Shown here: in pieces, positions 1 through 64,000 of the stretch | Layout of the letters: the number at the start of each line of letters is the position of its first letter | How positions within the stretch are numbered: the first letter of the stretch is position 1 | Source: Candidatus Omnitrophota bacterium | GTDB taxonomy: Bacteria > Omnitrophota > Omnitrophia > Omnitrophales > Aquincolibacteriaceae | Direction of reading: 5' to 3' | NCBI GenBank assembly: GCA_016930235.1 | Contig: JAFGHI010000047.1 | Location: forward strand, 86,215-150,214 | DNA: 64,000 nt | Made by a program: the position numbers and the translations under genes | Notes under the pieces: model-generated | What the model was told of the DNA's origin: nothing | The model's input: the letters and a program-made list of their open reading frames with translations, nothing else | Databases searched by the model: none

Positions 1-392
1 CCTAATTTGGTAGCCATGGACGGAAAATCATCAAAAAGAATAAAAATAATTATTGACGAGAAAAAAAAGGGGGAAATGCCCGTAACAAAAATAAATCTGA
101 ATATTTTCTTCCAAAAGGACAATGTGAATAAAAGAAATAGCGGGATACCCCAAAGGGAAATGCGCCATAAAACCTTCTGAGCATAATCAAGATAATGCTG
201 GGCACCGTGCTGACCCTGTCCTGTAATCACTCGATTCAAAAAAGGAAGGCTCCTCCCTTCATAGGCATCCATCAGGATCTTTTCTCCAAAGGAGAAATAG
301 ATGCCCCATAAAAAACCAAGAGCGAACAGAAAGAAAAAAAGGGAAAAAATTATTGGGTGTTTTGCCCGCCTGAAAAATCCGATTTTTGGCAT
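1..392 (-). CDS. hypothetical integral membrane protein; start inside the window, 3' end runs off the window start. Same frame as, and immediately downstream of, the ClC channel stop codon
   Basis: Manual minus-strand translation: an unbroken frame runs from the ATG at 390-392 (MPKIGFFRRAKHPIIFSLFFFLFALGFLWGIYFSF...MDAYEGRSLPFLNRVITGQGQHGAQHYLDYAQKVLWRISLWGIPLFLLFTLSFWKKIFRFIFVTGISPFFFSSIIIFILF...) to position 1. It contains three helix-like hydrophobic segments. The strand is T-rich and A-poor, so a chance ORF is possible. It is absent from the ORF track because it is edge-truncated. Confidence 0.25.
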   Translation of the reverse strand, partial: MPKIGFFRRAKHPIIFSLFFFLFALGFLWGIYFSFGEKILMDAYEGRSLPFLNRVITGQGQHGAQHYLDYAQKVLWRISLWGIPLFLLFTLSFWKKIFRFIFVTGISPFFFSSIIIFILFDDFPSMATKL

Positions 393-404
393 ACGGTCTT
401 TATT

Positions 405-2435
405 TTACATCCTGGGGAAGAAAAACCGTTTGAGTTTTTTCTCGAGAAGCCATTTTCGGAAATCTTGTTCGCTTTTCGGATGAACAACGGCCCAGATTTT
501 ATCGCGGCCCATGAGCACCGTACCCCCTTCCGGAACATGTGTCGTATTTTTTCTCTCGATGGAAGTCAAAACAATTCCATCTGGTAAATCCAAATCACGA
601 ATAAGTTTTCCTGCAAGGCTTGAACGCTGGGGGATGGTAAACCGAACAGTCACCGTCCCATTGGCTGACTCTGTTTGATGCTCCATGCGGCCTACGAGCT
701 CATCGCGGTGGATCGTCGCCCGCATGTAAGCTCTCAAAACATCATCATGCTTGAGTATCCCAACAATTTTCGAGGGGTCTGAGGGATCCATTACAGGAAG
801 ACGCGTTACTTTATGATCTGTCATCAAGCGAGCAACCTCGCTCAGAGGTTCGTCCGGAAAACACGTTTCGGGTAAAGGTACCGCAACATCATCAGTGACA
901 ATAACCGATAGGTCTTTTTCAAGCAAAAGTTCTTGCACCTCTTCAGGTTTGATATACCCCACAATATTCCCCTGGATCCCCGCCACAAAAAAGGTTTTTT
1001 GTTCTTGATGTGACATTTTCTTAATAAGCTCTTTTGCCGGAAGTTTTTTGGGAAGAATTTCATAATCATGAGTCATGGCATCACGTACTTGGATCGCTCC
1101 TAAAATCTTTACCTCCTCAAGGGGGCCAATATCAATACCGCGATCTTTTAATTTAATTGTGTAAATTGACTCGCGACTGATTAATTGAGAAATGGATGTC
1201 GAAACCACGACAGCCACCATAATCGGAAGAATCATTCGATAATCTCCCGTCATTTCAAAAACAATCAGAATAGCCGTCACGGGAGCATGCGCTGCACCTG
1301 CAAAAACCGAAGCCATCCCAACAAGGGCATAAGCGCCGGGAGGAGCCACAAGAAAAGGCATGCGTCCATAAAAAAGTTTTCCGATGGTTCCTCCTAAGGC
1401 TGCCCCAATAAAAAGGGCTGGAGCAAAAACACCCCCTGAACTCCCTGAACCTAGAGATAAGGAAGTGGCAAGAACCTTCATAAGCACCAGCGACAAAAGA
1501 ATCATGAAACTCAGATTTCCATGCAAAGCATTTTCGATGAAATCCAATCCAGCACCAAAAACTTGTGGGAAATAAAGGCCGATTATTCCCACCCCTAAAC
1601 CTCCTAAAACGGGTTTAAGCCATTCCGGAAATTTCAAAGATTCAAACAATCTTTCCGACCCATGAAGCGTATAAATAAAAGAGAGGGCTACAAAGGCTGA
1701 TAAAACGCCTAAAAACAAATAAATTAATATCTCGAAGGGACTCCACAAACTATAAACCGGCGCGACAAAAGCCGGATTATCCCCCAAAAAAATACGGCTG
1801 ACGATACTCGCCGCGACAGAAGCAACAACAACAGTGCTTAAGGCTCTTGCCCCAAAATCTCTCAAAATCACTTCAAGGGCAAACATGACTCCTGCAATCG
1901 GTGTATTAAAAACACCCGATATCCCTGCTGCCGCTCCGCAAGCAACCAGATTTTTAATCTTTGTCTCGCTCAACTTAAATAATTGGCCGGCGGTCGAACC
2001 CAAAGCAGATCCTGCTTGGACGATCGGACCTTCCCGCCCAACGGAAGCTCCTGATCCTATCGCCAAAGCCGATGCTAATGCTTTGATAACGACGACAATA
2101 GGCCGAATACGGCCACCTTGAAGAGCAATAGCTTTCATCACTTCAGGAACGCCGTGCCCTTTCGCTTCAGGCGCGAAGTAAGTCACGAGAGGCCCTACAA
2201 AAACACCGCCGATGGCGGGAATCAAAATAATTGCAAAGACACCAAAAATGCTAAGCCAATCCTTAAGCTCGCCAAAAAAGAATCCCCGACAAATTTCAAT
2301 AAACCGGATGAATCCGACCACTACAAATCCCGTCCCGACACCTACCAAGCTAGCAACAAGGATAGGAATGACAAGCCGCGATCTTGAAAGATACATCGTA
2401 AAATGTTTTTTTAAACTAGAATGAAATGAGGCCAA
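405..2435 (-). CDS. ClC-family voltage-gated chloride channel / H+-Cl- antiporter with C-terminal CBS pair and TrkA-C domain
   Basis: GSGASVGREGPIVQ (ClC selectivity GREGP motif), GKEGP-like second motif and multiple TM helices. CBS-like segments follow (IQVRDAMTHDYEIL..., VARLMTDHKVTRLPV). A TrkA-C-like tail follows (GKLIRDLDLPDGIVLTSIERKNTTHVPEGGTVLMGRDKIW). Confidence 0.85.
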   Translation of the reverse strand: MASFHSSLKKHFTMYLSRSRLVIPILVASLVGVGTGFVVVGFIRFIEICRGFFFGELKDWLSIFGVFAIILIPAIGGVFVGPLVTYFAPEAKGHGVPEVMKAIALQGGRIRPIVVVIKALASALAIGSGASVGREGPIVQAGSALGSTAGQLFKLSETKIKNLVACGAAAGISGVFNTPIAGVMFALEVILRDFGARALSTVVVASVAASIVSRIFLGDNPAFVAPVYSLWSPFEILIYLFLGVLSAFVALSFIYTLHGSERLFESLKFPEWLKPVLGGLGVGIIGLYFPQVFGAGLDFIENALHGNLSFMILLSLVLMKVLATSLSLGSGSSGGVFAPALFIGAALGGTIGKLFYGRMPFLVAPPGAYALVGMASVFAGAAHAPVTAILIVFEMTGDYRMILPIMVAVVVSTSISQLISRESIYTIKLKDRGIDIGPLEEVKILGAIQVRDAMTHDYEILPKKLPAKELIKKMSHQEQKTFFVAGIQGNIVGYIKPEEVQELLLEKDLSVIVTDDVAVPLPETCFPDEPLSEVARLMTDHKVTRLPVMDPSDPSKIVGILKHDDVLRAYMRATIHRDELVGRMEHQTESANGTVTVRFTIPQRSSLAGKLIRDLDLPDGIVLTSIERKNTTHVPEGGTVLMGRDKIWAVVHPKSEQDFRKWLLEKKLKRFFFPRM

Positions 2436-2470
2436 ATGATTACCTCACAATACCTTTCTTTGAATAAATT

Positions 2471-2959
2471 TCAGTTCATAAGCCCCTGCAATTTCAATAA
2501 TGCATGCTTCGCTAACAAATACTCGGGGTTATCGCTTACTGCTTTTTCAAAACATTGAATCGCGCGTAGCCAATCTCCTTTTTTCTCCCATATCCGCCCC
2601 AAATTATAATAAGGATAGCAATAACTTTCATAACGTCTTGCGGTCGTTGCTTTTTCAAGCCATGGAATGGCTTCATCCATTTTCCCTGTCTCGATCAAAT
2701 AAGCCCCGATATCATTATAGGGGTTACCATATTCAGGATCTAAGGCAATTGCTTTTTGACATTCTTCAATCGCATGATCATAAAGATTCTGAAAGCTATA
2801 AGCCCAACCCAAAAATGTATGAGCTTCTGGCGTTGGGTGAATTTCTATCGACTTCCGATAGTGATCGATAGCCTCATGAAGGAGCCCTTGCATCTGTTTT
2901 TCATATCCTTCCTGAACATACCGCATCGCTTCCTGCTGATGAAAACTACCTTCATTCAT
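2471..2959 (-). CDS. TPR repeat protein
   Basis: Tandem 34-aa repeats with W-LG-Y / A-F-A-P spacing (AIDHYRKSIEIHP..., AIEECQKAIALDPEYGNPYNDIGAYL..., AIPWLEKA...). Confidence 0.7.
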   Translation of the reverse strand: MNEGSFHQQEAMRYVQEGYEKQMQGLLHEAIDHYRKSIEIHPTPEAHTFLGWAYSFQNLYDHAIEECQKAIALDPEYGNPYNDIGAYLIETGKMDEAIPWLEKATTARRYESYCYPYYNLGRIWEKKGDWLRAIQCFEKAVSDNPEYLLAKHALLKLQGLMN

Positions 2960-3266
2960 ACTCTGTCCCTTTTTGCTGATGATTTAATTTTACTATAGGA
3001 TTATATGAGAACGCTGTTCTGATTTAAAACCTCATATCCATATGTCTATCAATAAGTTATGATAATATCCTCCGGTTAAATGCTCTATTATATAATTCTT
3101 AGCGGGATGGAGAGAATACATACGCGAAGCTATTATATCACAAACCACCTCTTATGGAGGATTCGGCAAACAGACTCTTCTCCAGCCAACTATTCCAGTC
3201 TTTCTCAAGATAGTCCAAGTTTCGTCCAAGACCTTGAATAATAGCATCATGAATGGTTTTCCCCGA

Positions 3267-4475
3267 TTAAATATTTTTTAAAAATGAAAGAAGAGGATAA
3301 AAACGAAATTTATCTTTTATATACAGAACAAAAGATAAAGATTGCTCATAGGCAAGAGGCACAAACGACGGAGGAATTTTCTCTGCCGCCAAGGGATCAT
3401 TCAAAATTTCAAAAGGCAGATAGGATTGACTTTTATAAACTTGCGCTAAGTTCAGAAAATACCGACTGTCATACAACGAAACCCCACGGATCCGATCTTC
3501 CTCGTAACGAGCCAACCCCTCATGGAACCAAAAAGGGACCGGATATCCTGCTGATAGATCATTGATGACAGAATGTGTATATTCATGTGCCAACACAGCC
3601 TTGAATTGTTTTTCATTTTCAAGCCCACTTGAAAAAGGTATTTTGATCCTTCCATCATTTAAGGCAGCTGCCCAATCCGGGCCGCTATGGATCTGCTCAA
3701 ATTTCATTTGGTCAACAAGCACAAAAACCAATCGATGTTTAATCCAATACTCAAAATCTTCCCCCACAAAATCCGATACCTCCTGAATCAAATCAAAGAT
3801 CCTCTTTGGATCGACGCCCATCAAATCTTCCTGAAACCTCAAAATCCAGTTACCATGCCTAATTTCTCGTGTTTGTTTTTCGATTTCCATCTCCCTAAAA
3901 AACTGCATCTTTTGTTCCCGGAAACTCTCATCCGGATTTCCTTTCAAACCTTCTTCCAGCAATCCGTTGGCTTCCTGAGTCGAGCCTTCCATGCGGTAGA
4001 CAATTTGAGAGAGCATAATTTTTAATTTGGAATTTTGAGGATCATAGCGAAGAGCTTTTTCAAAGTCAGCGCGGGCCTTTTTTAAGTCGTTAAGCCGATA
4101 AGCTTCATCCCCCCGCCAAGCGAGCACCGATGCCAGACTTTTATTAATATTTTCGTTTTCCGGTTCGAGCTTCCTGGCTTTTTGAAGGAATTTTTCAGCC
4201 GTCGTCCACTTTTGTTCATCAGCTTTCAAAAGTCCGCAATTATGGTAAATAATCGCAAGCTGTTCACGATAGTTATCCGAGGGGTTTTTGCGGTAAAAAG
4301 ATTCCCACTCTTTGACTAAAGCGCAGGAATCATCCGCTGCAAAAGGCTTAGTAGCCCTTCCTAAGAGCGAGGAAATCAGAAAGAGAACTATACTGATAGT
4401 AAGGATTGTTTCTTTTTTCATCCCCGATTGTCGAAGCTTTTTTTTCATCATAATTATGCCCTGGGAGAACAACAA
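3267..4475 (-). CDS. secreted or membrane-anchored TPR protein with C-terminal HExxH zincin-like domain (putative metallopeptidase)
   Basis: N-terminal hydrophobic signal/anchor (ILTISIVLFLISSLLG), TPR-like repeats, then AHEYTHSV...FWFHEGLARYEE (HExxH plus downstream E). The start may be the internal ATG at 4451 or 4421; the ORF overlaps the upstream MBL gene end. Confidence 0.5.
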   Translation of the reverse strand: MLFSQGIIMMKKKLRQSGMKKETILTISIVLFLISSLLGRATKPFAADDSCALVKEWESFYRKNPSDNYREQLAIIYHNCGLLKADEQKWTTAEKFLQKARKLEPENENINKSLASVLAWRGDEAYRLNDLKKARADFEKALRYDPQNSKLKIMLSQIVYRMEGSTQEANGLLEEGLKGNPDESFREQKMQFFREMEIEKQTREIRHGNWILRFQEDLMGVDPKRIFDLIQEVSDFVGEDFEYWIKHRLVFVLVDQMKFEQIHSGPDWAAALNDGRIKIPFSSGLENEKQFKAVLAHEYTHSVINDLSAGYPVPFWFHEGLARYEEDRIRGVSLYDSRYFLNLAQVYKSQSYLPFEILNDPLAAEKIPPSFVPLAYEQSLSFVLYIKDKFRFYPLLSFLKNI

Positions 4476-4995
4476 CCTGATCTCCGAGTTGTGCCAAACA
4501 TTTTAAGCTTTCATACATCTTCTCGGGATCGCCTCCTGCGATATCACATCGTCCACAGGCATTAATAAAAAGAGTGTCCCCCGAAAGCAGATGATTTTGA
4601 ACGAAGAAGCACAAACCTCCTGGGGTATGACCCGGCGTATGCAAACACTCAATCTCAATGTCCCCAATCCTAATTTTTTGTTTATCTCGCAACTTCTCGA
4701 TTCTATCCGGCTTCACTTTAATCATAGAGGCTTCATTTGCGTGAACATATATTTTGCCTTCCATCTTCTCTAAGAGTTCTTCGACACCGTTAGCATGGTC
4801 ATAATGCGTGTGCGTCAAAAGCCCTCCAACAATTTTCATCCCGTCACGGTGAGCTGTCTCAAGGAGCGCTGGGACATCCCAAGCAGGATCGACAACAAAG
4901 CATTCCCCTTTTTTTTGATCACCGACGAAATAGGAGAAATTCTGCATGGGCCCAATTTCGATTTGTTTCAAATATAATTTTGGTAAATTTTTCAT
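4348..4995 (-). CDS. MBL-fold metallo-hydrolase (glyoxalase II / hydroxyacylglutathione hydrolase-like)
   Basis: THTHYDHANG (HxHxDH zinc motif); GHTPG; downstream H and D ligands. ATGA overlap with folA upstream. Confidence 0.8.
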   Translation of the reverse strand: MKNLPKLYLKQIEIGPMQNFSYFVGDQKKGECFVVDPAWDVPALLETAHRDGMKIVGGLLTHTHYDHANGVEELLEKMEGKIYVHANEASMIKVKPDRIEKLRDKQKIRIGDIEIECLHTPGHTPGGLCFFVQNHLLSGDTLFINACGRCDIAGGDPEKMYESLKCLAQLGDQVVVLPGHNYDEKKASTIGDEKRNNPYYQYSSLSDFLALRKGY

Positions 4996-5477
4996 TTTAA
5001 ACCATTCTCCAAATATAGAAATTCAAGTCTCACACCCTTTTCTTCCGACACTTCTTTTTCTTTCAAGCAAAAAAAAGATGGGATCGGAGGATAGTAAGCA
5101 TCACCTTCGTAGAGAGCATGAATTTTTGTTACATAAAGCCCGTCGACATCATTGAACGTCTGCTTATAAAGGTCAGCCCCTCCAACAACAAAACATCTCT
5201 CTGTTTTAACGTTTTCGAAGGCCTCTTCGATTGACGAAAAAAAACAAACATTTTCAAAATTCCTCTTTGCTCGACTCAAAACGAAATTGACTCTGTTCGG
5301 CAGCGCTTTCCCAATACTCTCAAACGTTTTCCGGCCCATCAAGACAGTGCTTCCGGTTGTCACTTGTTTAAACCGTTTCAAATCAGAAGAAAAGTGCCAG
5401 GGAAGCTGATTGGCTTTGCCAATCACCCCATTATCTGAAACCGCAACAATATGAAAAAGTTTAAACGCTCTATTCAT
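4992..5477 (-). CDS. folA: dihydrofolate reductase
   Basis: GVIGKANQLPWHFSSDLKRFKQVTTGSTVLMGRKTFESIG, VVGGADLY - canonical DHFR motifs, 161 aa. Confidence 0.9.
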   Translation of the reverse strand: MNRAFKLFHIVAVSDNGVIGKANQLPWHFSSDLKRFKQVTTGSTVLMGRKTFESIGKALPNRVNFVLSRAKRNFENVCFFSSIEEAFENVKTERCFVVGGADLYKQTFNDVDGLYVTKIHALYEGDAYYPPIPSFFCLKEKEVSEEKGVRLEFLYLENGLK

Positions 5478-5479
5478 TT

Positions 5480-6275
5480 TTAAACTGCAATAGGGGCTTT
5501 AATCGCCGGGTGAGGGTTGTAATTTTCGATTTTGAAATCCTCATATTGAAATTGGAATAAATTCTTTACATCGGGATTTAGAATTATTTGAGGCAGCGAT
5601 CTTGGTTCACGGCTAAGTTGAAGATGGACTTGTTCTAAGTGATTCTGATAGATGTGGACATCACCGAAGGTGTGGACAAATTCACCCGGCTTGAGTCCTG
5701 TTACCTGGGAAATCATCACTAAAAGCAAGGAATATGAAGCGATATTAAAAGGGACCCCCAGGAAAACATCCGCGCTTCTTTGATAAAGCTGACACGATAA
5801 TTTTCCCTTCTGAACATAGAACTGAAAAAGGCAATGACACGGCGGTAAAGCCATCCGTTCAATTTCTCCAACATTCCAGGCGCTTAACATTAACCGGCGG
5901 CTATCGGGATTCGTTTTAATCTGTTCGACCAAGTTTGCCATCTGATCAACGGTTCGGCCATCCGGTTTTGTCCAAGATCTCCATTGCTTCCCGTAAACAG
6001 GGCCCAAATCCCCTTTTTCATCGGCCCATTCATCCCAAATTGTCACCCCGTGATCATGAAGGTACTGGATATTCGTATCCCCTCTTAGAAACCAAAGGAG
6101 TTCATAAATGACAGACTTTAAATGGACTTTTTTGGTGGTCACGAGCGGGAATCCCGCTTCTAGATCAAAGCGCATTTGATACCCAAAGGTGCTGACCGTC
6201 CCAACGCCGGTCCGGTCCTCTTTTGCGATCCCCGAAGATAAAATATGCCGAAGAAGATCCAAATATTGTTTCACT
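5480..6275 (-). CDS. thyA: thymidylate synthase (ThyA type)
   Basis: YLDLLRHIL...DRTGVGT...[12 protein letters not shown] (catalytic Cys), 264 aa from a GTG at 6275 (VKQYLDLL). AAGGAA Shine-Dalgarno 8 nt upstream. The ORF-track ATG at 6436 would add about 54 non-conserved residues and overlap the radical SAM gene. Confidence 0.9.
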
Positions 6276-6362
6276 GAGGTTCCTTTGTTTTTCCAGGAGA
6301 TATGACTTTTAGAGGATTTATTATACGTGATCCGGCGGGAAATTGCATCTTCCCCTTTTCCC

Positions 6363-7472
6363 TTATTTCTTGAACCAAAAACCAGGAACGAAGGTCTGAC
6401 AGCGTAAACATTGCCCCTTTCTAGGGGACAATTCATCTTTCAAAATCTGAAACCCAAATCTCTCAATCAAACATTCCCCGCAATGATGGCAATAGGTATT
6501 TTCCCCTTCTCGGACCCTGCCGGGGAGATTGCCGGCATAAATATAATTCAGGCCGGCTTTTTTACCTATTTCATAAGCATGCAAAAGATCTTGCGGTGAA
6601 GTATTCCGAGGCCCTATCATTTTATAATCACGGTGAAATGCCGTCACATGCCATGGAATATCCGGTGAAACGGAAACCAAAAAATCCGCAAGCTTTGACA
6701 ATTCATCTTTTGAGTCATTGTAACCGGGGATTAGCAACGTCACGACTTCCATCCAAAACCCCATGCGGGAAACCTGTCGAATGGTTTGACAAATTGTCTC
6801 GAGTTTTCCTCCAAGCTCACGGTAATGTTTGTCATCAAAACATTTAAGATCAATCTTGAACAAATCAAGCCATGGCCTCAAATAATCCAAGACTTCCTGG
6901 CTGGCATTTCCGTTAGAAACATAAGCTGTTATAAAACCTTCTGCTTTTGCCAGCTTAAAGATCTCAACAGCCCATTCGGATGTAATCAAAGGTTCGTTAT
7001 AAGTACTCGTGATCACCTGGCATTTCTGCTCAATTCCATATCGAATGATTTCTCTCGGAGAAATCTTAGTAATCGAAGAGCTTGCTTGGAAATCCCGAAG
7101 GGCCTGGCTTGAAATCCAATTTTGACAGAAGGAGCAATGAAAATCGCATCCGAGCATGCCAAAACTCAAAGCCCTGGCACCGGGAAGGGCATGATAAAAA
7201 GGTTTTTTTTCGATCGGATCGTCCTGTAACCCGGCTACATAACCCCATGGAACAAAAAGTTCCCCCCCTTGATTAAAGCGGACTTTGCATATGCCTTGGC
7301 GGTCATCAGCCATGACACAATAATGCCCGCAGCAATAACAACGCAACTCTCGATCAGCAAGCTTTTCATAGAGAGTCCCCTTGCGGGTCTGTCTGGCTAA
7401 TATCCCTGCTAGACCGCCATTTTCCATGAGCTTATTATACACCGCCTTGGATTCAGCCGTCACCTCAAGCAT
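6363..7472 (-). CDS. AmmeMemoRadiSam-system-type radical SAM enzyme (AmrS-like; PFL-activase-related)
   Basis: [11 protein letters not shown] (CxxxCxxC), N-terminal Cys cluster [11 protein letters not shown]-terminal CHHCGECL...CLRCQ. Overall resemblance to the AmrS family is from memory. Confidence 0.65.
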
Positions 7473-7483
7473 GATAGATCAAA

Positions 7484-7513
7484 TTCCAAAAACTTGACCC
7501 TGTACGCTCTTCC
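7484..7513 (+). promoter_or_regulatory. sigma70-like promoter for mutY (TTGACC - 18 nt - TATGAT); short or leaderless 5' UTR
   Basis: cTTGACCctgtacgctcttcccccTTATGATaaaccATG read directly; -10 ends about 15 nt before the ATG at 7529. Confidence 0.45.
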
Positions 7514-7528
7514 CCCTTATGATAAACC

Positions 7529-8593
7529 ATGCCCATAGCAAGGACGGTTTTGTTTCAAAAATATTTACTGCGCTGGTACAAAAGAAACGCCCGCCAACTA
7601 CCCTGGCGCAAGACAAAAAACCCTTACAAGATTTGGGTCTCCGAAATCATGCTTCAACAAACACAGGTCGAAACAGTTATCCCCTTCTACAAAAAATGGT
7701 GCCAAACATTCCCAAGCGTTCGAACACTTGCGAATACCCCTGCTCACAAAGTGATGAGGCTTTGGGCCGGGCTGGGATACTACCGAAGAGCCCGGGCACT
7801 TCACCAAACAGCAAAAATAATTGTTGAAAAGCACAAAAGCAAACTTCCAGTCTCCGTGAAAGATTTGATGAAACTTCCAGGGATCGGAAGATATACCGCC
7901 GGAGCCATAGCCAGCATCGCTTTTGGCAAAACGGCACCTGTTCTGGATGGCAATGTGATACGCGTCCTAACCCGCCTTCATGCGATTTCCAACCCGATCG
8001 ATTCTCCCATGACCATTCGAAAGCTATGGGAGATGGCGGAGAGCATGGTTCCCAAGAACCATGCCGGAGATTTCAACCAAGCCATGATGGAACTTGGAGC
8101 CATGATTTGCCGCCCGGATTCCCCAAAATGCGGCATTTGTCCTGTCTCAAAGTTTTGTTCGGCTTATCGAAAAAATATGACGAAAAAAATACCTTACCGT
8201 CTCAAGAAGGAAAGAATAAAAAAAATAACCTCCGCGGCGCTCATTTTTCAAAGAGATGGGAAAGTCCTAGTTCAAAAACAGCCGAGGGACGGCAGGTGGG
8301 GCAGTTTATGGATGTTCCCCTTTTGGGAAAACAAAAAAGATTTCTTGAAGGAGGCCGGATCCGGTCCGAAAAATATCAGGCACAAATTTACAATCCGTCA
8401 TGGTTTTACGAAATATTCCATTAATCTTCAAGTCTTCTCTAGCAGGACTTTCCGGCCCTTGTCCCTGTGGGCTAAGCCGTTGGAGAAAAAAAATCAATGG
8501 GTATCCATCCGGAATCTCGGAAAACTGGCTTTCCCATCGCCTCACAGAAAAATCGCAGAGTTTCTTTTGGAAGAGTCTTTCAAGGAACAATAA
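7529..8593 (+). CDS. mutY: A/G-specific adenine DNA glycosylase
   Basis: LLRWYKRNARQLPWR, HhH-GPD (LPGIGRYTAGAIASIAFG), 4Fe-4S cluster loop CRPDSPKCGICPVSKFC, C-terminal NUDIX-like domain. Confidence 0.9.
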   Translation: MPIARTVLFQKYLLRWYKRNARQLPWRKTKNPYKIWVSEIMLQQTQVETVIPFYKKWCQTFPSVRTLANTPAHKVMRLWAGLGYYRRARALHQTAKIIVEKHKSKLPVSVKDLMKLPGIGRYTAGAIASIAFGKTAPVLDGNVIRVLTRLHAISNPIDSPMTIRKLWEMAESMVPKNHAGDFNQAMMELGAMICRPDSPKCGICPVSKFCSAYRKNMTKKIPYRLKKERIKKITSAALIFQRDGKVLVQKQPRDGRWGSLWMFPFWENKKDFLKEAGSGPKNIRHKFTIRHGFTKYSINLQVFSSRTFRPLSLWAKPLEKKNQWVSIRNLGKLAFPSPHRKIAEFLLEESFKEQ

Positions 8594-8597
8594 GTTT

Positions 8598-10193
8598 TTA
8601 TAAGGCGGCGAGTTTCTTCCGGCAAAGGAGAAGACTTCCTGTGCGACTTACGGGCTCATAAGCTTCATAACCGCATGTCATCTCTTTGGTTTCCCACTCG
8701 GCAGAAGAATAGAAGGTATCAGGCGGGTAATCGTAAATTTTCCAATCGATCTGTTTCCCTTTTTCGAAAAGCGCTGATAGACCGTCTCGGTAAAATAAAT
8801 CCCATAAAAGATAAGAAGGTTCGTGAAGTCCCATGCTTTTCTCATGAACAATGTGTTTTCTAAAAGAGAAAAAAGGAATAAGGGGTTCCTCAGTAGAAAC
8901 AGAATCCGTAGAAGGGATAAGCTTAATCACTTCCTGAATGTCCTTGGTATGTAACGCCAACACCCGCTGGTAAAAGAACCCTGTTTTGAGCTGATAAAGA
9001 TGGTATCTTGCTCCCTGAAAAGCAGCTGTCCCAATAATGAATAGGATGACTCCAAGAAAAAAATTTTTTGCAGCGGCGGAAGAGCCGTCTAATAACCCGG
9101 ATAATCGAGTCCATCCGACCGCCCCTGCGGCCATGATAAAGGGATGAAGCATCACCGTATAATGATCATTAATCCCCACATGGACAGCCCCGAAATTGGA
9201 AGCCAAGAAATTGAGCAATACAATGGGAGTAACGGCCAGCAACATCTCAAACCCAATAAAAGGCAAAAAAGCTAACGGGCCAAACCAGCTCCAAAAATAC
9301 CAAAAACCCACCGGATGGATCATTTGCATCAATACCGGGATCGGATTCTTCAGAAATCCAGTCAATGCTTCTTCTTTTGTGCTGCCCAAAGTCGAAAAAA
9401 GTCCGATATCGGACCAATTCGGCTCAAATATTTCCATGATCCAAAAGAAACTGACGACAAACCATAAAAGCCCACCAACAAACCATCCGATAAAATAAAT
9501 ATTCCTCCGGTGTTTTTCCGTCAAGCTTAAGTCCCCTTCGCGTCCCAACCACTGTTTGATTAACAACACAACTCCAAGCGCAGCCACACACAAACTAATA
9601 TATTCCTTAAACATACTCCCCAATAAAAACAATACCGTAGCCAGGCCATATTTTCGTTTGAATAGAAAATATAATCCGCCGGCCAAATATGGCGTTGCCC
9701 AATTCTCAAAATAAAAATGACTTAAAGGCGGTGTGTAAACAGTTAAATAGCAAAGTAAATAAATATAAGAGACCCAACTATTTTTAGTTATTTCACGAAC
9801 TAAGAGATAAACAAAAATACCCGCAATAAGAAAGGAGATGGCATGAATAAAAAGACCTGTCTCAAAAAACGGGAGGAATCGGAAAAAAAACCCGTAAAGG
9901 AACCCCATCGGCATGAAATGCTTGCCGAGAAAGAAATAAATTTCGCCCGGCTCCGCATAAGAAACGGGGATTTCAAAATGGCCGGCTTGCCATAAGGAGG
10001 TCAGGAGAATGCCCGTATCAGCCGCACCAAAGACATAATTGGAAAGCTTCGCCCAAGCAGAAAAAAAATACTGCAGAGAAAATAAGATAAGAATAGCTGT
10101 TAAAATCGGGTATTCTTTTTTTAAGATTTCATCTTTCAATTTCAATGAAAGGCATCTCCAATCTTGAAGAACTTTTAGGCGGGAAAATACCAA
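8598..10193 (-). CDS. polytopic membrane protein, DUF2079-like (last gene of the glycan operon)
   Basis: More than 10 hydrophobic helices, no soluble catalytic motif recognised. Family assignment is from memory of DUF2079 sequences. Converges with mutY (4-bp gap). Confidence 0.45.
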   Translation of the reverse strand: MVFSRLKVLQDWRCLSLKLKDEILKKEYPILTAILILFSLQYFFSAWAKLSNYVFGAADTGILLTSLWQAGHFEIPVSYAEPGEIYFFLGKHFMPMGFLYGFFFRFLPFFETGLFIHAISFLIAGIFVYLLVREITKNSWVSYIYLLCYLTVYTPPLSHFYFENWATPYLAGGLYFLFKRKYGLATVLFLLGSMFKEYISLCVAALGVVLLIKQWLGREGDLSLTEKHRRNIYFIGWFVGGLLWFVVSFFWIMEIFEPNWSDIGLFSTLGSTKEEALTGFLKNPIPVLMQMIHPVGFWYFWSWFGPLAFLPFIGFEMLLAVTPIVLLNFLASNFGAVHVGINDHYTVMLHPFIMAAGAVGWTRLSGLLDGSSAAAKNFFLGVILFIIGTAAFQGARYHLYQLKTGFFYQRVLALHTKDIQEVIKLIPSTDSVSTEEPLIPFFSFRKHIVHEKSMGLHEPSYLLWDLFYRDGLSALFEKGKQIDWKIYDYPPDTFYSSAEWETKEMTCGYEAYEPVSRTGSLLLCRKKLAAL

Positions 10194-12616
10194 GGCATAT
10201 ATTCCGGAACCATCGTTTTTATTTTTTCGATAACATCATCCCGACCAGCGCCTTGGCGAACGCTTGCCACTAACGACATAATCTGTTCATTAATATCAGA
10301 TGGCGGATCTTGTATCGACTTCCAAATCTTAATCTTCTTATGAGAGGTCGGCATAGCTTCTTCACTATGCATTTCGATCTCTTCATTCAATTTTTCCCCT
10401 GGCCGAAGCCCGATGTAACGGATAGGCACCGCTTCTCTGGGAAGTCCCATTAATTGAACAAGATCCTTTGCTAAATCAACGATCTTGACGGGTTCACCCA
10501 TATCTAAAATAAAAATTTCAGACTTGGATCCCATCGCTGTGGCCTGCAAGATCAGGAAAACAGCCTCGGAAATCTCCATGAAATACCGTTTAACATTGGG
10601 GTCTGTTATGGTGATCGGCCCCCCTTGCTCAATTTGTTTTCGAAAAAGCGGGACAACGCTCCCTTTACTATTGAAGACATTCCCAAATCGTACCGCCATA
10701 AAACGCGTCCCGCTATTCTTCAAGCTTTGAGTATAGAGTTCGGCAATCCTCTTCGTTGCGCCCATAATGCTCCTGGGACGAATGGCTTTGTCTGAGGAGA
10801 TGAGAACAAAACTCTCTGCCCCATGCTCTAACGCCAAGTCCGCCATAATCTTGGATCCGAGAATATTGTTAAAAACCCCCTCCATATAGTGAATCTCCAT
10901 CAACGGGACATGCTTGAAAGCTGCGGCGTGATAAATAACATGAGGTTTGTGGCGTGAAAATATTTTCTGCATCTCATCGTAATTCGTCACACTCCGCAAA
11001 TAGGCAGCAACGCTTGTTTCAGAGGCCTTATTCTGTAAATCCGTCTCAATTTCATAAAGATTGTTTTCGGAATTATCGATTAAAATGAGTTCTTGAGGAA
11101 AATTTTGATGGATAATCTTGCTTAATTCTGACCCGATGGATCCACCCGCTCCAGTAACTAGAATACGTTTATTTTTTAAAAAGTTCTGAATGCCCGTAAG
11201 ATCCGCCTGTACCAGCTCACGACCCAAAAGATCAGAAACTTCAATATTTCGTAAACGCAACGGCAATACCTGTGGAGACATCAAAGGTGATGCATGTGGA
11301 AGAATCCGGCAAATAATATCCAAAGAACGGCAAACCTTAATAATATTTCGAATTTCATCCCCCGAAGCTTCCGGAAGCGCAATAATCACCTCATCTGTTT
11401 TCGTCACCCGGATAACCTGCGCAAGCTGTGTAATCGTTCCGATAACTTTAACGCCATGAATTCTTACACCAATTTTCTGAGGATCATTGTCCACAAATCC
11501 AATCGGCCAATAGCCCAAATCCGGCCGCCGGATATACTCTCTGACCAAGAATTCTCCCGGGTCCTCGGCCCCGACAATAAGAACACGCTTGCGTAAATCA
11601 AACCGGGGCTTGCGCAATTTCTCTGCGGTAACTTTGAAAACAATCCGAAGCCCCCCGAGCGCCATAATCAGCATAAACCAATCAATAATCACAATGGACC
11701 GCGGAATCGGGATGATCTGCAAGAGAAAAGGAACAAGCGGTAACAATAGCGTTCCGACCGAAACAGCTTTAATGATCGAAATTAATTCTTGAATGCCAAG
11801 ATACTGCCATAAACTTTGATAGAGGCCGAAATAGATAAAGCAGGGCGCTCTTAATAAAAATACGAAAGGGATAAGAGTTTTTAAAATCATCATATCGGCA
11901 GGAGGAATATCCCCCTCAAACCGAAGCGCAAAAGCCACATAAAAACTGCCGGTGGAAATAATAAGATCAGCGATAAGAAAAGCAAACCTTCGCCGGCTTT
12001 CAAGGATATATCGAAACTTGATGGAACTTAAAAGAAGAGTTGCAACGCCGCCAAAAAGGAATTTCCAGTCTTTAAAAATATCTTTGTTTCTAACGTACGC
12101 TAAATCAGCCTCTATCTTTTTAGGCAGGATCTTCTTGATGTAAAACTCTTCGACATCCCCTTCCTCAGGAATCATGGATTCTTCATCCCGGTTCGTAATC
12201 TGGTTGGGCCCCATTAACCCAGGTTGTACTTTCAATATTTTTCGTTCCTCTAATGTATATGTCCCTACAATTTCAGGGACTTCCGGACGGGGGCCTACGA
12301 TACTCATTTCTCCTTTAAAAACGTTAATAAACTGGGGGAGTTCATCAATCTTTAGCCATCGCAGCAGCCCTCCGACCTGAGTCACTCTGGGATCATTCCG
12401 ACTTGTTATCTTTGCCCCAACCGTTTCCGCGCTCTCGATCATCGTCCTGAATTTTAGGATATAAAATACCTTACCGTCCTTACCGACTCTTTTCTGTTTA
12501 TAAATAATGGGCCCTGGGGAATCAGAGCGAATCATAATCGCAGCAACCAGCATAATCGGGCTGACCAATAAGAGGCACACAAGAGAGACAACAATATCAA
12601 ACAATCTTTTTGCCAT
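10175..12616 (-). CDS. bifunctional fusion: PglC-type small phosphoglycosyltransferase (N-terminus) + PglF/CapD-type membrane-anchored UDP-sugar 4,6-dehydratase (C-terminus)
   Basis: N-terminus: single TM then IIYKQKRVGKDGKVFYILKFRTM...DELPQFINVFKGEMSIVGPRPEVPE (bacterial sugar transferase signature). Then 4 TM helices. Then ILVTGAGGSIGSEL (Rossmann), HAAAFKHVPL / YxxxK region and GATKR, typical of CapD/PglF/WbpM. Confidence 0.8.
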   Translation of the reverse strand: MAKRLFDIVVSLVCLLLVSPIMLVAAIMIRSDSPGPIIYKQKRVGKDGKVFYILKFRTMIESAETVGAKITSRNDPRVTQVGGLLRWLKIDELPQFINVFKGEMSIVGPRPEVPEIVGTYTLEERKILKVQPGLMGPNQITNRDEESMIPEEGDVEEFYIKKILPKKIEADLAYVRNKDIFKDWKFLFGGVATLLLSSIKFRYILESRRRFAFLIADLIISTGSFYVAFALRFEGDIPPADMMILKTLIPFVFLLRAPCFIYFGLYQSLWQYLGIQELISIIKAVSVGTLLLPLVPFLLQIIPIPRSIVIIDWFMLIMALGGLRIVFKVTAEKLRKPRFDLRKRVLIVGAEDPGEFLVREYIRRPDLGYWPIGFVDNDPQKIGVRIHGVKVIGTITQLAQVIRVTKTDEVIIALPEASGDEIRNIIKVCRSLDIICRILPHASPLMSPQVLPLRLRNIEVSDLLGRELVQADLTGIQNFLKNKRILVTGAGGSIGSELSKIIHQNFPQELILIDNSENNLYEIETDLQNKASETSVAAYLRSVTNYDEMQKIFSRHKPHVIYHAAAFKHVPLMEIHYMEGVFNNILGSKIMADLALEHGAESFVLISSDKAIRPRSIMGATKRIAELYTQSLKNSGTRFMAVRFGNVFNSKGSVVPLFRKQIEQGGPITITDPNVKRYFMEISEAVFLILQATAMGSKSEIFILDMGEPVKIVDLAKDLVQLMGLPREAVPIRYIGLRPGEKLNEEIEMHSEEAMPTSHKKIKIWKSIQDPPSDINEQIMSLVASVRQGAGRDDVIEKIKTMVPEYMPWYFPA

Positions 12617-12640
12617 ATTAAAATTCGTCCCTTTGGTTCT

Positions 12641-13828
12641 TCATCGGCGAAAGCCCTTCACAATGTCACACACGGCAGAAACGACATCGTAAGCATCCTC
12701 GTCTGTCATCTTGGGGTATAGTGGCAATGAAATCATCCGTTGATATTCCTCATAAACCACAGGAAAGTCTTCTGGTTTAAACCCATAATTATTCCGATAA
12801 TAGGGATGCAAATGAATGGGAACGTAATGAACGCTGCTTCCGATATTCCTGCCCCGCAGCTCTTGAATAAATTGATCCCTCGAAAGAGAAAGTCGCTCCA
12901 AATTCAAGCGCAGGATATACAAGTGCCAGGCATGATCGACCCCTGTTTTTTCAGTCGGAATTTCAATTTCTCCAAGCTGAGAAAACGCCTGATGATAAAT
13001 TTTAACAATCTGTCTTCGGCGATCCATAAATTGAGGAAGTTTTCGCATTTGATGGATCCCGATCGCTGCTTGAAGGTCCATCATATTGTACTTAAACCCG
13101 GAAGCAATAACTTCATAATACCAGCTCCCTGTCTCAGAATAACGGTCCCAGGCATCGCGATCAATCCCGTGAAGGCTGTAAACTCTCGCTTTTTCAACCA
13201 AATCCCGACTCCCGGTTAACATCCCGCCTTCTCCGGTCGTCATATTTTTGGTAGCGTAAAAACTGAAGGCCGTCAAATCACCTATCGCTCCGATCATACG
13301 TCCATTGAATTTGGCTGGAATAGCATGAGCTGCATCTTCTAAGACGAACAACTGATACCGCTTGGCTAAATCCATAATTAAGTCCATATCACAAGGATGT
13401 CCAGCAAAATGGACAGGAAGAATTGCTTTAACTTTTTTATCTCTTGTTTTCCTAAGATTTTCTTCGATCTTGAAAGGGTCAATATTGAGAGTATCGCGCT
13501 GGATATCGACTAAAAGAGGAGTTGCACCCACCTGCTCGATTACGTGAACTCCTGAACAAAACGTCATGGGAGTCGTTATCACAACATCCCCTTGACCAAT
13601 TCCCATAGCTGCCAATGCAGTATGAAGCGCCCCGGTCCCGGAACTTAACCCCAACGCAGCTTGAGCTCCAACCAAACGGGCAAATTCTCCCTCAAATTTT
13701 TTAGTCCTCGGTCCGGTTGTGATCCAGTCGGATCGAAGAGTCTCGATCATTTCGATGATTTCCTCTTCCCCTAAAAGCGGAGGGGAAAAAGGCAGGAACG
13801 TTTGTCTTGGCTTCGTCTGGCCGCTCAT
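12641..13828 (-). CDS. DegT/DnrJ/EryC1/StrS-family PLP aminotransferase (PglE/WecE-like UDP-4-keto-6-deoxy-sugar aminotransferase)
   Basis: LPFSPPLLGEEEI...DWITTGPRTKKFEGEFARLVGA; SFYATKNMTTGEGG (PLP lysine region). Confidence 0.9.
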   Translation of the reverse strand: MSGQTKPRQTFLPFSPPLLGEEEIIEMIETLRSDWITTGPRTKKFEGEFARLVGAQAALGLSSGTGALHTALAAMGIGQGDVVITTPMTFCSGVHVIEQVGATPLLVDIQRDTLNIDPFKIEENLRKTRDKKVKAILPVHFAGHPCDMDLIMDLAKRYQLFVLEDAAHAIPAKFNGRMIGAIGDLTAFSFYATKNMTTGEGGMLTGSRDLVEKARVYSLHGIDRDAWDRYSETGSWYYEVIASGFKYNMMDLQAAIGIHQMRKLPQFMDRRRQIVKIYHQAFSQLGEIEIPTEKTGVDHAWHLYILRLNLERLSLSRDQFIQELRGRNIGSSVHYVPIHLHPYYRNNYGFKPEDFPVVYEEYQRMISLPLYPKMTDEDAYDVVSAVCDIVKGFRR

Positions 13829-14550
13829 TTTTTCTCCGGCAGTTGTTTGATAAAATAATACTTGAACAATGTCAGAACCGCAAAAAGAAAGTCTTTAGCC
13901 TTGATCTTTTTACCTTCCTTCGAGGTCCTGCCTTCATAAGAGATAGGCAGCTCCATAATCCGAATACCCTTCTTAGCTAAGAGCGCAGTCACTTCGGGCT
14001 CGAATGAAAAACGATTTGCCTTAAGGGCGAGATGTTTGACAATATCAGCTCTAAAGACCTTGTAGCAAGTCTCCATATCGGTCAATGGAAGTTTAAACAA
14101 TAAATTAGTCAGAAATGTCAAAAAACGGTTTGCCATCCAATTAGGCCAAGCCATTCCTTTGGGATAACAGCATCCGAGAAAACGGCTCCCATAAACGACG
14201 TCGGCTTCACCCTTTAAGATAGGGTCCAATAATTTTGGTATCTCCGACGGCTTATATTCAGTATCGGCATCTTGGATAACAATCAGTTCCCCATGCGCTT
14301 GGCGAATTCCCTTCCGGATCGAATAGCCTTTCCCGCGATTAATTCTATTTTTAAATAAACGGATATTATTGTCCTCGTGCCTATTCTTTAATCTGATCAT
14401 CGTTTCCTTTTCATAGGTTCTATCAATGGAGGCATCATCGACGATAATGATCTCATGCGCAATAGGATATTTGACCGATTGCACATAATGGATAAGCTGT
14501 GCAATGGTATTATGCTCATTATACGTAGGGATAATGATTGACAATTTCAT
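13825..14550 (-). CDS. glycosyltransferase family 2 (polyprenyl-phosphate sugar synthase-like)
   Basis: MKLSIIIPTYNEHNTIAQL...IIIVDDASIDRT...VIQDADTEY (DXD). Start taken at the internal ATG, which forms an ATGA overlap with the upstream gene; the ORF-track start is 14652. Confidence 0.85.
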   Translation of the reverse strand: MKLSIIIPTYNEHNTIAQLIHYVQSVKYPIAHEIIIVDDASIDRTYEKETMIRLKNRHEDNNIRLFKNRINRGKGYSIRKGIRQAHGELIVIQDADTEYKPSEIPKLLDPILKGEADVVYGSRFLGCCYPKGMAWPNWMANRFLTFLTNLLFKLPLTDMETCYKVFRADIVKHLALKANRFSFEPEVTALLAKKGIRIMELPISYEGRTSKEGKKIKAKDFLFAVLTLFKYYFIKQLPEKK

Positions 14551-15257
14551 CCTCGTTCCGGCTCCCACCGAATAAGCCCGACATAATGTGAATTCATGAA
14601 CGGTATTCTCGATAAGACCCTGCATACTCCCAAGAATTTGGGCGCTAACCATCTCGCAAGAAAGGGGATCAAAGTTGCCTTTTTTAGGATAACTTTAGCT
14701 CCCGGAAATAATTTTCGGATCTCGCTTCCAGTAATCCCTTTAACGTTTCTATTCTTTGGGTTGTCGTATCGGAAATCATACCACAAAATAACGCCATTCT
14801 CTTTTAATACACGCCTCATTTCGTGAGCAATTTTTTGTTTTAAACGAGGATCTAAAATCGATGTAAACATCGTTGATTGCAAAACCACGTCGAAAAACTT
14901 ATCCGGCCAGGGTAAATTTTCGGCGTTCCCAGGGGATAAATTCGCATTTGGCAATACGGCCTTGGCTTTCTCAATAAGATGCGTCTCTAAATCAAGACCG
15001 TAAAGATTTTTCTGAGGGACATCCCAATTTGAAAAATCCTCGAGCCAAATGCCGGATCCACACCCCACTTCCAGGATTTTTTTGTTTTCTAATGGCAAAA
15101 TTTTCGCCACCTTAAGGAGCTCCAACATTTTCTCTTTTCTTTGATCATACATCAATCGATTTCCGGGCTGTTTTAAGGAGTAGAATGCAACGGGAATTTC
15201 CCTGGCCCGGCGATCGTATTCTTTCTTGATCCTTTCGATTTCCTTATTCTCGGTCAT
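14547..15257 (-). CDS. class I SAM-dependent methyltransferase
   Basis: ILEVGCGSGIWLEDF (motif I), downstream acidic motif II. Confidence 0.8.
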   Translation of the reverse strand: MTENKEIERIKKEYDRRAREIPVAFYSLKQPGNRLMYDQRKEKMLELLKVAKILPLENKKILEVGCGSGIWLEDFSNWDVPQKNLYGLDLETHLIEKAKAVLPNANLSPGNAENLPWPDKFFDVVLQSTMFTSILDPRLKQKIAHEMRRVLKENGVILWYDFRYDNPKNRNVKGITGSEIRKLFPGAKVILKKATLIPFLARWLAPKFLGVCRVLSRIPFMNSHYVGLIRWEPERG

Positions 15258-15281
15258 CCGTTTTTACTTTGCCCTTCGCTA

Positions 15282-16319
15282 TTAAACTTCCTGGGAAACC
15301 CATCGGTTAAAAAATAGAGGAAATCCTGCCAAAAAACCCAAACCATATGCCAAATGAATGATAAGAAAAATCAACGGAAGAAAAAAAATGTGCCTCAGCC
15401 CGTTCCTTACTGCAATCGACGAAGAAGCCCCTAAATTTGCCGCCAGATACGCCAGAGCACATGTTTTAAAAAGAATTCTTGGAATGACCCAGCAACACCC
15501 GAGGAAACCCGCGATAATGAATGTGGCAACAAACAGAGCGGGAACGAATTGCCTCAGCTTCATTTGTCGCGGATGCTTCTGTAGCACGCGGACCTTCCAT
15601 GCCCCATACTGAAAATACTGGCGGAACAAATCCCAGATTTTAGAACGAACTCTATATTTAATCCTGATATTACTATCCAAATATATTTTCTTTCCTTGTT
15701 TAAGCATGCGGTAACTGAATTCATCGTCTTGATTTCGGACCATTTCTTCGTCAAATAATCCGATCTCATCAAAAAGAGATCGTTTCCAAACGCCTGGGAA
15801 AACAGTCTCAACCCAACCGCTGATATTTGAAGATCGAAACTGAGCGCCCCCCGTCCCAAACCAAGAATTCATAGCTAATGCTACGGAATTCCCAAAATTT
15901 TCGGTGCCGAAAGCTTCCGTCCGCCCCCCAACGCTATCTGCCTTCAAACGATATAACTCTTCTACGCACCTTCTCACATAATCAGGCCCCACTTCAGCAT
16001 GTCCGTCAAGTCGTACGATGACTTCCCCTTTGGATTCCCGGATGGCCATGTTGAGACCGGTCGCCACAATTCTTTTCTCATTCAAAATCATTTTGATATT
16101 AGAACGTTGTCGTTGTAGGGACGATACGATCTCCCGTGTCCCGTCGATAGAACCACCATCTGCAATAATAATCTCCATTTTTTCTTTGGGGTAATCCTGA
16201 GCCAGTAAACTCTCGAGACATTGTTTTATCGATAAAGCCTCGTTAAGAATAGGCAGGATGATAGAAACAAACGGATATGAGTTCATGAAACCCCTTGTCC
16301 GGGTACCGACACAACGCAT
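15282..16319 (-). CDS. glycosyltransferase family 2 with C-terminal TM segments
   Basis: FVSIILPILNEALSIKQCLESL...IIIADGGSIDGT...RLDGHAEV; C-terminal hydrophobic helices. Confidence 0.8.
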   Translation of the reverse strand: MRCVGTRTRGFMNSYPFVSIILPILNEALSIKQCLESLLAQDYPKEKMEIIIADGGSIDGTREIVSSLQRQRSNIKMILNEKRIVATGLNMAIRESKGEVIVRLDGHAEVGPDYVRRCVEELYRLKADSVGGRTEAFGTENFGNSVALAMNSWFGTGGAQFRSSNISGWVETVFPGVWKRSLFDEIGLFDEEMVRNQDDEFSYRMLKQGKKIYLDSNIRIKYRVRSKIWDLFRQYFQYGAWKVRVLQKHPRQMKLRQFVPALFVATFIIAGFLGCCWVIPRILFKTCALAYLAANLGASSSIAVRNGLRHIFFLPLIFLIIHLAYGLGFLAGFPLFFNRWVSQEV

Positions 16320-17428
16320 GCACCGAAGGGAAGTTGACGTGTTGGATAAGGAAATGAAAAATTATCATAGACCCTCTTGAAGTTTCGATCTCTTAATCCC
16401 GTCAAAAATATTTTCAGCAACGAAAAGACATCCGTAACTGCTATGTCTTGAATGCATTTCAAATGGTAAGGGCAATCGTCTGGAAATCCAGTTACGAATT
16501 GGTAACAAGGGCAGCACGAATAATTTGATTGAATGATCATCACGTGGTCTCCCAAAGCAGCTGTTCTCTCCGGAACCGTGTAGGCATACAAAATACATGT
16601 AGGGATCCCTATAATAGCCGCAAGATGGCAAAGGGCGGAATCCACCCCAATAAAAAGATTAACCTGCTTTAATTCCTCAATGACTTCGCTCCAAGGCAAG
16701 CCAATTTTCTGCTGTGCTTGGACCGGCAACATATCCGAAATCTTTTTTATCTCTTCCCTTTCCGAACACGCACCGAAAATACTAATTTCAAGTGAAAAAG
16801 ATTCCCCGAATCGTCGGATGAGCCCTTGAAAGTTCTCGGGCGCCCAACACTTGGAACGACAGTGGGAAGTTGCGTGGATACCTATTTTGAGCTTCCCCCC
16901 CTCCCCCCGGCAAACATCAGCCCCTAGATTGACTTTCTCCTTCAAGGCCAAAATCGCTTTTTGTACCTCTTCATCCAAGAGACCTGTTAACTTTTGATTC
17001 GATACCAAGTCATGATCTTTCTCATCCCAAAAGGGCATCTCCTTATCTCGAAAAGAAAGGAGCCTCATACTCTTGGAAGAACGCCAACCTTTTTTCTCTT
17101 TGGCACAGGCCAATCGAAGAAGGGCATTTCCCCGTCGCCCGGCAGGGCAAACAGCATAAGCAGAGTCATAGGAAAAGCGCCTGAAAGATGACGCCAACCT
17201 TAAAAGATTTTGCAACCACGACTTTTTTTCATGCCATAGAAAAATGCGGTCTGCGGCTTGGAAATAACTCGTCACTTCTTGAGACCCATTGTCCGACACG
17301 ACAACATCGATCTGCATTCCCCGTGCTTGATAAGCCAGAAAAACGGGCAATGCCAAAATGGTGTTTCCCACACCTTCGACGCTGATGAAAAGAATACGTT
17401 TCTTGTCTGATTTTTCTAATGGATTCAT
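16283..17428 (-). CDS. glycosyltransferase family 9 (heptosyltransferase-like) with Cys-rich C-terminal tail
   Basis: ILFISVEGVGNTILALPVF, GVDSALCHLAAIIGIPTCILY (GT9 donor-binding region). Tail CCPCYQFVTGFPDDCPYHLKC. Start set at the internal ATG (ATGA overlap); the ORF-track start is 17473. Confidence 0.65.
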   Translation of the reverse strand: MNPLEKSDKKRILFISVEGVGNTILALPVFLAYQARGMQIDVVVSDNGSQEVTSYFQAADRIFLWHEKKSWLQNLLRLASSFRRFSYDSAYAVCPAGRRGNALLRLACAKEKKGWRSSKSMRLLSFRDKEMPFWDEKDHDLVSNQKLTGLLDEEVQKAILALKEKVNLGADVCRGEGGKLKIGIHATSHCRSKCWAPENFQGLIRRFGESFSLEISIFGACSEREEIKKISDMLPVQAQQKIGLPWSEVIEELKQVNLFIGVDSALCHLAAIIGIPTCILYAYTVPERTAALGDHVMIIQSNYSCCPCYQFVTGFPDDCPYHLKCIQDIAVTDVFSLLKIFLTGLRDRNFKRVYDNFSFPYPTRQLPFGACVVSVPGQGVS

Positions 17429-18651
17429 TTTAGTTGACGGTGTGTGAACCCGCCAGCTTCCTCGAAAAGGCATACGTGCTCATAGACAAACCTTTCTCTA
17501 TTAAAAAGGTGCTGTAACCGAAGCCGGCCTGCTTCTCCCATTTGTTTCCTAATTTCTGGATGATCGACAAAAAATGTTATTGCTTCGGAAAGCTTATGAA
17601 TATCCCCCGCTGGGACTAAAAGCCCGGTTTTGTTATCCTCAATAATCTCAGGAGCGCCTCCTAATTTTGTCGCAATAAGGGCTTTTTCCATTGCCATCGC
17701 CTCAAAAAGAACCCGAGGACTTGGATCCGGCAAAATGGACGGAAGGACACACAAATCCATACTCGCAATGCACTCGGGAACATCTTTTCGAAATCCCGTA
17801 AAAATCACATCGTTTTGTATCCCCAATCGAGAGACGAGTTTCCTGAGTTCTTGCTCATAGCCTCTATCTTCAAAAATAGCGCCTCCGACAACCATAAATT
17901 TAACATTCGGATTCCTCTTTCTTAAGCTGGCTGCGGCTTGAAGAAATTCTCGGTGCCCCTTCCATGCTGCCAACCGACTAAAAATTCCAACCACAATATT
18001 CTCTGCCGATATTGAAAATTCATCCCGTAATCGCGGCGCTACCCGATTAACATTAAATATTTCAAGGTCCGCCGTATTGTATATCACCTTAACCTTCTCG
18101 ATAAATTCATCCCCTGGGAACATCGCGTCTTTAACGGCCTTTGACGGGACAATAATTTTATATGGAATAATCTTTGCCATCTGCCGTAAAAATCTGATGA
18201 CCCAGCCAAAAAAGAGATTCGGTTTTACAATGTCATCAAAGTGCCATAAACAGCCAACGTCGGAAATTTTAGAGGCCAGACCTCCATACAGATGAGCAAA
18301 CATACCATTTGTCATAACAGCATGGATTTTAAAACGTCGGAACACTCCTCCTAATTTAAAGGCCATCAGAAAAACGATAAAGATATCTATGAAAACAGCG
18401 AAAGGATTAAAAATCTGAATTCGCCCTATTCTTGAGCTCGTTGACATTAACGAGGGCATGCGAACGATTTCGACTGAAACACCTAGGCGCTTTAAAGCCT
18501 CGGTTAAGGGCCCTTCAGTGGGGCAAATGACGATCACCTCAAAGTGTGATCGGTCTATGGATTTCTGTAAATCGATATTGTTGAGCTGGGCTCCTCCTAA
18601 AGAGGAGGTTTCCTCGATGAAGGCAAGTCTTATTTTGTTTTCTTCTTCCAT
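17425..18651 (-). CDS. glycosyltransferase family 4
   Basis: GGAQLNNIDLQKSI..., C-terminal EAMAMEKALIATKLGGAPEIIEDNKTGLLV (GT4 E-x7-E region). Confidence 0.85.
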   Translation of the reverse strand: MEEENKIRLAFIEETSSLGGAQLNNIDLQKSIDRSHFEVIVICPTEGPLTEALKRLGVSVEIVRMPSLMSTSSRIGRIQIFNPFAVFIDIFIVFLMAFKLGGVFRRFKIHAVMTNGMFAHLYGGLASKISDVGCLWHFDDIVKPNLFFGWVIRFLRQMAKIIPYKIIVPSKAVKDAMFPGDEFIEKVKVIYNTADLEIFNVNRVAPRLRDEFSISAENIVVGIFSRLAAWKGHREFLQAAASLRKRNPNVKFMVVGGAIFEDRGYEQELRKLVSRLGIQNDVIFTGFRKDVPECIASMDLCVLPSILPDPSPRVLFEAMAMEKALIATKLGGAPEIIEDNKTGLLVPAGDIHKLSEAITFFVDHPEIRKQMGEAGRLRLQHLFNRERFVYEHVCLFEEAGGFTHRQLK

Positions 18652-19409
18652 TCAGTTTCCCACAACAAAACATACTTCAAAAAAACATATAAAGCCACAA
18701 GATGAGCATAGAAAAATCCATGCAATCCATCCCTGAATCCAGCTTTTAAAAAATATCGGTCAAGAAAAACAACGAAGGGCTTGATCACAATATCAATCCA
18801 ACAAAATTTTCGCCCGGCTTTTAAGAGTTCTCCGCATTCATACCGCATATATCTTTCATACTTGAAGAGGTAGGAACTTATTCCTTTAAAATCATTATGG
18901 ATAAAATGTGTTTCCATTCTCTTGACTCTCCCAGGGACAATGAGTCTTGCGTGGACCTCTTTTGTCTGGAATTTCCCCTTATCTCTCCTGAATAAACGAA
19001 CATGATAGTCTGGGTAAAGCCCTCCGTAACGCAGCCATTTGCCATAAAAAAGATTTTTGAACCGGAACTCATAAGCATCCACATCCTGTCCCTGGCACTT
19101 TAGAGCTTCCCGAATTTCTTTTTCACCTCCGAGGTCTAATACTTCATCCGTATCAACCTGCAATACCCATTCATATTCGCATTGGGGGATCGCCCTATTT
19201 TTTTGCGCCGCTGAATTGATGTAAGGATGCTGCAAGATACGATCTGTATATTCGCGGCAGATTTCCAATGTTTTGTCCGTACTAAACGAATCGACAACCA
19301 GAATTTCATCCGCCCATTTGATCGATTCCAAAGTTTCACGGATAGTCCCCTCAGCATTATAGCAAGGCAAAAGAACTGTTATTTTTATGTCCTGCCTTTC
19401 CTGTTTCAT
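18630..19409 (-). CDS. glycosyltransferase family 2 (LPS-core-type)
   Basis: KITVLLPCYNAEGTIRETLESI...ILVVDSFSTDKTLEI...LQVDTDEV. Confidence 0.8.
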   Translation of the reverse strand: MKQERQDIKITVLLPCYNAEGTIRETLESIKWADEILVVDSFSTDKTLEICREYTDRILQHPYINSAAQKNRAIPQCEYEWVLQVDTDEVLDLGGEKEIREALKCQGQDVDAYEFRFKNLFYGKWLRYGGLYPDYHVRLFRRDKGKFQTKEVHARLIVPGRVKRMETHFIHNDFKGISSYLFKYERYMRYECGELLKAGRKFCWIDIVIKPFVVFLDRYFLKAGFRDGLHGFFYAHLVALYVFLKYVLLWETEWKKKTK

Positions 19410-20194
19410 GTCTTCGCCTTTAAGAATTTTTCGGCAAGCGCCTTCATAGCATATTCCAGATCATAAGCTCCGCTCACTTTCCGTTGAAATACATCCAAAC
19501 CATCGCTTCCCAGTACCTTATCGCGATTAAGAAGATAAGGATTAGCATGATAACTATTCCCTCTAAACCCACCTACCCTAACAGCACATTGATAACCACT
19601 CTCTTCTACTGTCTTCAGCTCACGTTTACCGTAAAGCCCGCCGGGATAAGCAAAAGATTTGACCTCAACATTCAAATGGTTTTCAATAATTTTTTTGGAA
19701 CCCCCGATTTCTTCCTCCAAATTCTCATCCGATAATGTTCTTAAATCATTATGATGATTGCTGTGAGCACCTATCTCGGCACCTTCTTGGACTAAAAAAC
19801 GTAAATCTTCCCACGCAAGAAGCGGTTTATCCTGCCCATAACGGCTCCAATCGCTCACTCCCCCGATCTTCTTTGCAACAACAAAAATCGTTGCGGGGAA
19901 ATGATATTGCTCAAGAACCGGCCATGCATTATGCTTAAAATCCAGATACCCATCATCAAACGTAAGACAAAGGGTGTCTTTTAAATCCTCATGCCGAATT
20001 AATCGTTTTACGACTTCCGATAACGGTAAAACCCGGTAATGCGCTTTTGAAAGAATTTCCATTTGTGATTGAAATAATTCGGGCTGTACGGCTAGAGGAT
20101 TTTGGGGCTCTTTTGAAATGCTATGATACATGAGAATCCTAAAATGATTTCTCCCAAACATCTTAGCGAAATTATCAATCATCATGCTTTGCAT
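19406..20194 (-). CDS. polysaccharide deacetylase (NodB-homology, CE4)
   Basis: LCLTFDDGYLDFKHNAWPVLEQYHFPATIFV...GAHSNHHNDL (TFDDG and H-x-x-H motifs). Confidence 0.8.
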   Translation of the reverse strand: MQSMMIDNFAKMFGRNHFRILMYHSISKEPQNPLAVQPELFQSQMEILSKAHYRVLPLSEVVKRLIRHEDLKDTLCLTFDDGYLDFKHNAWPVLEQYHFPATIFVVAKKIGGVSDWSRYGQDKPLLAWEDLRFLVQEGAEIGAHSNHHNDLRTLSDENLEEEIGGSKKIIENHLNVEVKSFAYPGGLYGKRELKTVEESGYQCAVRVGGFRGNSYHANPYLLNRDKVLGSDGLDVFQRKVSGAYDLEYAMKALAEKFLKAKT

Positions 20195-20209
20195 CGTAAG
20201 AAACGAAAT

Positions 20210-21706
20210 CTAAATTTTTGTTCCCGGAGTTATCTTTCCAGCCATTTTATAAATCTCAAAAGCCGCTCTTTTTTCGGCAAGAACAACGCTAGCATAAAAA
20301 TAAGCCAAGGCCATCATGGCCCAAAAAGGCGCATATTGCTCCGGCAGATTAAAAAACGGTTGCACAGTTAAAATGGCCAACGCAGCAACTGTGCTCCCCA
20401 CAAAACCGCAAAAATACTCGCGCAGCATACGCGACTTCGTCTTCCTATATTGGGACCATAATCGCCGAACGTTCGATAAAAATAAACTTAAATAAGCAAG
20501 CATTCCAAATATCCCGACATCAGCCCAAATCTGTAAAATATCACTATGCACCAAACCGCTGGAACCCCATCCATTACCTAAAATAGGGCTGTTCTGAACT
20601 ACTGACCATGCATATTTTGCTCTCGCCTCCCTTTCTTTAGCGCTTGAATCCTGTTTCTCTCCATAAATGGTATGCATTCTATCTTTCGCAACTTGCGGTG
20701 CTAAATAATACAAACACATAAGACCAATGACCGCCATGACAAAAAAACGTATCCCTTTGACCGAAAAATATGCCACAAAAGAAATCACGGAAGGAACCCA
20801 AACTCCTCGATGCCCTGAGATATAGATGGCACCCGCCGTAAAGATAAAAGACAAAAACAAAAAGAACCGATGTGTGTTTGTTCTGGAATTTCTAAGTTCG
20901 GCGAAAATTAAGGGGAACCAAATCGCGAGAAATCCAGCCAGCATCGCATTCCCCCAAAAGGCTGCCCCCGCTCTTTTAAATCCTTCCTCTCCTATTGTTG
21001 TTACCTCTTGCAGATAACCACCAAAAATTTTAACATATCCAAGCCCCATATATTCGCTAATCGAAAGAATCGACAAAAAAAGACAAACGGTAGCCATAAT
21101 GGTCAATATATTTTGGACATGACTAACCTCATGAACCATCCTTCTCACGACAATGTAACAAGGGATCGCTATCCACATCATTTTGGCATAAAATAATGAC
21201 TGGTTAATTTCATCGGGCGTTGAATCGACATACCAACCATTCAACACCGCCCATGCAGAAGACAGTGCCAGGATATAAACTGCCTTGGGAATCTTCGCAC
21301 GAGTCGACTTTACCGGCAAACGAACAAATAAGGCAACAATGGCTAACGCCACAACCAATATTTCACAAGGAACAACTCTGAAATATTTTCCAAAAAACAT
21401 TGTCCTTTGGCCTATGGAGAAAGTAATGAAAAGATAGTACATGATAAAAAGATACGCCTTCCGCGTCCCCATCGCGTAAGCAAAAATAGGCGGCACAATA
21501 ATAATGGCCGCAAAAACAGCCTGGCCCTTAAATGAAAAACTAGCCATCATGAGCCCAACAAATAAAAATATCCCGATAAAATATTGGATTGTCCTGACAG
21601 CTTCTTTTGTTGAGCTCAGCTGACTGACAAGTATTTCACGCATTGTGCGTCGAACTCTAACTTTCGGGGCAATCTGGAATCCCGGCGGTGGAATATTTTC
21701 TGTCAT
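20210..21706 (-). CDS. O-antigen ligase / Wzy_C-family polytopic membrane protein (WaaL-like ligase, O-antigen polymerase or PglL-type O-oligosaccharyltransferase)
   Basis: More than 10 TM helices with a large periplasmic loop carrying ...RGVWVPSV...HNGWGSSGLVHSDILQIWADVGIFG, typical of the Wzy_C domain. Confidence 0.65.
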   Translation of the reverse strand: MTENIPPPGFQIAPKVRVRRTMREILVSQLSSTKEAVRTIQYFIGIFLFVGLMMASFSFKGQAVFAAIIIVPPIFAYAMGTRKAYLFIMYYLFITFSIGQRTMFFGKYFRVVPCEILVVALAIVALFVRLPVKSTRAKIPKAVYILALSSAWAVLNGWYVDSTPDEINQSLFYAKMMWIAIPCYIVVRRMVHEVSHVQNILTIMATVCLFLSILSISEYMGLGYVKIFGGYLQEVTTIGEEGFKRAGAAFWGNAMLAGFLAIWFPLIFAELRNSRTNTHRFFLFLSFIFTAGAIYISGHRGVWVPSVISFVAYFSVKGIRFFVMAVIGLMCLYYLAPQVAKDRMHTIYGEKQDSSAKEREARAKYAWSVVQNSPILGNGWGSSGLVHSDILQIWADVGIFGMLAYLSLFLSNVRRLWSQYRKTKSRMLREYFCGFVGSTVAALAILTVQPFFNLPEQYAPFWAMMALAYFYASVVLAEKRAAFEIYKMAGKITPGTKI

Positions 21707-21721
21707 AATTTCTCTGTATAT

Positions 21722-22588
21722 CTATCCATAAAGAAAAAACCCAAAAAGGATTAGCCAAAGAATGAATGTCCCAATCATCCCTTTATCTCGCAAGAAAATC
21801 CTGATAGGGTCTTCTCCCTTATTTTTTTCAATAACTAAAAACAAATACCGCATGACACCATAAATCACAAAGGGCACCGTAAAATAAAGTTTGTTGCCTG
21901 AATAATAGATTGCTTGTTCAGAAACAGTATACAGTATGTAGGTAAGAATTGCGGCCGAAGACATGATGACTAAACACAAATCCAAATAAGGTACGCTATA
22001 GCTTGATAATACCTTCCGTTGTTTGTTTGCTTTCTTCTGCATCAGCACAAGTTCGCTGCGTCTTTTACCAAACCCAACAAACATGGCCAATAATCCTGTA
22101 CAAATAATGACCCAATGAGAAAGAGCAACCTCCACCACAAGGGCCCCCGCTAGCAGTCGGAATATATAAAAAAGGCTGAAGCAAACAACATCAACGATGA
22201 CAACCTGTTTGAGATAACAAGAATAAAGCCAGTTAATAATAATCACAAAAATCATTAAAATACCTAATTGCACATTGATACAAAAAGCAAAGAAGAGAGA
22301 AATCAACGCGAGGATGAGAACCGCCGCCCAACCTTTACGGAAAGACAACTGACCGGATGCAATGGGTCTTAGTTTTTTAATGGGGTGAAGCCTATCATTC
22401 TCGTAATCTAAGATATCATTGAAAATATAAACAGCGCCCATCATCGCCGTGTAAGTCAAAAAGACCAAAATAGAGCTGATTGCGAGATCTATCCTAAGAA
22501 GACGTAAACCGAAAACAAGCGGGACAAAAACAACAATATTTTTCACCCACTGCCTTGGTCTCATGCTAAGCAATATGGCTTGTATCAT
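21722..22588 (-). CDS. UbiA-family prenyltransferase, decaprenyl-phosphate 5-phosphoribosyltransferase-like (polyprenyl-P + PRPP)
   Basis: RPRQWVKNIVVFVPLVFG; YIFNDILDYENDRLHP (NDxxDxxxD); second Asp-rich motif; 8-9 TM helices; 288 aa. Confidence 0.7.
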   Translation of the reverse strand: MIQAILLSMRPRQWVKNIVVFVPLVFGLRLLRIDLAISSILVFLTYTAMMGAVYIFNDILDYENDRLHPIKKLRPIASGQLSFRKGWAAVLILALISLFFAFCINVQLGILMIFVIIINWLYSCYLKQVVIVDVVCFSLFYIFRLLAGALVVEVALSHWVIICTGLLAMFVGFGKRRSELVLMQKKANKQRKVLSSYSVPYLDLCLVIMSSAAILTYILYTVSEQAIYYSGNKLYFTVPFVIYGVMRYLFLVIEKNKGEDPIRIFLRDKGMIGTFILWLILFGFFLYG

Positions 22589-22839
22589 TTTATCCTTTGA
22601 CTAAAGCTTGAAAAAGACGACCCCATAACTTCTAAATATATTTTCCACGCTGATTCTTGATGCCCAACCGCCGACAGATGAATCCCGTCACAAAAAAATT
22701 CCTCTACTCTATTATTTAGTATCGGCTCCAAATCTAAAATCGACACCCCATCTCGTCGACATAAAACCTTAACAGAGTTCATAGCGCAGATCTCTAACAT
22801 ATTTGATATAAAGCAGTTAACGCAATTCTTGCTTTGCAC
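22585..22839 (-). pseudogene. possible remnant of an SGNH/GDSL hydrolase C-terminus (84-codon ORF) between a methyltransferase and the UbiA gene
   Basis: FFCDGIHLSAVGHQ resembles SGNH block V (DGxHxxxxG). No block I Ser-containing N-terminal part. A 93-codon signal-peptide-like ORF (22817..23098) overlaps the methyltransferase 3' end in another frame. Confidence 0.25.
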
Positions 22840-22844
22840 AAAAG

Positions 22845-23690
22845 CTATGCCTTTTTTGTCGCTTTAACAACCAGGTTAATGAATCGACGATTCGAATTAG
22901 ATGGTTCCGAAGCTTTCCCAAACCACTGAAATATTTTTGTCCCCAAGAATATGGGATTCCAAAGGGATATTTTCCCTTCGCCGAAACGAATCTTTCGGGC
23001 GAGTTTCCCTTGATCACCGGATAGCCCCCTTCCGATTCTGTAAATAAAGAAATGAGCGAAAGGAAAGCAAGAAGCTGAGGATAAAGAAACTTTTTCAACG
23101 CGAAATCCGGCTTGATAACATTTCTTTTCTATCGATCCCCGGGCATAAAGCCTTTCGTGATTTGTCCATGCGCCGGAAAAAACTCCCTTCCGCCACGGCG
23201 TTAACCCAAAAAATTCTCGGATTTTATTCAAGGGATCCCAGCAGAAGGGATAATCTTTATAAGGCACAGAGATTGATAGGACTCCTCCGGGCTTGAGAAC
23301 GCGGAATAATTCTTGAAGCGCTAAGAAGTCATCCTCAAGATGCTCCAGCAATTCAGAACAAATAATTTTGTCAAAACTCGCATCTAAAAAAGGAAGTTTT
23401 AAAACGGATCCTTGTACAAATCGATTACCCGCCCCCGCAACATCCTTCGCTGTTTTTAATCGCATGCTATCAAAATCAAGACCTATAAGAGATAACGACG
23501 GGTCAATTTTTTTGACTAAAGCCATCATCGTTCCAAGCCCGCACCCGCAATCCAAAACCTTCTCATTCTTTTGAAAATTCAAATCCTCCATTATTTGAGT
23601 CACACGTTCACAGTAAGCGACATCAGGCTCGTACTGGAGGTAGTGTTTAATCACAGCCTGAGAAGAAGAAAGATTTGTTTGAGCATCCAT
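22845..23690 (-). CDS. class I SAM-dependent methyltransferase
   Basis: VLDCGCGLGTMMALV (motif I), FDKIICSELLEHLED, LKPGGVLSISVP. Confidence 0.8.
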   Translation of the reverse strand: MDAQTNLSSSQAVIKHYLQYEPDVAYCERVTQIMEDLNFQKNEKVLDCGCGLGTMMALVKKIDPSLSLIGLDFDSMRLKTAKDVAGAGNRFVQGSVLKLPFLDASFDKIICSELLEHLEDDFLALQELFRVLKPGGVLSISVPYKDYPFCWDPLNKIREFFGLTPWRKGVFSGAWTNHERLYARGSIEKKCYQAGFRVEKVSLSSASCFPFAHFFIYRIGRGLSGDQGKLARKIRFGEGKISLWNPIFLGTKIFQWFGKASEPSNSNRRFINLVVKATKKA

Positions 23691-24847
23691 TATGATCTCG
23701 CGATAATCTCTTTGAACAACGATTCATATTCCTCGATAGTTTTTTTATAGCTATAGCATTGTTCAACGGCTTCTCTCGTCTTGATATAAGCAGAAGGATT
23801 ATGAACAATCCGCTCAACAGCTTGGGCAAGCATTAGAGGGTTATCGCATTGAACCACCTCTCCCATTCCTGTAACCCGGACGGCTTCACGCCCTCCAGGG
23901 ATATTGTTCACAATCACCGGGGTTCCACATAACATGGCCTCGACTTGAACAAGCCCCAAGCATTCCGTTTCGCTTGGAAGAACAAGCACGTCACAAGCAG
24001 AATAGAAATCCGCAACATCTTGCTCATTAAGAAGCATTCCCAAAAAAAGAATATCCTTCTCATGCTTCTCGATTAATTCTTTGCATCTTTCGAAGTAATT
24101 TTCGTAAAAGAGTTTGTGTGACCCAGCAAACACAAGCTTAACGGGGCCAATTCTTTCTTTGATCAGAGGAATCGCGCGGATGAGTCGATCCGGCCTCTTC
24201 TCTTCAACAAAACGTCCAGCATAACCCAGGATTATCTGCCCCTCTGCCCCCCACTTCTTTTTTAATCTGACTTTAGCATCCGAGCTTGGAACAGGAATCA
24301 CTGCTGGAGGATAAATCTTAACCGTCTTATTTTGAACGCGCCGCAAAAAACGAGACTGTTCAATATAGTCATGACTATATCCTGTAATTTTTCTTGCGAA
24401 TCGAGCTGCCAAAAAAGAAAGCCAATAAACGGCAGGTTCGACAAACAAACTAACGATTTTATCCTTCGGGAGCGTTAAATCGCCATGATGAGTAATAACA
24501 AATGGCTTACGCATAATTCGGCAAATGGGCGCTGTCCATATCATTTCAAGCGAAGGGCTATGGAGACTTACAGCATCGGCCCATTTAAGCCATGAAAATA
24601 CCTTGAAAAAGAAAGAAGGCGCAATAACACCGCGACTAATCCGAAAAAGAGGTTTGAAACGAATAATCCGCACTCCATCAACCCATTCCTCTTTTGGCTT
24701 CGCACGATCATGCCAGGCTGCCAATACAATCACCTCATGCCCCTTCTGCGCCATGCCACGTGCCATCCGTTCAATATGAAGAGTCATTCCCGTTCGGTGA
24801 GGCAAATAATAAGTCGTGATAATCAATAATTTCATAGGATACCCCAA
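23690..24847 (-). CDS. glycosyltransferase family 4
   Basis: MKLLIITTYYLPHRTGMTLHIERMARGMAQKGHEV...; C-terminal VEAMLCGTPVIVNNIPGGREAV. Confidence 0.85.
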   Translation of the reverse strand: MGYPMKLLIITTYYLPHRTGMTLHIERMARGMAQKGHEVIVLAAWHDRAKPKEEWVDGVRIIRFKPLFRISRGVIAPSFFFKVFSWLKWADAVSLHSPSLEMIWTAPICRIMRKPFVITHHGDLTLPKDKIVSLFVEPAVYWLSFLAARFARKITGYSHDYIEQSRFLRRVQNKTVKIYPPAVIPVPSSDAKVRLKKKWGAEGQIILGYAGRFVEEKRPDRLIRAIPLIKERIGPVKLVFAGSHKLFYENYFERCKELIEKHEKDILFLGMLLNEQDVADFYSACDVLVLPSETECLGLVQVEAMLCGTPVIVNNIPGGREAVRVTGMGEVVQCDNPLMLAQAVERIVHNPSAYIKTREAVEQCYSYKKTIEEYESLFKEIIARS

Positions 24848-26829
24848 ACTCGAAGTTCAACGCCGGGCTCAAACACCTCGAATTCGATTGATTCAATTTT
24901 AACTTCATCCTCCAAACCGTATTCGTAACTATAAATTTTAGCTTCGAAATCGCGCCAGCTTCCCGAGTAGGCTCTTTTCCCGGCCATATGAATTCTCTTT
25001 CTCCAGGAAAATACGGGCTCCGCGGTTTTACCCTTCCGCAATAAATCTTCTTCCATCCAGGAATGGGTTTCCTCCCCCTTAACAATGGGTAGATCCAAAC
25101 GCCCCTCTTTTGAAATAATTCTAATCCGTCCAATCATGACACCATCCGGAATACTCACCGACCCCGTAAGATTCGAAAGAAGGGTAAGATGTTTCGTTGA
25201 AAAATCGTTTTGATAATGAACCTTCTTGATTAATTCGTCGGTGATTGTCAGCGGACCGAGAATCTCAATTTCTTGCCCTTGAACCGACAAGTTGAATGGA
25301 AAATCTAGATCCATAAATTCCATACCCAACAATTCTTGCGGCAAAGGTTTCTGAATCGAAGGGGGCGCCGAATCATTATTTTTTTCATAGATCAACGCGG
25401 TCAAAGGCGGACGGACGATTTTCCTTTTTAAGGTGTATTCATTCTCGACATTCCGTAAAATATTATTTAATTCCTGATGCATCTCTTTTCTGAAATCAAA
25501 GAAAACCAATAATATCCTCGATAAATCTTCCTCTTGTTTCTCAATATTTAATAAATCCCAAGCCGAATGCATATTTTGAAAATCAGAAAAGTAATATCGG
25601 AAATATGGTTCCGCCCGCCCGCCGTAAAATACAGGCAAATCGGTTGTTTCATTTTCCAGAAAAACTTCCATATCATGCCACGATACGCGTTTGCCCGAAA
25701 AGGACCAGTCGCCCTTGAAGTAGCAGAACGAGGCGCCCAGATTAATGAGGATGAGCGCGGTTGAAAATACCAGTGCCCACCTACCTGAAAAACGGCTCAC
25801 TCCAAAACAAAGCGCAAGATAATACACCGGTAATAAAAAGAGAAGGTATCGAAATTGAACACCTGTGGTTTTGGGCGCAAAAGAGTCAAGCCCCAGGACA
25901 ATAAATATGAGAGTAAAAAAGGAAACACCCATAATGGCCTTTAATAATCGATTCTCCTTCATCCTTTGTATAGCGATGAAAAGGAGAACCGCATGGATTG
26001 AAAAAGCAGGAATAACAAGGAACCACAGCATGGGATAAACCGAATTACCGAGCACAAACTGATAAATCGTTATCGCAAGCTTCCCTAGATTAACAATCCC
26101 AAATCCCCTTGACTCGATATATCCGTGAACAGTTACCGCATGAGCATAATGCTGAAGCATATCATGGGCTTTTTCACGAAAAACATAAGCAAACACCAAA
26201 AGGATAAAGACCCCTAATCCGCAAATAATAATCTTCCATAAGCGCCGACGCTTCGAAAGAAAAAATAAGACAAGAAACTGAATGGCCACCAAAAATATCC
26301 CGAAACCATGAGACAAAATACAGAAGATGTCAGCGACACCCCACAAAAGACCTGCTCGAAGACTGCGTTGGAAGTAAAAATACGCAAAGGCCAACCAAGC
26401 AAATGTCGAATTCATCAAAAAGAAACTATAAAATCTTAGAGATTGTGAATGATAAAGAGCCAAGGGAGAAGTCGCAAGAAGGAGCCCGAGCAAAAACCCC
26501 ATTCTTGCATTGATCAAAAGGGAACCCAACATATAGATCAAACAACATGCAAATGCTCCAAAAAGAACAGAAGCAAATCGAAGCCATATCTCCGACGTTC
26601 CAAAAAAAGTCCAAACCTTCATGAACAAAAAATACAGTAAAGAATGGATATTCAATCCGAAGTATTTAATCTCTTCGACCGTATGGAATTCATCTCCGGA
26701 CAAAGTGCAGCGATTTAACCCGACAAGGCGAAATGCCAGAGAGAAAACAAAGAGACCGGCAAAAACAAAAAATAAATTTGTCCTGTTTATCCCCCAGCCC
26801 ACAGAGCTTAATGGAGACCGTAATTTCAT
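24832..26829 (-). CDS. GT-C fold membrane glycosyltransferase (ArnT/PMT, GT39/83-like) with C-terminal periplasmic domain
   Basis: About 12 TM helices; first-loop SGDEFHT (DE motif of GT-C enzymes); about 270-aa soluble C-terminal domain. Start set at the ATG giving an ATGA overlap with the upstream gene; the ORF-track start is 26907. Confidence 0.6.
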   Translation of the reverse strand: MKLRSPLSSVGWGINRTNLFFVFAGLFVFSLAFRLVGLNRCTLSGDEFHTVEEIKYFGLNIHSLLYFLFMKVWTFFGTSEIWLRFASVLFGAFACCLIYMLGSLLINARMGFLLGLLLATSPLALYHSQSLRFYSFFLMNSTFAWLAFAYFYFQRSLRAGLLWGVADIFCILSHGFGIFLVAIQFLVLFFLSKRRRLWKIIICGLGVFILLVFAYVFREKAHDMLQHYAHAVTVHGYIESRGFGIVNLGKLAITIYQFVLGNSVYPMLWFLVIPAFSIHAVLLFIAIQRMKENRLLKAIMGVSFFTLIFIVLGLDSFAPKTTGVQFRYLLFLLPVYYLALCFGVSRFSGRWALVFSTALILINLGASFCYFKGDWSFSGKRVSWHDMEVFLENETTDLPVFYGGRAEPYFRYYFSDFQNMHSAWDLLNIEKQEEDLSRILLVFFDFRKEMHQELNNILRNVENEYTLKRKIVRPPLTALIYEKNNDSAPPSIQKPLPQELLGMEFMDLDFPFNLSVQGQEIEILGPLTITDELIKKVHYQNDFSTKHLTLLSNLTGSVSIPDGVMIGRIRIISKEGRLDLPIVKGEETHSWMEEDLLRKGKTAEPVFSWRKRIHMAGKRAYSGSWRDFEAKIYSYEYGLEDEVKIESIEFEVFEPGVELRVWGIL

Positions 26830-28106
26830 GGCCGCCGTTGACCCTTTAAACGATTTGGCTTTGGCCTCTCTTTGCAGAAACGACTGCGAAAAAAACAGGA
26901 CAGCCAAAAAAGAGCGACAACGATATATGGAAAGATATAAGGTTTAAACGGAGCTAAGTAACGGGGTTCGACATGAAAAGGAATATGTAAAACGGTCATA
27001 TAAATAAAGGAAAACCAAAAAACGGACAAATCCTTTCCCTGTTTGCGGGTAAGAAATAAACCGACAATGAAAAACACCAATAAAGCCGAATCAAAAATAA
27101 CGACCGTCTCGCGCACGGCCGGCCCAGACCGGCTTGGATAACTTATCCACAGCCGGAGCACTCTCACCCCACAGCCCTTGAGATACTCAAGAGGACTCTC
27201 CGTAATACGACTTAAGGTTTCCCGAATATAAAGCGCTTCCAAATCGAGCGAAGGATCTTGTTGATAGGCCGTTTCTAATTTGCGATGGATCTCGTCAAGT
27301 TCGCGTCTTCTCGGATCTTCCGGATCATCCAACCAAAACCCCCAATGCCATAAATCATACTTCTGATCGACTGTCGCAAGAATCAAATTATGTCCCATAT
27401 TCCCTTTTGACAAAGGAATCCATTCGCGAAAGATTAGATAATTGCGAACCGTCCAAGGAGCGAGAACTATAACCATGGACATCACGAGCAAAACTGTGCC
27501 CCAAAACCATTCTTTCCCGCGTATCCCCTGCCAAAACAAATGCATAAGGATGACAGCCGGGAACAACAGCATGATGGGTTTACATAAAACAAGAAGCCCC
27601 AGGGAAAAACCGGTTGCGGTCAAAAAGAACTTTCTGCGGGTTTTGCCATACTGGATCCAGAACAACACCATGAGGGCTGTCAAAAAGATGCTCAAAATCT
27701 CCGTCAAAATACCCGAGGCATAATAGGCCAATGGAAAATAAAGCGCTAAACCAAGACTTGCCCCCAAGCTCACCTTCTCATCAAAAAAATGACGGGTAAT
27801 ATAAAACAATAAAACGCAACACCCTGAAAATATGAACGATTGAAAAATCAAAACGATCATAGGTTGATGCCCAAAAAAGAAATACAAAACGCCCAGGAAA
27901 AGAGGGTAAAGCGGCGGCTTGAGAATTAAAGGGCCTTTAGGCCCTACCAATCCTTTTCCATTTGCGAAATTCCACGCAAAGGTATCATACCAAGAACCGT
28001 CGGCACTCAAAGGCTGCCGATAATGAAAAACATAAATAAACATCAAGGCATGGAGGAGCGCTATGAACGCAATCGCAATAAGTATCATGTTTCTCTTACT
28101 CAGCAT
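26826..28106 (-). CDS. GT-C fold membrane glycosyltransferase (ArnT-like)
   Basis: FANGKGLVGPKGPLILKPPLYPLFLGVLYFFFG (KPPL signature region of ArnT/GT83-type enzymes), 10+ TM helices. Confidence 0.55.
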   Translation of the reverse strand: MLSKRNMILIAIAFIALLHALMFIYVFHYRQPLSADGSWYDTFAWNFANGKGLVGPKGPLILKPPLYPLFLGVLYFFFGHQPMIVLIFQSFIFSGCCVLLFYITRHFFDEKVSLGASLGLALYFPLAYYASGILTEILSIFLTALMVLFWIQYGKTRRKFFLTATGFSLGLLVLCKPIMLLFPAVILMHLFWQGIRGKEWFWGTVLLVMSMVIVLAPWTVRNYLIFREWIPLSKGNMGHNLILATVDQKYDLWHWGFWLDDPEDPRRRELDEIHRKLETAYQQDPSLDLEALYIRETLSRITESPLEYLKGCGVRVLRLWISYPSRSGPAVRETVVIFDSALLVFFIVGLFLTRKQGKDLSVFWFSFIYMTVLHIPFHVEPRYLAPFKPYIFPYIVVALFWLSCFFRSRFCKERPKPNRLKGQRRP

Positions 28107-28911
28107 GTTCTTTCCTAAAAATGCCGAAAAGACTTGTTCCCCATGGAAGGCAGATATTTATCTTCATAATGAGAAAATTTTCCAGCCGAAGGAGGCGAAA
28201 TAGAATCCAGTTAAGCCCGTAGGGTAGTTTATCAATATCGGAAAGCGGCCTGCCTTGAATCTGCCAAAAGACAACTTTCCGAATAATTCTAATGATCGCA
28301 ATGGGTAAAAATGCAAAGAAATTCCAATGCGTCAAACGGACTCTTTTTAATTTTATCCCTGAAAACAATCGAAGAAATGATTTTCTGCTGTAACGCCTGA
28401 CGTGGCCGAGAAAACGGTCATGCGTGCTGTAAAGAAATGGATGCGCGGGAACAGAAAAAACGATATACCCCCCTGTTTTCAAAACCCGCGTCAATTCCTT
28501 CACGGCCTTCTCATGTTCTTGGATGTGCTCTAAAACGTCGAGACAAATAATAAGGTCAAAAGCTTCACTCGCTAAAGGAAGTTGGATAATATCAGCCTGC
28601 ATGCGATTCTCAGGAATTTGACTAACGGCCTTACGGCTGAAATCGATAGCTAAAAATTTCCCATATTGCTCTAAACCGCCCAAATCATCTCCCGTCCCAC
28701 AGCCAGCGTCCAAGCAAAGAATATGTCTGGGCAACTTGAAAGACGCGAGAAGGGCCAAAATCAACTCTTTCCTGCCTCGAAACCACCAGTAGGATCGATA
28801 AATACCAAACGTCCGATAATTATGCAGACTCTCGAAAATATAACGGCTGAGCCTTTCGAAAAGTGTCTCTCGATCGTTCTTCCGTATTTTGATGTGATCT
28901 TTATTGTCCAT
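28096..28911 (-). CDS. class I SAM-dependent methyltransferase
   Basis: ILCLDAGCGTGDDLGG (motif I), FDLIICLDVLEHIQE, LKTGGYIVFSVP. Confidence 0.8.
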   Translation of the reverse strand: MDNKDHIKIRKNDRETLFERLSRYIFESLHNYRTFGIYRSYWWFRGRKELILALLASFKLPRHILCLDAGCGTGDDLGGLEQYGKFLAIDFSRKAVSQIPENRMQADIIQLPLASEAFDLIICLDVLEHIQEHEKAVKELTRVLKTGGYIVFSVPAHPFLYSTHDRFLGHVRRYSRKSFLRLFSGIKLKRVRLTHWNFFAFLPIAIIRIIRKVVFWQIQGRPLSDIDKLPYGLNWILFRLLRLENFLIMKINICLPWGTSLFGIFRKEHAE

Positions 28912-29011
28912 GGAATAAGCTCAAAAAGTCTTCTTTTAAATTATCAGGGCTATAACGGCTTATTACATCGAAACCCAAAAGAATTTTAGAACGATCATTC
29001 ATTATCGGATT

Positions 29012-30169
29012 TTACTTAGCCTTATAGATATCGATATATTTTTGACACGTCCTCTGCCAAGAATAATTTGCAACCGTCATCTTATTTTTAGATCCAATTT
29101 CATCACGCCCAGGACCTAGTCTCATCATGCGTCGAATCCCTTCGGCAATATCTTCTTTCGTCGCGCGAACGCATATATTGTTCACAGGATCCAAAAATTC
29201 TGAAAGCCCCCCTGTATTTGTGAAAACAACGGCTTTACCAGCAGCCATCGCCTCTAACCCTACGATCCCGAAGGGTTCATAACGTGAAGGGATAACAACA
29301 AATTCACAATGCTTAAGCAATCTAGCAACATCCTTATCCGTTAAGCGGCCTGCAAAATGGATCCGACTACCCATCCCTTTCAAATTGACTAATTTCTCCA
29401 ACCTTGATTTTCCCTCACCTTCTCCCGCAAGAACAAGGTGGATTTCTGGGAAATCGCTTGAAACTTCCGAAAAAGCCTCCAAGAGAAGATCGAAACCTTT
29501 CTTATGCACCATACGACCATATGCGAAAAGATATCGAAAAGAAAAGGGGGAATTTGAATCCACAGCTTTAAACATTCCTGCATCAACGCCATTATGAATC
29601 GCGTGGATTTTGTTTTTAAGAGACGGCATCAGCGCTAAAATTTTTTGCGCCAAATATTGTGAACAGGCCGTAACCGCATCTGCTCTTTTCAAAATACGAA
29701 CCCATTCCTTCGACGGTCCTTCTTCCCGCTTAATCTCGCTTCCCGGCTTGAACCATCTTTCAGTATCGTCCCCATGTAACGACACGATCAATCGAAATCC
29801 TTGTTTGTCTTTTAGCTTAGATGCAAAGTATATTTGGTTATCGGGAAAATGAACATTAACAATATCCGGCTGAAATTCGCGAATCATACGATCTGCCTTT
29901 CCCCTTGAGTCCGGACAATAATATAAAGATGCAAGAAATAGATCCATCCTCCCACGAAAAAGATACGTTAACTTTGGTTTTAAAAAAAGTAATCGCCGGA
30001 CAGAAACGTTATCGATCTCTTCGTGAGAAGGTAATGACCGTGGATATCTTTGAGTTAAAACTAACACTTGATGGTTCTCTGCTATAAGATGTTGGGCCAA
30101 TTGGCGGCAGACCTCTTGGAGCCCTCCCAGTACAGGCACATAGGAACTTGGCCATAAGAGAATACGCAT
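29012..30169 (-). CDS. glycosyltransferase family 4
   Basis: C-terminal LEAMAAGKAVVFTNTGGLSEFLDPVNN...; start set at MRILLW (ATGA overlap); the ORF-track start is 30292. Confidence 0.85.
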   Translation of the reverse strand: MRILLWPSSYVPVLGGLQEVCRQLAQHLIAENHQVLVLTQRYPRSLPSHEEIDNVSVRRLLFLKPKLTYLFRGRMDLFLASLYYCPDSRGKADRMIREFQPDIVNVHFPDNQIYFASKLKDKQGFRLIVSLHGDDTERWFKPGSEIKREEGPSKEWVRILKRADAVTACSQYLAQKILALMPSLKNKIHAIHNGVDAGMFKAVDSNSPFSFRYLFAYGRMVHKKGFDLLLEAFSEVSSDFPEIHLVLAGEGEGKSRLEKLVNLKGMGSRIHFAGRLTDKDVARLLKHCEFVVIPSRYEPFGIVGLEAMAAGKAVVFTNTGGLSEFLDPVNNICVRATKEDIAEGIRRMMRLGPGRDEIGSKNKMTVANYSWQRTCQKYIDIYKAK

Positions 30170-30171
30170 GA

Positions 30172-31098
30172 TTAACTCCGGAAGTTTGAGCCCTTCGTTT
30201 GCATCAATTCCCATTTTTGTTTTAAAATCCCGCATCGCCATGCTCCAACGGCCAAAAAAATTATGGGGATACCCCATAAACGATTTTTCCATCCAACAAT
30301 CTTTCGGGCATTTGTCAAAGGCTCATAAATCATTCCCGCAATAAAATTAAAGATCTTGAGGAAATCTTTTATGCAACGCAAACCGTGGGGGAAAATGGAG
30401 TACATAGTTTTCCATTTCTTTCGAACAAGGTAATAGGCCTTGCCATACATATAATATTGATGCAAGAAAGATTTTAAGGTTGCCCGATGATGATGGTAGA
30501 CCTTGATTTCGGGATCGTAGTAGACTTTGTACCCTAGATTTTGAACCCTCCAGCAGAAATCAACATCTTCCCCTCGAAATAATTTCTCATCTTGCTGACC
30601 AACTTTATCGATAATTTCTCGTTTAAAAGAACTATTCACCCCAGGAACGACGCGGACGTACCGTGGGGAAGGCCAGGCTGGAAATGTTAATGCATCAGAA
30701 ACCTTACCTACGATTGCGTCCACATTAGTTCCAATAACAACTCCTCCAACAGCACCGGCTTCCGGATGGTCTTCGTGAGTTTTTTTCATCCGGGTAACCC
30801 AATCAGGGAAAACTTCAGCATCATCATCGGTCAAAGCAATGATATCTCCGCAACAATAAGGAAGCCCAACATTTCGGCTTGTTGCAAGATTTTTATTCTG
30901 TGTTTTGATGAGCCGGATTTTTATAGCGGTTTTTTTTATGAATTGTTCAACAACTTCATCCGCTCTCTCATCTCCCCCATTAACAACAATAATTTCATCC
31001 GGTTTCTCGTCCGTATGCTCAACGAGCGAACACAAGGATTTCCTTAATAACTCATGCCGTTGATAAGTGCAAATTAAGACTGAAAAAGTTTTATTCAT
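30172..31098 (-). CDS. glycosyltransferase family 2
   Basis: FSVLICTYQRHELLRKSLCSL...IIVVNGGDER...ALTDDDAEV (DXD). Confidence 0.85.
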   Translation of the reverse strand: MNKTFSVLICTYQRHELLRKSLCSLVEHTDEKPDEIIVVNGGDERADEVVEQFIKKTAIKIRLIKTQNKNLATSRNVGLPYCCGDIIALTDDDAEVFPDWVTRMKKTHEDHPEAGAVGGVVIGTNVDAIVGKVSDALTFPAWPSPRYVRVVPGVNSSFKREIIDKVGQQDEKLFRGEDVDFCWRVQNLGYKVYYDPEIKVYHHHRATLKSFLHQYYMYGKAYYLVRKKWKTMYSIFPHGLRCIKDFLKIFNFIAGMIYEPLTNARKIVGWKNRLWGIPIIFLAVGAWRCGILKQKWELMQTKGSNFRS

Positions 31099-32203
31099 TT
31101 TTTGATGGTTTTTGAGTTAGATAGCCCAAAAATCTGTCAGCAGCATGATCCCATGTCGAATTTTTCTGCACATAAACTCGGCCCGCTTGCCCCATTCTAT
31201 TTCTAAGATCAGCATCCGTAGCAAGACGAATGATTGCCTGATCGATCTCATTTTCATGAGCCGGGTTGATCAATAACCCTGCCTCTTGCGGAACTGTCTC
31301 TATAAAGCCCTCGGTATTCGAAACAATCACGGGAAGACCGCAACTCATAGCTTCATGACAAGCCACCGAATTGCCTTCGTCATCAGGTAACATCATAAAA
31401 ATATCCGCCATATTGTAGTAATCCGCTAAACTTACGGTTTCCCCTCCAAAATAAATTTTGTCTTCTAACTGAAAATCTAAGACGGCACGGCGAAGATCAG
31501 GCTCGTTCTTCCCTTTACCCAAAATAAAATATCGCAGGCGGGGGATAGATTGACTAAGTCTTTGAACTGCCTTGATTCCTTTCCACGTCCCCTTCCGATC
31601 CTCCAAAGCGGAAACATGAATTACCACAATGTCGTTATCTGAAAAACCGAATTTCTGCCGCAACATTTTCCGTGTCAGCGGGTTCGGAGAAAAATAATCC
31701 GGGTCGGTACCGACCGGCAAGACAGAAACCGAACGTCGGAAAAATCCTTGGGCTTCGTCGGCAATCCAAGTTGCGTCAGCAAGGATACGCTTCGCCACTG
31801 CTCCCCATCCATATTTTCGAAACGAGTGATAGCGATGGGGCACCGATGAATAGGGATAACAAAGGTACAATGTCAGAGGTAGCTCTTTAAAATGGCTTAC
31901 AAATTTCCATGTAGGGCCTTCTCCGTAATCCGCGAAAAACACGACTATGTGGTCATAAGAATGCTTTAAGAAATGTTGCCCGTAAAAAGGTAAAACCGTC
32001 AAATATTTGAAATACCGCCCTGTTGGATAAGTATAGACTTTGACCGCTGGGGCAGGCTGTATAAGGGGTTCCATAAATTTAGACGCTGAAATGATGGATG
32101 CTTCATGCCCCTTTTTGACAAGTGAATTTGAAAGACTGATAATCAGTGTTTCAATGCCACGCCTTAAACGAAAAGTGTGGAAGTGCCAAAACGCAATCTT
32201 CAT
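31091..32203 (-). CDS. glycosyltransferase family 4
   Basis: MKIAFWHFHTFRLRRGIETLIISL...; HEAMSCGLPVIVSNTEGFIETV. Confidence 0.8.
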   Translation of the reverse strand: MKIAFWHFHTFRLRRGIETLIISLSNSLVKKGHEASIISASKFMEPLIQPAPAVKVYTYPTGRYFKYLTVLPFYGQHFLKHSYDHIVVFFADYGEGPTWKFVSHFKELPLTLYLCYPYSSVPHRYHSFRKYGWGAVAKRILADATWIADEAQGFFRRSVSVLPVGTDPDYFSPNPLTRKMLRQKFGFSDNDIVVIHVSALEDRKGTWKGIKAVQRLSQSIPRLRYFILGKGKNEPDLRRAVLDFQLEDKIYFGGETVSLADYYNMADIFMMLPDDEGNSVACHEAMSCGLPVIVSNTEGFIETVPQEAGLLINPAHENEIDQAIIRLATDADLRNRMGQAGRVYVQKNSTWDHAADRFLGYLTQKPSKNE

Positions 32204-33024
32204 TTTTTGACTCCGACACCCAGAATTTGAAGCGATATCTTTTTTCGAATCGTTCGAGGGACTGGAACCATTCGATGGAAAAACTGCCCCAATAGGTAGA
32301 TCATTTCACTCGTCCATGAATAACGCCGGTACCAAGGCGGCCAAAAAAAGAGTGTCTTCCATGGATAAATGCCGTCCAGGACAACGTTTTGAAGTCCCGA
32401 ATCACTCATTTCTTCAGCTAAAATGTCTGCTGTCATGGCATCCACCGGAGGTTGATCTGTATAACCTGGCCATCCCAATTTTTCCCAATAAGCCTTCCAC
32501 GGATGAGCTGTATGCTGAACAATAATAGCTACATGTCCTCCCGGCTTGGTCACCCTAACCATTTCGTCAATAGCTCTTTTTCTCTGATCCTTTTGCGTAA
32601 AATATTCCAAGACTGCCTGGTTGAAGACCAAATCATAGGTATCTGAGGGAATTCCCATTTGTAGAAGGTTCCCCCGGGTAAAACGAATCCGTTGAGCTTC
32701 CCCTTCGGTCTGCACTTTGGCCCACAAACCCTTCCCGATCGAAATTGCCTCCTCATTGTAATCGAAGGCATCAACACGAAACCCAAGCAAAGCCAATGAA
32801 ACGGCGAACATGCCCGTACCGCAACCAGCTTCCAAAACGCGAGTTTTCGAACCCGGATGCCGAACCGTTTGTTTCAACATCCGGCTAATCCATTCGGACT
32901 TTCCATACCGCAAGAGATTCTCTCGGTTCATCGCAGTCGGATCAAACCATGAAAGATCTCCGCGTTGATAGAATGGCCTCCATCGTTCACCGGCTTCGCT
33001 TTTAAGGCCATTGACTACTGCCAT
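32200..33024 (-). CDS. class I SAM-dependent methyltransferase
   Basis: VLEAGCGTGMFAVSLALLG (motif I), YDLVFNQAVLEYF, TKPGGHVAIIV. Confidence 0.8.
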   Translation of the reverse strand: MAVVNGLKSEAGERWRPFYQRGDLSWFDPTAMNRENLLRYGKSEWISRMLKQTVRHPGSKTRVLEAGCGTGMFAVSLALLGFRVDAFDYNEEAISIGKGLWAKVQTEGEAQRIRFTRGNLLQMGIPSDTYDLVFNQAVLEYFTQKDQRKRAIDEMVRVTKPGGHVAIIVQHTAHPWKAYWEKLGWPGYTDQPPVDAMTADILAEEMSDSGLQNVVLDGIYPWKTLFFWPPWYRRYSWTSEMIYLLGQFFHRMVPVPRTIRKKISLQILGVGVKK

Positions 33025-33057
33025 GACTCACTCCTTTTCAATAAACTCTTTTTGAAC

Positions 33058-36000
33058 CTAAGCATCCGCTTTCGTACAAATATAAATCCAATCTGCTCCT
33101 TTTGTTGAGCCTATCACATAATTATGGGCTTCTACTTTGAACCCCGCCTGTTCAAGACAAAGGAAGAAATCACGGCCGAATTTCATAATCGGTGTTCCTG
33201 TGATCACTTTTCGAGGATCTTTTTTTTCGGTTTTCTGCAATTCTCTATCGCTAAATTCCGAAAGGATCAAAATTCCACCTTTTTTCAAGCACCGATATAA
33301 TTCTTTAATGGCCTTTTCCCAGCCCTCAACGTATTCAAGGACATGGAAACAGATAACGAGATCAAAAGCCTCATCTCGAATACCTAAATGGCATACGTCC
33401 ATAACACTATCTGCCGGTATGAACCCTCGATCAATCGTCACGCAAGAAACTCCTGCCTCCAATAAATATTTCTTCAATCCTAACCAAGGCCCTATATCTA
33501 AACATTTCATCCCCTTTCTTAATAGGCGCCTATCTTCAAATAGCTGGACAAGCCCACGATGCCTTTCCAAACTACGGCATTTTGGACACTGAGCCCCTGG
33601 CCGATAAGCCCAAGGAGAAACAACGGGGAAAAACTCAACCCCCTTCCAACCGCAAATGCTACAAACTTTACCCTTAAAACTTTGGGGGACTATTGCATTC
33701 ACGACCGATAACCCAAATTTGACTAAAAGCCCCTTCGCCCATTGAAGAAACTGTCCGCTTTTGATCCATTGCCGTAATTTCACTATAAAATTTTTTGTTG
33801 TTCGCTCATCGCCTAATTTGGAAATCTGACCATAAAATAAATCTATATATTTTTCAGCGATCGTTCCCCAGCAATATTTCTCTTCAACAACGATTCTCCC
33901 GGTTCTCCCCATTTCTTTCCTTAAATTTTGAGAGTTTAAAAGTTTTTTGATGGCTCTGCCGAGTTCTTCAGCATTGGTTTCATCCACCAGGAAACCCGTT
34001 TCCTTTGTCACTAAATCAGGGTAAGGCACATGCCTGGAGACAATCACCGGAAGCTCCATCGCAAAAGCCTCTAAGATCACATTAGGAAATCCCTCGCCTT
34101 TGGACAAAAGGATGAAAATATCCGCCAAGGCATAGTAAGGGAGAATATCTACCCCTTCCGTCACAAAATGAACATGCGAATTAAGATTTAGTTTCTGAAC
34201 TAAACGATGCAACTTTGAATAATAGGGCCCGGCCCCGACTATCCAATACCGAACAGGAATATTCTCATCAACCATTTTCCGGACAGCCCTAATGACATGC
34301 TGGATACCTTTGCGTACCTCAAGAGCCGAAACAGTAAGCAAAACGCATTCGTTTTCATAAATTCCGAACATTTTTCGGATATTGTTTCTATTGTGATCTT
34401 GCGGTTTGAATTTTTGATGATCAATCCCATTAGGAATAACCTGCACCTTCCTTCCAAAAAAGGAGGCAACACCTTGAGCCATCGGACCCGTTTTTACAAC
34501 AATCCCATCAATTGCTTTATCGAACCTTAAAAACTTGAATTTCTTGAACCGGTGCGACGTATGCTCAAAAGGATACCCAACGATAAAATTAATTTTGGTT
34601 TTTTTAATATACCGTAGGATTTTAAGCGGAAGGGCCTCGCCACAATCCGAAAAGTAAATATTGACGGCATCATAATCATTTTTCAGGAACCAATAAAGAT
34701 AGAACGGGATAACAAGAATAGCTTGAAAATACCTGAAACGCGGACTTTTGATTAGTTTCACTTCCGGAGAAACTGCTGTTACGGAACACCCTAGGTCACC
34801 GCTCCATGTATAGAGATCGACCTTGTGTCCGCGCGCCGCCAATTCATTCGCCAAATGAATGCTTGAACGTTCAATCCCTCGAAAATATCGGAACAAAAAC
34901 GGAGAAATGATCGCTATTTTTAAAGGACGTTTCCTTATCCCCTGCCATTCTTCTTTTCCCAAGTCGAAACAATCACGAAAAAGCTTGAGATATTCATTGG
35001 CAATAACACTCCAGGCATATTTTTTAACGGCCTGTTCACGGTTTGCTTTCCCCATTTGCAAACGCTTATCAGAAGAATCAAGAAGGTCGGAAACAACCTG
35101 GCACACTTTACCAATTTCTTCCCGTTTGACATAATGAGCTCCATTCTGAGCAGCCATTTGATTTAGCGGAGGATTGTCTGCAAGCACAAGCGGTAGTCCG
35201 GAAGACATTGCTTCCAACAAAGCTAAAGGTGACCCTTCCCCTTTGGAAAGAAATAAGAAAATATCGGAGGCAAGATAATAATCTGAAGTATTTGTAACCG
35301 CGCCTCCAAACTTAACATGTTTTTCAAGGCGGTGCATTTCAACATGTTTTTTTAACTTTTTGGCCTCCGGGCCATCTCCCAAAACAAGATACAAAACATC
35401 CGGATGACTTTGGCGAACCTGATCAATAACATCAATGCAATAATCTATCCCTTTACGCTTTTCAAATGCGGCAATCGTAAGAATAATTTTCATATCTAAA
35501 GGAAGGCCTAACTTCGCCCTTAAATCTTTTTTGTTCGTATTCTTTGCGAGACAAAACTCCTCGGGATTAACACCGCTTGAAATCACCGGGATTTTCCTGT
35601 TCAGCAAAAACGCCGCCTGCTCAGCGACATAATCGCTGACCCCAACAATGACTTTTGCATGCTTCACTAAAAAACATTTTTCCATCATACGGTAACGGTG
35701 TGGAACTTGTTCGGCAGGATAATGAAGAATCAAACAAGTCGAAGCTAGAAATTCAGGCGCCAATCGAAAAGCAATATTCTCGCCATGCCATGCAAACAAA
35801 ATGCATGTTACATCGGGTCGCAATTTTCTTAAAATAAAAGGATAAATAATGCCTGCGAAAAAGCTGCGGAAATATTTGGGCAAGCAAACAGTATGAAGGT
35901 GCACATTTGTCTCTAACGGTCCCCAAGGCCATGCCTTATTTTCTTTCCACGTAATAATGTGAACATCAACACCTTGTTTTGAAAAAGAATTAGCCACCTC

Positions 36001-36066
36001 AACCGTAAAACGTTCGATCCCTCGAAGGTGACGAAATAAAAAAGGTGATATTAAAACAATCTTCAC
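33058..36066 (-). CDS. tri-domain enzyme: GT4 - GT4 - SAM methyltransferase (1002 aa)
   Basis: Two full GT4 units (MKIVLISPFLFRHLRGIERF...EAMSSGLPLVLADNPPL; then LKIAIISPFLFRYFRGIERSS...LEAFAMELPVIVSRHVPY). Then a zinc-ribbon-like CSICGW...CPKCRS and the methyltransferase core MKCLDIGPWLG...FDLVICFHVLEYVEG...LKKGGILILSE. Confidence 0.8.
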   Translation of the reverse strand: MKIVLISPFLFRHLRGIERFTVEVANSFSKQGVDVHIITWKENKAWPWGPLETNVHLHTVCLPKYFRSFFAGIIYPFILRKLRPDVTCILFAWHGENIAFRLAPEFLASTCLILHYPAEQVPHRYRMMEKCFLVKHAKVIVGVSDYVAEQAAFLLNRKIPVISSGVNPEEFCLAKNTNKKDLRAKLGLPLDMKIILTIAAFEKRKGIDYCIDVIDQVRQSHPDVLYLVLGDGPEAKKLKKHVEMHRLEKHVKFGGAVTNTSDYYLASDIFLFLSKGEGSPLALLEAMSSGLPLVLADNPPLNQMAAQNGAHYVKREEIGKVCQVVSDLLDSSDKRLQMGKANREQAVKKYAWSVIANEYLKLFRDCFDLGKEEWQGIRKRPLKIAIISPFLFRYFRGIERSSIHLANELAARGHKVDLYTWSGDLGCSVTAVSPEVKLIKSPRFRYFQAILVIPFYLYWFLKNDYDAVNIYFSDCGEALPLKILRYIKKTKINFIVGYPFEHTSHRFKKFKFLRFDKAIDGIVVKTGPMAQGVASFFGRKVQVIPNGIDHQKFKPQDHNRNNIRKMFGIYENECVLLTVSALEVRKGIQHVIRAVRKMVDENIPVRYWIVGAGPYYSKLHRLVQKLNLNSHVHFVTEGVDILPYYALADIFILLSKGEGFPNVILEAFAMELPVIVSRHVPYPDLVTKETGFLVDETNAEELGRAIKKLLNSQNLRKEMGRTGRIVVEEKYCWGTIAEKYIDLFYGQISKLGDERTTKNFIVKLRQWIKSGQFLQWAKGLLVKFGLSVVNAIVPQSFKGKVCSICGWKGVEFFPVVSPWAYRPGAQCPKCRSLERHRGLVQLFEDRRLLRKGMKCLDIGPWLGLKKYLLEAGVSCVTIDRGFIPADSVMDVCHLGIRDEAFDLVICFHVLEYVEGWEKAIKELYRCLKKGGILILSEFSDRELQKTEKKDPRKVITGTPIMKFGRDFFLCLEQAGFKVEAHNYVIGSTKGADWIYICTKADA

Positions 36067-38561
36067 AGCGAATAGTCTCTGTGGGTTTTCGCCCTGTTCA
36101 TTTTCATGCTTGTTTGTTCCACAACTTCAAGAATCGCATCGGCAGTTTTCTCCCACGTGAAGGACTTAGCTCGAGCTAAACCGAGATCTCTTTGCTTCTG
36201 CTTCCAGCCTTGACCTTGTTGACTCATTCTCCAGATCGCATCAGAAATGGATTCGGCATCGTTTGGATCAAAAGGCAATCCAACATTACCTGCGACTTCC
36301 GGCAATGTTGTCGCCGAAGAGTAAAGGACAAGACATTGGCATGCCATCGCTTCAAATAACACCAAACCAAACCCTTCGAAAATTGAAGGGTAAATCATCG
36401 CCTCGGCACCGGAATATAAAACCGGCAATTCCCGGGGTAGCACTTCACCCAATATCACGACATTCTCTGATAAACCCAATTCTCTCATCCCGCTTTTGAT
36501 TTTTTCGGCCGATTCCTTCCATTCCAACGACCCGCTTAACACTAATTGATAGGGCCATTGATCTTTCTTTTTAAGTATTGCTACGGCCTCAAATAATTTT
36601 CTGTGGTTCTTATGGGGCCAAAATCCAGCCGGATAAAATAAATAAGGTTTGTGGATTTTGTATTTTGAGCGAATCGGGAGGACTTCATCCTCCGATTTTC
36701 TTGTAAAGAACCCGCTATCAACCCCGTAGGGGACGACATAAATTTTATTTCCTTCAATCCCGTATGTTTCCATAATTGTCTTTTTAGTGTGGTCGGCCGG
36801 GGCAATGATGGCATCGGCATGGGTTACGGCTTCTCGGTATTGCTTACGCTTAGCATGCCTCGTTTTAAACTCGTCAATATATTCATAAATCAAATCATGG
36901 ACGACGACAATCGAGGGCAAACAAATCGACCGATCGATATCCGGAGAAGGATATAATACAGCGCCGATGGATGAATCTTTTTCGATCATCTTCGCCACGG
37001 ATTCCTCTCGAGCGAATCCTCTCAATAATTTCTTCACCGCTCGTTTCCAAAGAGGGGCGGGTTCCCATGTCGGGATAACTGTTAGTTTCATACGATGATC
37101 CAAAAAAGGCTTCCACAAATGCCCATTTTGATTTGATGCCATAATGACAGACTCAAAGGGCTTCTTCATCTCGGCAAACCCCTTCATAATTCCCTGCGAA
37201 AATGTTTTCCCTCCATACAACTTATATGCAGGAACATCAAGCATAGAAATTGCAAATTTGAATCTCGACGCTGTTTCATTATCAACTCGACCCCGGACTT
37301 CTGTTTTAAGAGAAACAACTTCCGTCACGAAATCAAGATAATCATCCGCTACTTTATTGTGATCATAGAGCCGGCTCATTCTTTCAAAACCAGCTACGCC
37401 CATGTTTTTAAGCATTTTTGCATCGCTTGCAAGCCGGATAATCGCTTCGGACAATTCAATGCCATGATCAGGTTTCACGAGTATTCCCGTTACTTGATCC
37501 TCTACTGTTTCGGCGATTCCCCCAATCCGGGATGCAACCACCGGAATACCCATCGCCGCCGCTTGAGCGCATGTATAAGAAAAACTCTCATAGATGAGCG
37601 ATGGAACAACCGCAAGATCAGCTCTTCTGTACCATTGTAGAAGTGTCTCCTGATCAACAAAACCCACGCAGGTAACCTGTGCTTCTAGCCCAGCATTTTT
37701 AAAATATTGTTTCATTCTCTGACCTTGAGTTTGCTTTTCTCCGTAATATCTGTCTTCACCAATGATCACAAAATGAATATTTTTGACATCCGCGCACACT
37801 TTCGATATGGCATTTTTAAGAACCTCAATCCCCTTCACCCTCTCAAGCCGTCCGACATACAGGACAATCTTTTTGCCAGTAAGCTTACCTTCCGGATCTA
37901 CCTTTGAATATTCAGTTTTGTCTTGAGTTAACCGGGCGGTTTCAAACATCTTCAAATCTAACGAATTGGGAATGACCTTCTTTATGGAATTCTTCGATGA
38001 GCAAACGCTCAGTATGACCCTCATCATATCTCCCGAGGGCGCTGTAATTCCATCTGCGCGACAAATACAATATTTCTCCATCCACTCAATTACGGCTGTG
38101 GAAAAAGGCATCTCGGAAGGGGCATAATACTTTTTTAAAATAAAAATAGGCGTATGACAACGGACAAGAACAGGATGTCTCTTTTTTCTTAATAGATGAA
38201 AAAAACCTTCGCCCTCAACCTCTGCAAATTCAATACAATCAATGGGAATGGTTCTTTCAAGCTTTTTTAACTTTTGGGAAACTTTAAAGCTGTAAAAGAG
38301 TTGATTCGCGGTACGGAAAAACCGGCCCACCAGAAACAATCGTGTCGGCCAATAGGGAGAAGCATGATAAATTCGATGAACTGCTATCCCTTCTCTTTCT
38401 TCAATCTCCGGGATTTCTTTAGTACAACGAGAAGCAACGATCGTCACACGATGACCTTTCTTCACTAATGCTTTTGAAAGATAGTAATTACACATAGCAA
38501 TCCCGCCATATCCGCTGTGCGGCGGAAACCAGCGATTGACCAAAACGATGCTATAGCTCAT
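36063..38561 (-). CDS. tandem GT4 - GT4 glycosyltransferase (about 830 aa)
   Basis: MSYSIVLVNRWFPPHSGYGGIAMCNYYLSKAL... with AQAAAMGIPVVASRIGGIAETVEDQVTGILV. A second unit follows, ending ...FEAMACQCLVLYSSATTLPEV. Start set at the ATG with ATGA overlap; the ORF-track start is 38606. Confidence 0.8.
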   Translation of the reverse strand: MSYSIVLVNRWFPPHSGYGGIAMCNYYLSKALVKKGHRVTIVASRCTKEIPEIEEREGIAVHRIYHASPYWPTRLFLVGRFFRTANQLFYSFKVSQKLKKLERTIPIDCIEFAEVEGEGFFHLLRKKRHPVLVRCHTPIFILKKYYAPSEMPFSTAVIEWMEKYCICRADGITAPSGDMMRVILSVCSSKNSIKKVIPNSLDLKMFETARLTQDKTEYSKVDPEGKLTGKKIVLYVGRLERVKGIEVLKNAISKVCADVKNIHFVIIGEDRYYGEKQTQGQRMKQYFKNAGLEAQVTCVGFVDQETLLQWYRRADLAVVPSLIYESFSYTCAQAAAMGIPVVASRIGGIAETVEDQVTGILVKPDHGIELSEAIIRLASDAKMLKNMGVAGFERMSRLYDHNKVADDYLDFVTEVVSLKTEVRGRVDNETASRFKFAISMLDVPAYKLYGGKTFSQGIMKGFAEMKKPFESVIMASNQNGHLWKPFLDHRMKLTVIPTWEPAPLWKRAVKKLLRGFAREESVAKMIEKDSSIGAVLYPSPDIDRSICLPSIVVVHDLIYEYIDEFKTRHAKRKQYREAVTHADAIIAPADHTKKTIMETYGIEGNKIYVVPYGVDSGFFTRKSEDEVLPIRSKYKIHKPYLFYPAGFWPHKNHRKLFEAVAILKKKDQWPYQLVLSGSLEWKESAEKIKSGMRELGLSENVVILGEVLPRELPVLYSGAEAMIYPSIFEGFGLVLFEAMACQCLVLYSSATTLPEVAGNVGLPFDPNDAESISDAIWRMSQQGQGWKQKQRDLGLARAKSFTWEKTADAILEVVEQTSMKMNRAKTHRDYSL

Positions 38562-40657
38562 ACGCCTGATTTCTCCTTTAAATGCCGACAATGGATTAAA
38601 GGACAATCGATATAGCCGGGATAAAGAATATTCACTGAATGGTACCGCCTTTGAAGGCTGTCCACCAATTGATCGAAAGAGTAACGATGATCACGCGGGG
38701 GGTTATGTACCTCCATCCAAATTTCTTCAATCGGTATCTTAAAGAAATTTGGATCTTCTAAAATTACATTATATTCCCCCCCTTCAATATCCATTTTAAA
38801 AAGATCGACTTTTGTTATCCCGTTATCTTGGCAAAATTGAGAAAAACTCTTGCTTTGAACTTCAACCTTCTCATCTGGAAACTCCGCGTTATAAGGATAG
38901 AGAGAGGAGAAACCGGACATTTTAGATATATAAAAATCTGTAAGCGTTCCTGGCTGAGACTGGATTGCAAAGTGATAAGGATAAATTTTCCCTTTAAAAC
39001 ATTCTTGCCGCGCGGTCCTCTCCAACACCTCATAAACATAAGGATTGGCTTCTATGGCATGAACTTCCGAATTTGGCATCTTCATATGGGCCAAAAGGGA
39101 GAAAAGGCCGATATGAGCACCGACATCAACAACTATTTTTTTATTCCGACCATATCGAATTCGGTAATTCTCCGTAACAAATATTTCGTCAAAAACCCTC
39201 CAACTAGTAAAACTATCATAAACTTTGACCCTGGCGCCGCATCGGAACAAAAACTCCCGAATTTCGACTTTGTCAGTTCGTGCCGCTAAATACTGCCTCC
39301 AATTCTTAAGATAAAAAAATGCTTTAAACCGGACCATCCAATAAGCAGGCCGCCAAGCGAAATAACGCTTCCACAAATCATCAACCCTTGCGCTAAAATC
39401 AGCCCTTTCAACCGTGATGGATCTTTCCAATATCTTTTCAAAATTCCTGGAGGCTATTTCCCAATTCCATTTATCACGAACATATTGTTTCCCTTTTTGA
39501 GACATCGATTTCCAAAGATCCTCTTCTTTAATAAGCTTCAGCACTTTTGAAGCAAATTCCTGGGGATCAAAATCGGAAAGAAACCCTACTTCTCCATCCA
39601 ATACGGTTTCCCGAACACCCCCCGACTTAACGGCTACCACAGGAAGGCCCATAGCCATCGCTTCGAGCGGCGCCATTCCAAAGGGCTCTAGTCTTGAGCC
39701 GTAGACGAAAACTTTGGCTGTGCCATAAAGTTCGCATAATTCTTTCTCTGAAACCCTTTCTCTAATTTCTACTTGAACCTCTAAGTTTTCACAAAGCCGA
39801 ATAAGGTTCTTGCGACGCTCTTCGCGACAGCAATCAACAACAACCACCCATCGGGGGCGTTTGTCTTTGGGAATCAAACTCAAAGCTCTTACGACAAAGG
39901 CATGCCCTTTATTTGCCGTCAAGGACCCCACTGTTAAAACAAAGTTTCCGCGTTCCGGTCCCGTAGGCGCCATCACGAATCGCTCTAAATCAATGGCCGG
40001 ATAAAAAACTTTCGCTTCATAACCATAAGCCATAAAGATTTTCTCAGCTGAGAAATAAGAGTTTGCTAATACCGTCCCGTGACAGCATCTCGGAAAATTT
40101 TTATCGGCCTCCTTTTTCCACAAATAATGAAATAGAGCAATTGCTGGTTTATACCAAATCGAGACTATCTTGGAAACTAGCGGCTTGGCTTCCCCATCGT
40201 TTTCCAGCTCATCATGAAAAAGTGCCGGCGGGTCATAAAAAAGGCGTTCCGGTTCCTGAAGGTAAAGAAAAAAACGTGTTTTAAGATACCGGGTTAAATG
40301 GGGAATTTTGACATATTGATCAATCCCGATAAAAACGAAATCGTAATTTTTCCGGTCTATTTCTTTCGCTAATATTTTTGCGGTTTGATCCAGGGATCTG
40401 AGATTTCTCCAAAAAAAGTATGCATTAACATACTCACGAATGATCGGACAATGCCCAGAAATACGCGGCTTTAAAAAAACAGGGATTTCATAGCACTCAT
40501 CAGCCATGGATGATAGAGGAGAAAAATCTTCCCCAGCTTTGTTAAACCGATAGAGATCTAAGTGATACCCCATCGCTTTCAACATCTTCATGACACCATG
40601 GAGTAAAACAACCGCTCCGCCGAGATGATGGTGATTAAAGACGGCTACCTTTTTCAT
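38558..40657 (-). CDS. GT4 glycosyltransferase fused to a C-terminal FkbM-family methyltransferase
   Basis: N-terminus MKKVAVFNHHHLGGAVVLLHGVMKM...LEAMAMGLPVVAVKSGGVRETVLDGEVGFL (GT4). C-terminus IVVDVGAHIGLFSLLAHMKMPNSEVHAIEANPYVYEVLER (FkbM-type motif). The first in-window start codon is TTG at 40681; the ATG at 40657 is preferred. Confidence 0.8.
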   Translation of the reverse strand: MKKVAVFNHHHLGGAVVLLHGVMKMLKAMGYHLDLYRFNKAGEDFSPLSSMADECYEIPVFLKPRISGHCPIIREYVNAYFFWRNLRSLDQTAKILAKEIDRKNYDFVFIGIDQYVKIPHLTRYLKTRFFLYLQEPERLFYDPPALFHDELENDGEAKPLVSKIVSIWYKPAIALFHYLWKKEADKNFPRCCHGTVLANSYFSAEKIFMAYGYEAKVFYPAIDLERFVMAPTGPERGNFVLTVGSLTANKGHAFVVRALSLIPKDKRPRWVVVVDCCREERRKNLIRLCENLEVQVEIRERVSEKELCELYGTAKVFVYGSRLEPFGMAPLEAMAMGLPVVAVKSGGVRETVLDGEVGFLSDFDPQEFASKVLKLIKEEDLWKSMSQKGKQYVRDKWNWEIASRNFEKILERSITVERADFSARVDDLWKRYFAWRPAYWMVRFKAFFYLKNWRQYLAARTDKVEIREFLFRCGARVKVYDSFTSWRVFDEIFVTENYRIRYGRNKKIVVDVGAHIGLFSLLAHMKMPNSEVHAIEANPYVYEVLERTARQECFKGKIYPYHFAIQSQPGTLTDFYISKMSGFSSLYPYNAEFPDEKVEVQSKSFSQFCQDNGITKVDLFKMDIEGGEYNVILEDPNFFKIPIEEIWMEVHNPPRDHRYSFDQLVDSLQRRYHSVNILYPGYIDCPLIHCRHLKEKSGV

Positions 40658-40691
40658 GAATAATTTTTCTTTATCATTCAAAGAACATGCG

Positions 40692-42572
40692 TTAAAAGAA
40701 TTTTTGCTCTTCCCAATATTGGTAAAACTTACCTTTCTTTTCTATCAACTCATTAAGCATACCTTCCTCAGCCAAACTCCCGTTTTCAATCACAAGGATC
40801 TTGTCAGCATGTTTAACGGTTGATAACCGGTGCGCAATCACGATAGAGGTTCTTCCCTTGACAGCTACATCGATTGCTGTCTGAATTAATCGCTCGGTTC
40901 GCGAATCAAGTGCGCTTGTGGCTTCATCTAAAATAAGTATTTCTGCTTCTTTAAGAAGGGCCCTTGCAATAGCCACCCGTTGTTTTTCACCGCCTGAGAG
41001 CCTGACACCACGGTCACCTATCATGGTATCGAGCTTCTCCGGTAACCGACTGACAAACTCACTCAGTTGCGCTTTGGCAATGGCTTCATAAATTTTTTCT
41101 TCCGGGCACTTCCCCTCTAATCCATAGGTAATATTTGCTCTGAGCGTATCATTAAACAGCAATACGTCCTGACTGATAAAAGAGATGTGCTGTCTTAACG
41201 ATTGAAAAGTAAATTCCCTGATATCTGCTCCATCAACTAATATTGTCCCCGGGGGACAGTCATAAAAGCGCATGAGTAAGTTGATGATCGTTGTTTTCCC
41301 TGCTCCCGTAGGACCGACTATCGCAATCATCTTTCCTTTCTCGATGCTGAAACTTAGATCTTTTAATATGGGCGTATTCTTAAAATAAGAAAAACTCATG
41401 CCCTTAAATTGAATCTCTTTTTCAAGTCCATTGAATTGAACCGCACCTTCGATGACAAAATATTTATCCTTATCATCACGCATCTGCATAATTTTTGAAA
41501 TAGGGCCGCTCGTCCTAGCCAAAGCCAACCTCATTCGATTAAGAACGCCGAATGACCCCATCGCACGCCGAATGACAAAAAAGAACACCAAAAGACTAGA
41601 AATTTCCGCTGCTTGTTCCTTGACGATCACAAAAGCCATCGAGCCCACCAAGATCAGCAGTGCTGCTAAAGTAATAATTTCATGAAGCGGCTGGATAAGA
41701 AACTGCTTTTTAGTCATGCTCACCTGAATCTCTGCAATTAAATCACTGGCCTTTGCAAATTTCTTTTTTTCATCTTCCTCTTTGGTGTAGGCTTTCACCA
41801 AAGGGATGCAAGACAAGATATTAAAAATATCTTCGCTGAGGCTCTGGCTCGCTTGTGCGAAATAGCTTGAGGTTCTTCTCATGTTCTTAACCAGCCAGCT
41901 CAGCGAATAATGCAAGATGGGAAAAACAATTAGACTGAAGATGGTCAATTTCCATGAAAGGAAAAGCATCAAGGCCAAGTAGATAAAAAGAAGGAAGACT
42001 TCAGACAGAAGGGCATGCGCTTCCCGGATCATATACCCTAATTCATGAGTAAACCCTCCCAGCACGGTATGGAGATATCCGGTATTATTCCTGTCAAAAA
42101 ACATCTTGCCGAAGCTTAAATAACGCTCGAAGATTAATTTTCTCAAATTACTGCAAAATTTTTCAATTTGATAGGCAAGCAAAACCGTCGAGCCATACAT
42201 CAAAACATTCTTCGTGACACTCGCAAAGAAAATGACCGCAATAATTAACAAAAAGGTATAGGCGTTCGGTCTTTCATATATGACCTCTGGCATCATATTA
42301 ACAAGATTCCCAAGGATGGGCATCTCGCGAATAAAGCTATAGTCTCTCTCAATCATTCCCTTCATCATGGGGACAAGAAGACCTATGCTAATACCCTCAA
42401 AGACAGCTCCAAGTAACGAAAGAATTGCCGGGATCACTAACAGAATGGGTTTCGCATCCAACCCTCGCATAAAATCTCGCAAGTACCTGAAGGTAAGATA
42501 AATCCTTGCGTTTTGGAGCTTTTCTTTGAGGATCCTTTTACTCTCTCGTTTTTTTTCTGTCCAATAACTCAT
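40692..42572 (-). CDS. ABC exporter, fused TMD-NBD half-transporter (MsbA/PglK-like lipid-linked glycan or lipid flippase)
   Basis: 6 TM helices, then GPTGAGKTTIINLL (Walker A), LSGGEKQRVAIARAL (signature), ILILDEATSALD (Walker B), IVIAHRLSTV (H-loop). Confidence 0.9.
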   Translation of the reverse strand: MSYWTEKKRESKRILKEKLQNARIYLTFRYLRDFMRGLDAKPILLVIPAILSLLGAVFEGISIGLLVPMMKGMIERDYSFIREMPILGNLVNMMPEVIYERPNAYTFLLIIAVIFFASVTKNVLMYGSTVLLAYQIEKFCSNLRKLIFERYLSFGKMFFDRNNTGYLHTVLGGFTHELGYMIREAHALLSEVFLLFIYLALMLFLSWKLTIFSLIVFPILHYSLSWLVKNMRRTSSYFAQASQSLSEDIFNILSCIPLVKAYTKEEDEKKKFAKASDLIAEIQVSMTKKQFLIQPLHEIITLAALLILVGSMAFVIVKEQAAEISSLLVFFFVIRRAMGSFGVLNRMRLALARTSGPISKIMQMRDDKDKYFVIEGAVQFNGLEKEIQFKGMSFSYFKNTPILKDLSFSIEKGKMIAIVGPTGAGKTTIINLLMRFYDCPPGTILVDGADIREFTFQSLRQHISFISQDVLLFNDTLRANITYGLEGKCPEEKIYEAIAKAQLSEFVSRLPEKLDTMIGDRGVRLSGGEKQRVAIARALLKEAEILILDEATSALDSRTERLIQTAIDVAVKGRTSIVIAHRLSTVKHADKILVIENGSLAEEGMLNELIEKKGKFYQYWEEQKFF

Positions 42573-42693
42573 GATGGGGTCCGACTTTCCTTGTTCCCGT
42601 TTGGGTGTTTAGCTACAGCTTCGCCCTCTCAGTCCCAAATATCCTTCATGGAACCTACGAGGTCATATCCAACTAACAAGTTACTAGCTTTCT

Positions 42694-43323
42694 TTAAAGC
42701 GGTTGAACACAAGCTTCGTCCACTTGGACTGACACCGATTGCATTAATAAATCAAGCGAGATGACCAAACGGCAGTGCCGATCCTTGCGGACGATATACC
42801 CTTCCGTTCCTTTAAAAGGACCTGTTGAAATATAAACCCGGGCGCCTTCTTTTAAGTAAGGGAACGGATCCAAAGGTATTTCCTCCTCGACAAATTTTCG
42901 AAGACTTACAATATCCTTCTCGGGAACTTCGATCGGATTCGACGGCTTAGGCCCTACAAATCGAACAGCGCCGGCAGTATTTAGCACCTGCCATCTTTCC
43001 TTGAAAGGAATACGAACGAAAAGATACCCTTTGAACAAAGGCTCCTCGATCAATTTTTTGCGATCGGACCATTGCCGTGAAATTCGTCTCATGGGCAGAA
43101 AGGTTTCGATCCCTTTCTTTTGTAATTCCCGATCCGTTAACTTTTCATGCCGGCTCTTGGCATAAAGTGCAAACCAACGTACCTGGTTCCACTTCTTCTT
43201 GATTCCCTCATCCCAAGAAACAGCATTCCAAGATTCTTGCGACTCTTGAATCATGGGATAATCCCCCGTGAAGACAGTTAGAAAACACGGAAATTTATAC
43301 TCATTCTCCCGCGTCTTCCTCAA
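42694..43323 (-). CDS. NusG-family paralog (NGN + KOW), operon-specific transcription antiterminator of the RfaH/UpxY/LoaP type
   Basis: NGN: VRWFALYAKSRHEKLTDRELQKKGIETFLPM...EEPLFKGYLFVRIPF. KOW: EGARVYISTGPFKGTEGYIVRKD. About 40 N-terminal residues fall outside the NGN fold. The ORF-track start is TTG at 43323; an internal ATG lies at about 43254 (MIQESQ). Confidence 0.75.
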   Translation of the reverse strand: MRKTRENEYKFPCFLTVFTGDYPMIQESQESWNAVSWDEGIKKKWNQVRWFALYAKSRHEKLTDRELQKKGIETFLPMRRISRQWSDRKKLIEEPLFKGYLFVRIPFKERWQVLNTAGAVRFVGPKPSNPIEVPEKDIVSLRKFVEEEIPLDPFPYLKEGARVYISTGPFKGTEGYIVRKDRHCRLVISLDLLMQSVSVQVDEACVQPL

Positions 43324-43358
43324 TCTCCATTTAATTCAACGGTGAACTAGGAAGAGGG

Positions 43359-43577
43359 CTACGAATTGTTCATTCGGTTAAGGAGCCAGGCATCTAAAAC
43401 ATCTTTCTTAAAACGCCATTGCCCGCCTATTTTAGTAGCCGGAATCTCCTGTTTTTTCAAAAGGCGGTATATCGTCACCAAGTGAAAACCAAGATATTTG
43501 GCCGCTTCCTTTGGCGTCATGATTTGGGTTCTCTCATGCCTGCGTCTTTCTGGGTGTTCTGACTTCTGGGGATCCAT
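43359..43577 (-). CDS. excisionase-family helix-turn-helix DNA-binding protein (MerR-superfamily HTH_17), first gene of the operon
   Basis: MTPKEAAKYLGFHLVTIYRLLKKQEIPATKIGGQWRFKKDVLDAWL, 72 aa. ATG at 43577 is preceded by AAGGAG 7 nt upstream. Confidence 0.7.
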   Translation of the reverse strand: MDPQKSEHPERRRHERTQIMTPKEAAKYLGFHLVTIYRLLKKQEIPATKIGGQWRFKKDVLDAWLLNRMNNS

Positions 43578-43906
43578 AATCTTACTCCTTCTTTTTATGC
43601 GTTGCTTGTTTTTGTTGTACTAAAGTTATAATTCTTTACACTCTTTTATTGAAGATACAGTCAATATTATAAGGTGTCAAGTATTGATAGTTGATACTAT
43701 ACGCTATGGAGAACCTAACCTTTTGATTTAAAGTAACTTAGGTAAATTTGAGCCAAACAAGAATTTCATTGATTCTATAGGCTAAATATACTAAGCTTAA
43801 GGGGAAATGCGTAAGGCAAGAAAGAGCGCCTACTAGCAATGTGATGCAATGAGTAACACCAAAAATACCCGATTTTTAATGCTGTCGGTGCTTCTATAGA
43901 TGGTAT

Positions 43907-43936
43907 TTGACGAAGAGGCTATTTTAAAAATACAAT
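43907..43936 (+). promoter_or_regulatory. sigma70-like promoter (TTGACG - 18 nt - TACAAT) for the plus-strand secreted-protein gene
   Basis: tTTGACGaagaggctattttaaaaaTACAATagg read directly. About 45 nt upstream of the ATG at 43984, which has AAAGGAGA 8 nt upstream. Confidence 0.5.
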
Positions 43937-43983
43937 AGGCCTCGTAAACAAACGCAATCGTATCTCAAAAAGGAGACGAAACT

Positions 43984-44493
43984 ATGAAGAAACTCTTTCC
44001 CCTGTTTCTGGTGGTACTTGCTTTATTGATGGCCCCCATAGCTTTTGCTGGCGATGTTTGGGAAATGGCCGAATCTGACCAATACGGAACCAAATTGGGC
44101 GGGATGTTAGGCCGAGGCGGCATTAATATTGCAACGTGCTTTGTCGATGTCATTGTTCACACCGTTGAAGGAACACAAGAAGGCCCTGCTTTTGTGGGGA
44201 CTCTAGGAGGCCTTGGCAGCGGTATTGCTTGCACAGCCTTGAGAGTTACTTCCGGAGCTTTGGATGTTGTCACTTCGTGGGTTCCTGGATTCAACGGTTT
44301 CCCAGTTTCAAAATCTTACTCGGATTGTTTGGATTTTGGAGGAACCTCTTCGTATTCTTCTTCAACTTCCGGATATTCGGCTCCAGCTTATTCGTCTTCA
44401 AGCACGTCAACATACGCAGCACCTGCTCAATCATCATCCTCAAAGACAAAAGCCGTCGAAGAACACGACCCGATGAAATATGTAAAGAAATAG
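43984..44493 (+). CDS. small secreted protein with Ser/Thr/Ala/Pro-rich C-terminal tail; paralog of 47742..48113
   Basis: Signal peptide MKKLFPLFLVVLALLMAPIAFA. Conserved core KLGGMLGRGGINIATCFVDVIVHTVEGTQEGPAFVGTLGGLGSGIACTALRVTSGALDVVTSWVP shares the K-x-G-R-G-x-x-N-x-x-T ... P-V/F-x-G ... pattern with the 47742 protein. Tail SSYSSSTSGYSAPAYSSSSTSTYAAPAQSSSS. Confidence 0.6.
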   Translation: MKKLFPLFLVVLALLMAPIAFAGDVWEMAESDQYGTKLGGMLGRGGINIATCFVDVIVHTVEGTQEGPAFVGTLGGLGSGIACTALRVTSGALDVVTSWVPGFNGFPVSKSYSDCLDFGGTSSYSSSTSGYSAPAYSSSSTSTYAAPAQSSSSKTKAVEEHDPMKYVKK

Positions 44494-44500
44494 TTCGAAG

Positions 44501-44539
44501 AAAAAAACGCCCCGTCAATATTGACGGGGCGTTTTTTTA
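44501..44539. terminator. bidirectional rho-independent terminator shared by convergent genes 43984..44493 (+) and pyrE (-)
   Basis: AAAAAAACGCCCCGTCAAtaTTGACGGGGCGTTTTTTT: perfect 12-bp GC-rich stem, 2-nt loop, T-tract on the plus strand and A-tract (T-tract on the minus strand). Confidence 0.85.
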
Positions 44540-44550
44540 TGTCTTGACTC

Positions 44551-45096
44551 TTACAAACCTAAATCGGCAAGCGAAAACATCGGTGAGTAATTATAGGGCG
44601 CCAAGGCCTCACGAGCCCCTTCATTACGATCCACTAAACAAATCACTTTGACAATCCTGGCCTTGAGTTTTTCCACCTCTTGAATAGCCGTTAGAACGGA
44701 CCCCCCTGTCGTAATCACGTCTTCAACCATGACAACGCGATCTCCTTCTTCTATAGGAGGTCCTTCAATCACTCTCTGCATCCCATGCTCCTTAACGCTC
44801 TTACGCACAATAAAGGCTTTAATAGGGTGTCCCGTCTGAGAGCTAAGAAGAGCTACGGCGGCAGCGATTGGATCTGCGCCGATCGTCGGCCCGCCTATAG
44901 CATCGACTTCCTGTCCATGGAGCATTGAAAGGACACTTTTCGCTACCATGAGTATCCCCTGAGGATCCAAAGTGACTTGCTTGCCATCAATATAGAAATT
45001 TGCCTTTTTCCCTGAAGCAAGTGTCCGCTCCCCTTTGATAACTGCCTTCTCTTTGATTGTCTTAAGCAAATCCTCGCGGAGTTTATTTTCGTCCAT
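44551..45096 (-). CDS. pyrE: orotate phosphoribosyltransferase
   Basis: GERTLASGKKANFYIDGKQVTLDPQG..., PRPP-binding VMVEDVITTGGSVLTAIQ. Confidence 0.9.
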   Translation of the reverse strand: MDENKLREDLLKTIKEKAVIKGERTLASGKKANFYIDGKQVTLDPQGILMVAKSVLSMLHGQEVDAIGGPTIGADPIAAAVALLSSQTGHPIKAFIVRKSVKEHGMQRVIEGPPIEEGDRVVMVEDVITTGGSVLTAIQEVEKLKARIVKVICLVDRNEGAREALAPYNYSPMFSLADLGL

Positions 45097-45189
45097 GGTC
45101 TATCCCCTCGTCATAAAATCACAAACTCGCAGGCCATATTCTACTCGCGAAAAGGAGCCAGAGCCAAATGAAATTTTGGGCTTCTTCAT

Positions 45190-45930
45190 TTATAGAGTTG
45201 AGACTTTTTCTTGAATCCTTCGTGATAACCCTTTAATCATTTGGGCTTCGCTATGAATCAAACCGCTTCTTTTTAAGATACCGTGAAAGGTGGCAACAAT
45301 ACGTTCTAGCGTATCATTCCCTTCCCTTTCATAACCCAAGGCATAAAGAGAACTTTTGAAACGTTCAAGAGCTTCATGAAACTCCTTTTTCGAAACATAA
45401 GGCAGCAAAAAATCTTCACCGCCTTCTCCTTGATCCCAAGCCCCTCCGGACAAGCTAAACACGATAATCATCACAGCTTGCGCTAAATTAATCGAAGGAT
45501 AGGCACTGGATGTAGGGATCGAAATACCCCAATCACAAAGATCTAACGCAGCATTATCAAGCCCTTTCGACTCCTTCCCAAATAAGATGGCCACCCGGCA
45601 TTTTGAAGCTTTCCGTACAATCCCAGAAATCGCTACATGAAAATCCTTGAAGTTCTGCCATTTTTTTCTTCTTCTCCGGGTTGTCCCGACAACAAGGGTC
45701 ATGTCGCAAATCGCTTCCTCGAGGGTTTGATATACCTGGGCTTTCTCAAGCTGGTCAACCGCCGACATGGCAAGTTTTCGGCCTTTCTTTTTCCAATTTG
45801 AAGGTGGCCTAACCAACCGTAAATCTAAAAACCCCATATTCTTCATGGCACGAGCTGTTGACCCAATATTATCCGGATTCTCCGGCTCAACAAGAACCAC
45901 CGCAATATTCGTTTTTTTAAAGGGGCTCAT
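45190..45930 (-). CDS. SpoU/TrmH-family RNA 2'-O-methyltransferase (TrmJ-like)
   Basis: NIAVVLVEPENPDNIGSTARAMKNMGF (SPOUT motif 1), ...ILFGKESKGL..., LNLAQAVMIIVF (motif 3), 246 aa. Confidence 0.8.
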   Translation of the reverse strand: MSPFKKTNIAVVLVEPENPDNIGSTARAMKNMGFLDLRLVRPPSNWKKKGRKLAMSAVDQLEKAQVYQTLEEAICDMTLVVGTTRRRRKKWQNFKDFHVAISGIVRKASKCRVAILFGKESKGLDNAALDLCDWGISIPTSSAYPSINLAQAVMIIVFSLSGGAWDQGEGGEDFLLPYVSKKEFHEALERFKSSLYALGYEREGNDTLERIVATFHGILKRSGLIHSEAQMIKGLSRRIQEKVSTL

Positions 45931-45988
45931 AAATATTAAATGCTGCGTTTACTTCAAATTTCGTGTTATTCTTTCTTTCAAGATTACA

Positions 45989-46810
45989 ATGAACGGGCCT
46001 TCTATGTCTAGCAAATTACCCCTCATCATCGCTCACCGCGGGTCATCCGCTTATTTACCTGAGAACACGATCCCTGCCTTTAAGCTTGCTTTTGAAGAGC
46101 ACCACGCGGATATGATTGAATTTGATATTCGATGGACAAAAGAAGGTATCCCTGTCGTCTTTCATGACGAAAATCTTGAAAGGACAACGAATGCTCAAGG
46201 GAAGGTTTCAGACTATTCTTTAGAAGAGTTACGAAAATTTGATTCGGGATATCGCTTTGATCCTGTTGGGAATCAACAGTACCCCTGCCGGGGGAAGGGA
46301 TTTCAAATACCGCTTTTTGAGGAACTTCTCGATCACTTTAATCAAAAACCTCTTGCCATTGAAATCAAAGAAAATTCCGTTGAGTTGACCCATTTGCTCA
46401 TGAAACTTATCGCCAAACATAAAAACCATAAAAATACCGTGATAGGTTCTGAATATGCCTGCGTCAGCAAAACGCTTCGAAAATTCTACCCGGATCAAAA
46501 ACGCTTTTATTCTAAATGCGAAATAACGATGACATTGCTCGAAAAATATTGGCCTTTGGGTCCCCCCAAAAAAGATCCCTTTGGCGTTGCATCTGTCCCC
46601 ATTCACTACCGAGGAATACGTTTCGATACTTTATCCTGGATTCGTCATCTGCATCGTAAGAATTCGAAAGCTTTTTTTTGGACCATCGATAATGCTGAAA
46701 TGATTCGAAAACTTGCTGGATTGGGAGCGGACGGCATTGTAACCAATGACCCCGCCAAAACACGAAATATCCTCACGAAGAAGACCGAAACTGTTCCCAA
46801 AGACGCTTAA
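45989..46810 (+). CDS. glycerophosphodiester phosphodiesterase (GDPD/UgpQ family)
   Basis: LPLIIAHRGSSAYLPENTIPAFKLAFEEHHADMIEFDIRWTKEGIPVVFHDENLERTTN (HRG...E.D...H catalytic motifs). Start moved to the ATG at 45989 (MNGPSM); the ORF-track start 45767 overlaps the divergent trmJ-like gene. Confidence 0.85.
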   Translation: MNGPSMSSKLPLIIAHRGSSAYLPENTIPAFKLAFEEHHADMIEFDIRWTKEGIPVVFHDENLERTTNAQGKVSDYSLEELRKFDSGYRFDPVGNQQYPCRGKGFQIPLFEELLDHFNQKPLAIEIKENSVELTHLLMKLIAKHKNHKNTVIGSEYACVSKTLRKFYPDQKRFYSKCEITMTLLEKYWPLGPPKKDPFGVASVPIHYRGIRFDTLSWIRHLHRKNSKAFFWTIDNAEMIRKLAGLGADGIVTNDPAKTRNILTKKTETVPKDA

Positions 46811-47135
46811 ATCTTGCCTCATAGATCATACGGTAAGTGGAAAGTTTATCTGGAAACAAATGCCTGACTTTTTCTTCGAGATTTCTTTTGGCAATCTCAA
46901 TATCAACGGCAAGACATCCCTCATCCAGAATCATGCGGCATATCTTCTCGGACTCCCGCTGGATTACCTTTGCTTTTTTTCTTTCCTCTTCGCTTTCACA
47001 AAACCTTAAAAAATCGTCGATGCTTTGAATGAGTGATATATCAAGAGAATAGCCGCATCGGCAGACCCCTTTGACATTGTTTTCTAGCATTGCGGCGTCA
47101 TGTTGGAGTCCGCATTGAGGGCAGCGAATAGCCAT
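46773..47135 (-). CDS. small zinc-ribbon protein
   Basis: MAIRCPQCGLQHD...GVCRCGYSL (CPxCG...CxCG), helical acidic/basic C-terminus. Its 3' end overlaps the convergent GDPD gene by about 38 nt. Confidence 0.45.
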   Translation of the reverse strand: MAIRCPQCGLQHDAAMLENNVKGVCRCGYSLDISLIQSIDDFLRFCESEEERKKAKVIQRESEKICRMILDEGCLAVDIEIAKRNLEEKVRHLFPDKLSTYRMIYEARFKRLWEQFRSSS

Positions 47136-47156
47136 AAATAATAATTTTCGAATCGA

Positions 47157-47738
47157 TTAAAACTCGATCCCTTTTTGGGCTGAAACTCCGTCCCGGAAAT
47201 GATGCTTAAGACATTTCATTTCTGTAACAAGGTCCGCGATCCCAATAATTTCAGCGGGTGCTTTATCGCCCGTAAGAATAACATGCTTCATCGGGGGCTT
47301 CTTCTTCAAGGCTTGGACAACTTTGGAGACAGGGAGGAAATGATAATGCATCGCGTAGTTAATCTCATCAAAGACAACGACCTCATGAATATCATCATGA
47401 AGAATCTGGCAACACTTTTCCCAAGCCTTTTCGGCTGTTTTAACATCTTGATCAAAATCTTTCGACTCCCAGGTAAAACCATCTCCAAAACAGTAAAAGC
47501 TAAATTCTCCTGAAAATTTCTCTGCAATTTCGGCTTCGCCCGTTTTCCATTTTCCTTTCAAGAATTGAATGACAGCTACTTTCATCCCGTGTCCTAAAGC
47601 CCTGAAGGCTGCCCCAAAAGCAGCTGTGGATTTTCCCTTCCCATCCCCTGTATAGACAATGATTAAACCTTTCTTTTTATTCGAAGGCCCCCTCTTCGGA
47701 CAAGACCGAGGTGCTTGATCCCTTCTATTATTCGCCAT
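47157..47738 (-). CDS. cobO: ATP:cob(I)alamin adenosyltransferase (CobA/CobO/BtuR family)
   Basis: GLIIVYTGDGKGKSTAAFGAAFRALGHGMKVAVIQFLKG (P-loop variant typical of CobO), VVFDEINYA, ILTGDKAPAEII. Confidence 0.85.
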   Translation of the reverse strand: MANNRRDQAPRSCPKRGPSNKKKGLIIVYTGDGKGKSTAAFGAAFRALGHGMKVAVIQFLKGKWKTGEAEIAEKFSGEFSFYCFGDGFTWESKDFDQDVKTAEKAWEKCCQILHDDIHEVVVFDEINYAMHYHFLPVSKVVQALKKKPPMKHVILTGDKAPAEIIGIADLVTEMKCLKHHFRDGVSAQKGIEF

Positions 47739-47741
47739 TGT

Positions 47742-48113
47742 TTATTCTGTCTGCCAAGGATATTCCGGCAATCCCATAGGCTCTGTCCACGGACGGACAT
47801 CATCCGTAACAAGAGAGACCCAAGGAAACAAGGTAATATCATTCGCTGCCGAGGCCGAACGCACACTTAGGTTATAAACAAACCGTGGGATCCCCGTCAC
47901 AGGCCAAAGTCTTGAATGATCTCCTGATTCCCGTTTGAACGTCATTGGAATTTCAGCCGGCAGCGTAAGGGCATTGACAAGTCCGCGTTTCATCACCGTG
48001 CCCCACCGAGCAAGAGGACTTTTCTCAGTTTGTCTTTCAACGGCGGCATAGCCGGTTGTCAATCCTATCCCTAAAATAACGGTTAAGAAAATAAATGTTT
48101 TTTTCATACGCAT
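47742..48113 (-). CDS. small secreted protein or lipoprotein, paralog of 43984..44493
   Basis: MRMKKTFIFLTVILGIGLTTGYA signal. Core MKRGLVNALTLPAEIPMTFKRESGD...PVTGIPRFVYNLSVRSASAANDITLFPWV aligns with the K-x-GRG-x-N..T / PV-G / G-RV-G pattern of the 43984 protein. Confidence 0.5.
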   Translation of the reverse strand: MRMKKTFIFLTVILGIGLTTGYAAVERQTEKSPLARWGTVMKRGLVNALTLPAEIPMTFKRESGDHSRLWPVTGIPRFVYNLSVRSASAANDITLFPWVSLVTDDVRPWTEPMGLPEYPWQTE

Positions 48114-48194
48114 CTCCTTGTAACATGACCTCAAAAGCACCGCAATAACTTCTATAATACTAGAAGGAACACCCCGATAGCAAAAACTCTCCTC

Positions 48195-48255
48195 AAAAAA
48201 AAACAACCCGCGGCTTTAAAAGGCAATACCCTTTAAAACCGCGGGCTTCTTCTTT
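48195..48255 (-). terminator. probable intrinsic terminator downstream of gene 48280..48744
   Basis: Minus strand reads CCGCGG-n-CCGCGGG, an imperfect GC-rich hairpin followed by TTGTTTTTTTTTGAGGAG (T-run). Confidence 0.45.
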
Positions 48256-48279
48256 TTCGTTTCTGGGCGCGACGATTTC

Positions 48280-48744
48280 TTAATAAACCTGCTCACGCGC
48301 CTGAGCCATCCGCGTACGAACATCAGAACGCAAGGTTTCTTCTCTTTCAAAGCGGCGCTGGCGAGAAGTCTCCAAAGTCCTTTGGGCATCTGCCATCTGC
48401 TGTTGAGCAAGTACTTCTGTACGATACTTTTCTTGAGCGCTCTGATAAGCGTCCACGGAACTCCACGCGTGGTTGGCTATAAGAGGGCCCAGCCCTGCCC
48501 AAACAATCCCACCACCTACAAGTCCGCCGAGAATAGCAACGGTTGTGATCGCAGCGACTTCAACACCTGCCATAATCTTTGTCTTCCCACTGCCCAACTC
48601 ATCATTCATCGCCTGACCTGTTGTCGGGAGTAACATCGACGCGCTGGCTTCCTTCAGCCCATAGGCATATACCGATGGTGTGGTAAAAGCAAAGAGCATG
48701 AAAAAGGCCATCACAAGAGACAATGCTTTTGTTTTCATAGTCAA
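48280..48744 (-). CDS. secreted or membrane-anchored protein with glycine-zipper segment and coiled-coil tail
   Basis: Signal MTMKTKALSLVMAFFMLFAFTTPSVYA; AGVEVAAITTVAILGGLVGGGIVWAGLG (GxxxG zipper); Q/R/E-rich C-terminus. Confidence 0.45.
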   Translation of the reverse strand: MTMKTKALSLVMAFFMLFAFTTPSVYAYGLKEASASMLLPTTGQAMNDELGSGKTKIMAGVEVAAITTVAILGGLVGGGIVWAGLGPLIANHAWSSVDAYQSAQEKYRTEVLAQQQMADAQRTLETSRQRRFEREETLRSDVRTRMAQAREQVY

Positions 48745-48828
48745 ATCTCCTCCTGAATATATTTCGTTCCCAGGGTAATATAGTTAACGGCTCCTCAAGG
48801 GAGAATCTTTAACGGGTGAATCCTAACT

Positions 48829-50214
48829 TTATCTCACTTTCATGAAATAAAGTGTCCTACCGGTGGGTTCTAATTTGACTCTGTTTTCGATATGAAAATA
48901 CTGCGAAAATGCCTGCTCAAAACCGGCTTCGTTATATTGCGGGAAGATATCCTCTCTTACCGATAGCATCCTTTCAACTTGAATATCCTCCTTAGGGACA
49001 AATTCGATGACAAGGAACTTGCCTAAACGACTGAATAATTTGGCTAAATAATCAAGGGGTAAATTATTAGAAATCGCTAAATGGTGGACTAAAGCCAGCG
49101 CCAAAAGGAGATCGGCGGGCGGTCTTTCGAAAAACGATGCCCTTTCCCGAAGTTCCCATCCAATAGACGGCGTGGGATTACAAAGGTCAAGCACAAGGGG
49201 GAGGACATTCTTCTTCCCCTCTTTTCGGCACAAAGCATAATTCTTCTCCACAGCCGCCGGATCAACATCAAAAGAAATGACCTGATTCGAAACGTCGGAT
49301 GCAAGGCGGCTAAAAACGCCTGTGTTGGCCCCTAAATCCCATACAATCCCGGGTTTCTTTTCTTTGAGATACCCCCGGACAAACGCCTTCTTCTTCTCTA
49401 GACCTTCGGCATTACAGTCTGCCGTCCCATAATACTCCGCCCACTCGGTCCCGGAAGGTTTCCACCGAAGGCCAAGAACAATTTTTTCAAGACTGTCGAT
49501 AAGGCCAAGCATTGCCGATTTCGAAAACGCTCCACTTTCAACTTTCGAGGCAGCAACGAATTTCTTTCCGTAAAAACGCTGGCTCAAGGCATGCAAATGA
49601 ACATGAGCCAAATAAGAAGGCAAGAAATAGGTCCAAAAAGGGAGAAGTCTGCTTCCAAAATCCAAAGGGATGCCGTCCAAATGAATTTGAGAAAGCCTAT
49701 GGAAACGAACATCACAATGCACCATCAGCATTAAGGGCAGGAGAAAATGCTGACAAAATTGGCGGTAAGCAACCCATGGTTTCCCTTCCCGATACTTTTC
49801 GAATGACAAAGTATCAATCAAGACGGGGCACCCGTTGGAAAATTGTATGTTAAAGGCACTGCTATCCTTGAGGCACATACCCGCTTGAATGGCCATTTTT
49901 TGAATCTTAAGCGTCGCCAAGGCGGCTTCCTTCATTTGACTGAAACACCATTCATAAGGATATGAGATAAAGGCAATGGGCTCCGGAGCAATAACTTTGT
50001 AGCACTCCTTCGGGTTCTCTCCTGGACATTCTATCTCTTCGTGCGAAACCAGAAGGTTCTCTCCGACAAGAATCTCATAGAGACCGGAGGACATCAAGAG
50101 ATCATAATCCTGTTTGTAGCCCGGATTGATTTGACGATAGAGTTTTCCATTACGGATAAATAAGAAACCGCTTGGGTCGCGGAAAGAACTGACGATTTTG
50201 GATGAGTCTTTCAA
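48829..50214 (-). CDS. two-domain protein: about 250-aa N-terminal domain of unknown function + C-terminal class I SAM methyltransferase
   Basis: C-terminal VWDLGANTGVFSRLASD (motif I), ISFDVDP, LGKFLVIEFVPKED. The N-terminal domain has no motif I recognised. Confidence 0.65.
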   Translation of the reverse strand: MKDSSKIVSSFRDPSGFLFIRNGKLYRQINPGYKQDYDLLMSSGLYEILVGENLLVSHEEIECPGENPKECYKVIAPEPIAFISYPYEWCFSQMKEAALATLKIQKMAIQAGMCLKDSSAFNIQFSNGCPVLIDTLSFEKYREGKPWVAYRQFCQHFLLPLMLMVHCDVRFHRLSQIHLDGIPLDFGSRLLPFWTYFLPSYLAHVHLHALSQRFYGKKFVAASKVESGAFSKSAMLGLIDSLEKIVLGLRWKPSGTEWAEYYGTADCNAEGLEKKKAFVRGYLKEKKPGIVWDLGANTGVFSRLASDVSNQVISFDVDPAAVEKNYALCRKEGKKNVLPLVLDLCNPTPSIGWELRERASFFERPPADLLLALALVHHLAISNNLPLDYLAKLFSRLGKFLVIEFVPKEDIQVERMLSVREDIFPQYNEAGFEQAFSQYFHIENRVKLEPTGRTLYFMKVR

Positions 50215-50216
50215 TG

Positions 50217-50450
50217 CTACTTTTCCTTTGGCTTTCCCTTGGATAAGAGATTGCGGAAGAAATCCTTAACATTTTTCCAGAAGGCCTTAATCGTAAACGA
50301 TGCGGCTAAAAGTCCGGCGAGAATGATTTGTATCAGGTAGCTTCCGCTCCCAGGATCGAGATAAGCAAAAGCTTTTGCCTGCACAAGGACATTGACTAAA
50401 ACCATACCCGCGACAACAGCCAAGATTTTTTTACGATTAAGCTTAAACAT
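50217..50450 (-). CDS. 77-aa small membrane or signal-anchored protein, translationally coupled to the downstream methyltransferase
   Basis: KKILAVVAGMVLVNVLVQAKAFAYLDPGSGSYLIQIILAGLLAASFTIKAFW - two hydrophobic segments, basic tail. Its stop abuts the ATG of 48829..50214. Confidence 0.35.
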   Translation of the reverse strand: MFKLNRKKILAVVAGMVLVNVLVQAKAFAYLDPGSGSYLIQIILAGLLAASFTIKAFWKNVKDFFRNLLSKGKPKEK

Positions 50451-50471
50451 AAGCCCCCCTTCCTTAAATCC

Positions 50472-51971
50472 TTAACGCCAATTCGATAAAAGATTAGCCA
50501 AAATGCGTACCCCGACACCTGTCGCCCCTTTGGGGCAGTCAAAACGCGGTTGATCACACCAGGCAGTTCCCGCAATATCCAAATGGGCCCATGGGGTCTT
50601 TTCAGGAACAAACTCTTTCAAAAACATGGTCGCCGTAATCGTTCCTGCCCCGCCCGTGCCGATATTGTAAAGGTCTGAATGATGTCCTTTCATGACTTTG
50701 CCGTATTCTTCCCACATCGGAAGCTCCCAACAACGTTCACCCGTCACCTCACCCGCTTTTTTAATCTTGGAAAGCAACGGCTGGTTATTCCCCAACAATC
50801 CAATCGCTTTGTCACCAAAGGTGTAGGCACACGCTCCGGTTAGAGTTGCAAAATCGATGATTGCCTTCGGCTTGAATTTTTCAGTATAAGCTAAGGCATC
50901 CCCAAGAATCAAACGGCCTTCAGCATCGGTATTAAGGACTTCCACTGTTTTGCCATTGAACATTCGGATAATATCCCCCGGTCTCTGCGGATTTTCGGCT
51001 ACCATATTTTCGACCACCGCTGCCAAGCCCACAACATGAACAGGTAGTGACAGACTCGCAATGGTCTGCATCGCCGCAATCACCGTCGCAGCGCCTGCCA
51101 TATCGTACTTCATCTTTTCCATATCTTTAGAGGGCTTAATCGATATTCCGCCTGTATCAAAGGTCACGCCTTTGCCGACCAGACAAACCGTTCCCTTTTT
51201 CTTGTGACGTTCCCCATACTCCATCACAATCAAAGCCGGCGGTGTCTTGCTGCCTTGATTAACTGCAAGGATTCCGCCCATCTTCAGTTTCTTAAGTTCA
51301 CTTAGCCCCAGAACCTGGCATTTCAGCTTTGATTCCCTCGCCATTTCTTTTGCCGCTTGGGAGAGCGTTATGGAATTCATGATATTGCCCGGCTCATTGC
51401 ATAAGTTGCGCGCAAAATTAACGCCGTTTGCGATAATTTGCGCTTTAGCGATTTTCTGATTCACCACGGTTTCGCTTGCCTTTTTCCCCAAAAGATATTC
51501 AACGGTTGCGATCTCGGGGAGATTTTCCTCTTTTTTAGTTTTATACTTATCAAAAGAGTAAGATGCGAGCATGATTGTCTCGGTCATCATCTCTAAAACA
51601 TCCGGAAGCTTTATTCTCCCGTCTGTGAAACTTTCGGCTAAAATTCTCACGCGAACAGCTTTCTTGGCTTTGGCCATCTGGACAATTTTTCCAACGGCCT
51701 CCCTTAAAGAAATCTCACGGTATTTCTTCGGATCGCCAAGCCCTAAAGCAACGATTTCAGGGGCTTCCTGATAAGCCGTCTGGATGGAAGACAAAATTTC
51801 GCCTGCTTTCCCGATAAACCGTTCCTTCCGGGTCGCTGCCTGAAGCAGTTTTAAGAACTCCGGCTCCACGGACTCTACCAACTTTACATTTTTTACTTTC
51901 TGAAAACATCCGATGGCCAAAAGATCAGCGGGCGTTCTTTTTTTCGATGAGGAAAGTATTTGAAATTTCAT
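50472..51971 (-). CDS. pepA: leucyl aminopeptidase (M17 family)
   Basis: NTDAEGRLILGDAL (M17 signature), VGKGVTFDTGGISIKP, 499 aa. Confidence 0.9.
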   Translation of the reverse strand: MKFQILSSSKKRTPADLLAIGCFQKVKNVKLVESVEPEFLKLLQAATRKERFIGKAGEILSSIQTAYQEAPEIVALGLGDPKKYREISLREAVGKIVQMAKAKKAVRVRILAESFTDGRIKLPDVLEMMTETIMLASYSFDKYKTKKEENLPEIATVEYLLGKKASETVVNQKIAKAQIIANGVNFARNLCNEPGNIMNSITLSQAAKEMARESKLKCQVLGLSELKKLKMGGILAVNQGSKTPPALIVMEYGERHKKKGTVCLVGKGVTFDTGGISIKPSKDMEKMKYDMAGAATVIAAMQTIASLSLPVHVVGLAAVVENMVAENPQRPGDIIRMFNGKTVEVLNTDAEGRLILGDALAYTEKFKPKAIIDFATLTGACAYTFGDKAIGLLGNNQPLLSKIKKAGEVTGERCWELPMWEEYGKVMKGHHSDLYNIGTGGAGTITATMFLKEFVPEKTPWAHLDIAGTAWCDQPRFDCPKGATGVGVRILANLLSNWR

Positions 51972-52028
51972 AATAAGCCTCCTTCTATAACCTGTGATTA
52001 TACCACGGCATGCCCTGATTTAGATCCG

Positions 52029-53123
52029 CTAGTTCTCAGGGATCCATGGTTTTAAATATTCATAGAAAGCTTCTGCGATGAGCCGATTCCCTTCCCGTGT
52101 TTGATGGACATGATCTTCCATCGCAGATAAATCGGCAGGCACCTTTTTTGCTAAATCAAAAAATTCGGCCCCGGGGTTTTCTTCCGCCACTTCCTTTATT
52201 GCAGAATCTGCATAATCAAAGGAAGATAGAAGAAGTGCTTTCGGCATAAAATAAGTTATCAGCTCATCTTCTTTTTCAGAGGTCACCTCTTTAACCAACC
52301 GAACCTGCGTTGATAAAACAAGTTTGATGTCATACTTACCGCAAACAGCGGCTATCAGTTCTAAATTCCGCTTGTAAACCTTTTTCCCATACGCAAGGTC
52401 TTCCTCACTCAAAGCATCCAATCCGTCATGTAAATAATCGAAAGGTTCTTGCGTTCCTGTTTTTGAAAGTAAAACGGCCCGAAGTTTCCCATAGACGGCA
52501 TAAATAAATCTTATAAAATACGATCCCTTCGAAATCTCCCTTATCATACTCGGCGGATTTTTGATAACAGCGGACCAGTGATGGTAAACCGGGTTGTCGG
52601 GAGACACAAAATGCCAATATTTCATATCATTCCACGTTTGATTTACAATCACAAGATCGGGATTTAAATCTAAAATTCTCGTGATAAGTAAAATTAAGGA
52701 ATGATAGGTGGTATATCCTGCTACTCCAGCGTTAATCACCTCGACAAAAGGGTAGCCGCCATCGTGAAAACGCTTTTCCAGCTGTGCCGGCCAACTTTCT
52801 TCGTCATTGAGTCTGTAACCGAAAACCGAGGATCCTCCCAAACAAACAATCCGGAATGTCTTTTCCGGTTTCTCGGCAGAAAAATCCTTTCCGCGAAAGC
52901 CGAGCCGGTTAACGGATATTGCCATGAGGGGATGATTCAGTTTGAAATTCGGAGTAAGCTCATACCCCAAAAATGCAACCGGGCGATACAGATAATCCGG
53001 CAAGCCAAAGGCCTTGACGTCGCGCCCAGAAACGACAAAAAAAAGTCTGCTGGTCAGCTCGGCCAAAATAAGAAGCAATAAAATCCAAAGACTTAAGGAT
53101 ATGAACTTCTTTTGTTTCAACAT
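52029..53123 (-). CDS. SGNH/GDSL-family hydrolase, N-terminally membrane-anchored
   Basis: N-terminal TM (ISLSLWILLLLILAELT), FRIVCLGGSSVFG (block I, Ser nucleophile), ...DHVHQTREG (block V D-x-x-H). Confidence 0.7.
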   Translation of the reverse strand: MLKQKKFISLSLWILLLLILAELTSRLFFVVSGRDVKAFGLPDYLYRPVAFLGYELTPNFKLNHPLMAISVNRLGFRGKDFSAEKPEKTFRIVCLGGSSVFGYRLNDEESWPAQLEKRFHDGGYPFVEVINAGVAGYTTYHSLILLITRILDLNPDLVIVNQTWNDMKYWHFVSPDNPVYHHWSAVIKNPPSMIREISKGSYFIRFIYAVYGKLRAVLLSKTGTQEPFDYLHDGLDALSEEDLAYGKKVYKRNLELIAAVCGKYDIKLVLSTQVRLVKEVTSEKEDELITYFMPKALLLSSFDYADSAIKEVAEENPGAEFFDLAKKVPADLSAMEDHVHQTREGNRLIAEAFYEYLKPWIPEN

Positions 53124-53132
53124 CGTCCCTTT

Positions 53133-53492
53133 CTATTGAGCAAAAAACATTCTAAAAGACAAAATAAGCAGGCAAACAGCAAATAATCTCCGAAGCAGTA
53201 CCCCGCTTAACTCCAGGGATATCCCGGCACCGATCCACGCCCCGACAATTGCGAAAACGGCTAAAATTCCGGCCGTCTTCCAATCGGTCATTCCCGCAAG
53301 GCTGTGACGCGAAAGCGCGACGATAGTCGTGGGGACAATAACGGCCAAAGAAGTTGCTATTGCTTGATGGGGACCCAGATAACGGAAAAGCACCAGAAGA
53401 GGAATAAAGACAACGCCGCCGCCAACCCCGAACGTCCCGCTGACGACTCCCCCAAGCATTCCAACCGCTGCTAAAAAAACAAATGTTCCCAT
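53133..53492 (-). CDS. TauE/SafE (TSUP) family small membrane protein, half-size
   Basis: MGTFVFLAAVGMLGGVVSGTFGVGGGVVFIPLLVLF, 4 TM helices, 119 aa. Confidence 0.55.
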   Translation of the reverse strand: MGTFVFLAAVGMLGGVVSGTFGVGGGVVFIPLLVLFRYLGPHQAIATSLAVIVPTTIVALSRHSLAGMTDWKTAGILAVFAIVGAWIGAGISLELSGVLLRRLFAVCLLILSFRMFFAQ

Positions 53493-53520
53493 AGTTAATT
53501 CTTCCTTTCTAATTCGTCCT

Positions 53521-53937
53521 TTAATGCCCTGCTAAATTAAGCGCCTCATTGACCATTTTATCAACTTTTTTGATATTCGCATGCGTCCTCGGGACATGGC
53601 AAAAAACAACCCGTCGAAAACGGCTCGACTGTTCCCTGACTTTTTGAAAGAGTGTCAGAATATGCGGCGCTTTGACGCGATATTGCCCTGACAATTGTTT
53701 TGCGACTAGTTCACTGTCCACAAAATAATCGATCTCCTGAATGCCAAGGCCCCTCGCCAGCTCAAGCCCCACCATCACTGCCGTATACTCGGCAACATTA
53801 TTGGTCGCCTCCCCTATAACTTCCTGATGTTCCTGAAGAGGTTCTCCTTGCTCGGAGCAGATGAGGACTCCAATGGCTGCAGGCCCAGGATTTCCCCGAG
53901 CACCGCCATCAGAATAAATTTTCGCTTTTTTTAACAT
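53521..53937 (-). CDS. rnhA: ribonuclease HI
   Basis: KIYSDGGARGNPGPAAIGVLI (DEDD Asp1), VAEYTAVMVGLELA (Glu), ...FCHVPRTHANIKKVDKM. Confidence 0.9.
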   Translation of the reverse strand: MLKKAKIYSDGGARGNPGPAAIGVLICSEQGEPLQEHQEVIGEATNNVAEYTAVMVGLELARGLGIQEIDYFVDSELVAKQLSGQYRVKAPHILTLFQKVREQSSRFRRVVFCHVPRTHANIKKVDKMVNEALNLAGH

Positions 53938-53962
53938 CGAAATTGGGTTCCCGGTATGAGGC

Positions 53963-54649
53963 TTAAGAAGATGGGTGATCTTTCTTTCCCTGATGAAATG
54001 TTTTTACCTGTTCTTCAACCGTCTCTATTTCCTTTTGCAGGGAGCGGACACGATTTTTGAGGGCCTTCAGCGGATCGGGAAGATCCCCGTGATCCAAATC
54101 GATTTCAGAAACCTTTTTTCCTTCTTTTCTGACAATTTCAGCAGGAACACCCACTACGGTGCACTGATCCGGAACAGAATGTATCACTACGGAACCAGCT
54201 CCTACCTTGACATAATTGCCAAGGCAGATATTGCCCAAAACCTTAGCGCCCGCACCAATCACAACATTATTCCCAAGAGTAGGATGCCTTTTCCCCCGTT
54301 GAATACCCGTTCCGCCTAAGGTCACACCCTGATAAAGCGTTACATTTTCTCCGGTTTCGGTCGTTTCCCCTATCACAACCCCCATGCCGTGATCAATGAA
54401 AAATCCGGGCCCAATTTTAGCGCCGGGATGAATCTCGATACCCGTCAGAAATCTCGCAAGCTGTGACATAAGCCTCGGGATAAAAGGTATCTTCAGACAA
54501 TACAAAAAATGAGAAAAACGATGAATAAGAAGCGCATGAAACCCTGAATAAAGGAATATGACTTCTAAAAATCCCAGAAGGGTCCTCGCAGCAGGATCCC
54601 GTTCAAAGCAAGCCTTAAAGTCGCGGTAAATAGTATAAAAAGGATTCAT
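53963..54649 (-). CDS. cysE: serine O-acetyltransferase
   Basis: Hexapeptide repeats [44 protein letters not shown]; N-terminal SAT helical domain ([12 protein letters not shown]...). The ORF-track start is TTG at 54670; the in-frame ATG at 54649 (MNPFYTIY) is preferred. Confidence 0.9.
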
Positions 54650-54988
54650 AAAGGATTCATTATTCCACAATTACAGCGTTTGTCAATTGGACAAGCATAA
54701 CCCCTGAAACCGCTTCGACCACCGCGGCCGTGGCCGTTTTTTAGACCCCAGACAGACTAGACACTTTTCTCGTTGTCTTCAAGAGGAGTTAAGAGACGCC
54801 ATTCTCAATGGAATGGGGAATGGCGGATCGCAACAGTGAGGACCACTCAAACCGGCGTTCATTTTTCGCGGTCCGAACGATCCTCGAAAAGACAAGGAGA
54901 AAAGGGGCTTGCCTGCCTAACAAGATGTCGGGCAAGCGTCCCATGTTAGGAATGATTGAAAAGGCCACCTACGCGGTGGGCGAAGCGG

Positions 54989-57900
54989 TTACGCCATTTG
55001 GGCGAGGTATTCGGCAACCTGCTGCTGGGTGTAGATCCACTCCAGCGCATCACGGGTGATTTCAAGGCTGGTTCCGTTATACCGAACGGCTCCGCCAAAG
55101 ACTTCGGGAATCTTCTCCAAAAGCTCCGCTGTTATTGCTGATTCGGAAGCAAAAACAGAAGACAACACCATCGCTACAGGAAATGCCGAAATCGACCGGA
55201 TATCCCGTAAATGGACAAACCGTAAGAGATACTCAGCAGAAACGTCATACGAGGGAATCCCGTAGACCAAAGCATTTGGGTTCTTCTCAAAATATCTCGC
55301 AAGATGAAGGGCCGTCGTTTGAGGATCTAAGACGATCATTTTGGCGATGCCGGATTGACGAACCGTCTTTAAAAATTCCGCGTGCGCGGGATTCTCAACA
55401 TCCCGCGGTGTGACAAAAACACGGATATCCGCTTGGACACGGGACCCATAATCCATCCTGAGTTTTTGAATCTTCTCCAAATAGGTCAAAAGCCATGCTT
55501 TGATTTGTTCGAGCTCATCACTCGTCTCATCTAAAGGAAACCCGAAGGCAAAATTGAGTTTTTCTGCGGGATGCTCTGAAAGAAACTGGTCATAGAGATT
55601 AAAGACTTCTGCCATCTTCCCTTGGACAAAATCCTCAGTCTTAGCCTCATCCCAGGCATGGACAACTTCACCAGCAACAACCTCCCCCGATTGCCTCAGG
55701 ATGTATTCGGGATTCAGAGCTTCAACGCGTACCGCCTCACGAACTGCATCGAAATTGCTACGAGTCTGATCTGCCAAAGCCCCGGCTGCTTCTTCGGCCA
55801 AGACAGTTTCAATTCCCGCTAAAGCATTCAAGGCCTGATGAGCGAGATCTTTCAAATCAAACCTGAGTGGTTGGGACATCAACCGCAATTCTGATTTTCC
55901 TTTCAATTCGCGCAATTCGCGGCTAATTAAAACCTGCGCTATTCCTAAGACCCGAAACTCAATATTTTTATCATGCTCTGTTATATCAACGATCGGAGAT
56001 TTTGAAAAAACCCGCTTGACGGTTTTAAGTTGTTCCAAGAGTTCCTCGAGATTCAAATCCTCCTCAAACCGAATCAACGCCCCGTCAACTTTTGCTTTTC
56101 GCAAGTCCTCTAAATTTATCGAGTCAGGATTTGCTATGGCCGGATAAGACGTTCGTAAATAATACTTACTATAAACGTCAAGATGCTGCTGAACGATTTT
56201 AAGGATTTCTGACCGCGTTAACGCAGCATTCTCGCCGGTTTGAAGTGCCTGGATCATTTCATCAATGAATTGCTTAGGCATTGCTAACGAATCCTCTTCC
56301 CGGAGTTCCGAGCGCTTAGCATCTCTTGTCTTCATTTTGATTGTCCAAGCAATCGGATTTTCTCCATCATAAAGGGTACCCACTTCAACATTTTCAAATC
56401 CATGCCCTTCCATTAGAGCCTGAATACCCGCTTCATCTTGAAACTTTTCAGCCGCCTGAATCGTATCCTTCCACCCGAGCTCCTTGATATCCCAGTAGGT
56501 TTTTGATTTAGCTGCCAACTCAATGGCCTTGTCTCCGTTTTCTGTCATCACACTTGCCAACTGATCTAAAATGGCTACGCCGATTTCATCACCTTGAAAC
56601 TCACCCACTGAAACTTTCAATTGCTCAGCTATTTTTTGTCTCAGCGTTTCAATGCGCTCAGCGATTTGCTTTTTTAGCAAATTCCGCCTACGAACACTCT
56701 TTGCGCTTGTCGTACTGAAAGATTGAACCAGCCCAAAAAGACCGCTCTCATCAATCCACGACTTCTGCTTAAGCCCTCGAACCATTGTCTGGACACGTTC
56801 CGAAAGAGGATGGGTGATCACAAACATAAGGATTCCGCCGGGCGCAAGGACGCGATCAATCTCAGCCAAGGATTTATTCATATCCGTAAACTCTAAGGCC
56901 TTTGTTCCGATGACCACATCAAAAACCTCGTCGCCAAAAGTCATATTTTCCGCTGACATTTGCTTAAATGTAACTGTCTCGGATCCCGTGAATTGTCTGG
57001 GTGAAAACTTGGCAAAATCAATCCCTGTCAATTCAAAATCTGCTGATAAACCGCGAGCCGCTTCCAGGGCATCTAAATCCGGCCCTGTCCCTATCTCTAG
57101 AACTCTCGCATGGGGCTCTGCTTGTTTGAGCGAAGAGAAAAATTCCTCCCAATAAGAATTAATCTGAGCGCTGCCCTCACGATTGGCCCCGGCCTGCTCA
57201 TCTCTCTTCTTCCAAAAATAATCCCACATGAGCTTACGTGACTGCGACAACATCGAAACGGTTTGTTCACCTTTCATCTGAAGAATACCCGCTGTCGAAT
57301 TGCGCAGCTCAGATCTTTCGATTTCATCCGAGCGAAAATCGGGGCGGCGGGCATCGAATCTTCGACTGAGACGAACTGCCGCTTTCAACATGGGAAAAAC
57401 ATCCCGGAAATTCGTATTAGAACCCCTTCCCGAATCAATCCAGGCAATCCCTCTTTGAGTAAATTCGTAGGGCGTATATTTCAAGAAGGCCAAAAGCAAT
57501 TCGAGGTCAAATGCGTATCCCGTCTCCGTAAGATTTCCCCGCAATATTTCGTAGATGTTTCTCGGCAGAACCTTGAGCGCAATCTGGGTATCGCTTACGT
57601 TACGAAGTGCCGGGGCTATCTTATGGACGGCACCGACAAAAGTTTCGCTCCGGAGATTAGCATACGGGCTTCTCCCCAATGTAACAGAATCGATAAGGTG
57701 CCGTGAACCTATCGCCATCCCGGCCCCTTCCTCAATAAGGGGCTTGAGAACAATTCCGATCTGCCTTAAATCAATACTGAGATCAGCATCCGTATAAATA
57801 AGGTAATGAACCCCCATCTCCAAAAGTTTATCCAACCCCAAATGGATCGCACCGCCCTTACGGCTTTGATTTGCATAGGCCGCGCCTTTTTCTCTCGCGA

Positions 57901-60900
57901 GAAAATAGACGAAAACTTTTTTATTCAATAATGTTGGGTATTCACTTCTCAAAATTTCTTCCGCTTTCCGGCCGATAAAATGCGGGTCTCCGTCATCAAC
58001 AATCGCAAGCCGGTAATCGAGAACATCCGAATATTCTCCGAATAAATCATCCAGCTGAGCTAGTTTTACCCTTAAGAAATCCTCGCCCAATTTATGCTGC
58101 GAGGGCTTTAAAATCCTGTAATGTTCATTAAACATAGCAAAGGTAATGCCGATTAAAACTGGACCCTCTAAATCGCCGTGTTGTTTTTGAACTCTTATTT
58201 CCTCTGCCAGCGCAGCGATATAGTCTTTGGATAATTTGACCTTGCCGTTAACAGCCCGCAGCTCAGGACCCGTCAAATCGACTGTAAACGGGTTCAAAAG
58301 ATCCGGTGCGATTCTTAGTTCGGAGCGTTTCTGGGGCTGGTGATACACATAAGTTCCATCCGTAGTCTCCTGAATGCCCGGGAAATGGTCTTTATCTTCG
58401 ATCATTTCCTGAAGCACTCCGCGAATAGGGATAATCCTGTCTGCTTGCTCCTCTGGGCCGCTGCTCAAAACCGCATCAGAATTTCCTTCGATTACCTTCA
58501 TCTCGCCGTTTAATTTGCCCATAACATGAACGAGATTTCTCCACCACCAACTCCTATTGAGTCTCATTTGGATTTCATCCGCCGACAAAGCCCTTCCGGG
58601 TTTTAAAGCAAGCGTGCGGTAAAATGTCCGTTTGACTCCCCACATAATTTTATTGACCAAAATTTGACCTTCTGAAGATGTATCTTGCGTCTCACTTTCA
58701 ATTATACGATCCAGCTCCCGGATCTTCTCCCGCGCAAGAGGATCTAAAAAGATTGCGTTAACAATCTTTTCCCAGCTGTTTGTCATCAATTCCATGAAGC
58801 GGCCCCAAGTGATCAGCTGCAGCCACAACACAAAACTCCTCACCTTTTGGCTTTCAGAATGCAGGCGCGCTAAATAACCAATCCCGACAACCCCGAGGGC
58901 GGCAAAAAGAAGAAAATAAGGAAATTCGGCCTGCGCTAATAGAAGCCTCAATTCCGAGCGTTGATCCGCAACTTTTGTCATGATTTTCACGCGGCGGATA
59001 GCCTCAAGTACCGGCTTCCTTTGGTTTGGCCATTGCCACAGCCCGGGCTTCCTGGCCAGAAGATTGAACTTCATCCTCAACCTTGCAACATGCTGCTGGA
59101 GCGATTGATATTGGAGGTTCTCCTGGATCGCCTCCATGTAATAAGCGCGGTAAAGGAGATCCAGAAGCTCATAAGCTTCCCGGAACTGTCCTTCCTGAGC
59201 CAGGGCTTCGACTTCCAAAGCTGCGCGTCCGGTTTCTTCCAGACGAATCCGGTGGGCAAAGAAATCGGCGCGGTGTTTGACTCCTCCCTTTTTGGATTCT
59301 ATATCACGAAGTCTGTCTTTTAAGATTTGTCCAGCTCCTTCGAGAAGACCGAGTTCCTCGGTTATCTTCATCCTGCTCGTTTGAACCGCATCTTCAATTT
59401 TTGCCAGGGCCGTGACGATATTTTCCCCTGCTTTTCTTTTATGATCCTTTGTCCCCTTATTCAAAAGACCGCCCTCGCCGCCGCGCGTATGAAGGACCCA
59501 GCCAACCATTTCCGCAACTTCCTCTTTTAAATATTCAGGAAGATCGGGCCCGTATTCCCGGAAAATATCGGTGATATAATCAATCACAACGACGCGGTTA
59601 AGGATCTGCTCATAGTCCCGGTCCTGATTCACGAGCGTATGCACCTGACTTCTTAGGGCCGTATCCAAATCTTCAAGATGAATTTCCGTCGGACGAAGCA
59701 CATACGTGACAGAGCCGTCAGGCAATGTCTCTTTGACCCAACGATCGGATTTGATTATAACTTCGCTTTCCTCACCCTCCGCCAGCTTCGGCTTCTCAAA
59801 AATCCGGAACTGATGATAATCATAAACCGTGGATACCTGACCGTGGTGTCCGACAACTTCGATTTTAAGAACGTTGGCCCGGCTAATGGCCTTTCTCCAT
59901 CTCCAAGCAAATTGCCTCGCTAAACGCAGATAACTTAAATAAGCCCCGCTCATCAGAAGGGTTTCAATCGCAGTTTCATTGAGTGACTCCATTTCAAGGT
60001 GGGTCTTGGCTTGTAGCAATTGGGTTTTGACGCGCGCAAGATGAAGAGCGACAAACTGCCGGTTAAGATCCGTAAGCCGTTTAAAATTATCATCCTGATA
60101 AGCAAAATCCCAACCTTGGTTCAAGGATTTGATTTGCACAAGCATTTCTGCTGACTTTTTTCTTAGCGCTTTCGCTTTAGCCTGAATATTTAACGCCGGA
60201 TTCTTAGAAATCGCTTCGATTTCCGATAAAAGCTTCTGCTCCTCTTCAAACCGCGGGCTTCCGGCTTCTGGGCGGATGCGGACCGAAAACGCTTCCAATC
60301 TTTGAGCGTAATTGCGAATCTCCCCGAGTTTTTCCGCCGCCTTCTCACCCTTCCCATTATCGCGAAAACGGCGGTACTGGCTAAAGAGCACGATCAATTG
60401 CCGGGCATACTTAAACATTTCGGTTGCCCGCGCCCTTGCTTGTTCGCGTAATTCATACGCGTAATCAATCTGCCGCTGAATCGCTTCCTGTGCACCCTGA
60501 TTCTGATCAGCGCGCAGTTCCGAGCGCCGTCTTTGGCCATCCTCCGCAAGCAGCCCGATTTCCCGGTAGAGAAAGTTAAGGTGGTTCCCGCTTGCCCCTT
60601 TTTTGTCTATTACCGATTGCGGGACTTGATGAGTACTCAAAGTCTCAATCATCTTTTGCATCATGTTAGGATAACGGTAATAATAGATATTGCCCGCCAC
60701 AAGAATCAAAAGTTTCAATAAGCGATGATGGGAAAACTCTTCAAAAGGCAAATCCAGCCGGTTAATCAAGAATGTTTGGTAATCAAGAATAACTTGTTTT
60801 TCGACATTGCGGATCCTCCTCCAAACCTCCTTTTCCGGCATCTTTTTTAAATCGTTAAGTGATTCTATCTTCAGTGCTTTATGCGTCCAAGGATCGCGGT

Positions 60901-63900
60901 AATGGATTGCTGATTTGGGGTCATCCAAATAATCCGTTAAAATACCGGCCATTTCTTCGGCCTTTTCCGGAGGAAATCCGTCAATCGTAAACAGGGTTTC
61001 GAAAATGCCCTGGCGTTCACCCTTGGCAAAAAACTCAAATTCTCCGAGATCAAGATCTAACGCCCGATCCCCTTTCATCACTTCGATCGCCAATCGCGGG
61101 ATGACAATTTTGAGCAAGGCCTCATGAGCCTTCTCAACTTGTCCTTGTTCGGCATATACTTCCGCGATTTGCTTCCAAATCCCAAAAGGGAGCACGCCTC
61201 CTTCTCGAGCCGCATCTCTGTAATTTTCCAAGGCTTCTTCATAAAGCTCAATCGCCTCCTCCCTTTTGCCTTGTAAGCGCTTGATGGTTGCCAGTCTAAA
61301 AAGGGATCGCCCCATAAGACCAAAAACAAATTGGACCCCGGGAGCCGGTTCTATCCGATAGTTGGGATATTGGACTTTAAAAGACTCCACGGCTTCGACC
61401 GTGCCCGCAATCGCCTTTTTCGTCTCTTCCTCAACCTTCTCCCAGTTTACTCCGATTCGGTGAAGAGCCCACTTTGCCCATCCCCGGACCCTGGTATCTG
61501 TTTCATACGGGTCTGAAAGGACATCGAGTAAAATATTGACGGCACTGGGGTACCTCAAAAGCCCCATCCCTTTGGCCGCTTCCGCCCGGACACGGTGATA
61601 TTCCCCCTTACTCTGTAAGGGAACGCCCAATAATCCGACAATCGTTTCTTTTTCCTCCCCCGTTTCATATCTCGCCTGCCCTAAAAGAAAGGCGGCATTC
61701 CTTCTTCGCATTCTGTTCTCATCACCTTTTTTCACGAGGTCTTGTTTGGCTTGCTTGATATTCTCTTCGGTAATTGTTGAAGAATAAATCTCACTAAAAA
61801 TGGCCCTCTTCAAAGCCACAAGATACGGAAGGCTAATCTGATCATTATTCCCTCTCATCCTGCGGTAAATTTCCCGGATGACTCTTCGAACGCTTTCGTT
61901 CTTATGCGGATCCAAGGATCCTTGATTTAACCCGTCATAAATTGCGCGGACCGACTCGTTTAATTGATCTAATGTACTAGCCCGCGCCAGACCGGACGAA
62001 AGATTGTAAACAACGGCCGCAAGTTCATTGCGCTTGTATGTCGTTTCTTCGTTAAGCCCAGCAACAACCTCTGACAGGTAAACCCTCCCGGTTTGTCCCG
62101 GCACATTTTCCAATTCTCCGATAGCGAGAAGAATTTGTTCGTGTTTATCTAAAAGTTGGCGCTCTCTTGGATCCGGAGCATCAGGATGTTCCTGACTCCA
62201 AACTTTTTTTTGAGCCCGCACAAACACGGGATCCCGCTCAATTTCAAGGCGTAGGCGCTTTAAATCCTCTAATCGATTGGCCTCCTTCAGGTGATCCAAA
62301 ACATACCAAAGATTTCTTGTGGTATGCCCCGTAATTCCGTCAACAAGATGCCATTCTTCTTGGTACTGGGTTTCAGCTTGAGAAATCATGTTGGAAAATT
62401 CATGACGCGCAGTGTATGAAGCGCCGATATTGGCAGAACTATAAGGGACAAACAGAATCCCGATTTCATTTAAAAATTCAACGGCCCTGGGAGTAGCAGC
62501 GTTAGGATTGGCCTCCATCACAATTTTCACTTCGCTGGTCCTGAACCGCATCGCTTGTGAAGCCGTAAACGTGTAAGGAGGTGACGTAAGAAAAAGGATG
62601 TCGGTTGGGGGACTGAATATCTTCTCTTCCCCCTCCTGCGAGGATAAATATTGAACTCCGTGGCTGTTGAAAGCATCCGCCAAATCTCGAAAATCGGGTT
62701 TCTGACCATGATTAATCCTGCGCGACGCCTCGCGGATCAAGTTTCTGGGGAGATTACCTTCCTCGGAAAAAACCGCATCGTCTGCGTCCAAAACACCCGC
62801 AAACCGTATCCCGACTGAAGCTGGATAATCATGCAGGATCACGCTCGCGATCTCTGAAGCGATTTCGCCAAATCCATAGAAGCTGACATTAAAGGATTCC
62901 GGTTCTTTGCCTCCAAAATAGTTGTTTTGAACATAAGGATGCCGGACCACCGCCAGGGCCGCTGCGACAGGCCCCACACCGTGAACTTTCCACTGTTTTT
63001 TGGGAATTCCGTGTAAAGCCTCCTCTGTGACACCAACAGCCGGAGGCAAAAACATTTTAGAAATGGGTTGCCCTTTATTTCCCCACCTTTGTTGGTCATA
63101 ACCAAAAGCCCCGAATGTGACGTAATCCATATCTTCGGGTGACATGCGTGTACCGGGTGAAGCAATGTATTTTGAGCCCAGAATATTGACGCTGACCCAT
63201 GACTTGGCAAGAGTGTCGAGGACTTTGCGTTTGTCGGCGCCCGGTCTGGCCACAACCGCCCCGTGCGCCCCGTCAAAAAAACTGTGCCCTCGGTGTGATG
63301 AATCTGAGGTTTCGGCCTGTTTTGGAATTAGCGCGAATTCGTTGGCGACTTTTCTATCAAAATCTTTACTGCCACTTGTTTCTCGGACATCAAAATAATC
63401 AACCGGTCCTTCCGATAAAATAATTTCAAGGGATTCGATGCCGGCCCTGCCCCCATAGATTGCGAGCATCGCATCAAAATCTTTTGAGTAAGTGTAATAA
63501 ATCCGGTAAGGTTTTCCTTTGGGTTTAACCCGCTTCAGAAGCCTCTTCATAAAAGGAACCGGCATCAAAGTCAGCGTTACAGGAACTTTTTGCGCTATCC
63601 GGGCCGGGTCATTAAAATTGCTCTCTTCCCAGATAATCATGTTCCACAACTGGAAAAGATCCGGCCGCTTCCTGTCGCTAAAAACACCTTGGAGTCTCCT
63701 CAGGGCCCTGTAAAGTTCATACTCCCTGACCAGCCAATTCCAAAATTCCCTGAAAAGGTTGGCCGATTTCACTGATTGGAGCCGCCCGGCGCTGGGAGTT
63801 CCTTCATTAGGAGATTTTTCTGCCTGTCTTAATTCGGCGCGGCGTGATTCTTGCGGATACATCCAGGCAACAATTTCCCGCATAAAAGAAGGCAGATCTT

Positions 63901-64000
63901 TTTGATGCCGAAGTATGTAATCTTGCCAATTTTTGGGGAAATCATTCCACGGAAGGATATGCTGTTTAATATCCACAATATAGCGCTTGGCGGATGTCCC
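54989..64000 (-). CDS. giant multidomain protein (at least 2995 aa; ORF still open at window end, N-terminus not in window). Order: ELFV-dehydrogenase-like domain, HEAT/TPR repeats, about 900-aa coiled-coil-like region, hydrophobic hairpin, GT2 glycosyltransferase domain, class I SAM methyltransferase domain, C-terminal domain of unknown function
   Basis: GDH-like: YRIYYTYSKDFD..., VSFYGFGEIASEIASVILHDYPASVGIRFAGVLDADDAVF (Rossmann), MEANPNAATPRAVEFLNEIGILFVPYSSANIGASYTARHEFSNM (about 62300..63560). HEAT: NRMRRRNAAFLLGQARYETG...AVNILLDVLSDPYETDTRVRGWAKWALHRIG (about 61350..61720). TM hairpin FPYFLLFAALGVVGIGYLARL (58865..58930). GT2: DYRLAIVDDGDP...HYLIYTDADLS...GSR (about 57350..58050). MT: ARVLEIGTGPDLDALEAARGL...FDVVIGTKALEF...LAPGGILMFVI (about 56750..57130). 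The first in-window codon is GTG at 63976 and the frame remains open through 64000. Confidence 0.85.
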   Translation of the reverse strand, partial: GTSAKRYIVDIKQHILPWNDFPKNWQDYILRHQKDLPSFMREIVAWMYPQESRRAELRQAEKSPNEGTPSAGRLQSVKSANLFREFWNWLVREYELYRALRRLQGVFSDRKRPDLFQLWNMIIWEESNFNDPARIAQKVPVTLTLMPVPFMKRLLKRVKPKGKPYRIYYTYSKDFDAMLAIYGGRAGIESLEIILSEGPVDYFDVRETSGSKDFDRKVANEFALIPKQAETSDSSHRGHSFFDGAHGAVVARPGADKRKVLDTLAKSWVSVNILGSKYIASPGTRMSPEDMDYVTFGAFGYDQQRWGNKGQPISKMFLPPAVGVTEEALHGIPKKQWKVHGVGPVAAALAVVRHPYVQNNYFGGKEPESFNVSFYGFGEIASEIASVILHDYPASVGIRFAGVLDADDAVFSEEGNLPRNLIREASRRINHGQKPDFRDLADAFNSHGVQYLSSQEGEEKIFSPPTDILFLTSPPYTFTASQAMRFRTSEVKIVMEANPNAATPRAVEFLNEIGILFVPYSSANIGASYTARHEFSNMISQAETQYQEEWHLVDGITGHTTRNLWYVLDHLKEANRLEDLKRLRLEIERDPVFVRAQKKVWSQEHPDAPDPRERQLLDKHEQILLAIGELENVPGQTGRVYLSEVVAGLNEETTYKRNELAAVVYNLSSGLARASTLDQLNESVRAIYDGLNQGSLDPHKNESVRRVIREIYRRMRGNNDQISLPYLVALKRAIFSEIYSSTITEENIKQAKQDLVKKGDENRMRRRNAAFLLGQARYETGEEKETIVGLLGVPLQSKGEYHRVRAEAAKGMGLLRYPSAVNILLDVLSDPYETDTRVRGWAKWALHRIGVNWEKVEEETKKAIAGTVEAVESFKVQYPNYRIEPAPGVQFVFGLMGRSLFRLATIKRLQGKREEAIELYEEALENYRDAAREGGVLPFGIWKQIAEVYAEQGQVEKAHEALLKIVIPRLAIEVMKGDRALDLDLGEFEFFAKGERQGIFETLFTIDGFPPEKAEEMAGILTDYLDDPKSAIHYRDPWTHKALKIESLNDLKKMPEKEVWRRIRNVEKQVILDYQTFLINRLDLPFEEFSHHRLLKLLILVAGNIYYYRYPNMMQKMIETLSTHQVPQSVIDKKGASGNHLNFLYREIGLLAEDGQRRRSELRADQNQGAQEAIQRQIDYAYELREQARARATEMFKYARQLIVLFSQYRRFRDNGKGEKAAEKLGEIRNYAQRLEAFSVRIRPEAGSPRFEEEQKLLSEIEAISKNPALNIQAKAKALRKKSAEMLVQIKSLNQGWDFAYQDDNFKRLTDLNRQFVALHLARVKTQLLQAKTHLEMESLNETAIETLLMSGAYLSYLRLARQFAWRWRKAISRANVLKIEVVGHHGQVSTVYDYHQFRIFEKPKLAEGEESEVIIKSDRWVKETLPDGSVTYVLRPTEIHLEDLDTALRSQVHTLVNQDRDYEQILNRVVVIDYITDIFREYGPDLPEYLKEEVAEMVGWVLHTRGGEGGLLNKGTKDHKRKAGENIVTALAKIEDAVQTSRMKITEELGLLEGAGQILKDRLRDIESKKGGVKHRADFFAHRIRLEETGRAALEVEALAQEGQFREAYELLDLLYRAYYMEAIQENLQYQSLQQHVARLRMKFNLLARKPGLWQWPNQRKPVLEAIRRVKIMTKVADQRSELRLLLAQAEFPYFLLFAALGVVGIGYLARLHSESQKVRSFVLWLQLITWGRFMELMTNSWEKIVNAIFLDPLAREKIRELDRIIESETQDTSSEGQILVNKIMWGVKRTFYRTLALKPGRALSADEIQMRLNRSWWWRNLVHVMGKLNGEMKVIEGNSDAVLSSGPEEQADRIIPIRGVLQEMIEDKDHFPGIQETTDGTYVYHQPQKRSELRIAPDLLNPFTVDLTGPELRAVNGKVKLSKDYIAALAEEIRVQKQHGDLEGPVLIGITFAMFNEHYRILKPSQHKLGEDFLRVKLAQLDDLFGEYSDVLDYRLAIVDDGDPHFIGRKAEEILRSEYPTLLNKKVFVYFLAREKGAAYANQSRKGGAIHLGLDKLLEMGVHYLIYTDADLSIDLRQIGIVLKPLIEEGAGMAIGSRHLIDSVTLGRSPYANLRSETFVGAVHKIAPALRNVSDTQIALKVLPRNIYEILRGNLTETGYAFDLELLLAFLKYTPYEFTQRGIAWIDSGRGSNTNFRDVFPMLKAAVRLSRRFDARRPDFRSDEIERSELRNSTAGILQMKGEQTVSMLSQSRKLMWDYFWKKRDEQAGANREGSAQINSYWEEFFSSLKQAEPHARVLEIGTGPDLDALEAARGLSADFELTGIDFAKFSPRQFTGSETVTFKQMSAENMTFGDEVFDVVIGTKALEFTDMNKSLAEIDRVLAPGGILMFVITHPLSERVQTMVRGLKQKSWIDESGLFGLVQSFSTTSAKSVRRRNLLKKQIAERIETLRQKIAEQLKVSVGEFQGDEIGVAILDQLASVMTENGDKAIELAAKSKTYWDIKELGWKDTIQAAEKFQDEAGIQALMEGHGFENVEVGTLYDGENPIAWTIKMKTRDAKRSELREEDSLAMPKQFIDEMIQALQTGENAALTRSEILKIVQQHLDVYSKYYLRTSYPAIANPDSINLEDLRKAKVDGALIRFEEDLNLEELLEQLKTVKRVFSKSPIVDITEHDKNIEFRVLGIAQVLISRELRELKGKSELRLMSQPLRFDLKDLAHQALNALAGIETVLAEEAAGALADQTRSNFDAVREAVRVEALNPEYILRQSGEVVAGEVVHAWDEAKTEDFVQGKMAEVFNLYDQFLSEHPAEKLNFAFGFPLDETSDELEQIKAWLLTYLEKIQKLRMDYGSRVQADIRVFVTPRDVENPAHAEFLKTVRQSGIAKMIVLDPQTTALHLARYFEKNPNALVYGIPSYDVSAEYLLRFVHLRDIRSISAFPVAMVLSSVFASESAITAELLEKIPEVFGGAVRYNGTSLEITRDALEWIYTQQQVAEYLAQMA

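Follow-up and report, generated by a model that had tools for sequence, protein, structure and literature searches.

What a UbiA-family enzyme and two GT-C-fold membrane glycosyltransferases accomplish together in one glycan locus is the question raised by this stretch of Omnitrophica DNA, analyzed here as a 64-kb window. With a probability of roughly 60%, we think that a side branch of the locus supplies a polyprenyl-phosphate pentofuranose, ribose by default, that serves one or more of the GT-C enzymes as donor. Very probably the UbiA enzyme attaches ribose phosphate to a lipid carrier in the membrane, and the neighboring membrane transferases could add the ribose outside the cell.

The locus covers about 35 kb of the window, tightly packed on a single strand (minus, as for every gene given here), and is best explained as assembling, on a polyprenyl carrier, a glycan that is heavily methylated. 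Its first gene encodes a UpxY-family NusG-like antiterminator (42694..43323; NF033644, 143.8 bits against a cut-off of 100), and its sole transporter is an ABC exporter or flippase of the HepA/MsbA/PglK type (40692..42572; Pfam ABC_membrane and ABC_tran) that scores 508, 405, and 237 bits on the NCBIfam models of HepA, MsbA, and PglK, each under the cut-off. Toward the other end lies a bifunctional protein joining a Bac_transf initiating phosphoglycosyltransferase to a PglF-like 4,6-dehydratase (10175..12616; Pfam Bac_transf, 193.7 bits, and Polysacc_synt_2, 348.7 bits; TIGR03025, 318 bits against a cut-off of 295). The last gene encodes a DUF2079 multi-pass membrane protein (8598..10193; Pfam DUF2079, 112.6 bits). 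That protein is possibly a third GT-C-like enzyme, as it has a weak likeness to a PMT_2 protein of locus L036 (E 1e-4), but hhalign against the family alignment of the 426-aa GT-C (A1) was not significant.

The central genes are joined closely. From a SAM-dependent methyltransferase gene (28096..28911; Pfam Methyltransf_11, 71.7 bits) directly upstream of the GT-C pair, through both GT-C genes, and on to a Wzy_C gene, neighbors overlap by 1 to 11 nt or are separated by at most 15 nt, and terminator-like sites are not above chance. Between the GT-C and UbiA genes lie a GT4 Leloir glycosyltransferase (23690..24835; Pfam Glycos_transf_1, 113 bits; 381 aa by the gene call on an independent assembly), a second SAM-dependent methyltransferase (22845..23690; Methyltransf_11, 72.4 bits), and an 84-aa open reading frame (22585..22839) whose stop codon and the UbiA start codon share the letters ATGA, as read directly in the sequence. 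The short frame is probably the C-terminal remnant of an SGNH/GDSL esterase, its single match, a weak one (E 0.046), covering the final 43 positions of Lipase_GDSL_2. Downstream of UbiA by 15 bp is a Wzy_C-domain membrane protein (20210..21706; Pfam Wzy_C, 45.1 bits versus 31.7), predicted to be of the O-antigen ligase, O-oligosaccharyltransferase, or polymerase type, and beyond it is a polysaccharide deacetylase family protein (19406..20194; Pfam Polysacc_deac_1, 92.5 bits). In Chloracidobacterium (L020), the gene immediately upstream of UbiA also encodes a deacetylase.

The 288-aa UbiA-family protein (21722..22588), to which NCBI already gives a name, matches the polyprenyl-phosphate 5-phosphoribosyltransferases (PPPRS/DPPRS; UbiA superfamily) at 246.3 bits on NCBIfam NF008977, against a curated cut-off of 234. 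An aromatic or heme prenyltransferase of the UbiA, MenA, or CyoE type would belong to the same superfamily, but whereas the DPPRS models of NCBIfam score 137 to 246 bits, every other prenyltransferase model, including those for quinone, heme, and chlorophyll enzymes, scores at most 53. The match to Rv3806c (PDB 8j8j) is full length (residues 3 to 283, E 9e-35, 30% identity), and 14 of 15 Rv3806c functional residues, as listed in PMC10994848, are identical. Residues specific for phosphoribose binding are retained, and the conserved set comprises the Mg ligands N57 and D61; K16, Y54, and Y141 for the 5'-phosphate; R10, K71, R74, and K127 for pyrophosphate; and K175 for the lipid phosphate. Moreover, 11 of the 15 positions vary little or not at all among 147 family representatives. 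Nine hydrophobic segments were counted, indicating about 9 transmembrane segments, and there is no fused phosphatase domain. These PRPP-binding residues and scores bear out the first-pass annotation: the protein falls in the Rv3806c phosphoribosyltransferase clade and not among quinone or heme prenyltransferases. A first step is well supported by homology, in which the enzyme, acting on the cytoplasmic side of the inner membrane, would take ribose-5-phosphate from PRPP, pass it to polyprenyl phosphate (presumably the undecaprenyl form), and release pyrophosphate, as do Rv3806c and ORF15 of C. youngae.

The neighbors are also what they had been taken to be, GT-C enzymes. One is a PMT_2 or "GT39-like" protein of 426 aa (26826..28106) that lacks a large periplasmic domain and has D36, in the first outer loop, as its candidate catalytic acid. 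The other, of 665 aa (24832..26829), is paralogous: hhalign of the two family alignments (A1 and A2) gave a probability of 98.1% and an E value of 1.2e-13, with D36 paired with D46. In A2, D46 and E47, which follow TM1, are invariant together with Q129, R132, and Y134; the first outer loop of each protein bears acidic residues. The larger protein ends in an extracytoplasmic region of about 200 aa; residues 464 to 665 have no Pfam match, and confidence in the structural model is low over them. By Foldseek, all of the best 42 matches to that model were GT-C enzymes, with ArnT (5f15) at a TM score of 0.52.

Could the GT-C proteins instead be ArnT orthologs of a lipid A aminoarabinose pathway? No solved structure is closer to the fold than ArnT, the ArnB model gives 368 bits for a DegT aminotransferase, and the locus includes an ArnC/PpgS/AglJ-like GT2 and a deacetylase of the ArnD-family type. 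ALG12, AglB, and Pmt4 are structural matches as good as ArnT, however, and neither GT-C has any NCBIfam match, hence none to an ArnT model. Unlike loci for ArnT/GtrC-type periplasmic glycan modification, in which a GT2 makes the Und-P-sugar donor, the window holds no equivalent of ArnT, ArnA, or ArnEF at curated thresholds (ArnB, 368 against 631 bits; ArnC, 60 against 529), and it has a PRPP-dependent UbiA-type donor synthase. We consider it exceedingly improbable that the GT-Cs are ArnT orthologs or that the UbiA homolog is an aromatic or heme prenyltransferase.

How the lipid-linked product would reach a GT-C enzyme is less direct. We infer a second step in which the 5-phosphate would be removed and polyprenyl-phosphate ribofuranose flipped to the periplasmic face by proteins encoded outside the window. 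Complete reference modules encode phosphatase and flippase in cis, as on a Lactococcus plasmid (L032; DPPRS, HAD-IB, and GtrA, in that order) and in Vibrio (L029; a HAD-UbiA fusion and then EamA). Within the 64 kb, neither a phosphoribose phosphatase (HAD/PRP or PAP2) nor a GtrA, EamA, or MATE flippase was found by Pfam searches of all open reading frames or by tblastn searches using L029 and L032 sequences as probes.

DprE1/DprE2 epimerases are likewise absent from the whole window, in agreement with the first-pass annotation, and thus ribofuranose is the default sugar. Alternatively, DprE1/DprE2 or an ORF13-like SDR encoded elsewhere might convert the donor to Araf or Xylf before transfer, on the model of mycobacteria, P. 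aeruginosa pilin glycosylation, and C. youngae O2. The window covers 64 kb of a contig 208 kb long, the MAG is incomplete, DprE1-like and DprE2-like genes directly follow DPPRS in other loci (L028 and L016/L017), and a GT136 enzyme takes more than one pentofuranose donor (Kelly et al., PMC11127046). Against conversion, besides the lack of an epimerase in the window, a rough neighbor-joining tree without bootstrap values groups the window enzyme with Chloracidobacterium and Nitrospirota homologs and P0003, none with adjacent DprE1/E2, and puts epimerase-linked homologs on other branches. An epimerized donor seems to us improbable.

In a third step, at least one GT-C of the locus would add pentofuranose from the lipid donor to the glycan after export, and the remaining enzyme or enzymes may take a second donor. 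This step is inferred from the fold, the conserved acidic residues, and gene adjacency elsewhere. UbiA and PMT_2 GT-C genes are adjacent in unrelated lineages: UbiA precedes a 1576-aa PMT_2/DUF2298 protein in the MAG L018 and two PMT_2 genes in Chloracidobacterium (L020), and DPPRS precedes a "GT39 family protein" in Legionella adelaidensis (L030). All three, which are Gram-negative, share with the window a minimal pairing without adjacent phosphatase, flippase, or epimerase, and Chloracidobacterium further shares two GT-Cs, a deacetylase, a related GT2, and DegT; its PMT_2 genes are hits for the HMMs of the two GT-C families in the window (35 and 118 bits). In the window, by contrast, the GT-Cs lie upstream of UbiA with the GT4, methyltransferase, and 84-aa genes in between, and identity between the GT-Cs is low (25 to 29% over partial alignments). 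None of the three pairs is characterized.

A second donor may come from a GT2 (13825..14652) whose best NCBIfam matches, all below cut-offs, are polyprenyl-phosphate sugar synthases (AglJ, 107; PpgS, 61; ArnC, 60; Dol-P-hexose transferase, 53 bits), which makes it a candidate synthase of such a donor. Perhaps both PMT_2-type GT-Cs use its polyprenyl-phosphate hexose or aminosugar, the deacetylase possibly de-N-acetylating it by the logic of ArnC/ArnD/ArnT or PpgS/Rv3779, and the UbiA product goes to DUF2079, an enzyme encoded elsewhere, or another envelope structure. The closest relatives of the 426-aa protein (44 to 45% identity) and those of the 665-aa protein (27%) adjoin GT2 and Wzy_C genes, and the recovered stretches contain no UbiA; the GT-C families therefore do not depend on UbiA. 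The gene order GT2 then PMT_2 is found again in L036 and L037, and L033 has the series PMT_2, sulfotransferase, GT2, and LPG_synthase_TM; UbiA is absent from L036 (±8 kb) and from L033 and L037 (whole contigs of at most 8 kb). In L034, an ortholog of the 426-aa protein directly adjoins a Wzy_C gene. The Chloracidobacterium locus, too, has a deacetylase and a GT2, there fused to each other, and in L014 a GT2 homolog lies directly upstream of UbiA. Yet the window GT2 scores far under curated cut-offs and has no predicted membrane anchor, GT-C enzymes are the only established consumers of polyprenyl-phosphate pentofuranose (PMC11127046), UbiA is within the same tightly packed gene string as both GT-Cs, and among the three lineages in which UbiA directly adjoins PMT_2 GT-Cs, the Legionella pair has no GT2 beside it. 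We regard exclusive use of a hexose or aminosugar donor as rather unlikely. Pairing of the UbiA enzyme with these particular GT-Cs is nonetheless unproven because the locus lacks a phosphatase and flippase like those of the known systems, a rival donor enzyme is present, and GT-C relatives occur beside GT2 without UbiA. Thus, of the proposed lipid-linked pentofuranose pathway, the enzyme identity and the GT-C neighbors stand, and consumption of the UbiA product by those neighbors does not yet.

Pathways of this kind have precedents. In mycobacteria, decaprenyl-phosphate arabinose is made by Rv3806c, Rv3807c, DprE1/DprE2, and Rv3789 and used by Emb/Aft GT-C enzymes; the first of these enzymes and the one in the window are full-length homologs, and the users are of the same fold class. 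In Gram-negative bacteria, experiments showed that PPPRS, a flippase, and a GT-C attach alpha-Ribf, Xylf, or Araf to O antigens (Kelly et al., PNAS 2024, PMC11127046), and loci with several GT-Cs were mentioned. The C. youngae O1/O2 genes (ORF15-ORF14-ORF12) resemble the window in an Rv3806c-related PPPRS of UbiA fold that carries the N-D-x-x-D-x-x-x-D catalytic loop, GT-C-fold transferases in the PPPRS locus, an ABC exporter, multi-module GT4 enzymes, methyltransferases, and a Gram-negative setting. Unlike them, the window has no HAD "PRP" phosphatase fused to its PPPRS and no MATE or SMR flippase or epimerase in the 64 kb. By the account in PMC11127046, GT136 genes mostly carried a hypothetical annotation and resembled no existing GT family, whereas the GT-Cs here are recognizable as PMT_2 or "GT39-like" proteins. 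It counts against the pentofuranose reading that many UbiA homologs stand alone among housekeeping genes or beside DUF362. The view that such a pathway is unusual in a Gram-negative polysaccharide locus must be given up, as the three-component systems are described as widespread there (PMC11127046), and the DPPRS family comprises 1,981 clusters at 50% identity, with homologs on 100 plasmids. Ultimately, the Omnitrophica locus would be a further example of the kind of Gram-negative pathway described in 2024, and its mechanism would not be new.

The UbiA-family enzyme is probably a divergent member of the phosphoribosyltransferase family of Rv3806c, the mycobacterial decaprenyl-phosphate 5-phosphoribosyltransferase (DPPRS), and is predicted from its sequence to form polyprenyl-phosphate ribose-5-phosphate. 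The protein, encoded at 21722-22588 on the minus strand, is 288 residues long without an extra domain, its closest identity to any other sequence is at most 42%, and NCBI already names it decaprenyl-phosphate phosphoribosyltransferase. When it was set against the Rv3806c, UbiA, and MenA clades, as the first-pass annotation had proposed, DPPRS-type models in NCBIfam gave 137 to 246 bits and other prenyltransferase models no more than 53. Specifically, the equivalog NF008977 scored 246.3 bits against a curated cutoff of 234, and three further DPPRS-type models scored 192, 176, and 137 bits, while the best prenyltransferase model outside the phosphoribosyltransferases scored 52.6 bits and the quinone, heme, chlorophyll, and archaeal-lipid models all remained at or below 53. 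Moreover, the solved structure of Rv3806c (PDB 8j8j) aligned with residues 3 to 283 at an E value of 9e-35, and a hydropathy scan found nine hydrophobic segments, the number looked for being that of the nine-helix UbiA fold.

The residues with which Rv3806c holds its substrates are conserved. In Rv3806c, N73 and D77 are ligands of magnesium and ribose, K28, Y70, and Y157 bind the 5'-phosphate, R22, K87, R90, K143, Y138, and K208 form a pyrophosphate cluster, and K28 and K191 bind the lipid phosphate (PMC10994848). These four groups plus D74, D81, and Q135, which contacts ribose, come to 15 positions, and the alignment showed 14 of them to be identical in the UbiA-family enzyme. The exception, Q135, is replaced by N119, and asparagine occurs there more often than any other residue across 147 family representatives, among which 11 of the 15 positions are invariant or nearly so. 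The NDxxDxxxD loop (N57, D58, D61, and D65) is invariant in the same set, the lipid-phosphate lysines are kept as K16 and K175, and the PRPP-specific residues K16, Y54, Y141, R10, K71, R74, and K127 are all identical. A UbiA homolog could instead be a quinone or heme prenyltransferase, and phosphoribose-binding residues are what separate phosphoribosyltransferases from true prenyltransferases. Thus, we reject the prenyltransferase identity on the HMM scores and the PRPP-site residues, and the original assignment as a phosphoribosyltransferase stands.

The gene for the enzyme lies in a glycan locus of approximately 35 kb on the minus strand (8598-43323), within a window that is part of a 208-kb contig. 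Gene junctions in the locus are mostly overlaps or gaps of at most 33 nt, with just two gaps of 100 to 121 nt, and scans for promoters and terminators found nothing that exceeded chance. In the order of transcription, the locus opens with an antiterminator (143.8 bits; cutoff, 100) of the UpxY family, which is familiar from capsule loci of Bacteroides, and continues with an ABC exporter resembling HepA, MsbA, and PglK. Next come three multimodule proteins, a GT4 plus FkbM methyltransferase (707 aa), a GT4-GT4 (847 aa), and a GT4-GT4-methyltransferase (1002 aa), and then more methyltransferase, GT4, and GT2 genes. There follow a methyltransferase, a 426-aa GT-C, a 665-aa GT-C, a GT4, a methyltransferase, an 84-aa open reading frame, and the UbiA-family gene, after which are found Wzy_C, a polysaccharide deacetylase, GT2, GT4, GT9, GT2, and a methyltransferase. 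The last genes are a GT2 resembling PpgS, AglJ, and ArnC, a DegT aminotransferase, a PglC-like phosphoglycosyltransferase fused to a PglF-like dehydratase, and finally a gene for a DUF2079 protein. At least seven SAM-methyltransferase domains are encoded on the minus strand in 33058-40681 and 14547-33024, and these, with the multimodule enzymes, suggest a glycan rich in O-methyl groups that is assembled by a route of the ABC-transporter type.

Two reading frames of this region merit separate mention. The 84-aa frame (22585-22839, minus strand) lies between a methyltransferase gene and the UbiA-family gene, the start codon of which overlaps the stop codon of the frame in the sequence ATGA. Its sole match was a weak one, to the last 43 positions of a GDSL/SGNH lipase profile (E value of 0.046). 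The frame also contains a DGIHLS motif and resembles an esterase gene reduced to its C-terminal part. Outside the locus, a giant frame of at least 2,995 codons (54989-63976, minus strand) comes within 24 nt of the window end and encodes a SAM methyltransferase domain, a stretch resembling Glu/Leu/Phe/Val dehydrogenases, HEAT and TPR repeats, and approximately 1,000 residues without a family match.

Both GT-C proteins, one of 426 residues (26826-28106, minus strand) and one of 665 residues (24832-26829, minus strand, most likely starting at the ATG at 26829), are named glycosyltransferase family 39 protein by NCBI. Direct sequence searches of the two GT-Cs and the DUF2079 protein against the PDB gave no meaningful match, and therefore structure prediction and fold searching were used for the GT-Cs. 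The predicted structure of the 665-aa protein matched GT-C enzymes only, and an acidic pair after its first transmembrane segment, D46-E47, is invariant in its family. Moreover, hhalign related the families of the 665-aa and 426-aa proteins with a probability of 98% and paired D36 of the smaller protein with D46 of the larger. The proteins belong in the PMT_2 (GT39/GT83-like) branch of the GT-C superfamily, as they match the PMT_2 profile, are predicted to adopt the GT-C-A fold, and carry a candidate catalytic acid in the first loop outside the cytoplasm. The last 200 or so residues of the 665-aa protein have no Pfam or family match and were modeled with low confidence; this region might be a carbohydrate-binding module. 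Finally, the DUF2079 protein encoded by the closing gene of the locus (8598-10193, minus strand) is a multipass membrane protein that BLAST weakly related to a PMT_2 protein encoded in L036, a locus elsewhere with a relative of the 665-aa GT-C. Comparison of DUF2079 with the GT-C profile by hhalign was not significant, and the protein may be a third GT-C-like enzyme.

GT-C proteins beside a lipid-linked donor synthase might alternatively be ArnT orthologs in the lipid A aminoarabinose pathway, and the locus indeed encodes a protein that scored 368 bits with the ArnB model. The cutoff of that model is 631, however, and the ArnC model reached only 59.8 bits against a cutoff of 529. Neither GT-C matched any NCBIfam model, ArnT included, and an ArnA formyltransferase/decarboxylase was not found in the window, which lacks the full set of ArnT, ArnA, ArnC, ArnD, and ArnEF. 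We conclude that the ArnT pathway is excluded.

Whether the UbiA-family enzyme supplies these particular GT-Cs was judged from gene neighborhoods. The scan of genome collections used close peptide patterns only and yielded 16 loci, and neighborhood statistics on approximately 27 loci are only indicative. In favor of a link, UbiA and both GT-Cs sit within one packed gene string in the window. Moreover, a UbiA homolog is directly followed by a PMT_2-type GT-C in three unrelated lineages: a metagenome-assembled genome (MAG) whose UbiA homolog is 42% identical (L018), Chloracidobacterium, with two GT-Cs (L020), and Legionella adelaidensis (L030). HMMs of the two GT-C families matched the two Chloracidobacterium GT-Cs at 35 and 118 bits, and that locus also shares with the window a deacetylase, a related GT2, and DegT. 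Against a link, the nearest relatives of the 426-aa GT-C adjoin Wzy_C (L034) or a sulfotransferase, a PpgS-like GT2, and LPG_synthase_TM (L033), relatives of the 665-aa GT-C come after a 280-aa GT2 (L036 and L037), and in none of these four loci was UbiA found on the stretch recovered. Many UbiA homologs, moreover, stand alone or precede DUF362. Thus, the donor pathway put forward in the first-pass annotation divides in two: the enzyme functions are probably right by homology and fold, whereas pairing of the donor with these GT-Cs is unproven.

We note two further arrangements among the homologs. DUF362, which is missing from the window, is encoded directly downstream of a UbiA/DPPRS homolog in four unrelated loci (L008, 10935-12221; L013, 9755-11035; L022, 10915-12147; and L025, 8884-9960), which come from a Planctomycetota MAG, a Phycisphaerae MAG, and two unclassified metagenome contigs. 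In addition, PMT_2 GT-C genes lie directly beside Wzy_C in L034 (627-3215) and L036 (13678-16588), and in the window Wzy_C lies 15 bp downstream of UbiA. Perhaps the GT-C enzymes are functionally linked to a ligase or polymerase step.

How such a donor can be used is known from other bacteria. Genetic and in vitro work by Kelly et al. on Citrobacter youngae O1 and O2 established that a polyprenyl-phosphate Ribf donor is the product of a polyprenyl-phosphate 5-phosphoribosyltransferase (PPPRS) homologous to Rv3806c. A MATE protein was proposed from bioinformatic evidence to flip the donor, and a GT-C of family GT136 was shown in vitro to attach alpha-Ribf after polymerization (PMC11127046). Optional epimerases give Xylf or Araf instead (PMC11127046), and a PNAS commentary restates the account. 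Like that three-component system, the window has a PPPRS in a glycan locus and two GT-C-fold transferases; unlike it, the window lacks a phosphoribose phosphatase and a dedicated Und-P-pentofuranose flippase, such that two system-defining components are missing in cis. The GT-Cs may also lie outside GT136 (C. youngae ORF12; conserved D31, E34, H106, and R349), as GT136 genes are mostly annotated as hypothetical whereas the window GT-Cs match PMT_2, which argues against membership.

The missing components were sought across all 64 kb by Pfam on every open reading frame of at least 120 aa, by hydropathy, and by tblastn with proteins from annotated reference loci as probes: DprE1- and DprE2-like proteins from a Flammeovirgaceae plasmid (L028), HAD-UbiA and EamA from a Vibrio plasmid (L029), and HAD-IB and GtrA from a Lactococcus plasmid (L032). 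Neither Pfam nor the L029 and L032 HAD domains detected a phosphoribose phosphatase in the window, whether a fused or separate HAD "PRP" domain or PAP2, and the phosphatase could be encoded outside it. Pfam, hydropathy, and the EamA and GtrA probes likewise found no MATE, SMR/EamA, or GtrA flippase and no small multipass reading frame in the 64 kb, where only the HepA/MsbA/PglK-like ABC exporter is present. The mycobacterial decaprenyl-phosphate arabinose pathway differs in its pair of DprE1, an FAD oxidase, and DprE2, an SDR. The window has no reading frame with FAD_binding_4 or ALO, its sole SDR domain sits in the PglF-like dehydratase, and the L028 DprE1- and DprE2-like probes gave best E values of 0.8 and 0.065, in agreement with the initial impression that no such pair is present. 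Moreover, in a rough neighbor-joining tree that is indicative only, the enzyme clustered with homologs that lack adjacent DprE1/E2, and epimerase-linked homologs were placed elsewhere. A 461-aa frame (48829-50214, minus strand) equals DprE1 in length and has no Pfam or NCBIfam match, no FAD-binding signature, and no match to the DprE1-like probe.

By strong homology evidence, the UbiA-family enzyme would join PRPP and undecaprenyl phosphate into polyprenyl-phosphate ribose-5-phosphate. The product would then be dephosphorylated and flipped by proteins encoded outside the window, and at least one GT-C of the locus would move the pentofuranose, ribose by default, onto the exported glycan in the periplasm, as suggested by fold, conserved acidic residues, synteny elsewhere, and precedent. 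Lipid-linked donors could be made in the locus by at least two enzymes, UbiA and the GT2 encoded at 13825-14652, and used by the two GT-Cs confirmed by fold and, possibly, by DUF2079.

The GT2 (minus strand) has its best matches among the polyprenyl-phosphate sugar synthases AglJ, PpgS, and ArnC, and a deacetylase is encoded in the same locus (19406-20194, minus strand). The Chloracidobacterium locus combines a related GT2 and a deacetylase in one protein (2735-4405), encoded 5.6 kb upstream of its UbiA and GT-C genes. Such an arrangement suggests that a lipid-linked aminosugar donor might also be made, by a second route resembling that of ArnC and ArnD. We speculate, as a long shot, that a stand-alone PPPRS, a PpgS/ArnC-like GT2 with its deacetylase, and two paralogous PMT_2 GT-Cs form a conserved "dual-donor finishing module" in two distant Gram-negative phyla, Omnitrophota and Acidobacteriota (Chloracidobacterium). 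The module would add pentofuranose and aminosugar to an exported glycan without a dedicated phosphatase or flippase, either by way of the ABC transporter of the locus or by transfer of ribose-5-phosphate itself.

The pathway had at first been thought unusual in a Gram-negative polysaccharide locus. Kelly et al., however, term the system widespread, note loci with multiple GT-Cs, and cite an earlier case of pilin Araf in Pseudomonas aeruginosa (PMC11127046). Moreover, the UbiA/DPPRS family comprises 1,981 clusters at 50% identity (E value of at most 1e-30), and homologs, often already annotated as DPPRS, occur on 100 plasmids from Rhizobium, Vibrio, Burkholderia, Lactococcus, haloarchaea, and others. 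Therefore, the claim of rarity no longer holds; the mechanism is already known, and the locus is a further example of it. Its value lies chiefly in annotation and comparison, as the gene name given by the NCBI pipeline was already correct. If the reading is true, an envelope or protein-linked glycan of this Omnitrophica bacterium would bear ribofuranose or another pentofuranose attached outside the cytoplasm. The pathway would also have a minimal form in which PPPRS and a PMT_2-type GT-C are encoded without a phosphatase, flippase, or epimerase of their own close by, a gene set also found in Legionella and Chloracidobacterium. Ultimately, the PVC-related candidate phyla would then join Citrobacter, Pseudomonas, and mycobacteria, in which the pathway is proven.

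Follow-up and report, generated by a model that had tools for sequence, protein, structure and literature searches.

The question raised by this locus, which comes from an uncultured member of the Omnitrophica, is what is made by three adjoining minus-strand ORFs, at 33058-40657, that carry five GT4 glycosyltransferase and two methyltransferase domains as covalent fusions, and whether the fused methyltransferases would end the chains that the glycosyltransferases build. The longest ORFs encode 707, 847 and 1002 aa. The first two extend to TTG codons, at 40681 and 38606 respectively, with likely true starts at the ATG at 40657, which is also the start annotated by NCBI, and at the ATG at 38561, resulting in a 699-aa GT4-FkbM protein (38558-40657) and an 832-aa GT4-GT4 protein (36063-38561). 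The 832-aa gene has an AGGAG Shine-Dalgarno sequence, and its start forms an ATGA overlap with the stop of the gene before it; the ORF of the 1002-aa GT4-GT4-methyltransferase protein (33058-36066) starts with GTG, which forms a GTGA overlap with the stop of the preceding gene. Together, these overlaps and the Shine-Dalgarno sequence indicate translational coupling within the trio.

The preliminary description of the three proteins as GT4-FkbM, GT4-GT4 and GT4-GT4-methyltransferase is borne out by Pfam and NCBIfam. With Pfam run on whole proteins and on segments, there are five separate Glycos_transf_1 matches, each of approximately full model length (E values 7.5e-26 to 3.9e-36), and N-terminal Glyco_transf_4 matches in four of the five GT4 units, and these domain matches far exceed chance. 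An E-x7-E-type motif is located in every GT4 unit, with E-x7-Q as the variant in one, and a hydropathy scan detected no transmembrane segments in any of the three proteins. The 699-aa protein has a GT4 unit, designated C (residues ~1-415; 39413-40657; Glycos_transf_1, 8.4e-35; EPFGMAPLE at residue 324), and an FkbM-family methyltransferase domain with an N-terminal extension (residues ~440-699; 38561-39340; Methyltransf_21, 1.3e-18). The FkbM domain scores 83.5 bits against the NCBIfam model TIGR01444 (cutoff 37.7), retains every family-invariant residue and adopts a class I methyltransferase fold in an AlphaFold2 model (pLDDT 81), for which the FkbM structure 2py6 is the fifth-ranked match. 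In the 832-aa protein, unit Ba (residues ~1-420; 37302-38561; Glycos_transf_1, 3.9e-36; Glyco_transf_4, 7.5e-17; E325-x7-Q) precedes unit Bb (residues ~441-832; 36066-37241; Glycos_transf_1, 7.5e-26; EGFGLVLFE at residue 729). The 1002-aa protein begins with units Aa (residues 1-366; 34969-36066; Glycos_transf_1, 2.2e-30; EGSPLALLE at residue 277) and Ab (residues 383-751; 33814-34920; Glycos_transf_1, 8.5e-36; EGFPNVILE at residue 658) and ends with a zinc-ribbon class I SAM methyltransferase domain (residues 758-1002; 33061-33795; Methyltransf_11, 3.9e-13; Methyltransf_23, 5.3e-13) in which all 40 family-invariant columns, including CxxC...CPxC, are kept. Its AlphaFold2 model (mean pLDDT 86) has complete GT-B units at residues 1-366 and 383-751 and a Rossmann methyltransferase at 834-1000, joined by short disordered linkers that, when aligned to standalone homologues, are only ~13-15 residues long. 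All seven fused domains look intact.

Related sequences suggest where these units belong. In three groups of metagenomic loci (L002/L003, L011/L012 and L013/L014), four GT4 families, C, Bb, Ba and A, are encoded by separate adjoining genes with 30-52% identity, in the order C-like, Bb-like (clear in L002 and L011), methyltransferase (in L011 and L013), Ba-like and A-like. Unit C is 50-52% identical to standalone GT4 proteins of 411-425 aa in L002, L011 and L013, Ba is 37-45% identical to standalone GT4 genes of the same three loci, Bb is 30% identical to those of L002 and L011, and Ab is 36-44% identical to the last cassette GT4 gene of all three. The closest relatives of Aa are standalone GT4 proteins of ~365-375 aa (~40-42% identity), and Aa is 30% identical to Ab. 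The retrieved relatives of the FkbM domain are all standalone (226-323 aa), as are those of the zinc-ribbon methyltransferase (248-259 aa, 34-42% identical). By sequence and gene order, the trio is thus recognizable as a conserved cassette of four GT4 families that has become fused. A genuine Wzm/Wzt pair is present in L011, a Wzt homologue in L002, and a GT4-GT4 homologue together with a genuine Wzm/Wzt pair in L005; the Wzt proteins of these loci share 35-44% identity with that of E. coli O8. Because the orthologues of the GT4 units are separate genes that in two of the three groups accompany Wzm/Wzt or Wzt, the assignment of these units to a cytoplasmic, ABC-transporter-type glycan assembly is supported.

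No close full-length relative of these exact architectures was found among the relatives retrieved, within which the fusions are confined to one metagenome-assembled genome. That, and the separate genes in relatives, would be expected if the fusions were artefacts, either assembly chimeras or sequencing errors that deleted stops between genes, an explanation with almost nothing to recommend it given that each of the four fusion junctions keeps the reading frame across a short linker without a stop. The 832-aa and 1002-aa proteins were also called, with identical sequences, on a second assembly (Logan), which may share reads, the Aa-Ab junction is common to independent GT4-GT4 homologues (P0156, 763 aa; P0002, 741 aa), and rare GT4 fusions with a methyltransferase of the same zinc-ribbon type occur elsewhere (P0276, P0220 and P0274). 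Simple read-through of separate genes, moreover, would not produce the 832-aa protein, as its order is Ba then Bb whereas the gene order in relatives is Bb then Ba.

The fusions had been likened to WbdA and WbdD. Taken strictly, a fused methyltransferase would then cap the non-reducing end, so halting polymerization, setting chain length and licensing export. The part of this analogy that concerns chain extension finds support: a tandem GT4 layout is typical of WbdA and similar polymerases, the GT4 units fit an ABC-type assembly, and Bb shows specific similarity to WbdB (33% identity, E=2e-39) as well as to the first, N-terminal module of WbdA (27%, E=2e-28). The cassette relatives rely on Wzm/Wzt, and C-terminal extensions are present in their Wzt proteins, with a weak Wzt_C match in L005 (E=0.006) and alignments to E. 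coli O8 Wzt that extend beyond the ATPase domain. The order in L011, with an FkbM gene directly 3′ of wzt, also mirrors E. coli O8, in which wbdD occupies that position; the L011 FkbM resembles the FkbM domain of the fusion at the family level only. The hallmarks of WbdD are, however, missing. The fused methyltransferases have no specific similarity to WbdD, their likeness being limited to a generic SAM-binding motif, and a heuristic scan that recovered the coiled-coil ruler in a WbdD control detected none in the fusion proteins. The longest helix past the second GT4 unit in the 1002-aa model has 21 residues, and a WbdD-like ruler does not set chain length here. Four further standalone methyltransferases are encoded in the same operon, so that a role in capping alone is not the most economical interpretation; the six methyltransferase domains point to more than a cap, and methylation is probably extensive. 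We therefore regard the strict WbdA/WbdD scheme as unlikely. A terminal methyl cap added by one of the two fused methyltransferases is a separate matter and is conceivable, if somewhat short of probable. Nor would the built-in polymerase-terminator that had been suggested be a new idea: WsaE is a methyltransferase-GT-GT protein (PMC2943079), Klebsiella O7 ORF6 and O12 WbbB have likewise been described, and fused glycosyltransferase and O-methyltransferase genes are present in the TET operons of some Pseudomonas syringae isolates (PMC7820976). WsaE and Klebsiella O7 ORF6, as terminator fusions, do lend the capping scheme some plausibility. GT-methyltransferase fusions are therefore known from other bacterial surface-sugar pathways, and it is these exact architectures for which no close full-length counterpart was retrieved.

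Export provides a further argument against cap recognition. The operon is headed by a NusG paralogue of the UpxY/RfaH type (42694-43323, minus strand; Pfam NusG, 5.2e-19; NCBIfam antiterm_UpxY, 143.8 bits, cutoff 100), and its first structural gene, positioned 10-34 nt upstream of the GT4-FkbM gene, encodes a 626-aa, single-polypeptide ABC exporter (40692-42572, minus strand) with six hydrophobic segments. As previously proposed, this exporter is without a Wzt-type carbohydrate-binding module, the Pfam and NCBIfam scans detecting no domain beyond ABC_membrane and ABC_tran, and its likeness to Wzt of the related loci, 24-28%, is at the level of the ATPase domain only. The best NCBIfam match is to the HepA family (508.6 bits, cutoff 725), then to MsbA (404.7, cutoff 602) and PglK (236.7); all are below the curated cutoffs, and the PDB matches are ABCB1 and MsbA. 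These matches identify the exporter, at the level of sequence, as a half-transporter of HepA/MsbA/PglK type, a class with documented relaxed specificity. It could instead be a housekeeping lipid A flippase, the MsbA that exports lipid A-core in this organism, with glycan export left to a system whose genes lie beyond the window (the whole 64-kb stretch of DNA analysed), in which case its adjacency to the fusion genes says nothing of coupling. MsbA is the second-best NCBIfam model and the best half-transporter match in the PDB, and the presence of GT9 heptosyltransferase-family and ligase-type genes suggests that the cluster serves lipopolysaccharide core functions too. We consider this improbable, given that the HepA-family score is ~100 bits higher, that the MsbA score falls under its cutoff, that the gene opens the operon immediately before the fusions, and that the scanned window ORFs of at least 150 aa yielded no further ABC transporter domain.

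The genes downstream, all on the same strand, bear on the nature of the product. Directly after the 1002-aa gene are a standalone 274-aa class I methyltransferase (32200-33024; Methyltransf_11, 4.1e-17) and a 370-aa GT4 (31091-32203; Pfam), a paralogue of Aa and Ab with 29-33% identity over its full length (33% to Ab) and 43% identity to the last cassette gene of L011. The remaining cluster (10175-30292), tightly packed and annotated by Pfam, NCBIfam and hydropathy, includes GT2 and GT4 genes, a deacetylase, three further methyltransferases (28096-28911, 22845-23690 and 14547-15257), two GT-C-like membrane proteins (26826-28106 and 24832-26907), UbiA (21722-22588), a Wzy_C ligase-type protein (20210-21706), a GT9 (16283-17473), a DegT aminotransferase (12641-13828) and a phosphoglycosyl transferase fused to a 4,6-dehydratase (10175-12616). 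No nucleotide-sugar genes for the main chain were found within the window. The cluster as a whole encodes nine GT4, four GT2, one GT9 and six methyltransferase domains, two fused and four standalone. With about 14 cytoplasmic glycosyltransferase domains in the cluster, a polymer is no easier to picture than a long oligosaccharide of defined structure.

Such an oligosaccharide would be made if each module acted once or a fixed few times, and a PglK-like exporter then flipped a long, non-repeating, methylated product whole, a scheme that we judge doubtful, although it deserves serious attention. In its last step, the Wzy_C enzyme would transfer the product to lipid A-core or proteins, as in Campylobacter Pgl or lipooligosaccharide synthesis. 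The start of the pathway is Pgl-like, in that a PglC-like phosphoglycosyl transferase and a PglF-like dehydratase form one protein, with a PglE-like DegT adjoining, and the exporter class, the diversity of the domains and the lack of a detectable ruler are also consistent with a defined product. The cassette is, however, found elsewhere in genuine Wzm/Wzt loci, which export polymers in characterized systems, the paralogous Aa, Ab and 370-aa GT4 and the tandem GT4 proteins are typical of WbdA-like polymerases, and Wzk-type exporters also carry long O-chains. As the relatives of the cassette use Wzm/Wzt, we lean towards a repeating polymer, with the balance close to even.

The explanation that we favour, with modest confidence, is that the fused cassette extends a lipid-linked, multiply methylated glycan that is exported by the half-transporter. 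The fusion products would be soluble or peripheral cytoplasmic proteins that most likely extend a polyprenyl-diphosphate-linked glycan, primed by the phosphoglycosyl transferase/4,6-dehydratase together with the DegT aminotransferase, and each GT4 module would presumably form one retaining linkage. The cis-fused FkbM and zinc-ribbon methyltransferases, with the four standalone ones, would place O-methyl groups on sugars of the chain as it grows. Once complete, the glycan would be moved across the inner membrane by the half-transporter encoded just upstream, to be taken over on the outer face by the Wzy_C ligase-type protein and the GT-C-like enzymes. In this outline we infer the substrates, the order of action, the positions of the methyl groups and the choice between polymer and oligosaccharide. 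An exporter of this type is found in the Wzk pathway of Helicobacter pylori, in which Wzk exports O-chains irrespective of length or composition (PMC2841628), and in the HEP island of Anabaena, in which hepA is located among glycosyltransferase genes (PMC4390870). The route proposed would thus be closer to that of H. pylori Wzk than to the cap-reading Wzm/Wzt systems.

Three adjacent genes on the minus strand encode the fusion proteins reported in the preliminary description, and the five GT4 and two methyltransferase domains claimed for them were recovered by Pfam searches of the whole proteins and of seven segments. The first gene (38558-40657) encodes a 699-aa GT4-FkbM protein, GT4 unit C followed by an FkbM methyltransferase domain, and its likely true start is an ATG at 40657. 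The second (36063-38561) encodes an 832-aa GT4-GT4 protein, units Ba and Bb, with a likely ATG start at 38561 accompanied by an AGGAG Shine-Dalgarno sequence and an ATGA overlap, and the third (33058-36066) encodes a 1002-aa protein, GT4 units Aa and Ab followed by a zinc-ribbon class I methyltransferase, with a likely GTG start within a GTGA overlap. For the 1002-aa and 699-aa proteins, NCBI has entries with 100% identity, and the genome, assembled from a metagenome, is annotated as Candidatus Omnitrophica. Because Pfam identifies five distinct Glycos_transf_1 matches, each of full length (E-values 7.5e-26 to 3.9e-36), one FkbM and one Methyltransf_11/23 domain, the original observation is confirmed; N-terminal Glyco_transf_4 matches are present in four of the five GT4 units. 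Transmembrane segments were found in none of the three proteins. That the fusions are artefacts was considered and rejected.

Pfam, sequence motifs and AlphaFold2 modelling agree that polypeptides with two or more complete GT4 (GT-B) modules are present, and the concern that the second glycosyltransferase units might be degenerate inserts is not borne out. All five GT4 units have the E-x7-E motif, in the first unit of the 832-aa protein in an E-x7-Q form. The N-terminal half of unit C has no Pfam match, and the unit aligns end to end, with 50-52% identity, with standalone GT4 proteins of 411-425 aa. In the AlphaFold2 model of the 1002-aa protein (pLDDT 86), two complete GT-B units (residues 1-366 and 383-751) are followed by a Rossmann methyltransferase (residues 834-1000), with disordered linkers at 371-378 and 754-759, and short helices at 758-769 and 772-792 that lead into a low-confidence zinc-ribbon region. 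Units Aa and Ab (34969-36066 and 33814-34920, both minus strand) and a standalone 370-aa GT4 encoded two genes downstream (31091-32203, minus strand) are paralogues of one another, with full-length identities of 29-33%. The three make up a small local gene family, consistent with related linkages or the same sugar.

The two methyltransferases belong to different families. The domain in the 699-aa protein is assigned to the FkbM family by matches above curated cutoffs (TIGR01444, 83.5 bits versus 37.7; Pfam PF05050, 68.1 versus 22.7), by retention of all residues invariant among 30 homologues, and by the presence of the FkbM structure 2py6 among its top fold matches. It retains the DVGAHIG and KMDIEGGE motifs and an E..H pair, and is modelled (pLDDT 81) with a class I methyltransferase fold. 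The Foldseek matches of this model, which include fibrillarin and TrmR as well as 2py6, are to generic class I methyltransferases with TM-scores of ~0.4, and such matches to a predicted fold carry no information on the substrate. The C-terminal methyltransferase of the 1002-aa protein has a CxxC...CPxC zinc ribbon, keeps all 40 invariant columns of its family, and has LDIGP as its SAM-binding motif I stretch, the counterpart of DVGAHIG in the FkbM domain. PDB sequence searches with the two methyltransferase halves returned only generic SAM-motif matches for the zinc-ribbon domain and nothing meaningful for FkbM, and WbdD was absent among the matches.

With the 1002-aa protein as query, HMMER was run exhaustively against 1.84 billion representative proteins and identified no other protein that matched all three of its domains. 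The best match was a 763-aa GT4-GT4 protein (34% identity); the nearest relatives of its GT4 units are standalone proteins of ~365-380 aa (~40% identity), and those of its methyltransferase are standalone proteins of 248-259 aa. For both halves of the 699-aa protein, the relatives among the matches listed are all standalone. When the word index was searched with the 1002-aa query, four GT4-GT4 proteins were matched, all of them weakly, and searches of one genome per GTDB species, of plasmids (tblastn) and, for the 832-aa protein, of JGI metagenome contigs gave generic GT4 matches only, none of which covered 80% of the query. Among the relatives retrieved, the exact fusions thus have no close counterpart over their full length. 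Many tandem and triple GT4 proteins of 740-1400 aa are, nevertheless, among the HMMER matches of the 1002-aa protein, and the same type of methyltransferase is fused to GT4 in the homologues P0276 (707 aa), P0220 and P0274, the last being a TylF-GT4-GT2-methyltransferase protein of 1830 aa. Judged from these sequences, mosaic glycosyltransferase/methyltransferase proteins are a recurring theme. A search of the Omnitrophota literature yielded nothing relevant.

In three sets of related metagenomic loci (L002/L003, L011/L012 and L013/L014), each unit has a gene to itself, and these genes adjoin one another in a conserved order. A C-like GT4 (50-52% identity) comes first and is followed by a second GT4, which in L002 and L011 resembles Bb (30% identity). 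Next, but only in L011 and L013, is a methyltransferase gene, and a Ba-like GT4 (37-45%) and an A-like GT4 (36-44%) complete the cassette. L011 begins with genes for Wzy_C, Wzm, Wzt and an FkbM protein, and in L005, a further related locus, a GT4-GT4 homologue of the 1002-aa protein is accompanied by Wzy_C, Wzm, Wzt and two methyltransferases. A Wzt homologue is also encoded in L002, where sulfotransferases take the place of the methyltransferases of the other loci. The Wzt proteins of L002, L005 and L011 share 45-49% identity among themselves and 35-44% with E. coli O8 Wzt. Based on the synteny of the cassette and the Wzm/Wzt of the related loci, the Omnitrophica genes are the fused form of a cassette found elsewhere in genuine ABC-transporter-dependent loci. 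Several sulfotransferase genes are present in two of the related loci (L002, 10591-13644; L013, 34-2916 and 11324-12318) at places where the window and L011 have methyltransferases, and lineages that share the glycan backbone may differ in whether they sulfate or methylate it. The FkbM-family protein of L011 (2619-3752; 377 aa) has a 190-residue N-terminal extension and is encoded directly after wzt, the position of wbdD in E. coli O8. A heuristic heptad scan identified no coiled coil in this protein or in the other methyltransferases of the related loci.

In the window, the cassette is paired with another class of exporter than in the related loci. The 626-aa ABC protein encoded just upstream of the 699-aa gene (40692-42572, minus strand) has ABC_membrane and ABC_tran domains only, with no match to Wzt_C, in agreement with the earlier claim that the exporter lacks a carbohydrate-binding module. 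Its best family model is HepA (HepA_fam, 508.6 versus a cutoff of 725), followed by MsbA (404.7 versus 602) and PglK (236.7 versus 1000), so that it falls below the curated cutoffs of all three, and its PDB matches are ABCB1 and MsbA. The match to the Wzt proteins of L002, L005 and L011 is confined to the ATPase domain (24-28%), and the ABC transporter domains of the exporter are the only ones found among the scanned ORFs of the window, with no Wzm/Wzt pair among these ORFs. As in Wzk/PglK/HepA-type pathways, the single-polypeptide type IV ABC exporter is encoded together with glycosyltransferases, a phosphoglycosyl transferase and an enzyme of the Wzy_C ligase type. This pairing could have arisen by rewiring, with a Wzm/Wzt-dependent GT4 cassette moved to a HepA/MsbA-type exporter and the methyltransferases welded on, giving built-in termination with no ruler and export independent of the cap. 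The Wzt proteins of the relatives have C-terminal extensions that may read a terminal cap, and chain length here would be set by kinetic competition between glycosyltransferase and methyltransferase held at a fixed 1:1 ratio per polypeptide. We regard this scenario as a whole as unlikely; if true, it would constitute a third way of coupling polymerisation, termination and export, beside systems with a ruler and carbohydrate-binding module and uncapped Wzm/Wzt systems.

The fusion genes are located in a 33 kb cluster, wholly on the minus strand, that is mostly tightly packed with many stop/start overlaps, although a few genes are 100-256 nt apart. Beginning with the first gene transcribed, it encodes an UpxY/RfaH-like NusG paralogue, the ABC exporter, the three fusion proteins, a methyltransferase, GT4, GT2, GT4, a methyltransferase, two GT-C-like membrane proteins, GT4, a methyltransferase, UbiA, a Wzy_C ligase-type protein, a deacetylase, GT2, GT4, GT9, GT2, a methyltransferase, GT2, a DegT aminotransferase and, last, a PglC-like phosphoglycosyl transferase fused to a PglF-like 4,6-dehydratase, with a total of nine GT4 and six methyltransferase domains. 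A cytoplasmic polymethylated storage polysaccharide, similar to the methylmannose polysaccharide of mycobacteria (PMC9883506), was considered as the product and rejected: a surface glycan is favoured because the phosphoglycosyl transferase, exporter and ligase-type enzyme are all encoded in the cluster.

The terminal 813-aa protein (10175-12616, minus strand), in which a PglC-like Bac_transf domain (residues 3-194) is joined to CoA_binding_3 and the dehydratase (Polysacc_synt_2), is a fourth gene fusion of the cluster. It adjoins the DegT aminotransferase gene (12641-13828, minus strand), which suggests that the primer is a 4-amino-6-deoxy-hexose like bacillosamine. Also inside the glycan operon, on the minus strand, are the genes for the UbiA-family prenyltransferase (21722-22588), for a DUF2079 membrane protein (8598-10193) and for the two GT-C-like proteins, of which one is a PMT_2 protein (26826-28106) and the other (24832-26907; 691 aa) matches PMT_2 weakly (E=0.0012) and has nine hydrophobic segments. 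By analogy, the UbiA and GT-C set recalls the mycobacterial polyprenyl-phospho-pentose donors with their GT-C transferases, and the glycan may be further glycosylated on the periplasmic side.

The NusG paralogue at the head of the operon (42694-43323, minus strand) is assigned to the UpxY family (143.8 bits versus a cutoff of 100). A sigma-70-like site (43652-43680, minus strand; TTGACA, 17 nt, TATCTT) is located ~330 nt upstream; this match is no better than expected by chance for the region, and promoter- and terminator-like sites within 31000-45000 are no commoner than in shuffled sequence. Initiation at this site would leave a long leader, as in RfaH- or UpxY-controlled operons. There are no tRNA genes or Rfam matches in the window. 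Elsewhere, two adjacent 154-aa ORFs (47742-48744) are not paralogues, and domain matches are no more than scattered in a giant 2995-aa ORF (54989-63976, minus strand): a Rossmann region like that of Glu/Leu/Phe/Val dehydrogenases (355-533), HEAT and TPR repeats (~750-955) and a class I methyltransferase (~2290-2385), with most of the protein lacking a domain assignment.

Taking together the intact domains, the cassette synteny and the class of the exporter, all directly observed, we propose a cytoplasmic assembly line on a polyprenyl-PP carrier. The five GT4 modules would act in three translationally coupled polypeptides, with methylation both in cis and in trans, and the product would leave through the HepA/MsbA-type exporter, which would read no cap, before its transfer by a Wzy_C-type enzyme; the substrates, the sequence of steps and the placement of the methyl groups in this scheme are as we infer them. 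A polymer, at about even odds, is favoured over a defined oligosaccharide, the less likely of the two. A capping role for at least one of the fused methyltransferases is quite possible, although we lean slightly against it. If the proposed mechanism is correct, the locus would give, from an uncultured phylum, a compact example of a glycan assembly line made up of three polypeptides and of one glycosyltransferase cassette served by two unrelated ABC exporter classes. The fusions also provide evidence, of the Rosetta-stone kind, for a physical complex of the GT4 and methyltransferase proteins that are separate in the related loci, in agreement with current models of O-antigen synthesis, and the fused proteins could be used as compact enzymes for the production of methylated glycans.

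The preliminary description likened the fusions to WbdA and WbdD, and comparison with the E. coli IAI1 (O8) rfb region (gene order wzm, wzt, wbdD, wbdA, wbdB, wbdC) upholds the WbdA part of this analogy to some extent. Unit Bb is 33% identical to WbdB (E=2e-39) and 27% identical over 313 aa to the first module of WbdA (E=2e-28), whereas the other four GT4 units have only generic GT4 similarity to the WbdA modules (20-25%). The resemblance to WbdA thus appears to hold at the level of architecture and, for one module, of sequence. As in E. coli O8/O9a (Klebsiella O5/O3), several GT4 modules share one polypeptide, encoded beside methyltransferase and ABC exporter genes, for putative cytoplasmic assembly on a lipid carrier, and Wzm/Wzt homologues are used by the relatives of the cassette; the cluster has six methyltransferase domains, whereas E. 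coli O8/O9a has one.

The WbdD part of the analogy does not hold. The heuristic heptad scan detects the coiled coil of the O8 WbdD control at 250-304 and nothing comparable in any protein of the cluster. In the AlphaFold2 model, no helix beyond the second GT4 unit is longer than 21 residues, and when the 1002-aa protein is aligned with standalone homologues, the linkers that remain are only ~13-15 residues long. BLASTP against O8 WbdD aligns a 63-aa SAM-motif stretch only (E=1e-3), so that neither methyltransferase is recognizable as a WbdD homologue, and Pfam detects no kinase domain in the fusion proteins. Whereas WbdD is a separate coiled-coil protein, the two methyltransferases considered here are fused to glycosyltransferases, lack coiled coil and kinase, and share the SAM motif alone; unlike Wzm/Wzt, the exporter is a type IV half-transporter, and no Wzt partner with a cap-reading carbohydrate-binding module was found among the scanned ORFs of the window. 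Because ruler, homology and this Wzt partner are all absent, the fusions are not a WbdD-type system, and a WbdD-like ruler is exceedingly improbable; the feature itself is real and correctly described, and WbdA/WbdD is a reasonable analogy.

A built-in polymerase-terminator would not be a new concept, as proteins of this kind are known. WsaE of the Geobacillus stearothermophilus S-layer glycan is a methyltransferase-GT-GT protein, read as combining chain extension with a 2-O-methyl cap, and its methylation in vitro is independent of chain length (PMC2943079). Compared by published description, WsaE similarly has a methyltransferase and two glycosyltransferase domains in one polypeptide; its methyltransferase is, however, N-terminal, whereas that of the 1002-aa protein is C-terminal, and WsaE functions with Wzm/Wzt in a Gram-positive S-layer pathway. 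Klebsiella pneumoniae O7 ORF6 consists of a methyltransferase-kinase, a coiled coil and two GT2 modules, O12 WbbB combines polymerase and terminator, a Kdo transferase, in one protein, and polymerase modules vary in whether they occur in single or in multimodule proteins (PMC11231755). Both ORF6 and WbbB join a terminator to two polymerising glycosyltransferase modules and so are comparable to the window fusions, in which, as in WsaE, ORF6 and WbbB, a modifying or terminating domain and glycosyltransferase modules share one polypeptide of a glycan locus. ORF6 and WbbB have a central coiled-coil ruler, their polymerising modules come from GT2 or other glycosyltransferase families, and the Wzt they work with carries a carbohydrate-binding module; in contrast, GT4 modules, short linkers and no ruler characterize the Omnitrophica proteins, and the heuristic scan and the model revealed no coiled-coil spacer between methyltransferase and glycosyltransferase modules. 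Fused WbdA/WbdD is also known from the TET operon of the common polysaccharide antigen locus of Pseudomonas syringae (PMC7820976), which by its description differs from the window in being Wzm/Wzt-coupled, with a single methyltransferase, in cultured Proteobacteria.

The exporter has parallels in Helicobacter pylori Wzk, an MsbA/PglK-like protein that moves O-chains of whatever length or composition (PMC2841628), and in Anabaena, where hepA is located among glycosyltransferase genes (PMC4390870). Although it falls below the curated HepA, PglK and MsbA cutoffs, it resembles Wzk, Campylobacter PglK and HepA as an MsbA-like single-polypeptide exporter for a glycan finished in the cytoplasm on a lipid carrier, with a Wzy_C/WaaL-like ligase-type enzyme acting afterwards and no cap-reading module; these systems, unlike the window, are not known for fused glycosyltransferase-methyltransferase proteins. 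Since both such fusions and MsbA-like glycan exporters are already documented, no new question is opened, and with WsaE, ORF6, WbbB, Wzk and hepA published, each element of the proposal has a precedent.

Follow-up and report, generated by a model that had tools for sequence, protein, structure and literature searches.

Organisation of the locus

The window analysed here (the whole stretch of 64,000 nucleotides, positions 86,215 to 150,214 of contig JAFGHI010000047.1, assembly GCA_016930235.1) belongs to a Candidatus Omnitrophota bacterium and harbours a 35-kb sugar-polymer gene cluster, which begins with a gene for a helix-turn-helix (HTH) protein followed by one for a UpxY-family NusG paralog (Table 1). 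Both genes lie on the reverse strand, exactly where a preliminary description of this DNA had located them. From 43577 to 8598 (35.0 kb), this strand carries 27 co-directional ORFs with a length of 100 aa or more; the "35-kb, 29-gene unit" of that description is thus accurate in its length, while its number of genes is not. According to Pfam, the cluster comprises an ABC exporter, followed by GT4/GT2/GT9 glycosyltransferases, methyltransferases, a Wzy_C protein, a deacetylase, DegT and an initiating sugar transferase, and a convergent mutY-like gene bounds the far end of the glycan block. The paralog gene is the second of the 27 co-directional glycan genes, in line with the earlier proposal that a NusG paralog heads a long glycan operon. 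The lack of a secE/rplK context, also pointed out before, was borne out, the neighbours of the module being genes for a phosphoribosyltransferase, a SpoU methylase and a GDPD. Terminator-like hairpins are present inside the glycan block, yet they are no commoner than in shuffled sequences.

On the other side, the module has a 406-bp promoter region in common with a divergently transcribed gene for a signal-peptide protein. Homologs of this 169-aa protein (E 1e-40 to 1e-57) hold the same divergent position in 17 loci, making it a conserved neighbour of the module.

Table 1. Genes and sequence features of the module and its surroundings (positions in the window)
Feature	Position	Strand	Basis or remark
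72-aa HTH_17/excisionase-family winged-helix protein, first gene	43359..43577	-	Pfam, NCBIfam, AF2, Foldseek
186-aa NusG paralog, UpxY family (NGN + KOW), second gene	42694..43254	-	NF033644, PF02357, NCBI-identical protein
Sigma-70-type operon promoter	43652..43680	-	Consensus scan; architecture aligns across loci
HTH-NusG spacer	43255..43358	-	RNAfold -32.9 kcal/mol, z -3.3
ops-like element of four parts, in the NusG-ABC spacer	42614..42662	-	Conservation, covariance model, opsE core
ABC exporter (ABC_membrane + ABC_tran), 626 aa	40692..42572	-	Pfam, coordinates; first gene past the ops-like element
Other 24 co-directional glycan-synthesis genes	8598..40681	-	Pfam, ORF list; presumed antitermination targets
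Divergent 169-aa signal-peptide protein	43984..44493	+	Homologs; Pfam match absent

The NusG paralog

The ORF of the paralog spans 42694..43323; translation most likely begins at the ATG at 43254, which stands just past a GGGGGA stretch and yields a protein of 186 aa. An identical 186-aa protein is listed at NCBI under the name UpxY family antiterminator (Candidatus Omnitrophica). The UpxY model NF033644 matches with 143.8 bits (cut-off 100) over model positions 1-164 of 164, PF02357 (NusG/NGN) matches with 69 bits (E 5e-19), and the KOW signature is legible in the sequence as EGARVYISTGPFKGTEGYIVRK, also given as GARVYISTGPFKGTEGYIV. The models of related families remain below their cut-offs, namely those for RfaH (TIGR01955, 77.4 vs 144.5 bits; NF006534, 59.5 vs 124), LoaP (NF033641, 67.2 vs 125) and housekeeping nusG (TIGR00922, 25.3 vs 135.7), and these scores confirm the earlier assignment as a specialised paralog instead of the housekeeping protein. 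The best sequence match in the PDB is RfaH (E 2e-9). In the AF2 model, which was built on a 20-sequence alignment, the NGN domain is confident and the C-terminal domain consists of five beta strands with low confidence (pLDDT 55-70). All relatives examined have the paralog linked to glycan loci, and relatives have it at the same 5' position of the operon. The protein itself is an ordinary, already-known kind of dedicated elongation factor.

The HTH_17 protein and its promoter

The product of the first gene matches PF12728 (HTH_17; 65.7 bits vs a cut-off of 27) and TIGR01764 ("excise"; 63.5 vs 28.8). In its AF2 model (pLDDT 82) the N-terminus is disordered and the C-terminal helix short; its Foldseek neighbours are RdfS (the best), BldC, MerR-family DNA-binding domains and Xis; a sequence search of the PDB returned nothing meaningful. 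The characteristics of MerR proteins are absent, as the model has a C-terminal helix of only 14 residues in place of the long coiled-coil dimerisation helix with its effector site, and the promoter spacer measures 17 bp in place of the 19-20 bp, with operator, of the MerR type. An AlpA-like antiterminator identity was also considered and rejected: AlpA of Pseudomonas aeruginosa is a large Q-like protein of eight helices and is not among the structural neighbours.

The HTH gene lies directly upstream of the paralog gene in 15 of 16 Omnitrophota genome loci. Pairwise identity in its 51-aa core is 0.92, 0.995 and 0.50 at the first, second and third codon positions, i.e. the core is nearly invariant as a protein with synonymous sites saturated, and is under extreme purifying selection. 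The protein is near-identical across species whose downstream glycan genes differ, which contradicts the suggestion that it could be a locus-specific regulator, at least in the Bacteroides sense of the term. Furthermore, another HTH paralog stands before a DegT gene, behind the same promoter type and with neither NusG paralog nor ops element, and many loci with NusG paralog and motif are devoid of any HTH gene (L039, L013 and group B). Both arrangements imply that the HTH protein goes with the promoter and not with the elongation step. BldC and RdfS act as promoter transcription regulators and not only in recombination. Most likely, the HTH_17 protein is a small BldC/RdfS-like DNA-binding regulator of the conserved promoter common to the module and the divergent secreted-protein gene; acting there, it would autoregulate the unit instead of belonging to the elongation complex.

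This promoter consists of a -35 box TTGACA (43680..43675), a 17-nt spacer and a -10 box TATCTT (43657..43652), accompanied by conserved AT-rich boxes upstream (tATAaaAATA..aTAgCAATAC) and within the promoter spacer (tttATAgTAATAa). The same architecture can be aligned in 16-19 HTH-bearing loci. Dyad symmetry in the spacer and -10 region exceeds that of shuffled sequences over the set; the signal is weak, variable in sequence and at its lowest in the window itself, a strange result for a protein whose recognition helix is invariant, and no convincing invariant operator was found. The 5' leader had been proposed as a possible place for an ops-like element, but 43578..43700 yielded the conserved promoter only, and no such element is present in 43578..43651. 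The HTH-NusG spacer is strongly structured as RNA, as are those of most other loci; sequence conservation was not found in it.

A conserved ops-like element downstream of the paralog gene

The second place proposed for such an element, the spacer 42573..42693, does contain a conserved one, which is related to opsE of Bacteroides fragilis. It is made up of a hairpin, in which CCTC (42662..42659) pairs with GAGG (42628..42625) and GGTTCCA (42655..42649) with TGGGACT (42637..42631); a conserved box, GACTGAGAGG; the mini-hairpin core GCGAAGC (42624..42618); and a TGT, with a pause predicted at T 42615. At the predicted +1 position the window has A instead of G, and the ATG of the ABC exporter lies about 43 nt beyond the predicted pause. 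The element is unique in the window (0.01 occurrences expected by chance). It is kept in 13 of the 16 assessable Omnitrophota loci, which had been fetched by protein and not by motif, and it persists after the paralog gene despite differing downstream genes; in three divergent Omnitrophota loci (L014-L016), HTH and paralog are present and the element is undetectable.

A covariance model was built from a 9-sequence seed of equal geometry, because a MAFFT alignment set the sequences flush right and was unable to represent the hairpin. It matches the window at 42610..42659 with 44.9 bits (E 1e-10). The hairpin is 94% paired, with a score reached by 0 of 500 shuffles, and its covariation amounts to a single variable pair (CG 26, AU 18) in an alignment fitted to the structure. 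Stems of 6 bp or more are present at 46% of sites vs 21% in shuffles, and the NusG-ABC spacer taken as a whole folds no better than shuffles (z 0.58). Rfam returned no family for the element, neither when 42000..44600 was searched by E-value nor when 15 motif-bearing loci were searched at the gathering threshold.

The experimentally mapped opsE site of B. fragilis reads CTGCGAAGCATA, and its GCGAAGC core is identical to that of the Omnitrophota element. GCGNAGC and GCGNNAGC are known ultra-stable DNA mini-hairpins (PMC13037366). In our own reading of the sequences, the latter form would also fit the E. coli ops sequence GCGGTAGC. The mini-hairpin is not predicted by a nearest-neighbour model of DNA folding, which may be a limit of the model.

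Distribution in other genomes and metagenomes

The paralog of the window carries W-S-D-R at the tip of its beta2-beta3 hairpin, and all 66 motif-adjacent paralogs have W-x-D-R at the beta-hairpin tip with an overall identity of only 26-42%; Scalindua relatives, about 40% identical, possess neither W-x-D-R nor the motif. At E <= 1e-3, the UpxY-like clade numbers 11,049 cluster representatives; W-x-D-R is found in 128 of the closest 150.

In a blind scan for a 17-mer of the motif, 70 of 134 metagenome and genome sites adjoin a NusG paralog, whose gene the motif either follows or overlaps at the start codon, and motif-only sites stand before polysaccharide genes. The 17-mer is invariant in the metagenome matches by construction, and therefore only flanks and neighbours are informative in them. 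In 29 of the 43 cases with the motif upstream, its GAGAGG box and its [A/G]TG fall exactly at the positions that the Shine-Dalgarno sequence and in-frame start codon of the paralog would occupy. The named cases outside Omnitrophota are divergent variants only: a plasmid of Chondrinema litorale (Bacteroidota) has the GCGAAGC core in the leader, and Phycisphaerae MAGs have GACGGGGGCGAAGCC after the gene. The locus suggests that one ops-type sequence built on the GCGAAGC DNA mini-hairpin serves a large UpxY-like clade.

Comparison with characterised systems

The reference system is the control of B. fragilis capsule operons by UpxY, opsX and UpxZ (Chatzidaki-Livanis et al., 2009, 2010; Saba et al., 2024, PMC11685472), in which the opsX sites are signals of about 40 nt of non-template DNA (ntDNA) and upstream duplex, read by the NGN domain (PMC11685472). 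As in Bacteroides, the gene of a NusG paralog of the same NCBIfam family lies at the 5' end of the operon for polysaccharide synthesis that it would control, and the cis element of about 40-50 nt joins an RNA hairpin to a GCG..AGC mini-hairpin and a sequence resembling a pause site. The order of RNA hairpin, ntDNA hairpin and pause (predicted in the present case) is that of class-1 opsX sites. Unlike in Bacteroides, however, the Omnitrophota element lies 3' of the paralog gene and not in the leader before it, UpxZ is absent (the 626-aa ABC exporter comes next, with no small ORF between) and an invariant HTH_17 gene stands first in the unit. Moreover, one locus per contig is seen instead of eight cross-regulating ones, and the element and the WSDR tip are nearly constant across species instead of locus-specific.

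The resemblance to RfaH and the E. coli ops (JUMPStart) system lies in the proposed loading of the paralog at a paused complex via a small non-template hairpin (GCGGTAGC vs GCGAAGC), in the gap-free alignment of GGCG at -11..-8 and T-1, and in the targets, which are long envelope-glycan operons. Unlike RfaH, the Omnitrophota paralog is encoded in cis within its own presumed target operon. Its AF2 model, of low confidence in this part, has beta strands and no hint of an alpha-helical autoinhibited KOW domain; the hairpin loop is one nucleotide shorter than that of E. coli ops. The E. coli-type ops sequence GGCGGTAGnnTG has a single 1-mismatch match in the window, inside a gene, with 1.9 expected by chance. 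A cis-encoded NusG paralog heading a very long biosynthetic operon is also the arrangement of LoaP (Bacillus velezensis) and TaA (Myxococcus), but the targets of LoaP are polyketide clusters with leader terminators and an RNA hairpin, and no such terminator follows the Omnitrophota element. The HTH protein, in turn, resembles BldC of Streptomyces and RdfS, an ICE excisionase/activator, in size (about 70 aa) and fold (Foldseek TM 0.55-0.70), while it is only about 22-24% identical to them, occurs outside a developmental or mobile-element context and, in Omnitrophota, is always the product of the leading cistron of a unit related to glycans.

Proposed mechanism and alternative explanations

The locus is probably headed by an UpxY/ops-type processive antitermination module, placed before a variable glycan locus and laid out unlike the Bacteroides paradigm. 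RNA polymerase would start at the conserved promoter (43680..43652) and transcribe the HTH and paralog genes unmodified, meeting the ops-like element (42662..42614) about 60-80 nt past the stop codon of the paralog. At this site, the polymerase would be stopped by the hairpin of the nascent RNA together with the pause sequence (G-10/T-1), and the non-template strand would expose the GCGAAGC mini-hairpin. The NGN domain of the paralog could then bind the paused complex via this mini-hairpin and the box GACTGAGAGG of the upstream duplex, displacing housekeeping NusG, and the modified polymerase would read through the glycan genes, about 34 kb in length, with no early termination. Counting against this scheme are the A at the predicted +1, the three divergent loci lacking a detectable element, the single covarying pair, the unremarkable folding of the NusG-ABC spacer as a whole, the mini-hairpin missed by the nearest-neighbour model, the ordinary frequency of terminator-like hairpins in the glycan block and, as regards the HTH protein, the weak dyad signal. 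The position of the site after the regulator gene implies that synthesis of the factor itself would be independent of antitermination.

Two other readings of the paired genes are hard to sustain. That the NusG-like protein is a housekeeping NusG displaced from the secE-nusG-rplK cluster agrees with its NGN domain and KOW motif and is practically discounted by the model scores given above (UpxY over, nusG far under its cut-off), by the glycan-locus tie of its relatives and by RfaH, not NusG, being the closest solved relative. Very improbable, too, is the idea that the HTH protein derives from an excisionase by decay or, as raised in the preliminary description, is left over from an invertible promoter under recombinase control like those of Bacteroides capsule loci. 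It draws only on family membership (TIGR01764, PF12728) and on RdfS, an excisionase, as the best structural neighbour; but a protein core that is near-invariant over saturated synonymous sites is no relic, and in many species the gene keeps its place in the chromosome, flanked by the same housekeeping genes. The absence of inverted repeats and recombinase reported earlier was upheld: no such repeats bracket the promoter, and neither a recombinase nor an integrase, the partner that an excisionase would need on a mobile element with att sites, was matched among those ORFs of the window, 100 aa or longer, that were scanned.

The remaining alternatives concern how the components act. The conserved element might work as RNA, either as a KOW-bound hairpin in the manner of LoaP or as a translation-initiation/RBS module, instead of being an ops-type pause and DNA site. 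This appears rather unlikely, even though the upstream hairpin covaries, the 29 of 43 upstream cases put GAGAGG and [A/G]TG at translation signals and LoaP is reported to use RNA hairpins: the motif does not coincide with the start of an ORF in the window or in most Omnitrophota loci (20-45 nt separate it from the next ATG), the invariant GCGAAGC makes a poor RNA hairpin yet is a known DNA mini-hairpin and the core of a validated ops site, and recognition in Bacteroides is by the NGN domain through DNA and not through an RNA hairpin. Slightly less credit is given to the HTH_17 protein as an obligate elongation-control partner of the paralog, be it a loader, a specificity subunit or an UpxZ-like antagonist which binds the paralog or RNA polymerase. 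In its favour, HTH and paralog genes are neighbours of the same orientation in 15 of 16 Omnitrophota loci, the near-invariant core suggests constraint from more than one partner, a convincing invariant operator was not found, and in Bacteroides a second small protein, UpxZ, binds UpxY. Against this stand the loci in which paralogs with the same element occur without HTH, the HTH paralog at the DegT gene, the plain DNA-binding winged-helix fold and the different build of P. aeruginosa AlpA, a large Q-like protein once thought comparable. If such a partnership were real, it would constitute a two-protein antitermination system. A wider proposal, in which the HTH_17 protein takes part in the mechanism of the paralog (for instance by passing it on to RNA polymerase from the promoter, or by remaining with the elongation complex) and, separately, the 20-nt sequence GKGACTGARRGGGCGAAGCYNT is the common recruitment site of a very large multi-phylum clade of W-x-D-R NusG paralogs, is likewise improbable; it would give Omnitrophota a two-protein antitermination unlike the RfaH, UpxY/UpxZ and LoaP paradigms. 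The antitermination module with a promoter-bound HTH regulator is the preferred explanation.

Significance and application

The new features of this locus are the conserved, near-invariant HTH gene before the paralog and the conserved element after it, neither of which was found described. A literature search on NusG in Omnitrophota and on the motif string retrieved no prior description; its coverage is incomplete and novelty unproven. How specialised NusG paralogs find their targets outside Proteobacteria and Bacteroides is largely unknown, and the locus offers a concrete candidate recruitment site for an uncultured phylum. The layout with the site after the gene contrasts with the positive autoregulation in Bacteroides, and other lineages put the site on the start codon of the paralog. 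As first gene, the near-invariant HTH_17 is a lineage-wide addition and a mark of the promoter of Omnitrophota surface-glycan loci. Apart from this, the element is usable as a marker in metagenome annotation for operons under putative NusG-paralog control. The group with the motif before the paralog gene stems from soil and peat metagenomes.

The NusG paralog and its operon

That the second gene of the operon encodes a specialised NusG paralog and not the housekeeping nusG, as the preliminary description held, is borne out by profile searches: the product carries an NGN domain (Pfam PF02357, 69 bits) and passes the NCBIfam UpxY model (143.8 bits, cut-off 100), while falling below the NCBIfam cut-offs for RfaH (77 vs 144.5), LoaP (67 vs 125) and housekeeping NusG (25 vs 135.7). 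The ORF as listed is probably too long, the likely start being an ATG after GGGGGA; the resulting 186-aa sequence has an exact NCBI entry, from a 208-kb contig, under the name 'UpxY family transcription antiterminator [Candidatus Omnitrophica bacterium]'. RfaH is the nearest solved relative (E 2e-9). In the AF2 model the KOW domain consists of beta strands of low confidence, and the protein may or may not undergo an RfaH-like fold switch. The paralog itself is thus an ordinary UpxY-family member, already annotated so. The value of the module beyond an ordinary paralog lies in its conserved, almost invariant HTH_17 first gene, in the siting of an ops-type element after the regulator genes, and in the evidence that this element, which has the opsE core, is common to a large NusG-paralog clade in several lineages. 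No account of the element, nor of NusG paralogs in Omnitrophota, was found in the literature searched.

The paralog gene lies 104 nt downstream of the HTH gene on the same strand. The pair does head a glycan operon as described, with 27 co-directional ORFs counted instead of 29 genes; these encode an ABC exporter, many GT4/GT2/GT9 glycosyltransferases, methyltransferases, a Wzy_C protein, a deacetylase, DegT and an initiating sugar transferase fused to a dehydratase, up to a convergent mutY-like gene. Upstream of the module lie a divergent secreted protein of 169 aa, a terminator-like palindrome and housekeeping genes. The secreted protein has no Pfam match; its homologs (E 1e-40 to 1e-57) keep the divergent position in 17 related loci, making it part of a conserved neighbourhood with a common promoter region. 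The palindrome resembles an intrinsic terminator acting in both directions, which would shield the module from upstream transcription, and it explains weak Rfam 'leader' matches at the same place. Within the operon, terminator-like hairpins are no commoner than chance, though one of them, at a gene junction (30279..30261), is a good candidate for a signal that an antiterminator would need to override. A 2995-aa ORF elsewhere in the window is unrelated to the module.

Features of the module and its surroundings, in window coordinates
Feature	Position	Strand	Description
Glycan block	43577 to 8598	-	co-directional ORFs
HTH promoter	43680..43652	-	TTGAC, 17-nt spacer, TAtnaT -10
HTH leader	43578..43651	-	A/C-rich, G-poor
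HTH gene	43359..43577	-	72 aa
HTH-paralog spacer	43255..43358	-	-32.9 kcal/mol, z -3.3
NusG-like ORF as listed	42694..43323	-	TTG start
NusG paralog, probable extent	42694..43254	-	ATG start, 186 aa
ops-like element	42662..42614	-	from alignment of post-paralog DNA
20-mer GACTGAGAGGGCGAAGCTGT	42634..42615	-	single copy in window, 0.01 expected
Terminator-like hairpin	30261..30279	-	TTATGGGGTATCCCCATAA then T7; gene junction inside operon
169-aa protein	43984..44493	+	signal peptide, Ser-rich tail; divergent from HTH gene
Palindrome	44501..44538		perfect, 19+19 nt, AAAAAAACGCCCCGTCAAT/ATTGACGGGGCGTTTTTTT; between convergent 169-aa and phosphoribosyltransferase genes
2995-aa ORF	54989..63976	-	methyltransferase, HEAT/TPR and glutamate-dehydrogenase-like Pfam matches

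An ops-like element after the paralog gene

The spacer after the paralog gene, proposed as a place to look for ops-like elements, does contain one. Alignment of the DNA 3' of the paralog stop codon, across loci fetched by protein and not by motif, revealed a block conserved despite a differing next gene, namely CCTCGTAGGTCAC, a loop and GTGACTGAGAGGGCGAAGCTGTG. It occurs in 13 of the 16 assessable Omnitrophota loci, counting two (L001, L017) in which it is found ~500 nt farther along, directly ahead of the next gene; none was detected within about 400 nt after the paralog gene in the divergent loci L014-L016. Taken as a transcription signal, the element comprises an RNA hairpin with the 3' arm GKGACT (lengthened in Omnitrophota by CCTC/GAGG), a box GARRGG, then GCGAAGC, and finally YNT and a purine. 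No Rfam family covers it, and the whole spacer folds no better than shuffles.

The consensus of the elemental pause is G-10/Y-1/G+1. With T 42615 as -1, G stands at -10 and -11, and the window element fits this consensus, though +1 is A and not G. GGCG (-11 to -8) and T-1 align without gaps to the E. coli ops, GGCGGTAGCGTG. The GCGAAGC core is itself a classic ultra-stable DNA mini-hairpin, GCGNAGC/GCGNNAGC (PMC13037366). In Bacteroides fragilis, the experimentally defined ops of the PSE (CTGCGAAGCATA) and PSA (CCGCGTAGCGCA) capsule loci are each preceded by a hairpin; these opsX are pause sites, those of class 1 consisting of a pause hairpin plus a GCG..AGC hairpin in the non-template strand, and the NGN domain recognises them via ~40 nt of DNA in the non-template strand and the upstream duplex (PMC11685472). 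The window element has the same build and, decisively, its GCGAAGC core is that of the PSE ops. Pausing and recruitment of the paralog would then take place at this element, with antitermination in the genes beyond it.

Distribution of the element and the W-x-D-R clade

Metagenome contigs scanned blind for GACTGARRGGGCGAAGC gave at least 120 stretches, which, pooled with the motif copies of the loci fetched earlier, made up at least 134 distinct sites. The motif lies 31-152 nt after a NusG-paralog gene at 25 of these and immediately before one at 45, the remainder being mostly on short contigs. Among the matches listed, the [A/G]TG within the motif provides an in-frame start codon for the paralog in 29 of 43 'before' cases, and the genes that follow motif-only sites with sufficient flank encode epimerases, UDP-glucose dehydrogenase, Wza-like exporters, a WecA-like transferase, GT2 enzymes and, once, an NRPS. 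One metagenome contig (L074, Ga0210384_10000192) holds two copies 1.7 kb apart (294-310 and 1981-1997, - strand), the first preceding a NusG-paralog gene and the second a similar N-terminal coding sequence that reaches the contig end, an arrangement recalling the multiple UpxY loci of Bacteroides.

The stem reaches 6 bp or more at 46% of 125 sites vs 21% in shuffles, and a covariance-model alignment of 83 matches had 94% of cells paired, both among the matches listed. The one variable position of the hairpin covaries (CG 26, AU 18, GU 6, UG 5), and 0 of 500 shuffles reach the observed hairpin score. Sequence covariation thus lends the hairpin moderate support, rated so because the alignment was fitted to the structure.

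All 66 motif-adjacent paralogs among the matches listed carry W-x-D-R at the tip of the beta2-beta3 hairpin (WSDR in 60); those of the 'before' group keep it at no more than 26-42% identity to the window protein. Scalindua relatives, about 40% identical, have neither signature nor element, and Phycisphaerae have other hairpin tips and a variant element, GACGGGGGCGAAGCC. The signature is common in the wider clade, being present in 128 of the best 150 of 11,049 50%-cluster representatives. The beta-hairpin is the class-defining part of UpxY in Bacteroides (PMC11685472), and it would touch the upstream duplex, a contact that we infer and did not find stated in that study. On a plasmid of the Bacteroidota member Chondrinema litorale (L163, NZ_CP111044, 5900..6492), an UpxY-family gene with the tip RQWSDRKK has GTGACCCAATGTGGCGAAGCCATA in its leader, about 40 nt before the ATG, and heads an adenylate-forming enzyme/FabZ/ketosynthase cluster with lanthipeptide genes adjoining; the GCGAAGC core is therefore not limited to glycan operons.

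The HTH protein and its promoter

The small protein matches HTH_17 (Pfam PF12728, 65.7 bits) and exceeds the cut-off of the NCBIfam 'excise' domain model. AF2 predicts a winged helix (pLDDT 82) that follows a disordered N-terminus and ends in a short helix, the nearest solved folds being the excisionase/activator RdfS, promoter-DNA-bound BldC, MerR-family DNA-binding domains and phage Xis. A parallel with AlpA, as an antiterminator of Xis-like build, was considered and dropped because the AlpA of P. aeruginosa is a large, Q-like protein.

An alignment of paralog homologs, used to scan species-representative genomes, yielded 34 loci: 17 from Omnitrophota (49-70% identity), 12 from Brocadiales/Scalindua-type and Planctomycetota (about 40%), 4 from Phycisphaerae-type Planctomycetota (30-34%) and one from another MAG (38%). 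Of the 16 Omnitrophota loci having upstream DNA, 15 carry an HTH homolog directly upstream of the paralog on the same strand; every Planctomycetota locus of the set lacks one. The divergent Omnitrophota branch of L014, L015 and L016 keeps a variant HTH (MTLKEVAKYLGLHPISIYRLIK...) together with a WSDR paralog, with overlapping ORFs and a different -35 region, ATTGTA.

The HTH protein had been proposed as either a relic of a recombinase-controlled invertible promoter or a locus-specific regulator. No recombinase-like ORF occurs among the scanned window ORFs of at least 100 aa, and decay is ruled out by the core itself, ERTQIMTPKEAAKYLGFHLVTIYRLLKKQEIPATKIGGQWRFKKDVLDAWL, which is nearly invariant: pairwise identity at codon positions 1/2/3 is 0.92/0.995/0.50 among 16 distinct genes, indicating constraint on the protein with synonymous sites saturated. 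The adjacent paralog is only 60-73% identical among the same lineages. Metagenome contigs keep the order M17 peptidase, SpoU, phosphoribosyltransferase, divergent ~160-aa protein, HTH_17 and NusG paralog, while the glycan genes that follow vary; since the same protein heads loci of differing glycan content, a locus-specific role in the Bacteroides sense is argued against.

The HTH goes with the promoter. One promoter type precedes the HTH genes, with conserved AT-rich boxes upstream and, unusually, within the spacer (14 of 17 have ATA at its nt 5-7). A comparison locus from one Omnitrophota lineage (L162; 8001..9452 and 10584..11454) has two HTH_17 paralogs 2.5 kb apart, each with this promoter type, the first heading just one gene, for a DegT aminotransferase, with a strong terminator at its end, and the second heading the NusG-paralog unit. 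Conversely, loci L039 and L013 have the paralog and downstream element without any HTH, which is also missing from all non-Omnitrophota element sites among the matches listed. Across the set, the spacer/-10 region has more dyad symmetry than its shuffles (98 vs 87.9 +/- 2.7; 0 of 500 shuffles); as the dyads vary in sequence, the window's being the weakest, they establish no HTH operator.

The strong RNA fold of the HTH-paralog spacer has structured equivalents of no common sequence in other loci, and could set the ratio of both proteins. The HTH leaders share their A/C-rich, G-poor composition and, some 20-35 nt ahead of the ATG, a semi-conserved box (t.AAC.ATCAAC..TATAACAAAA).
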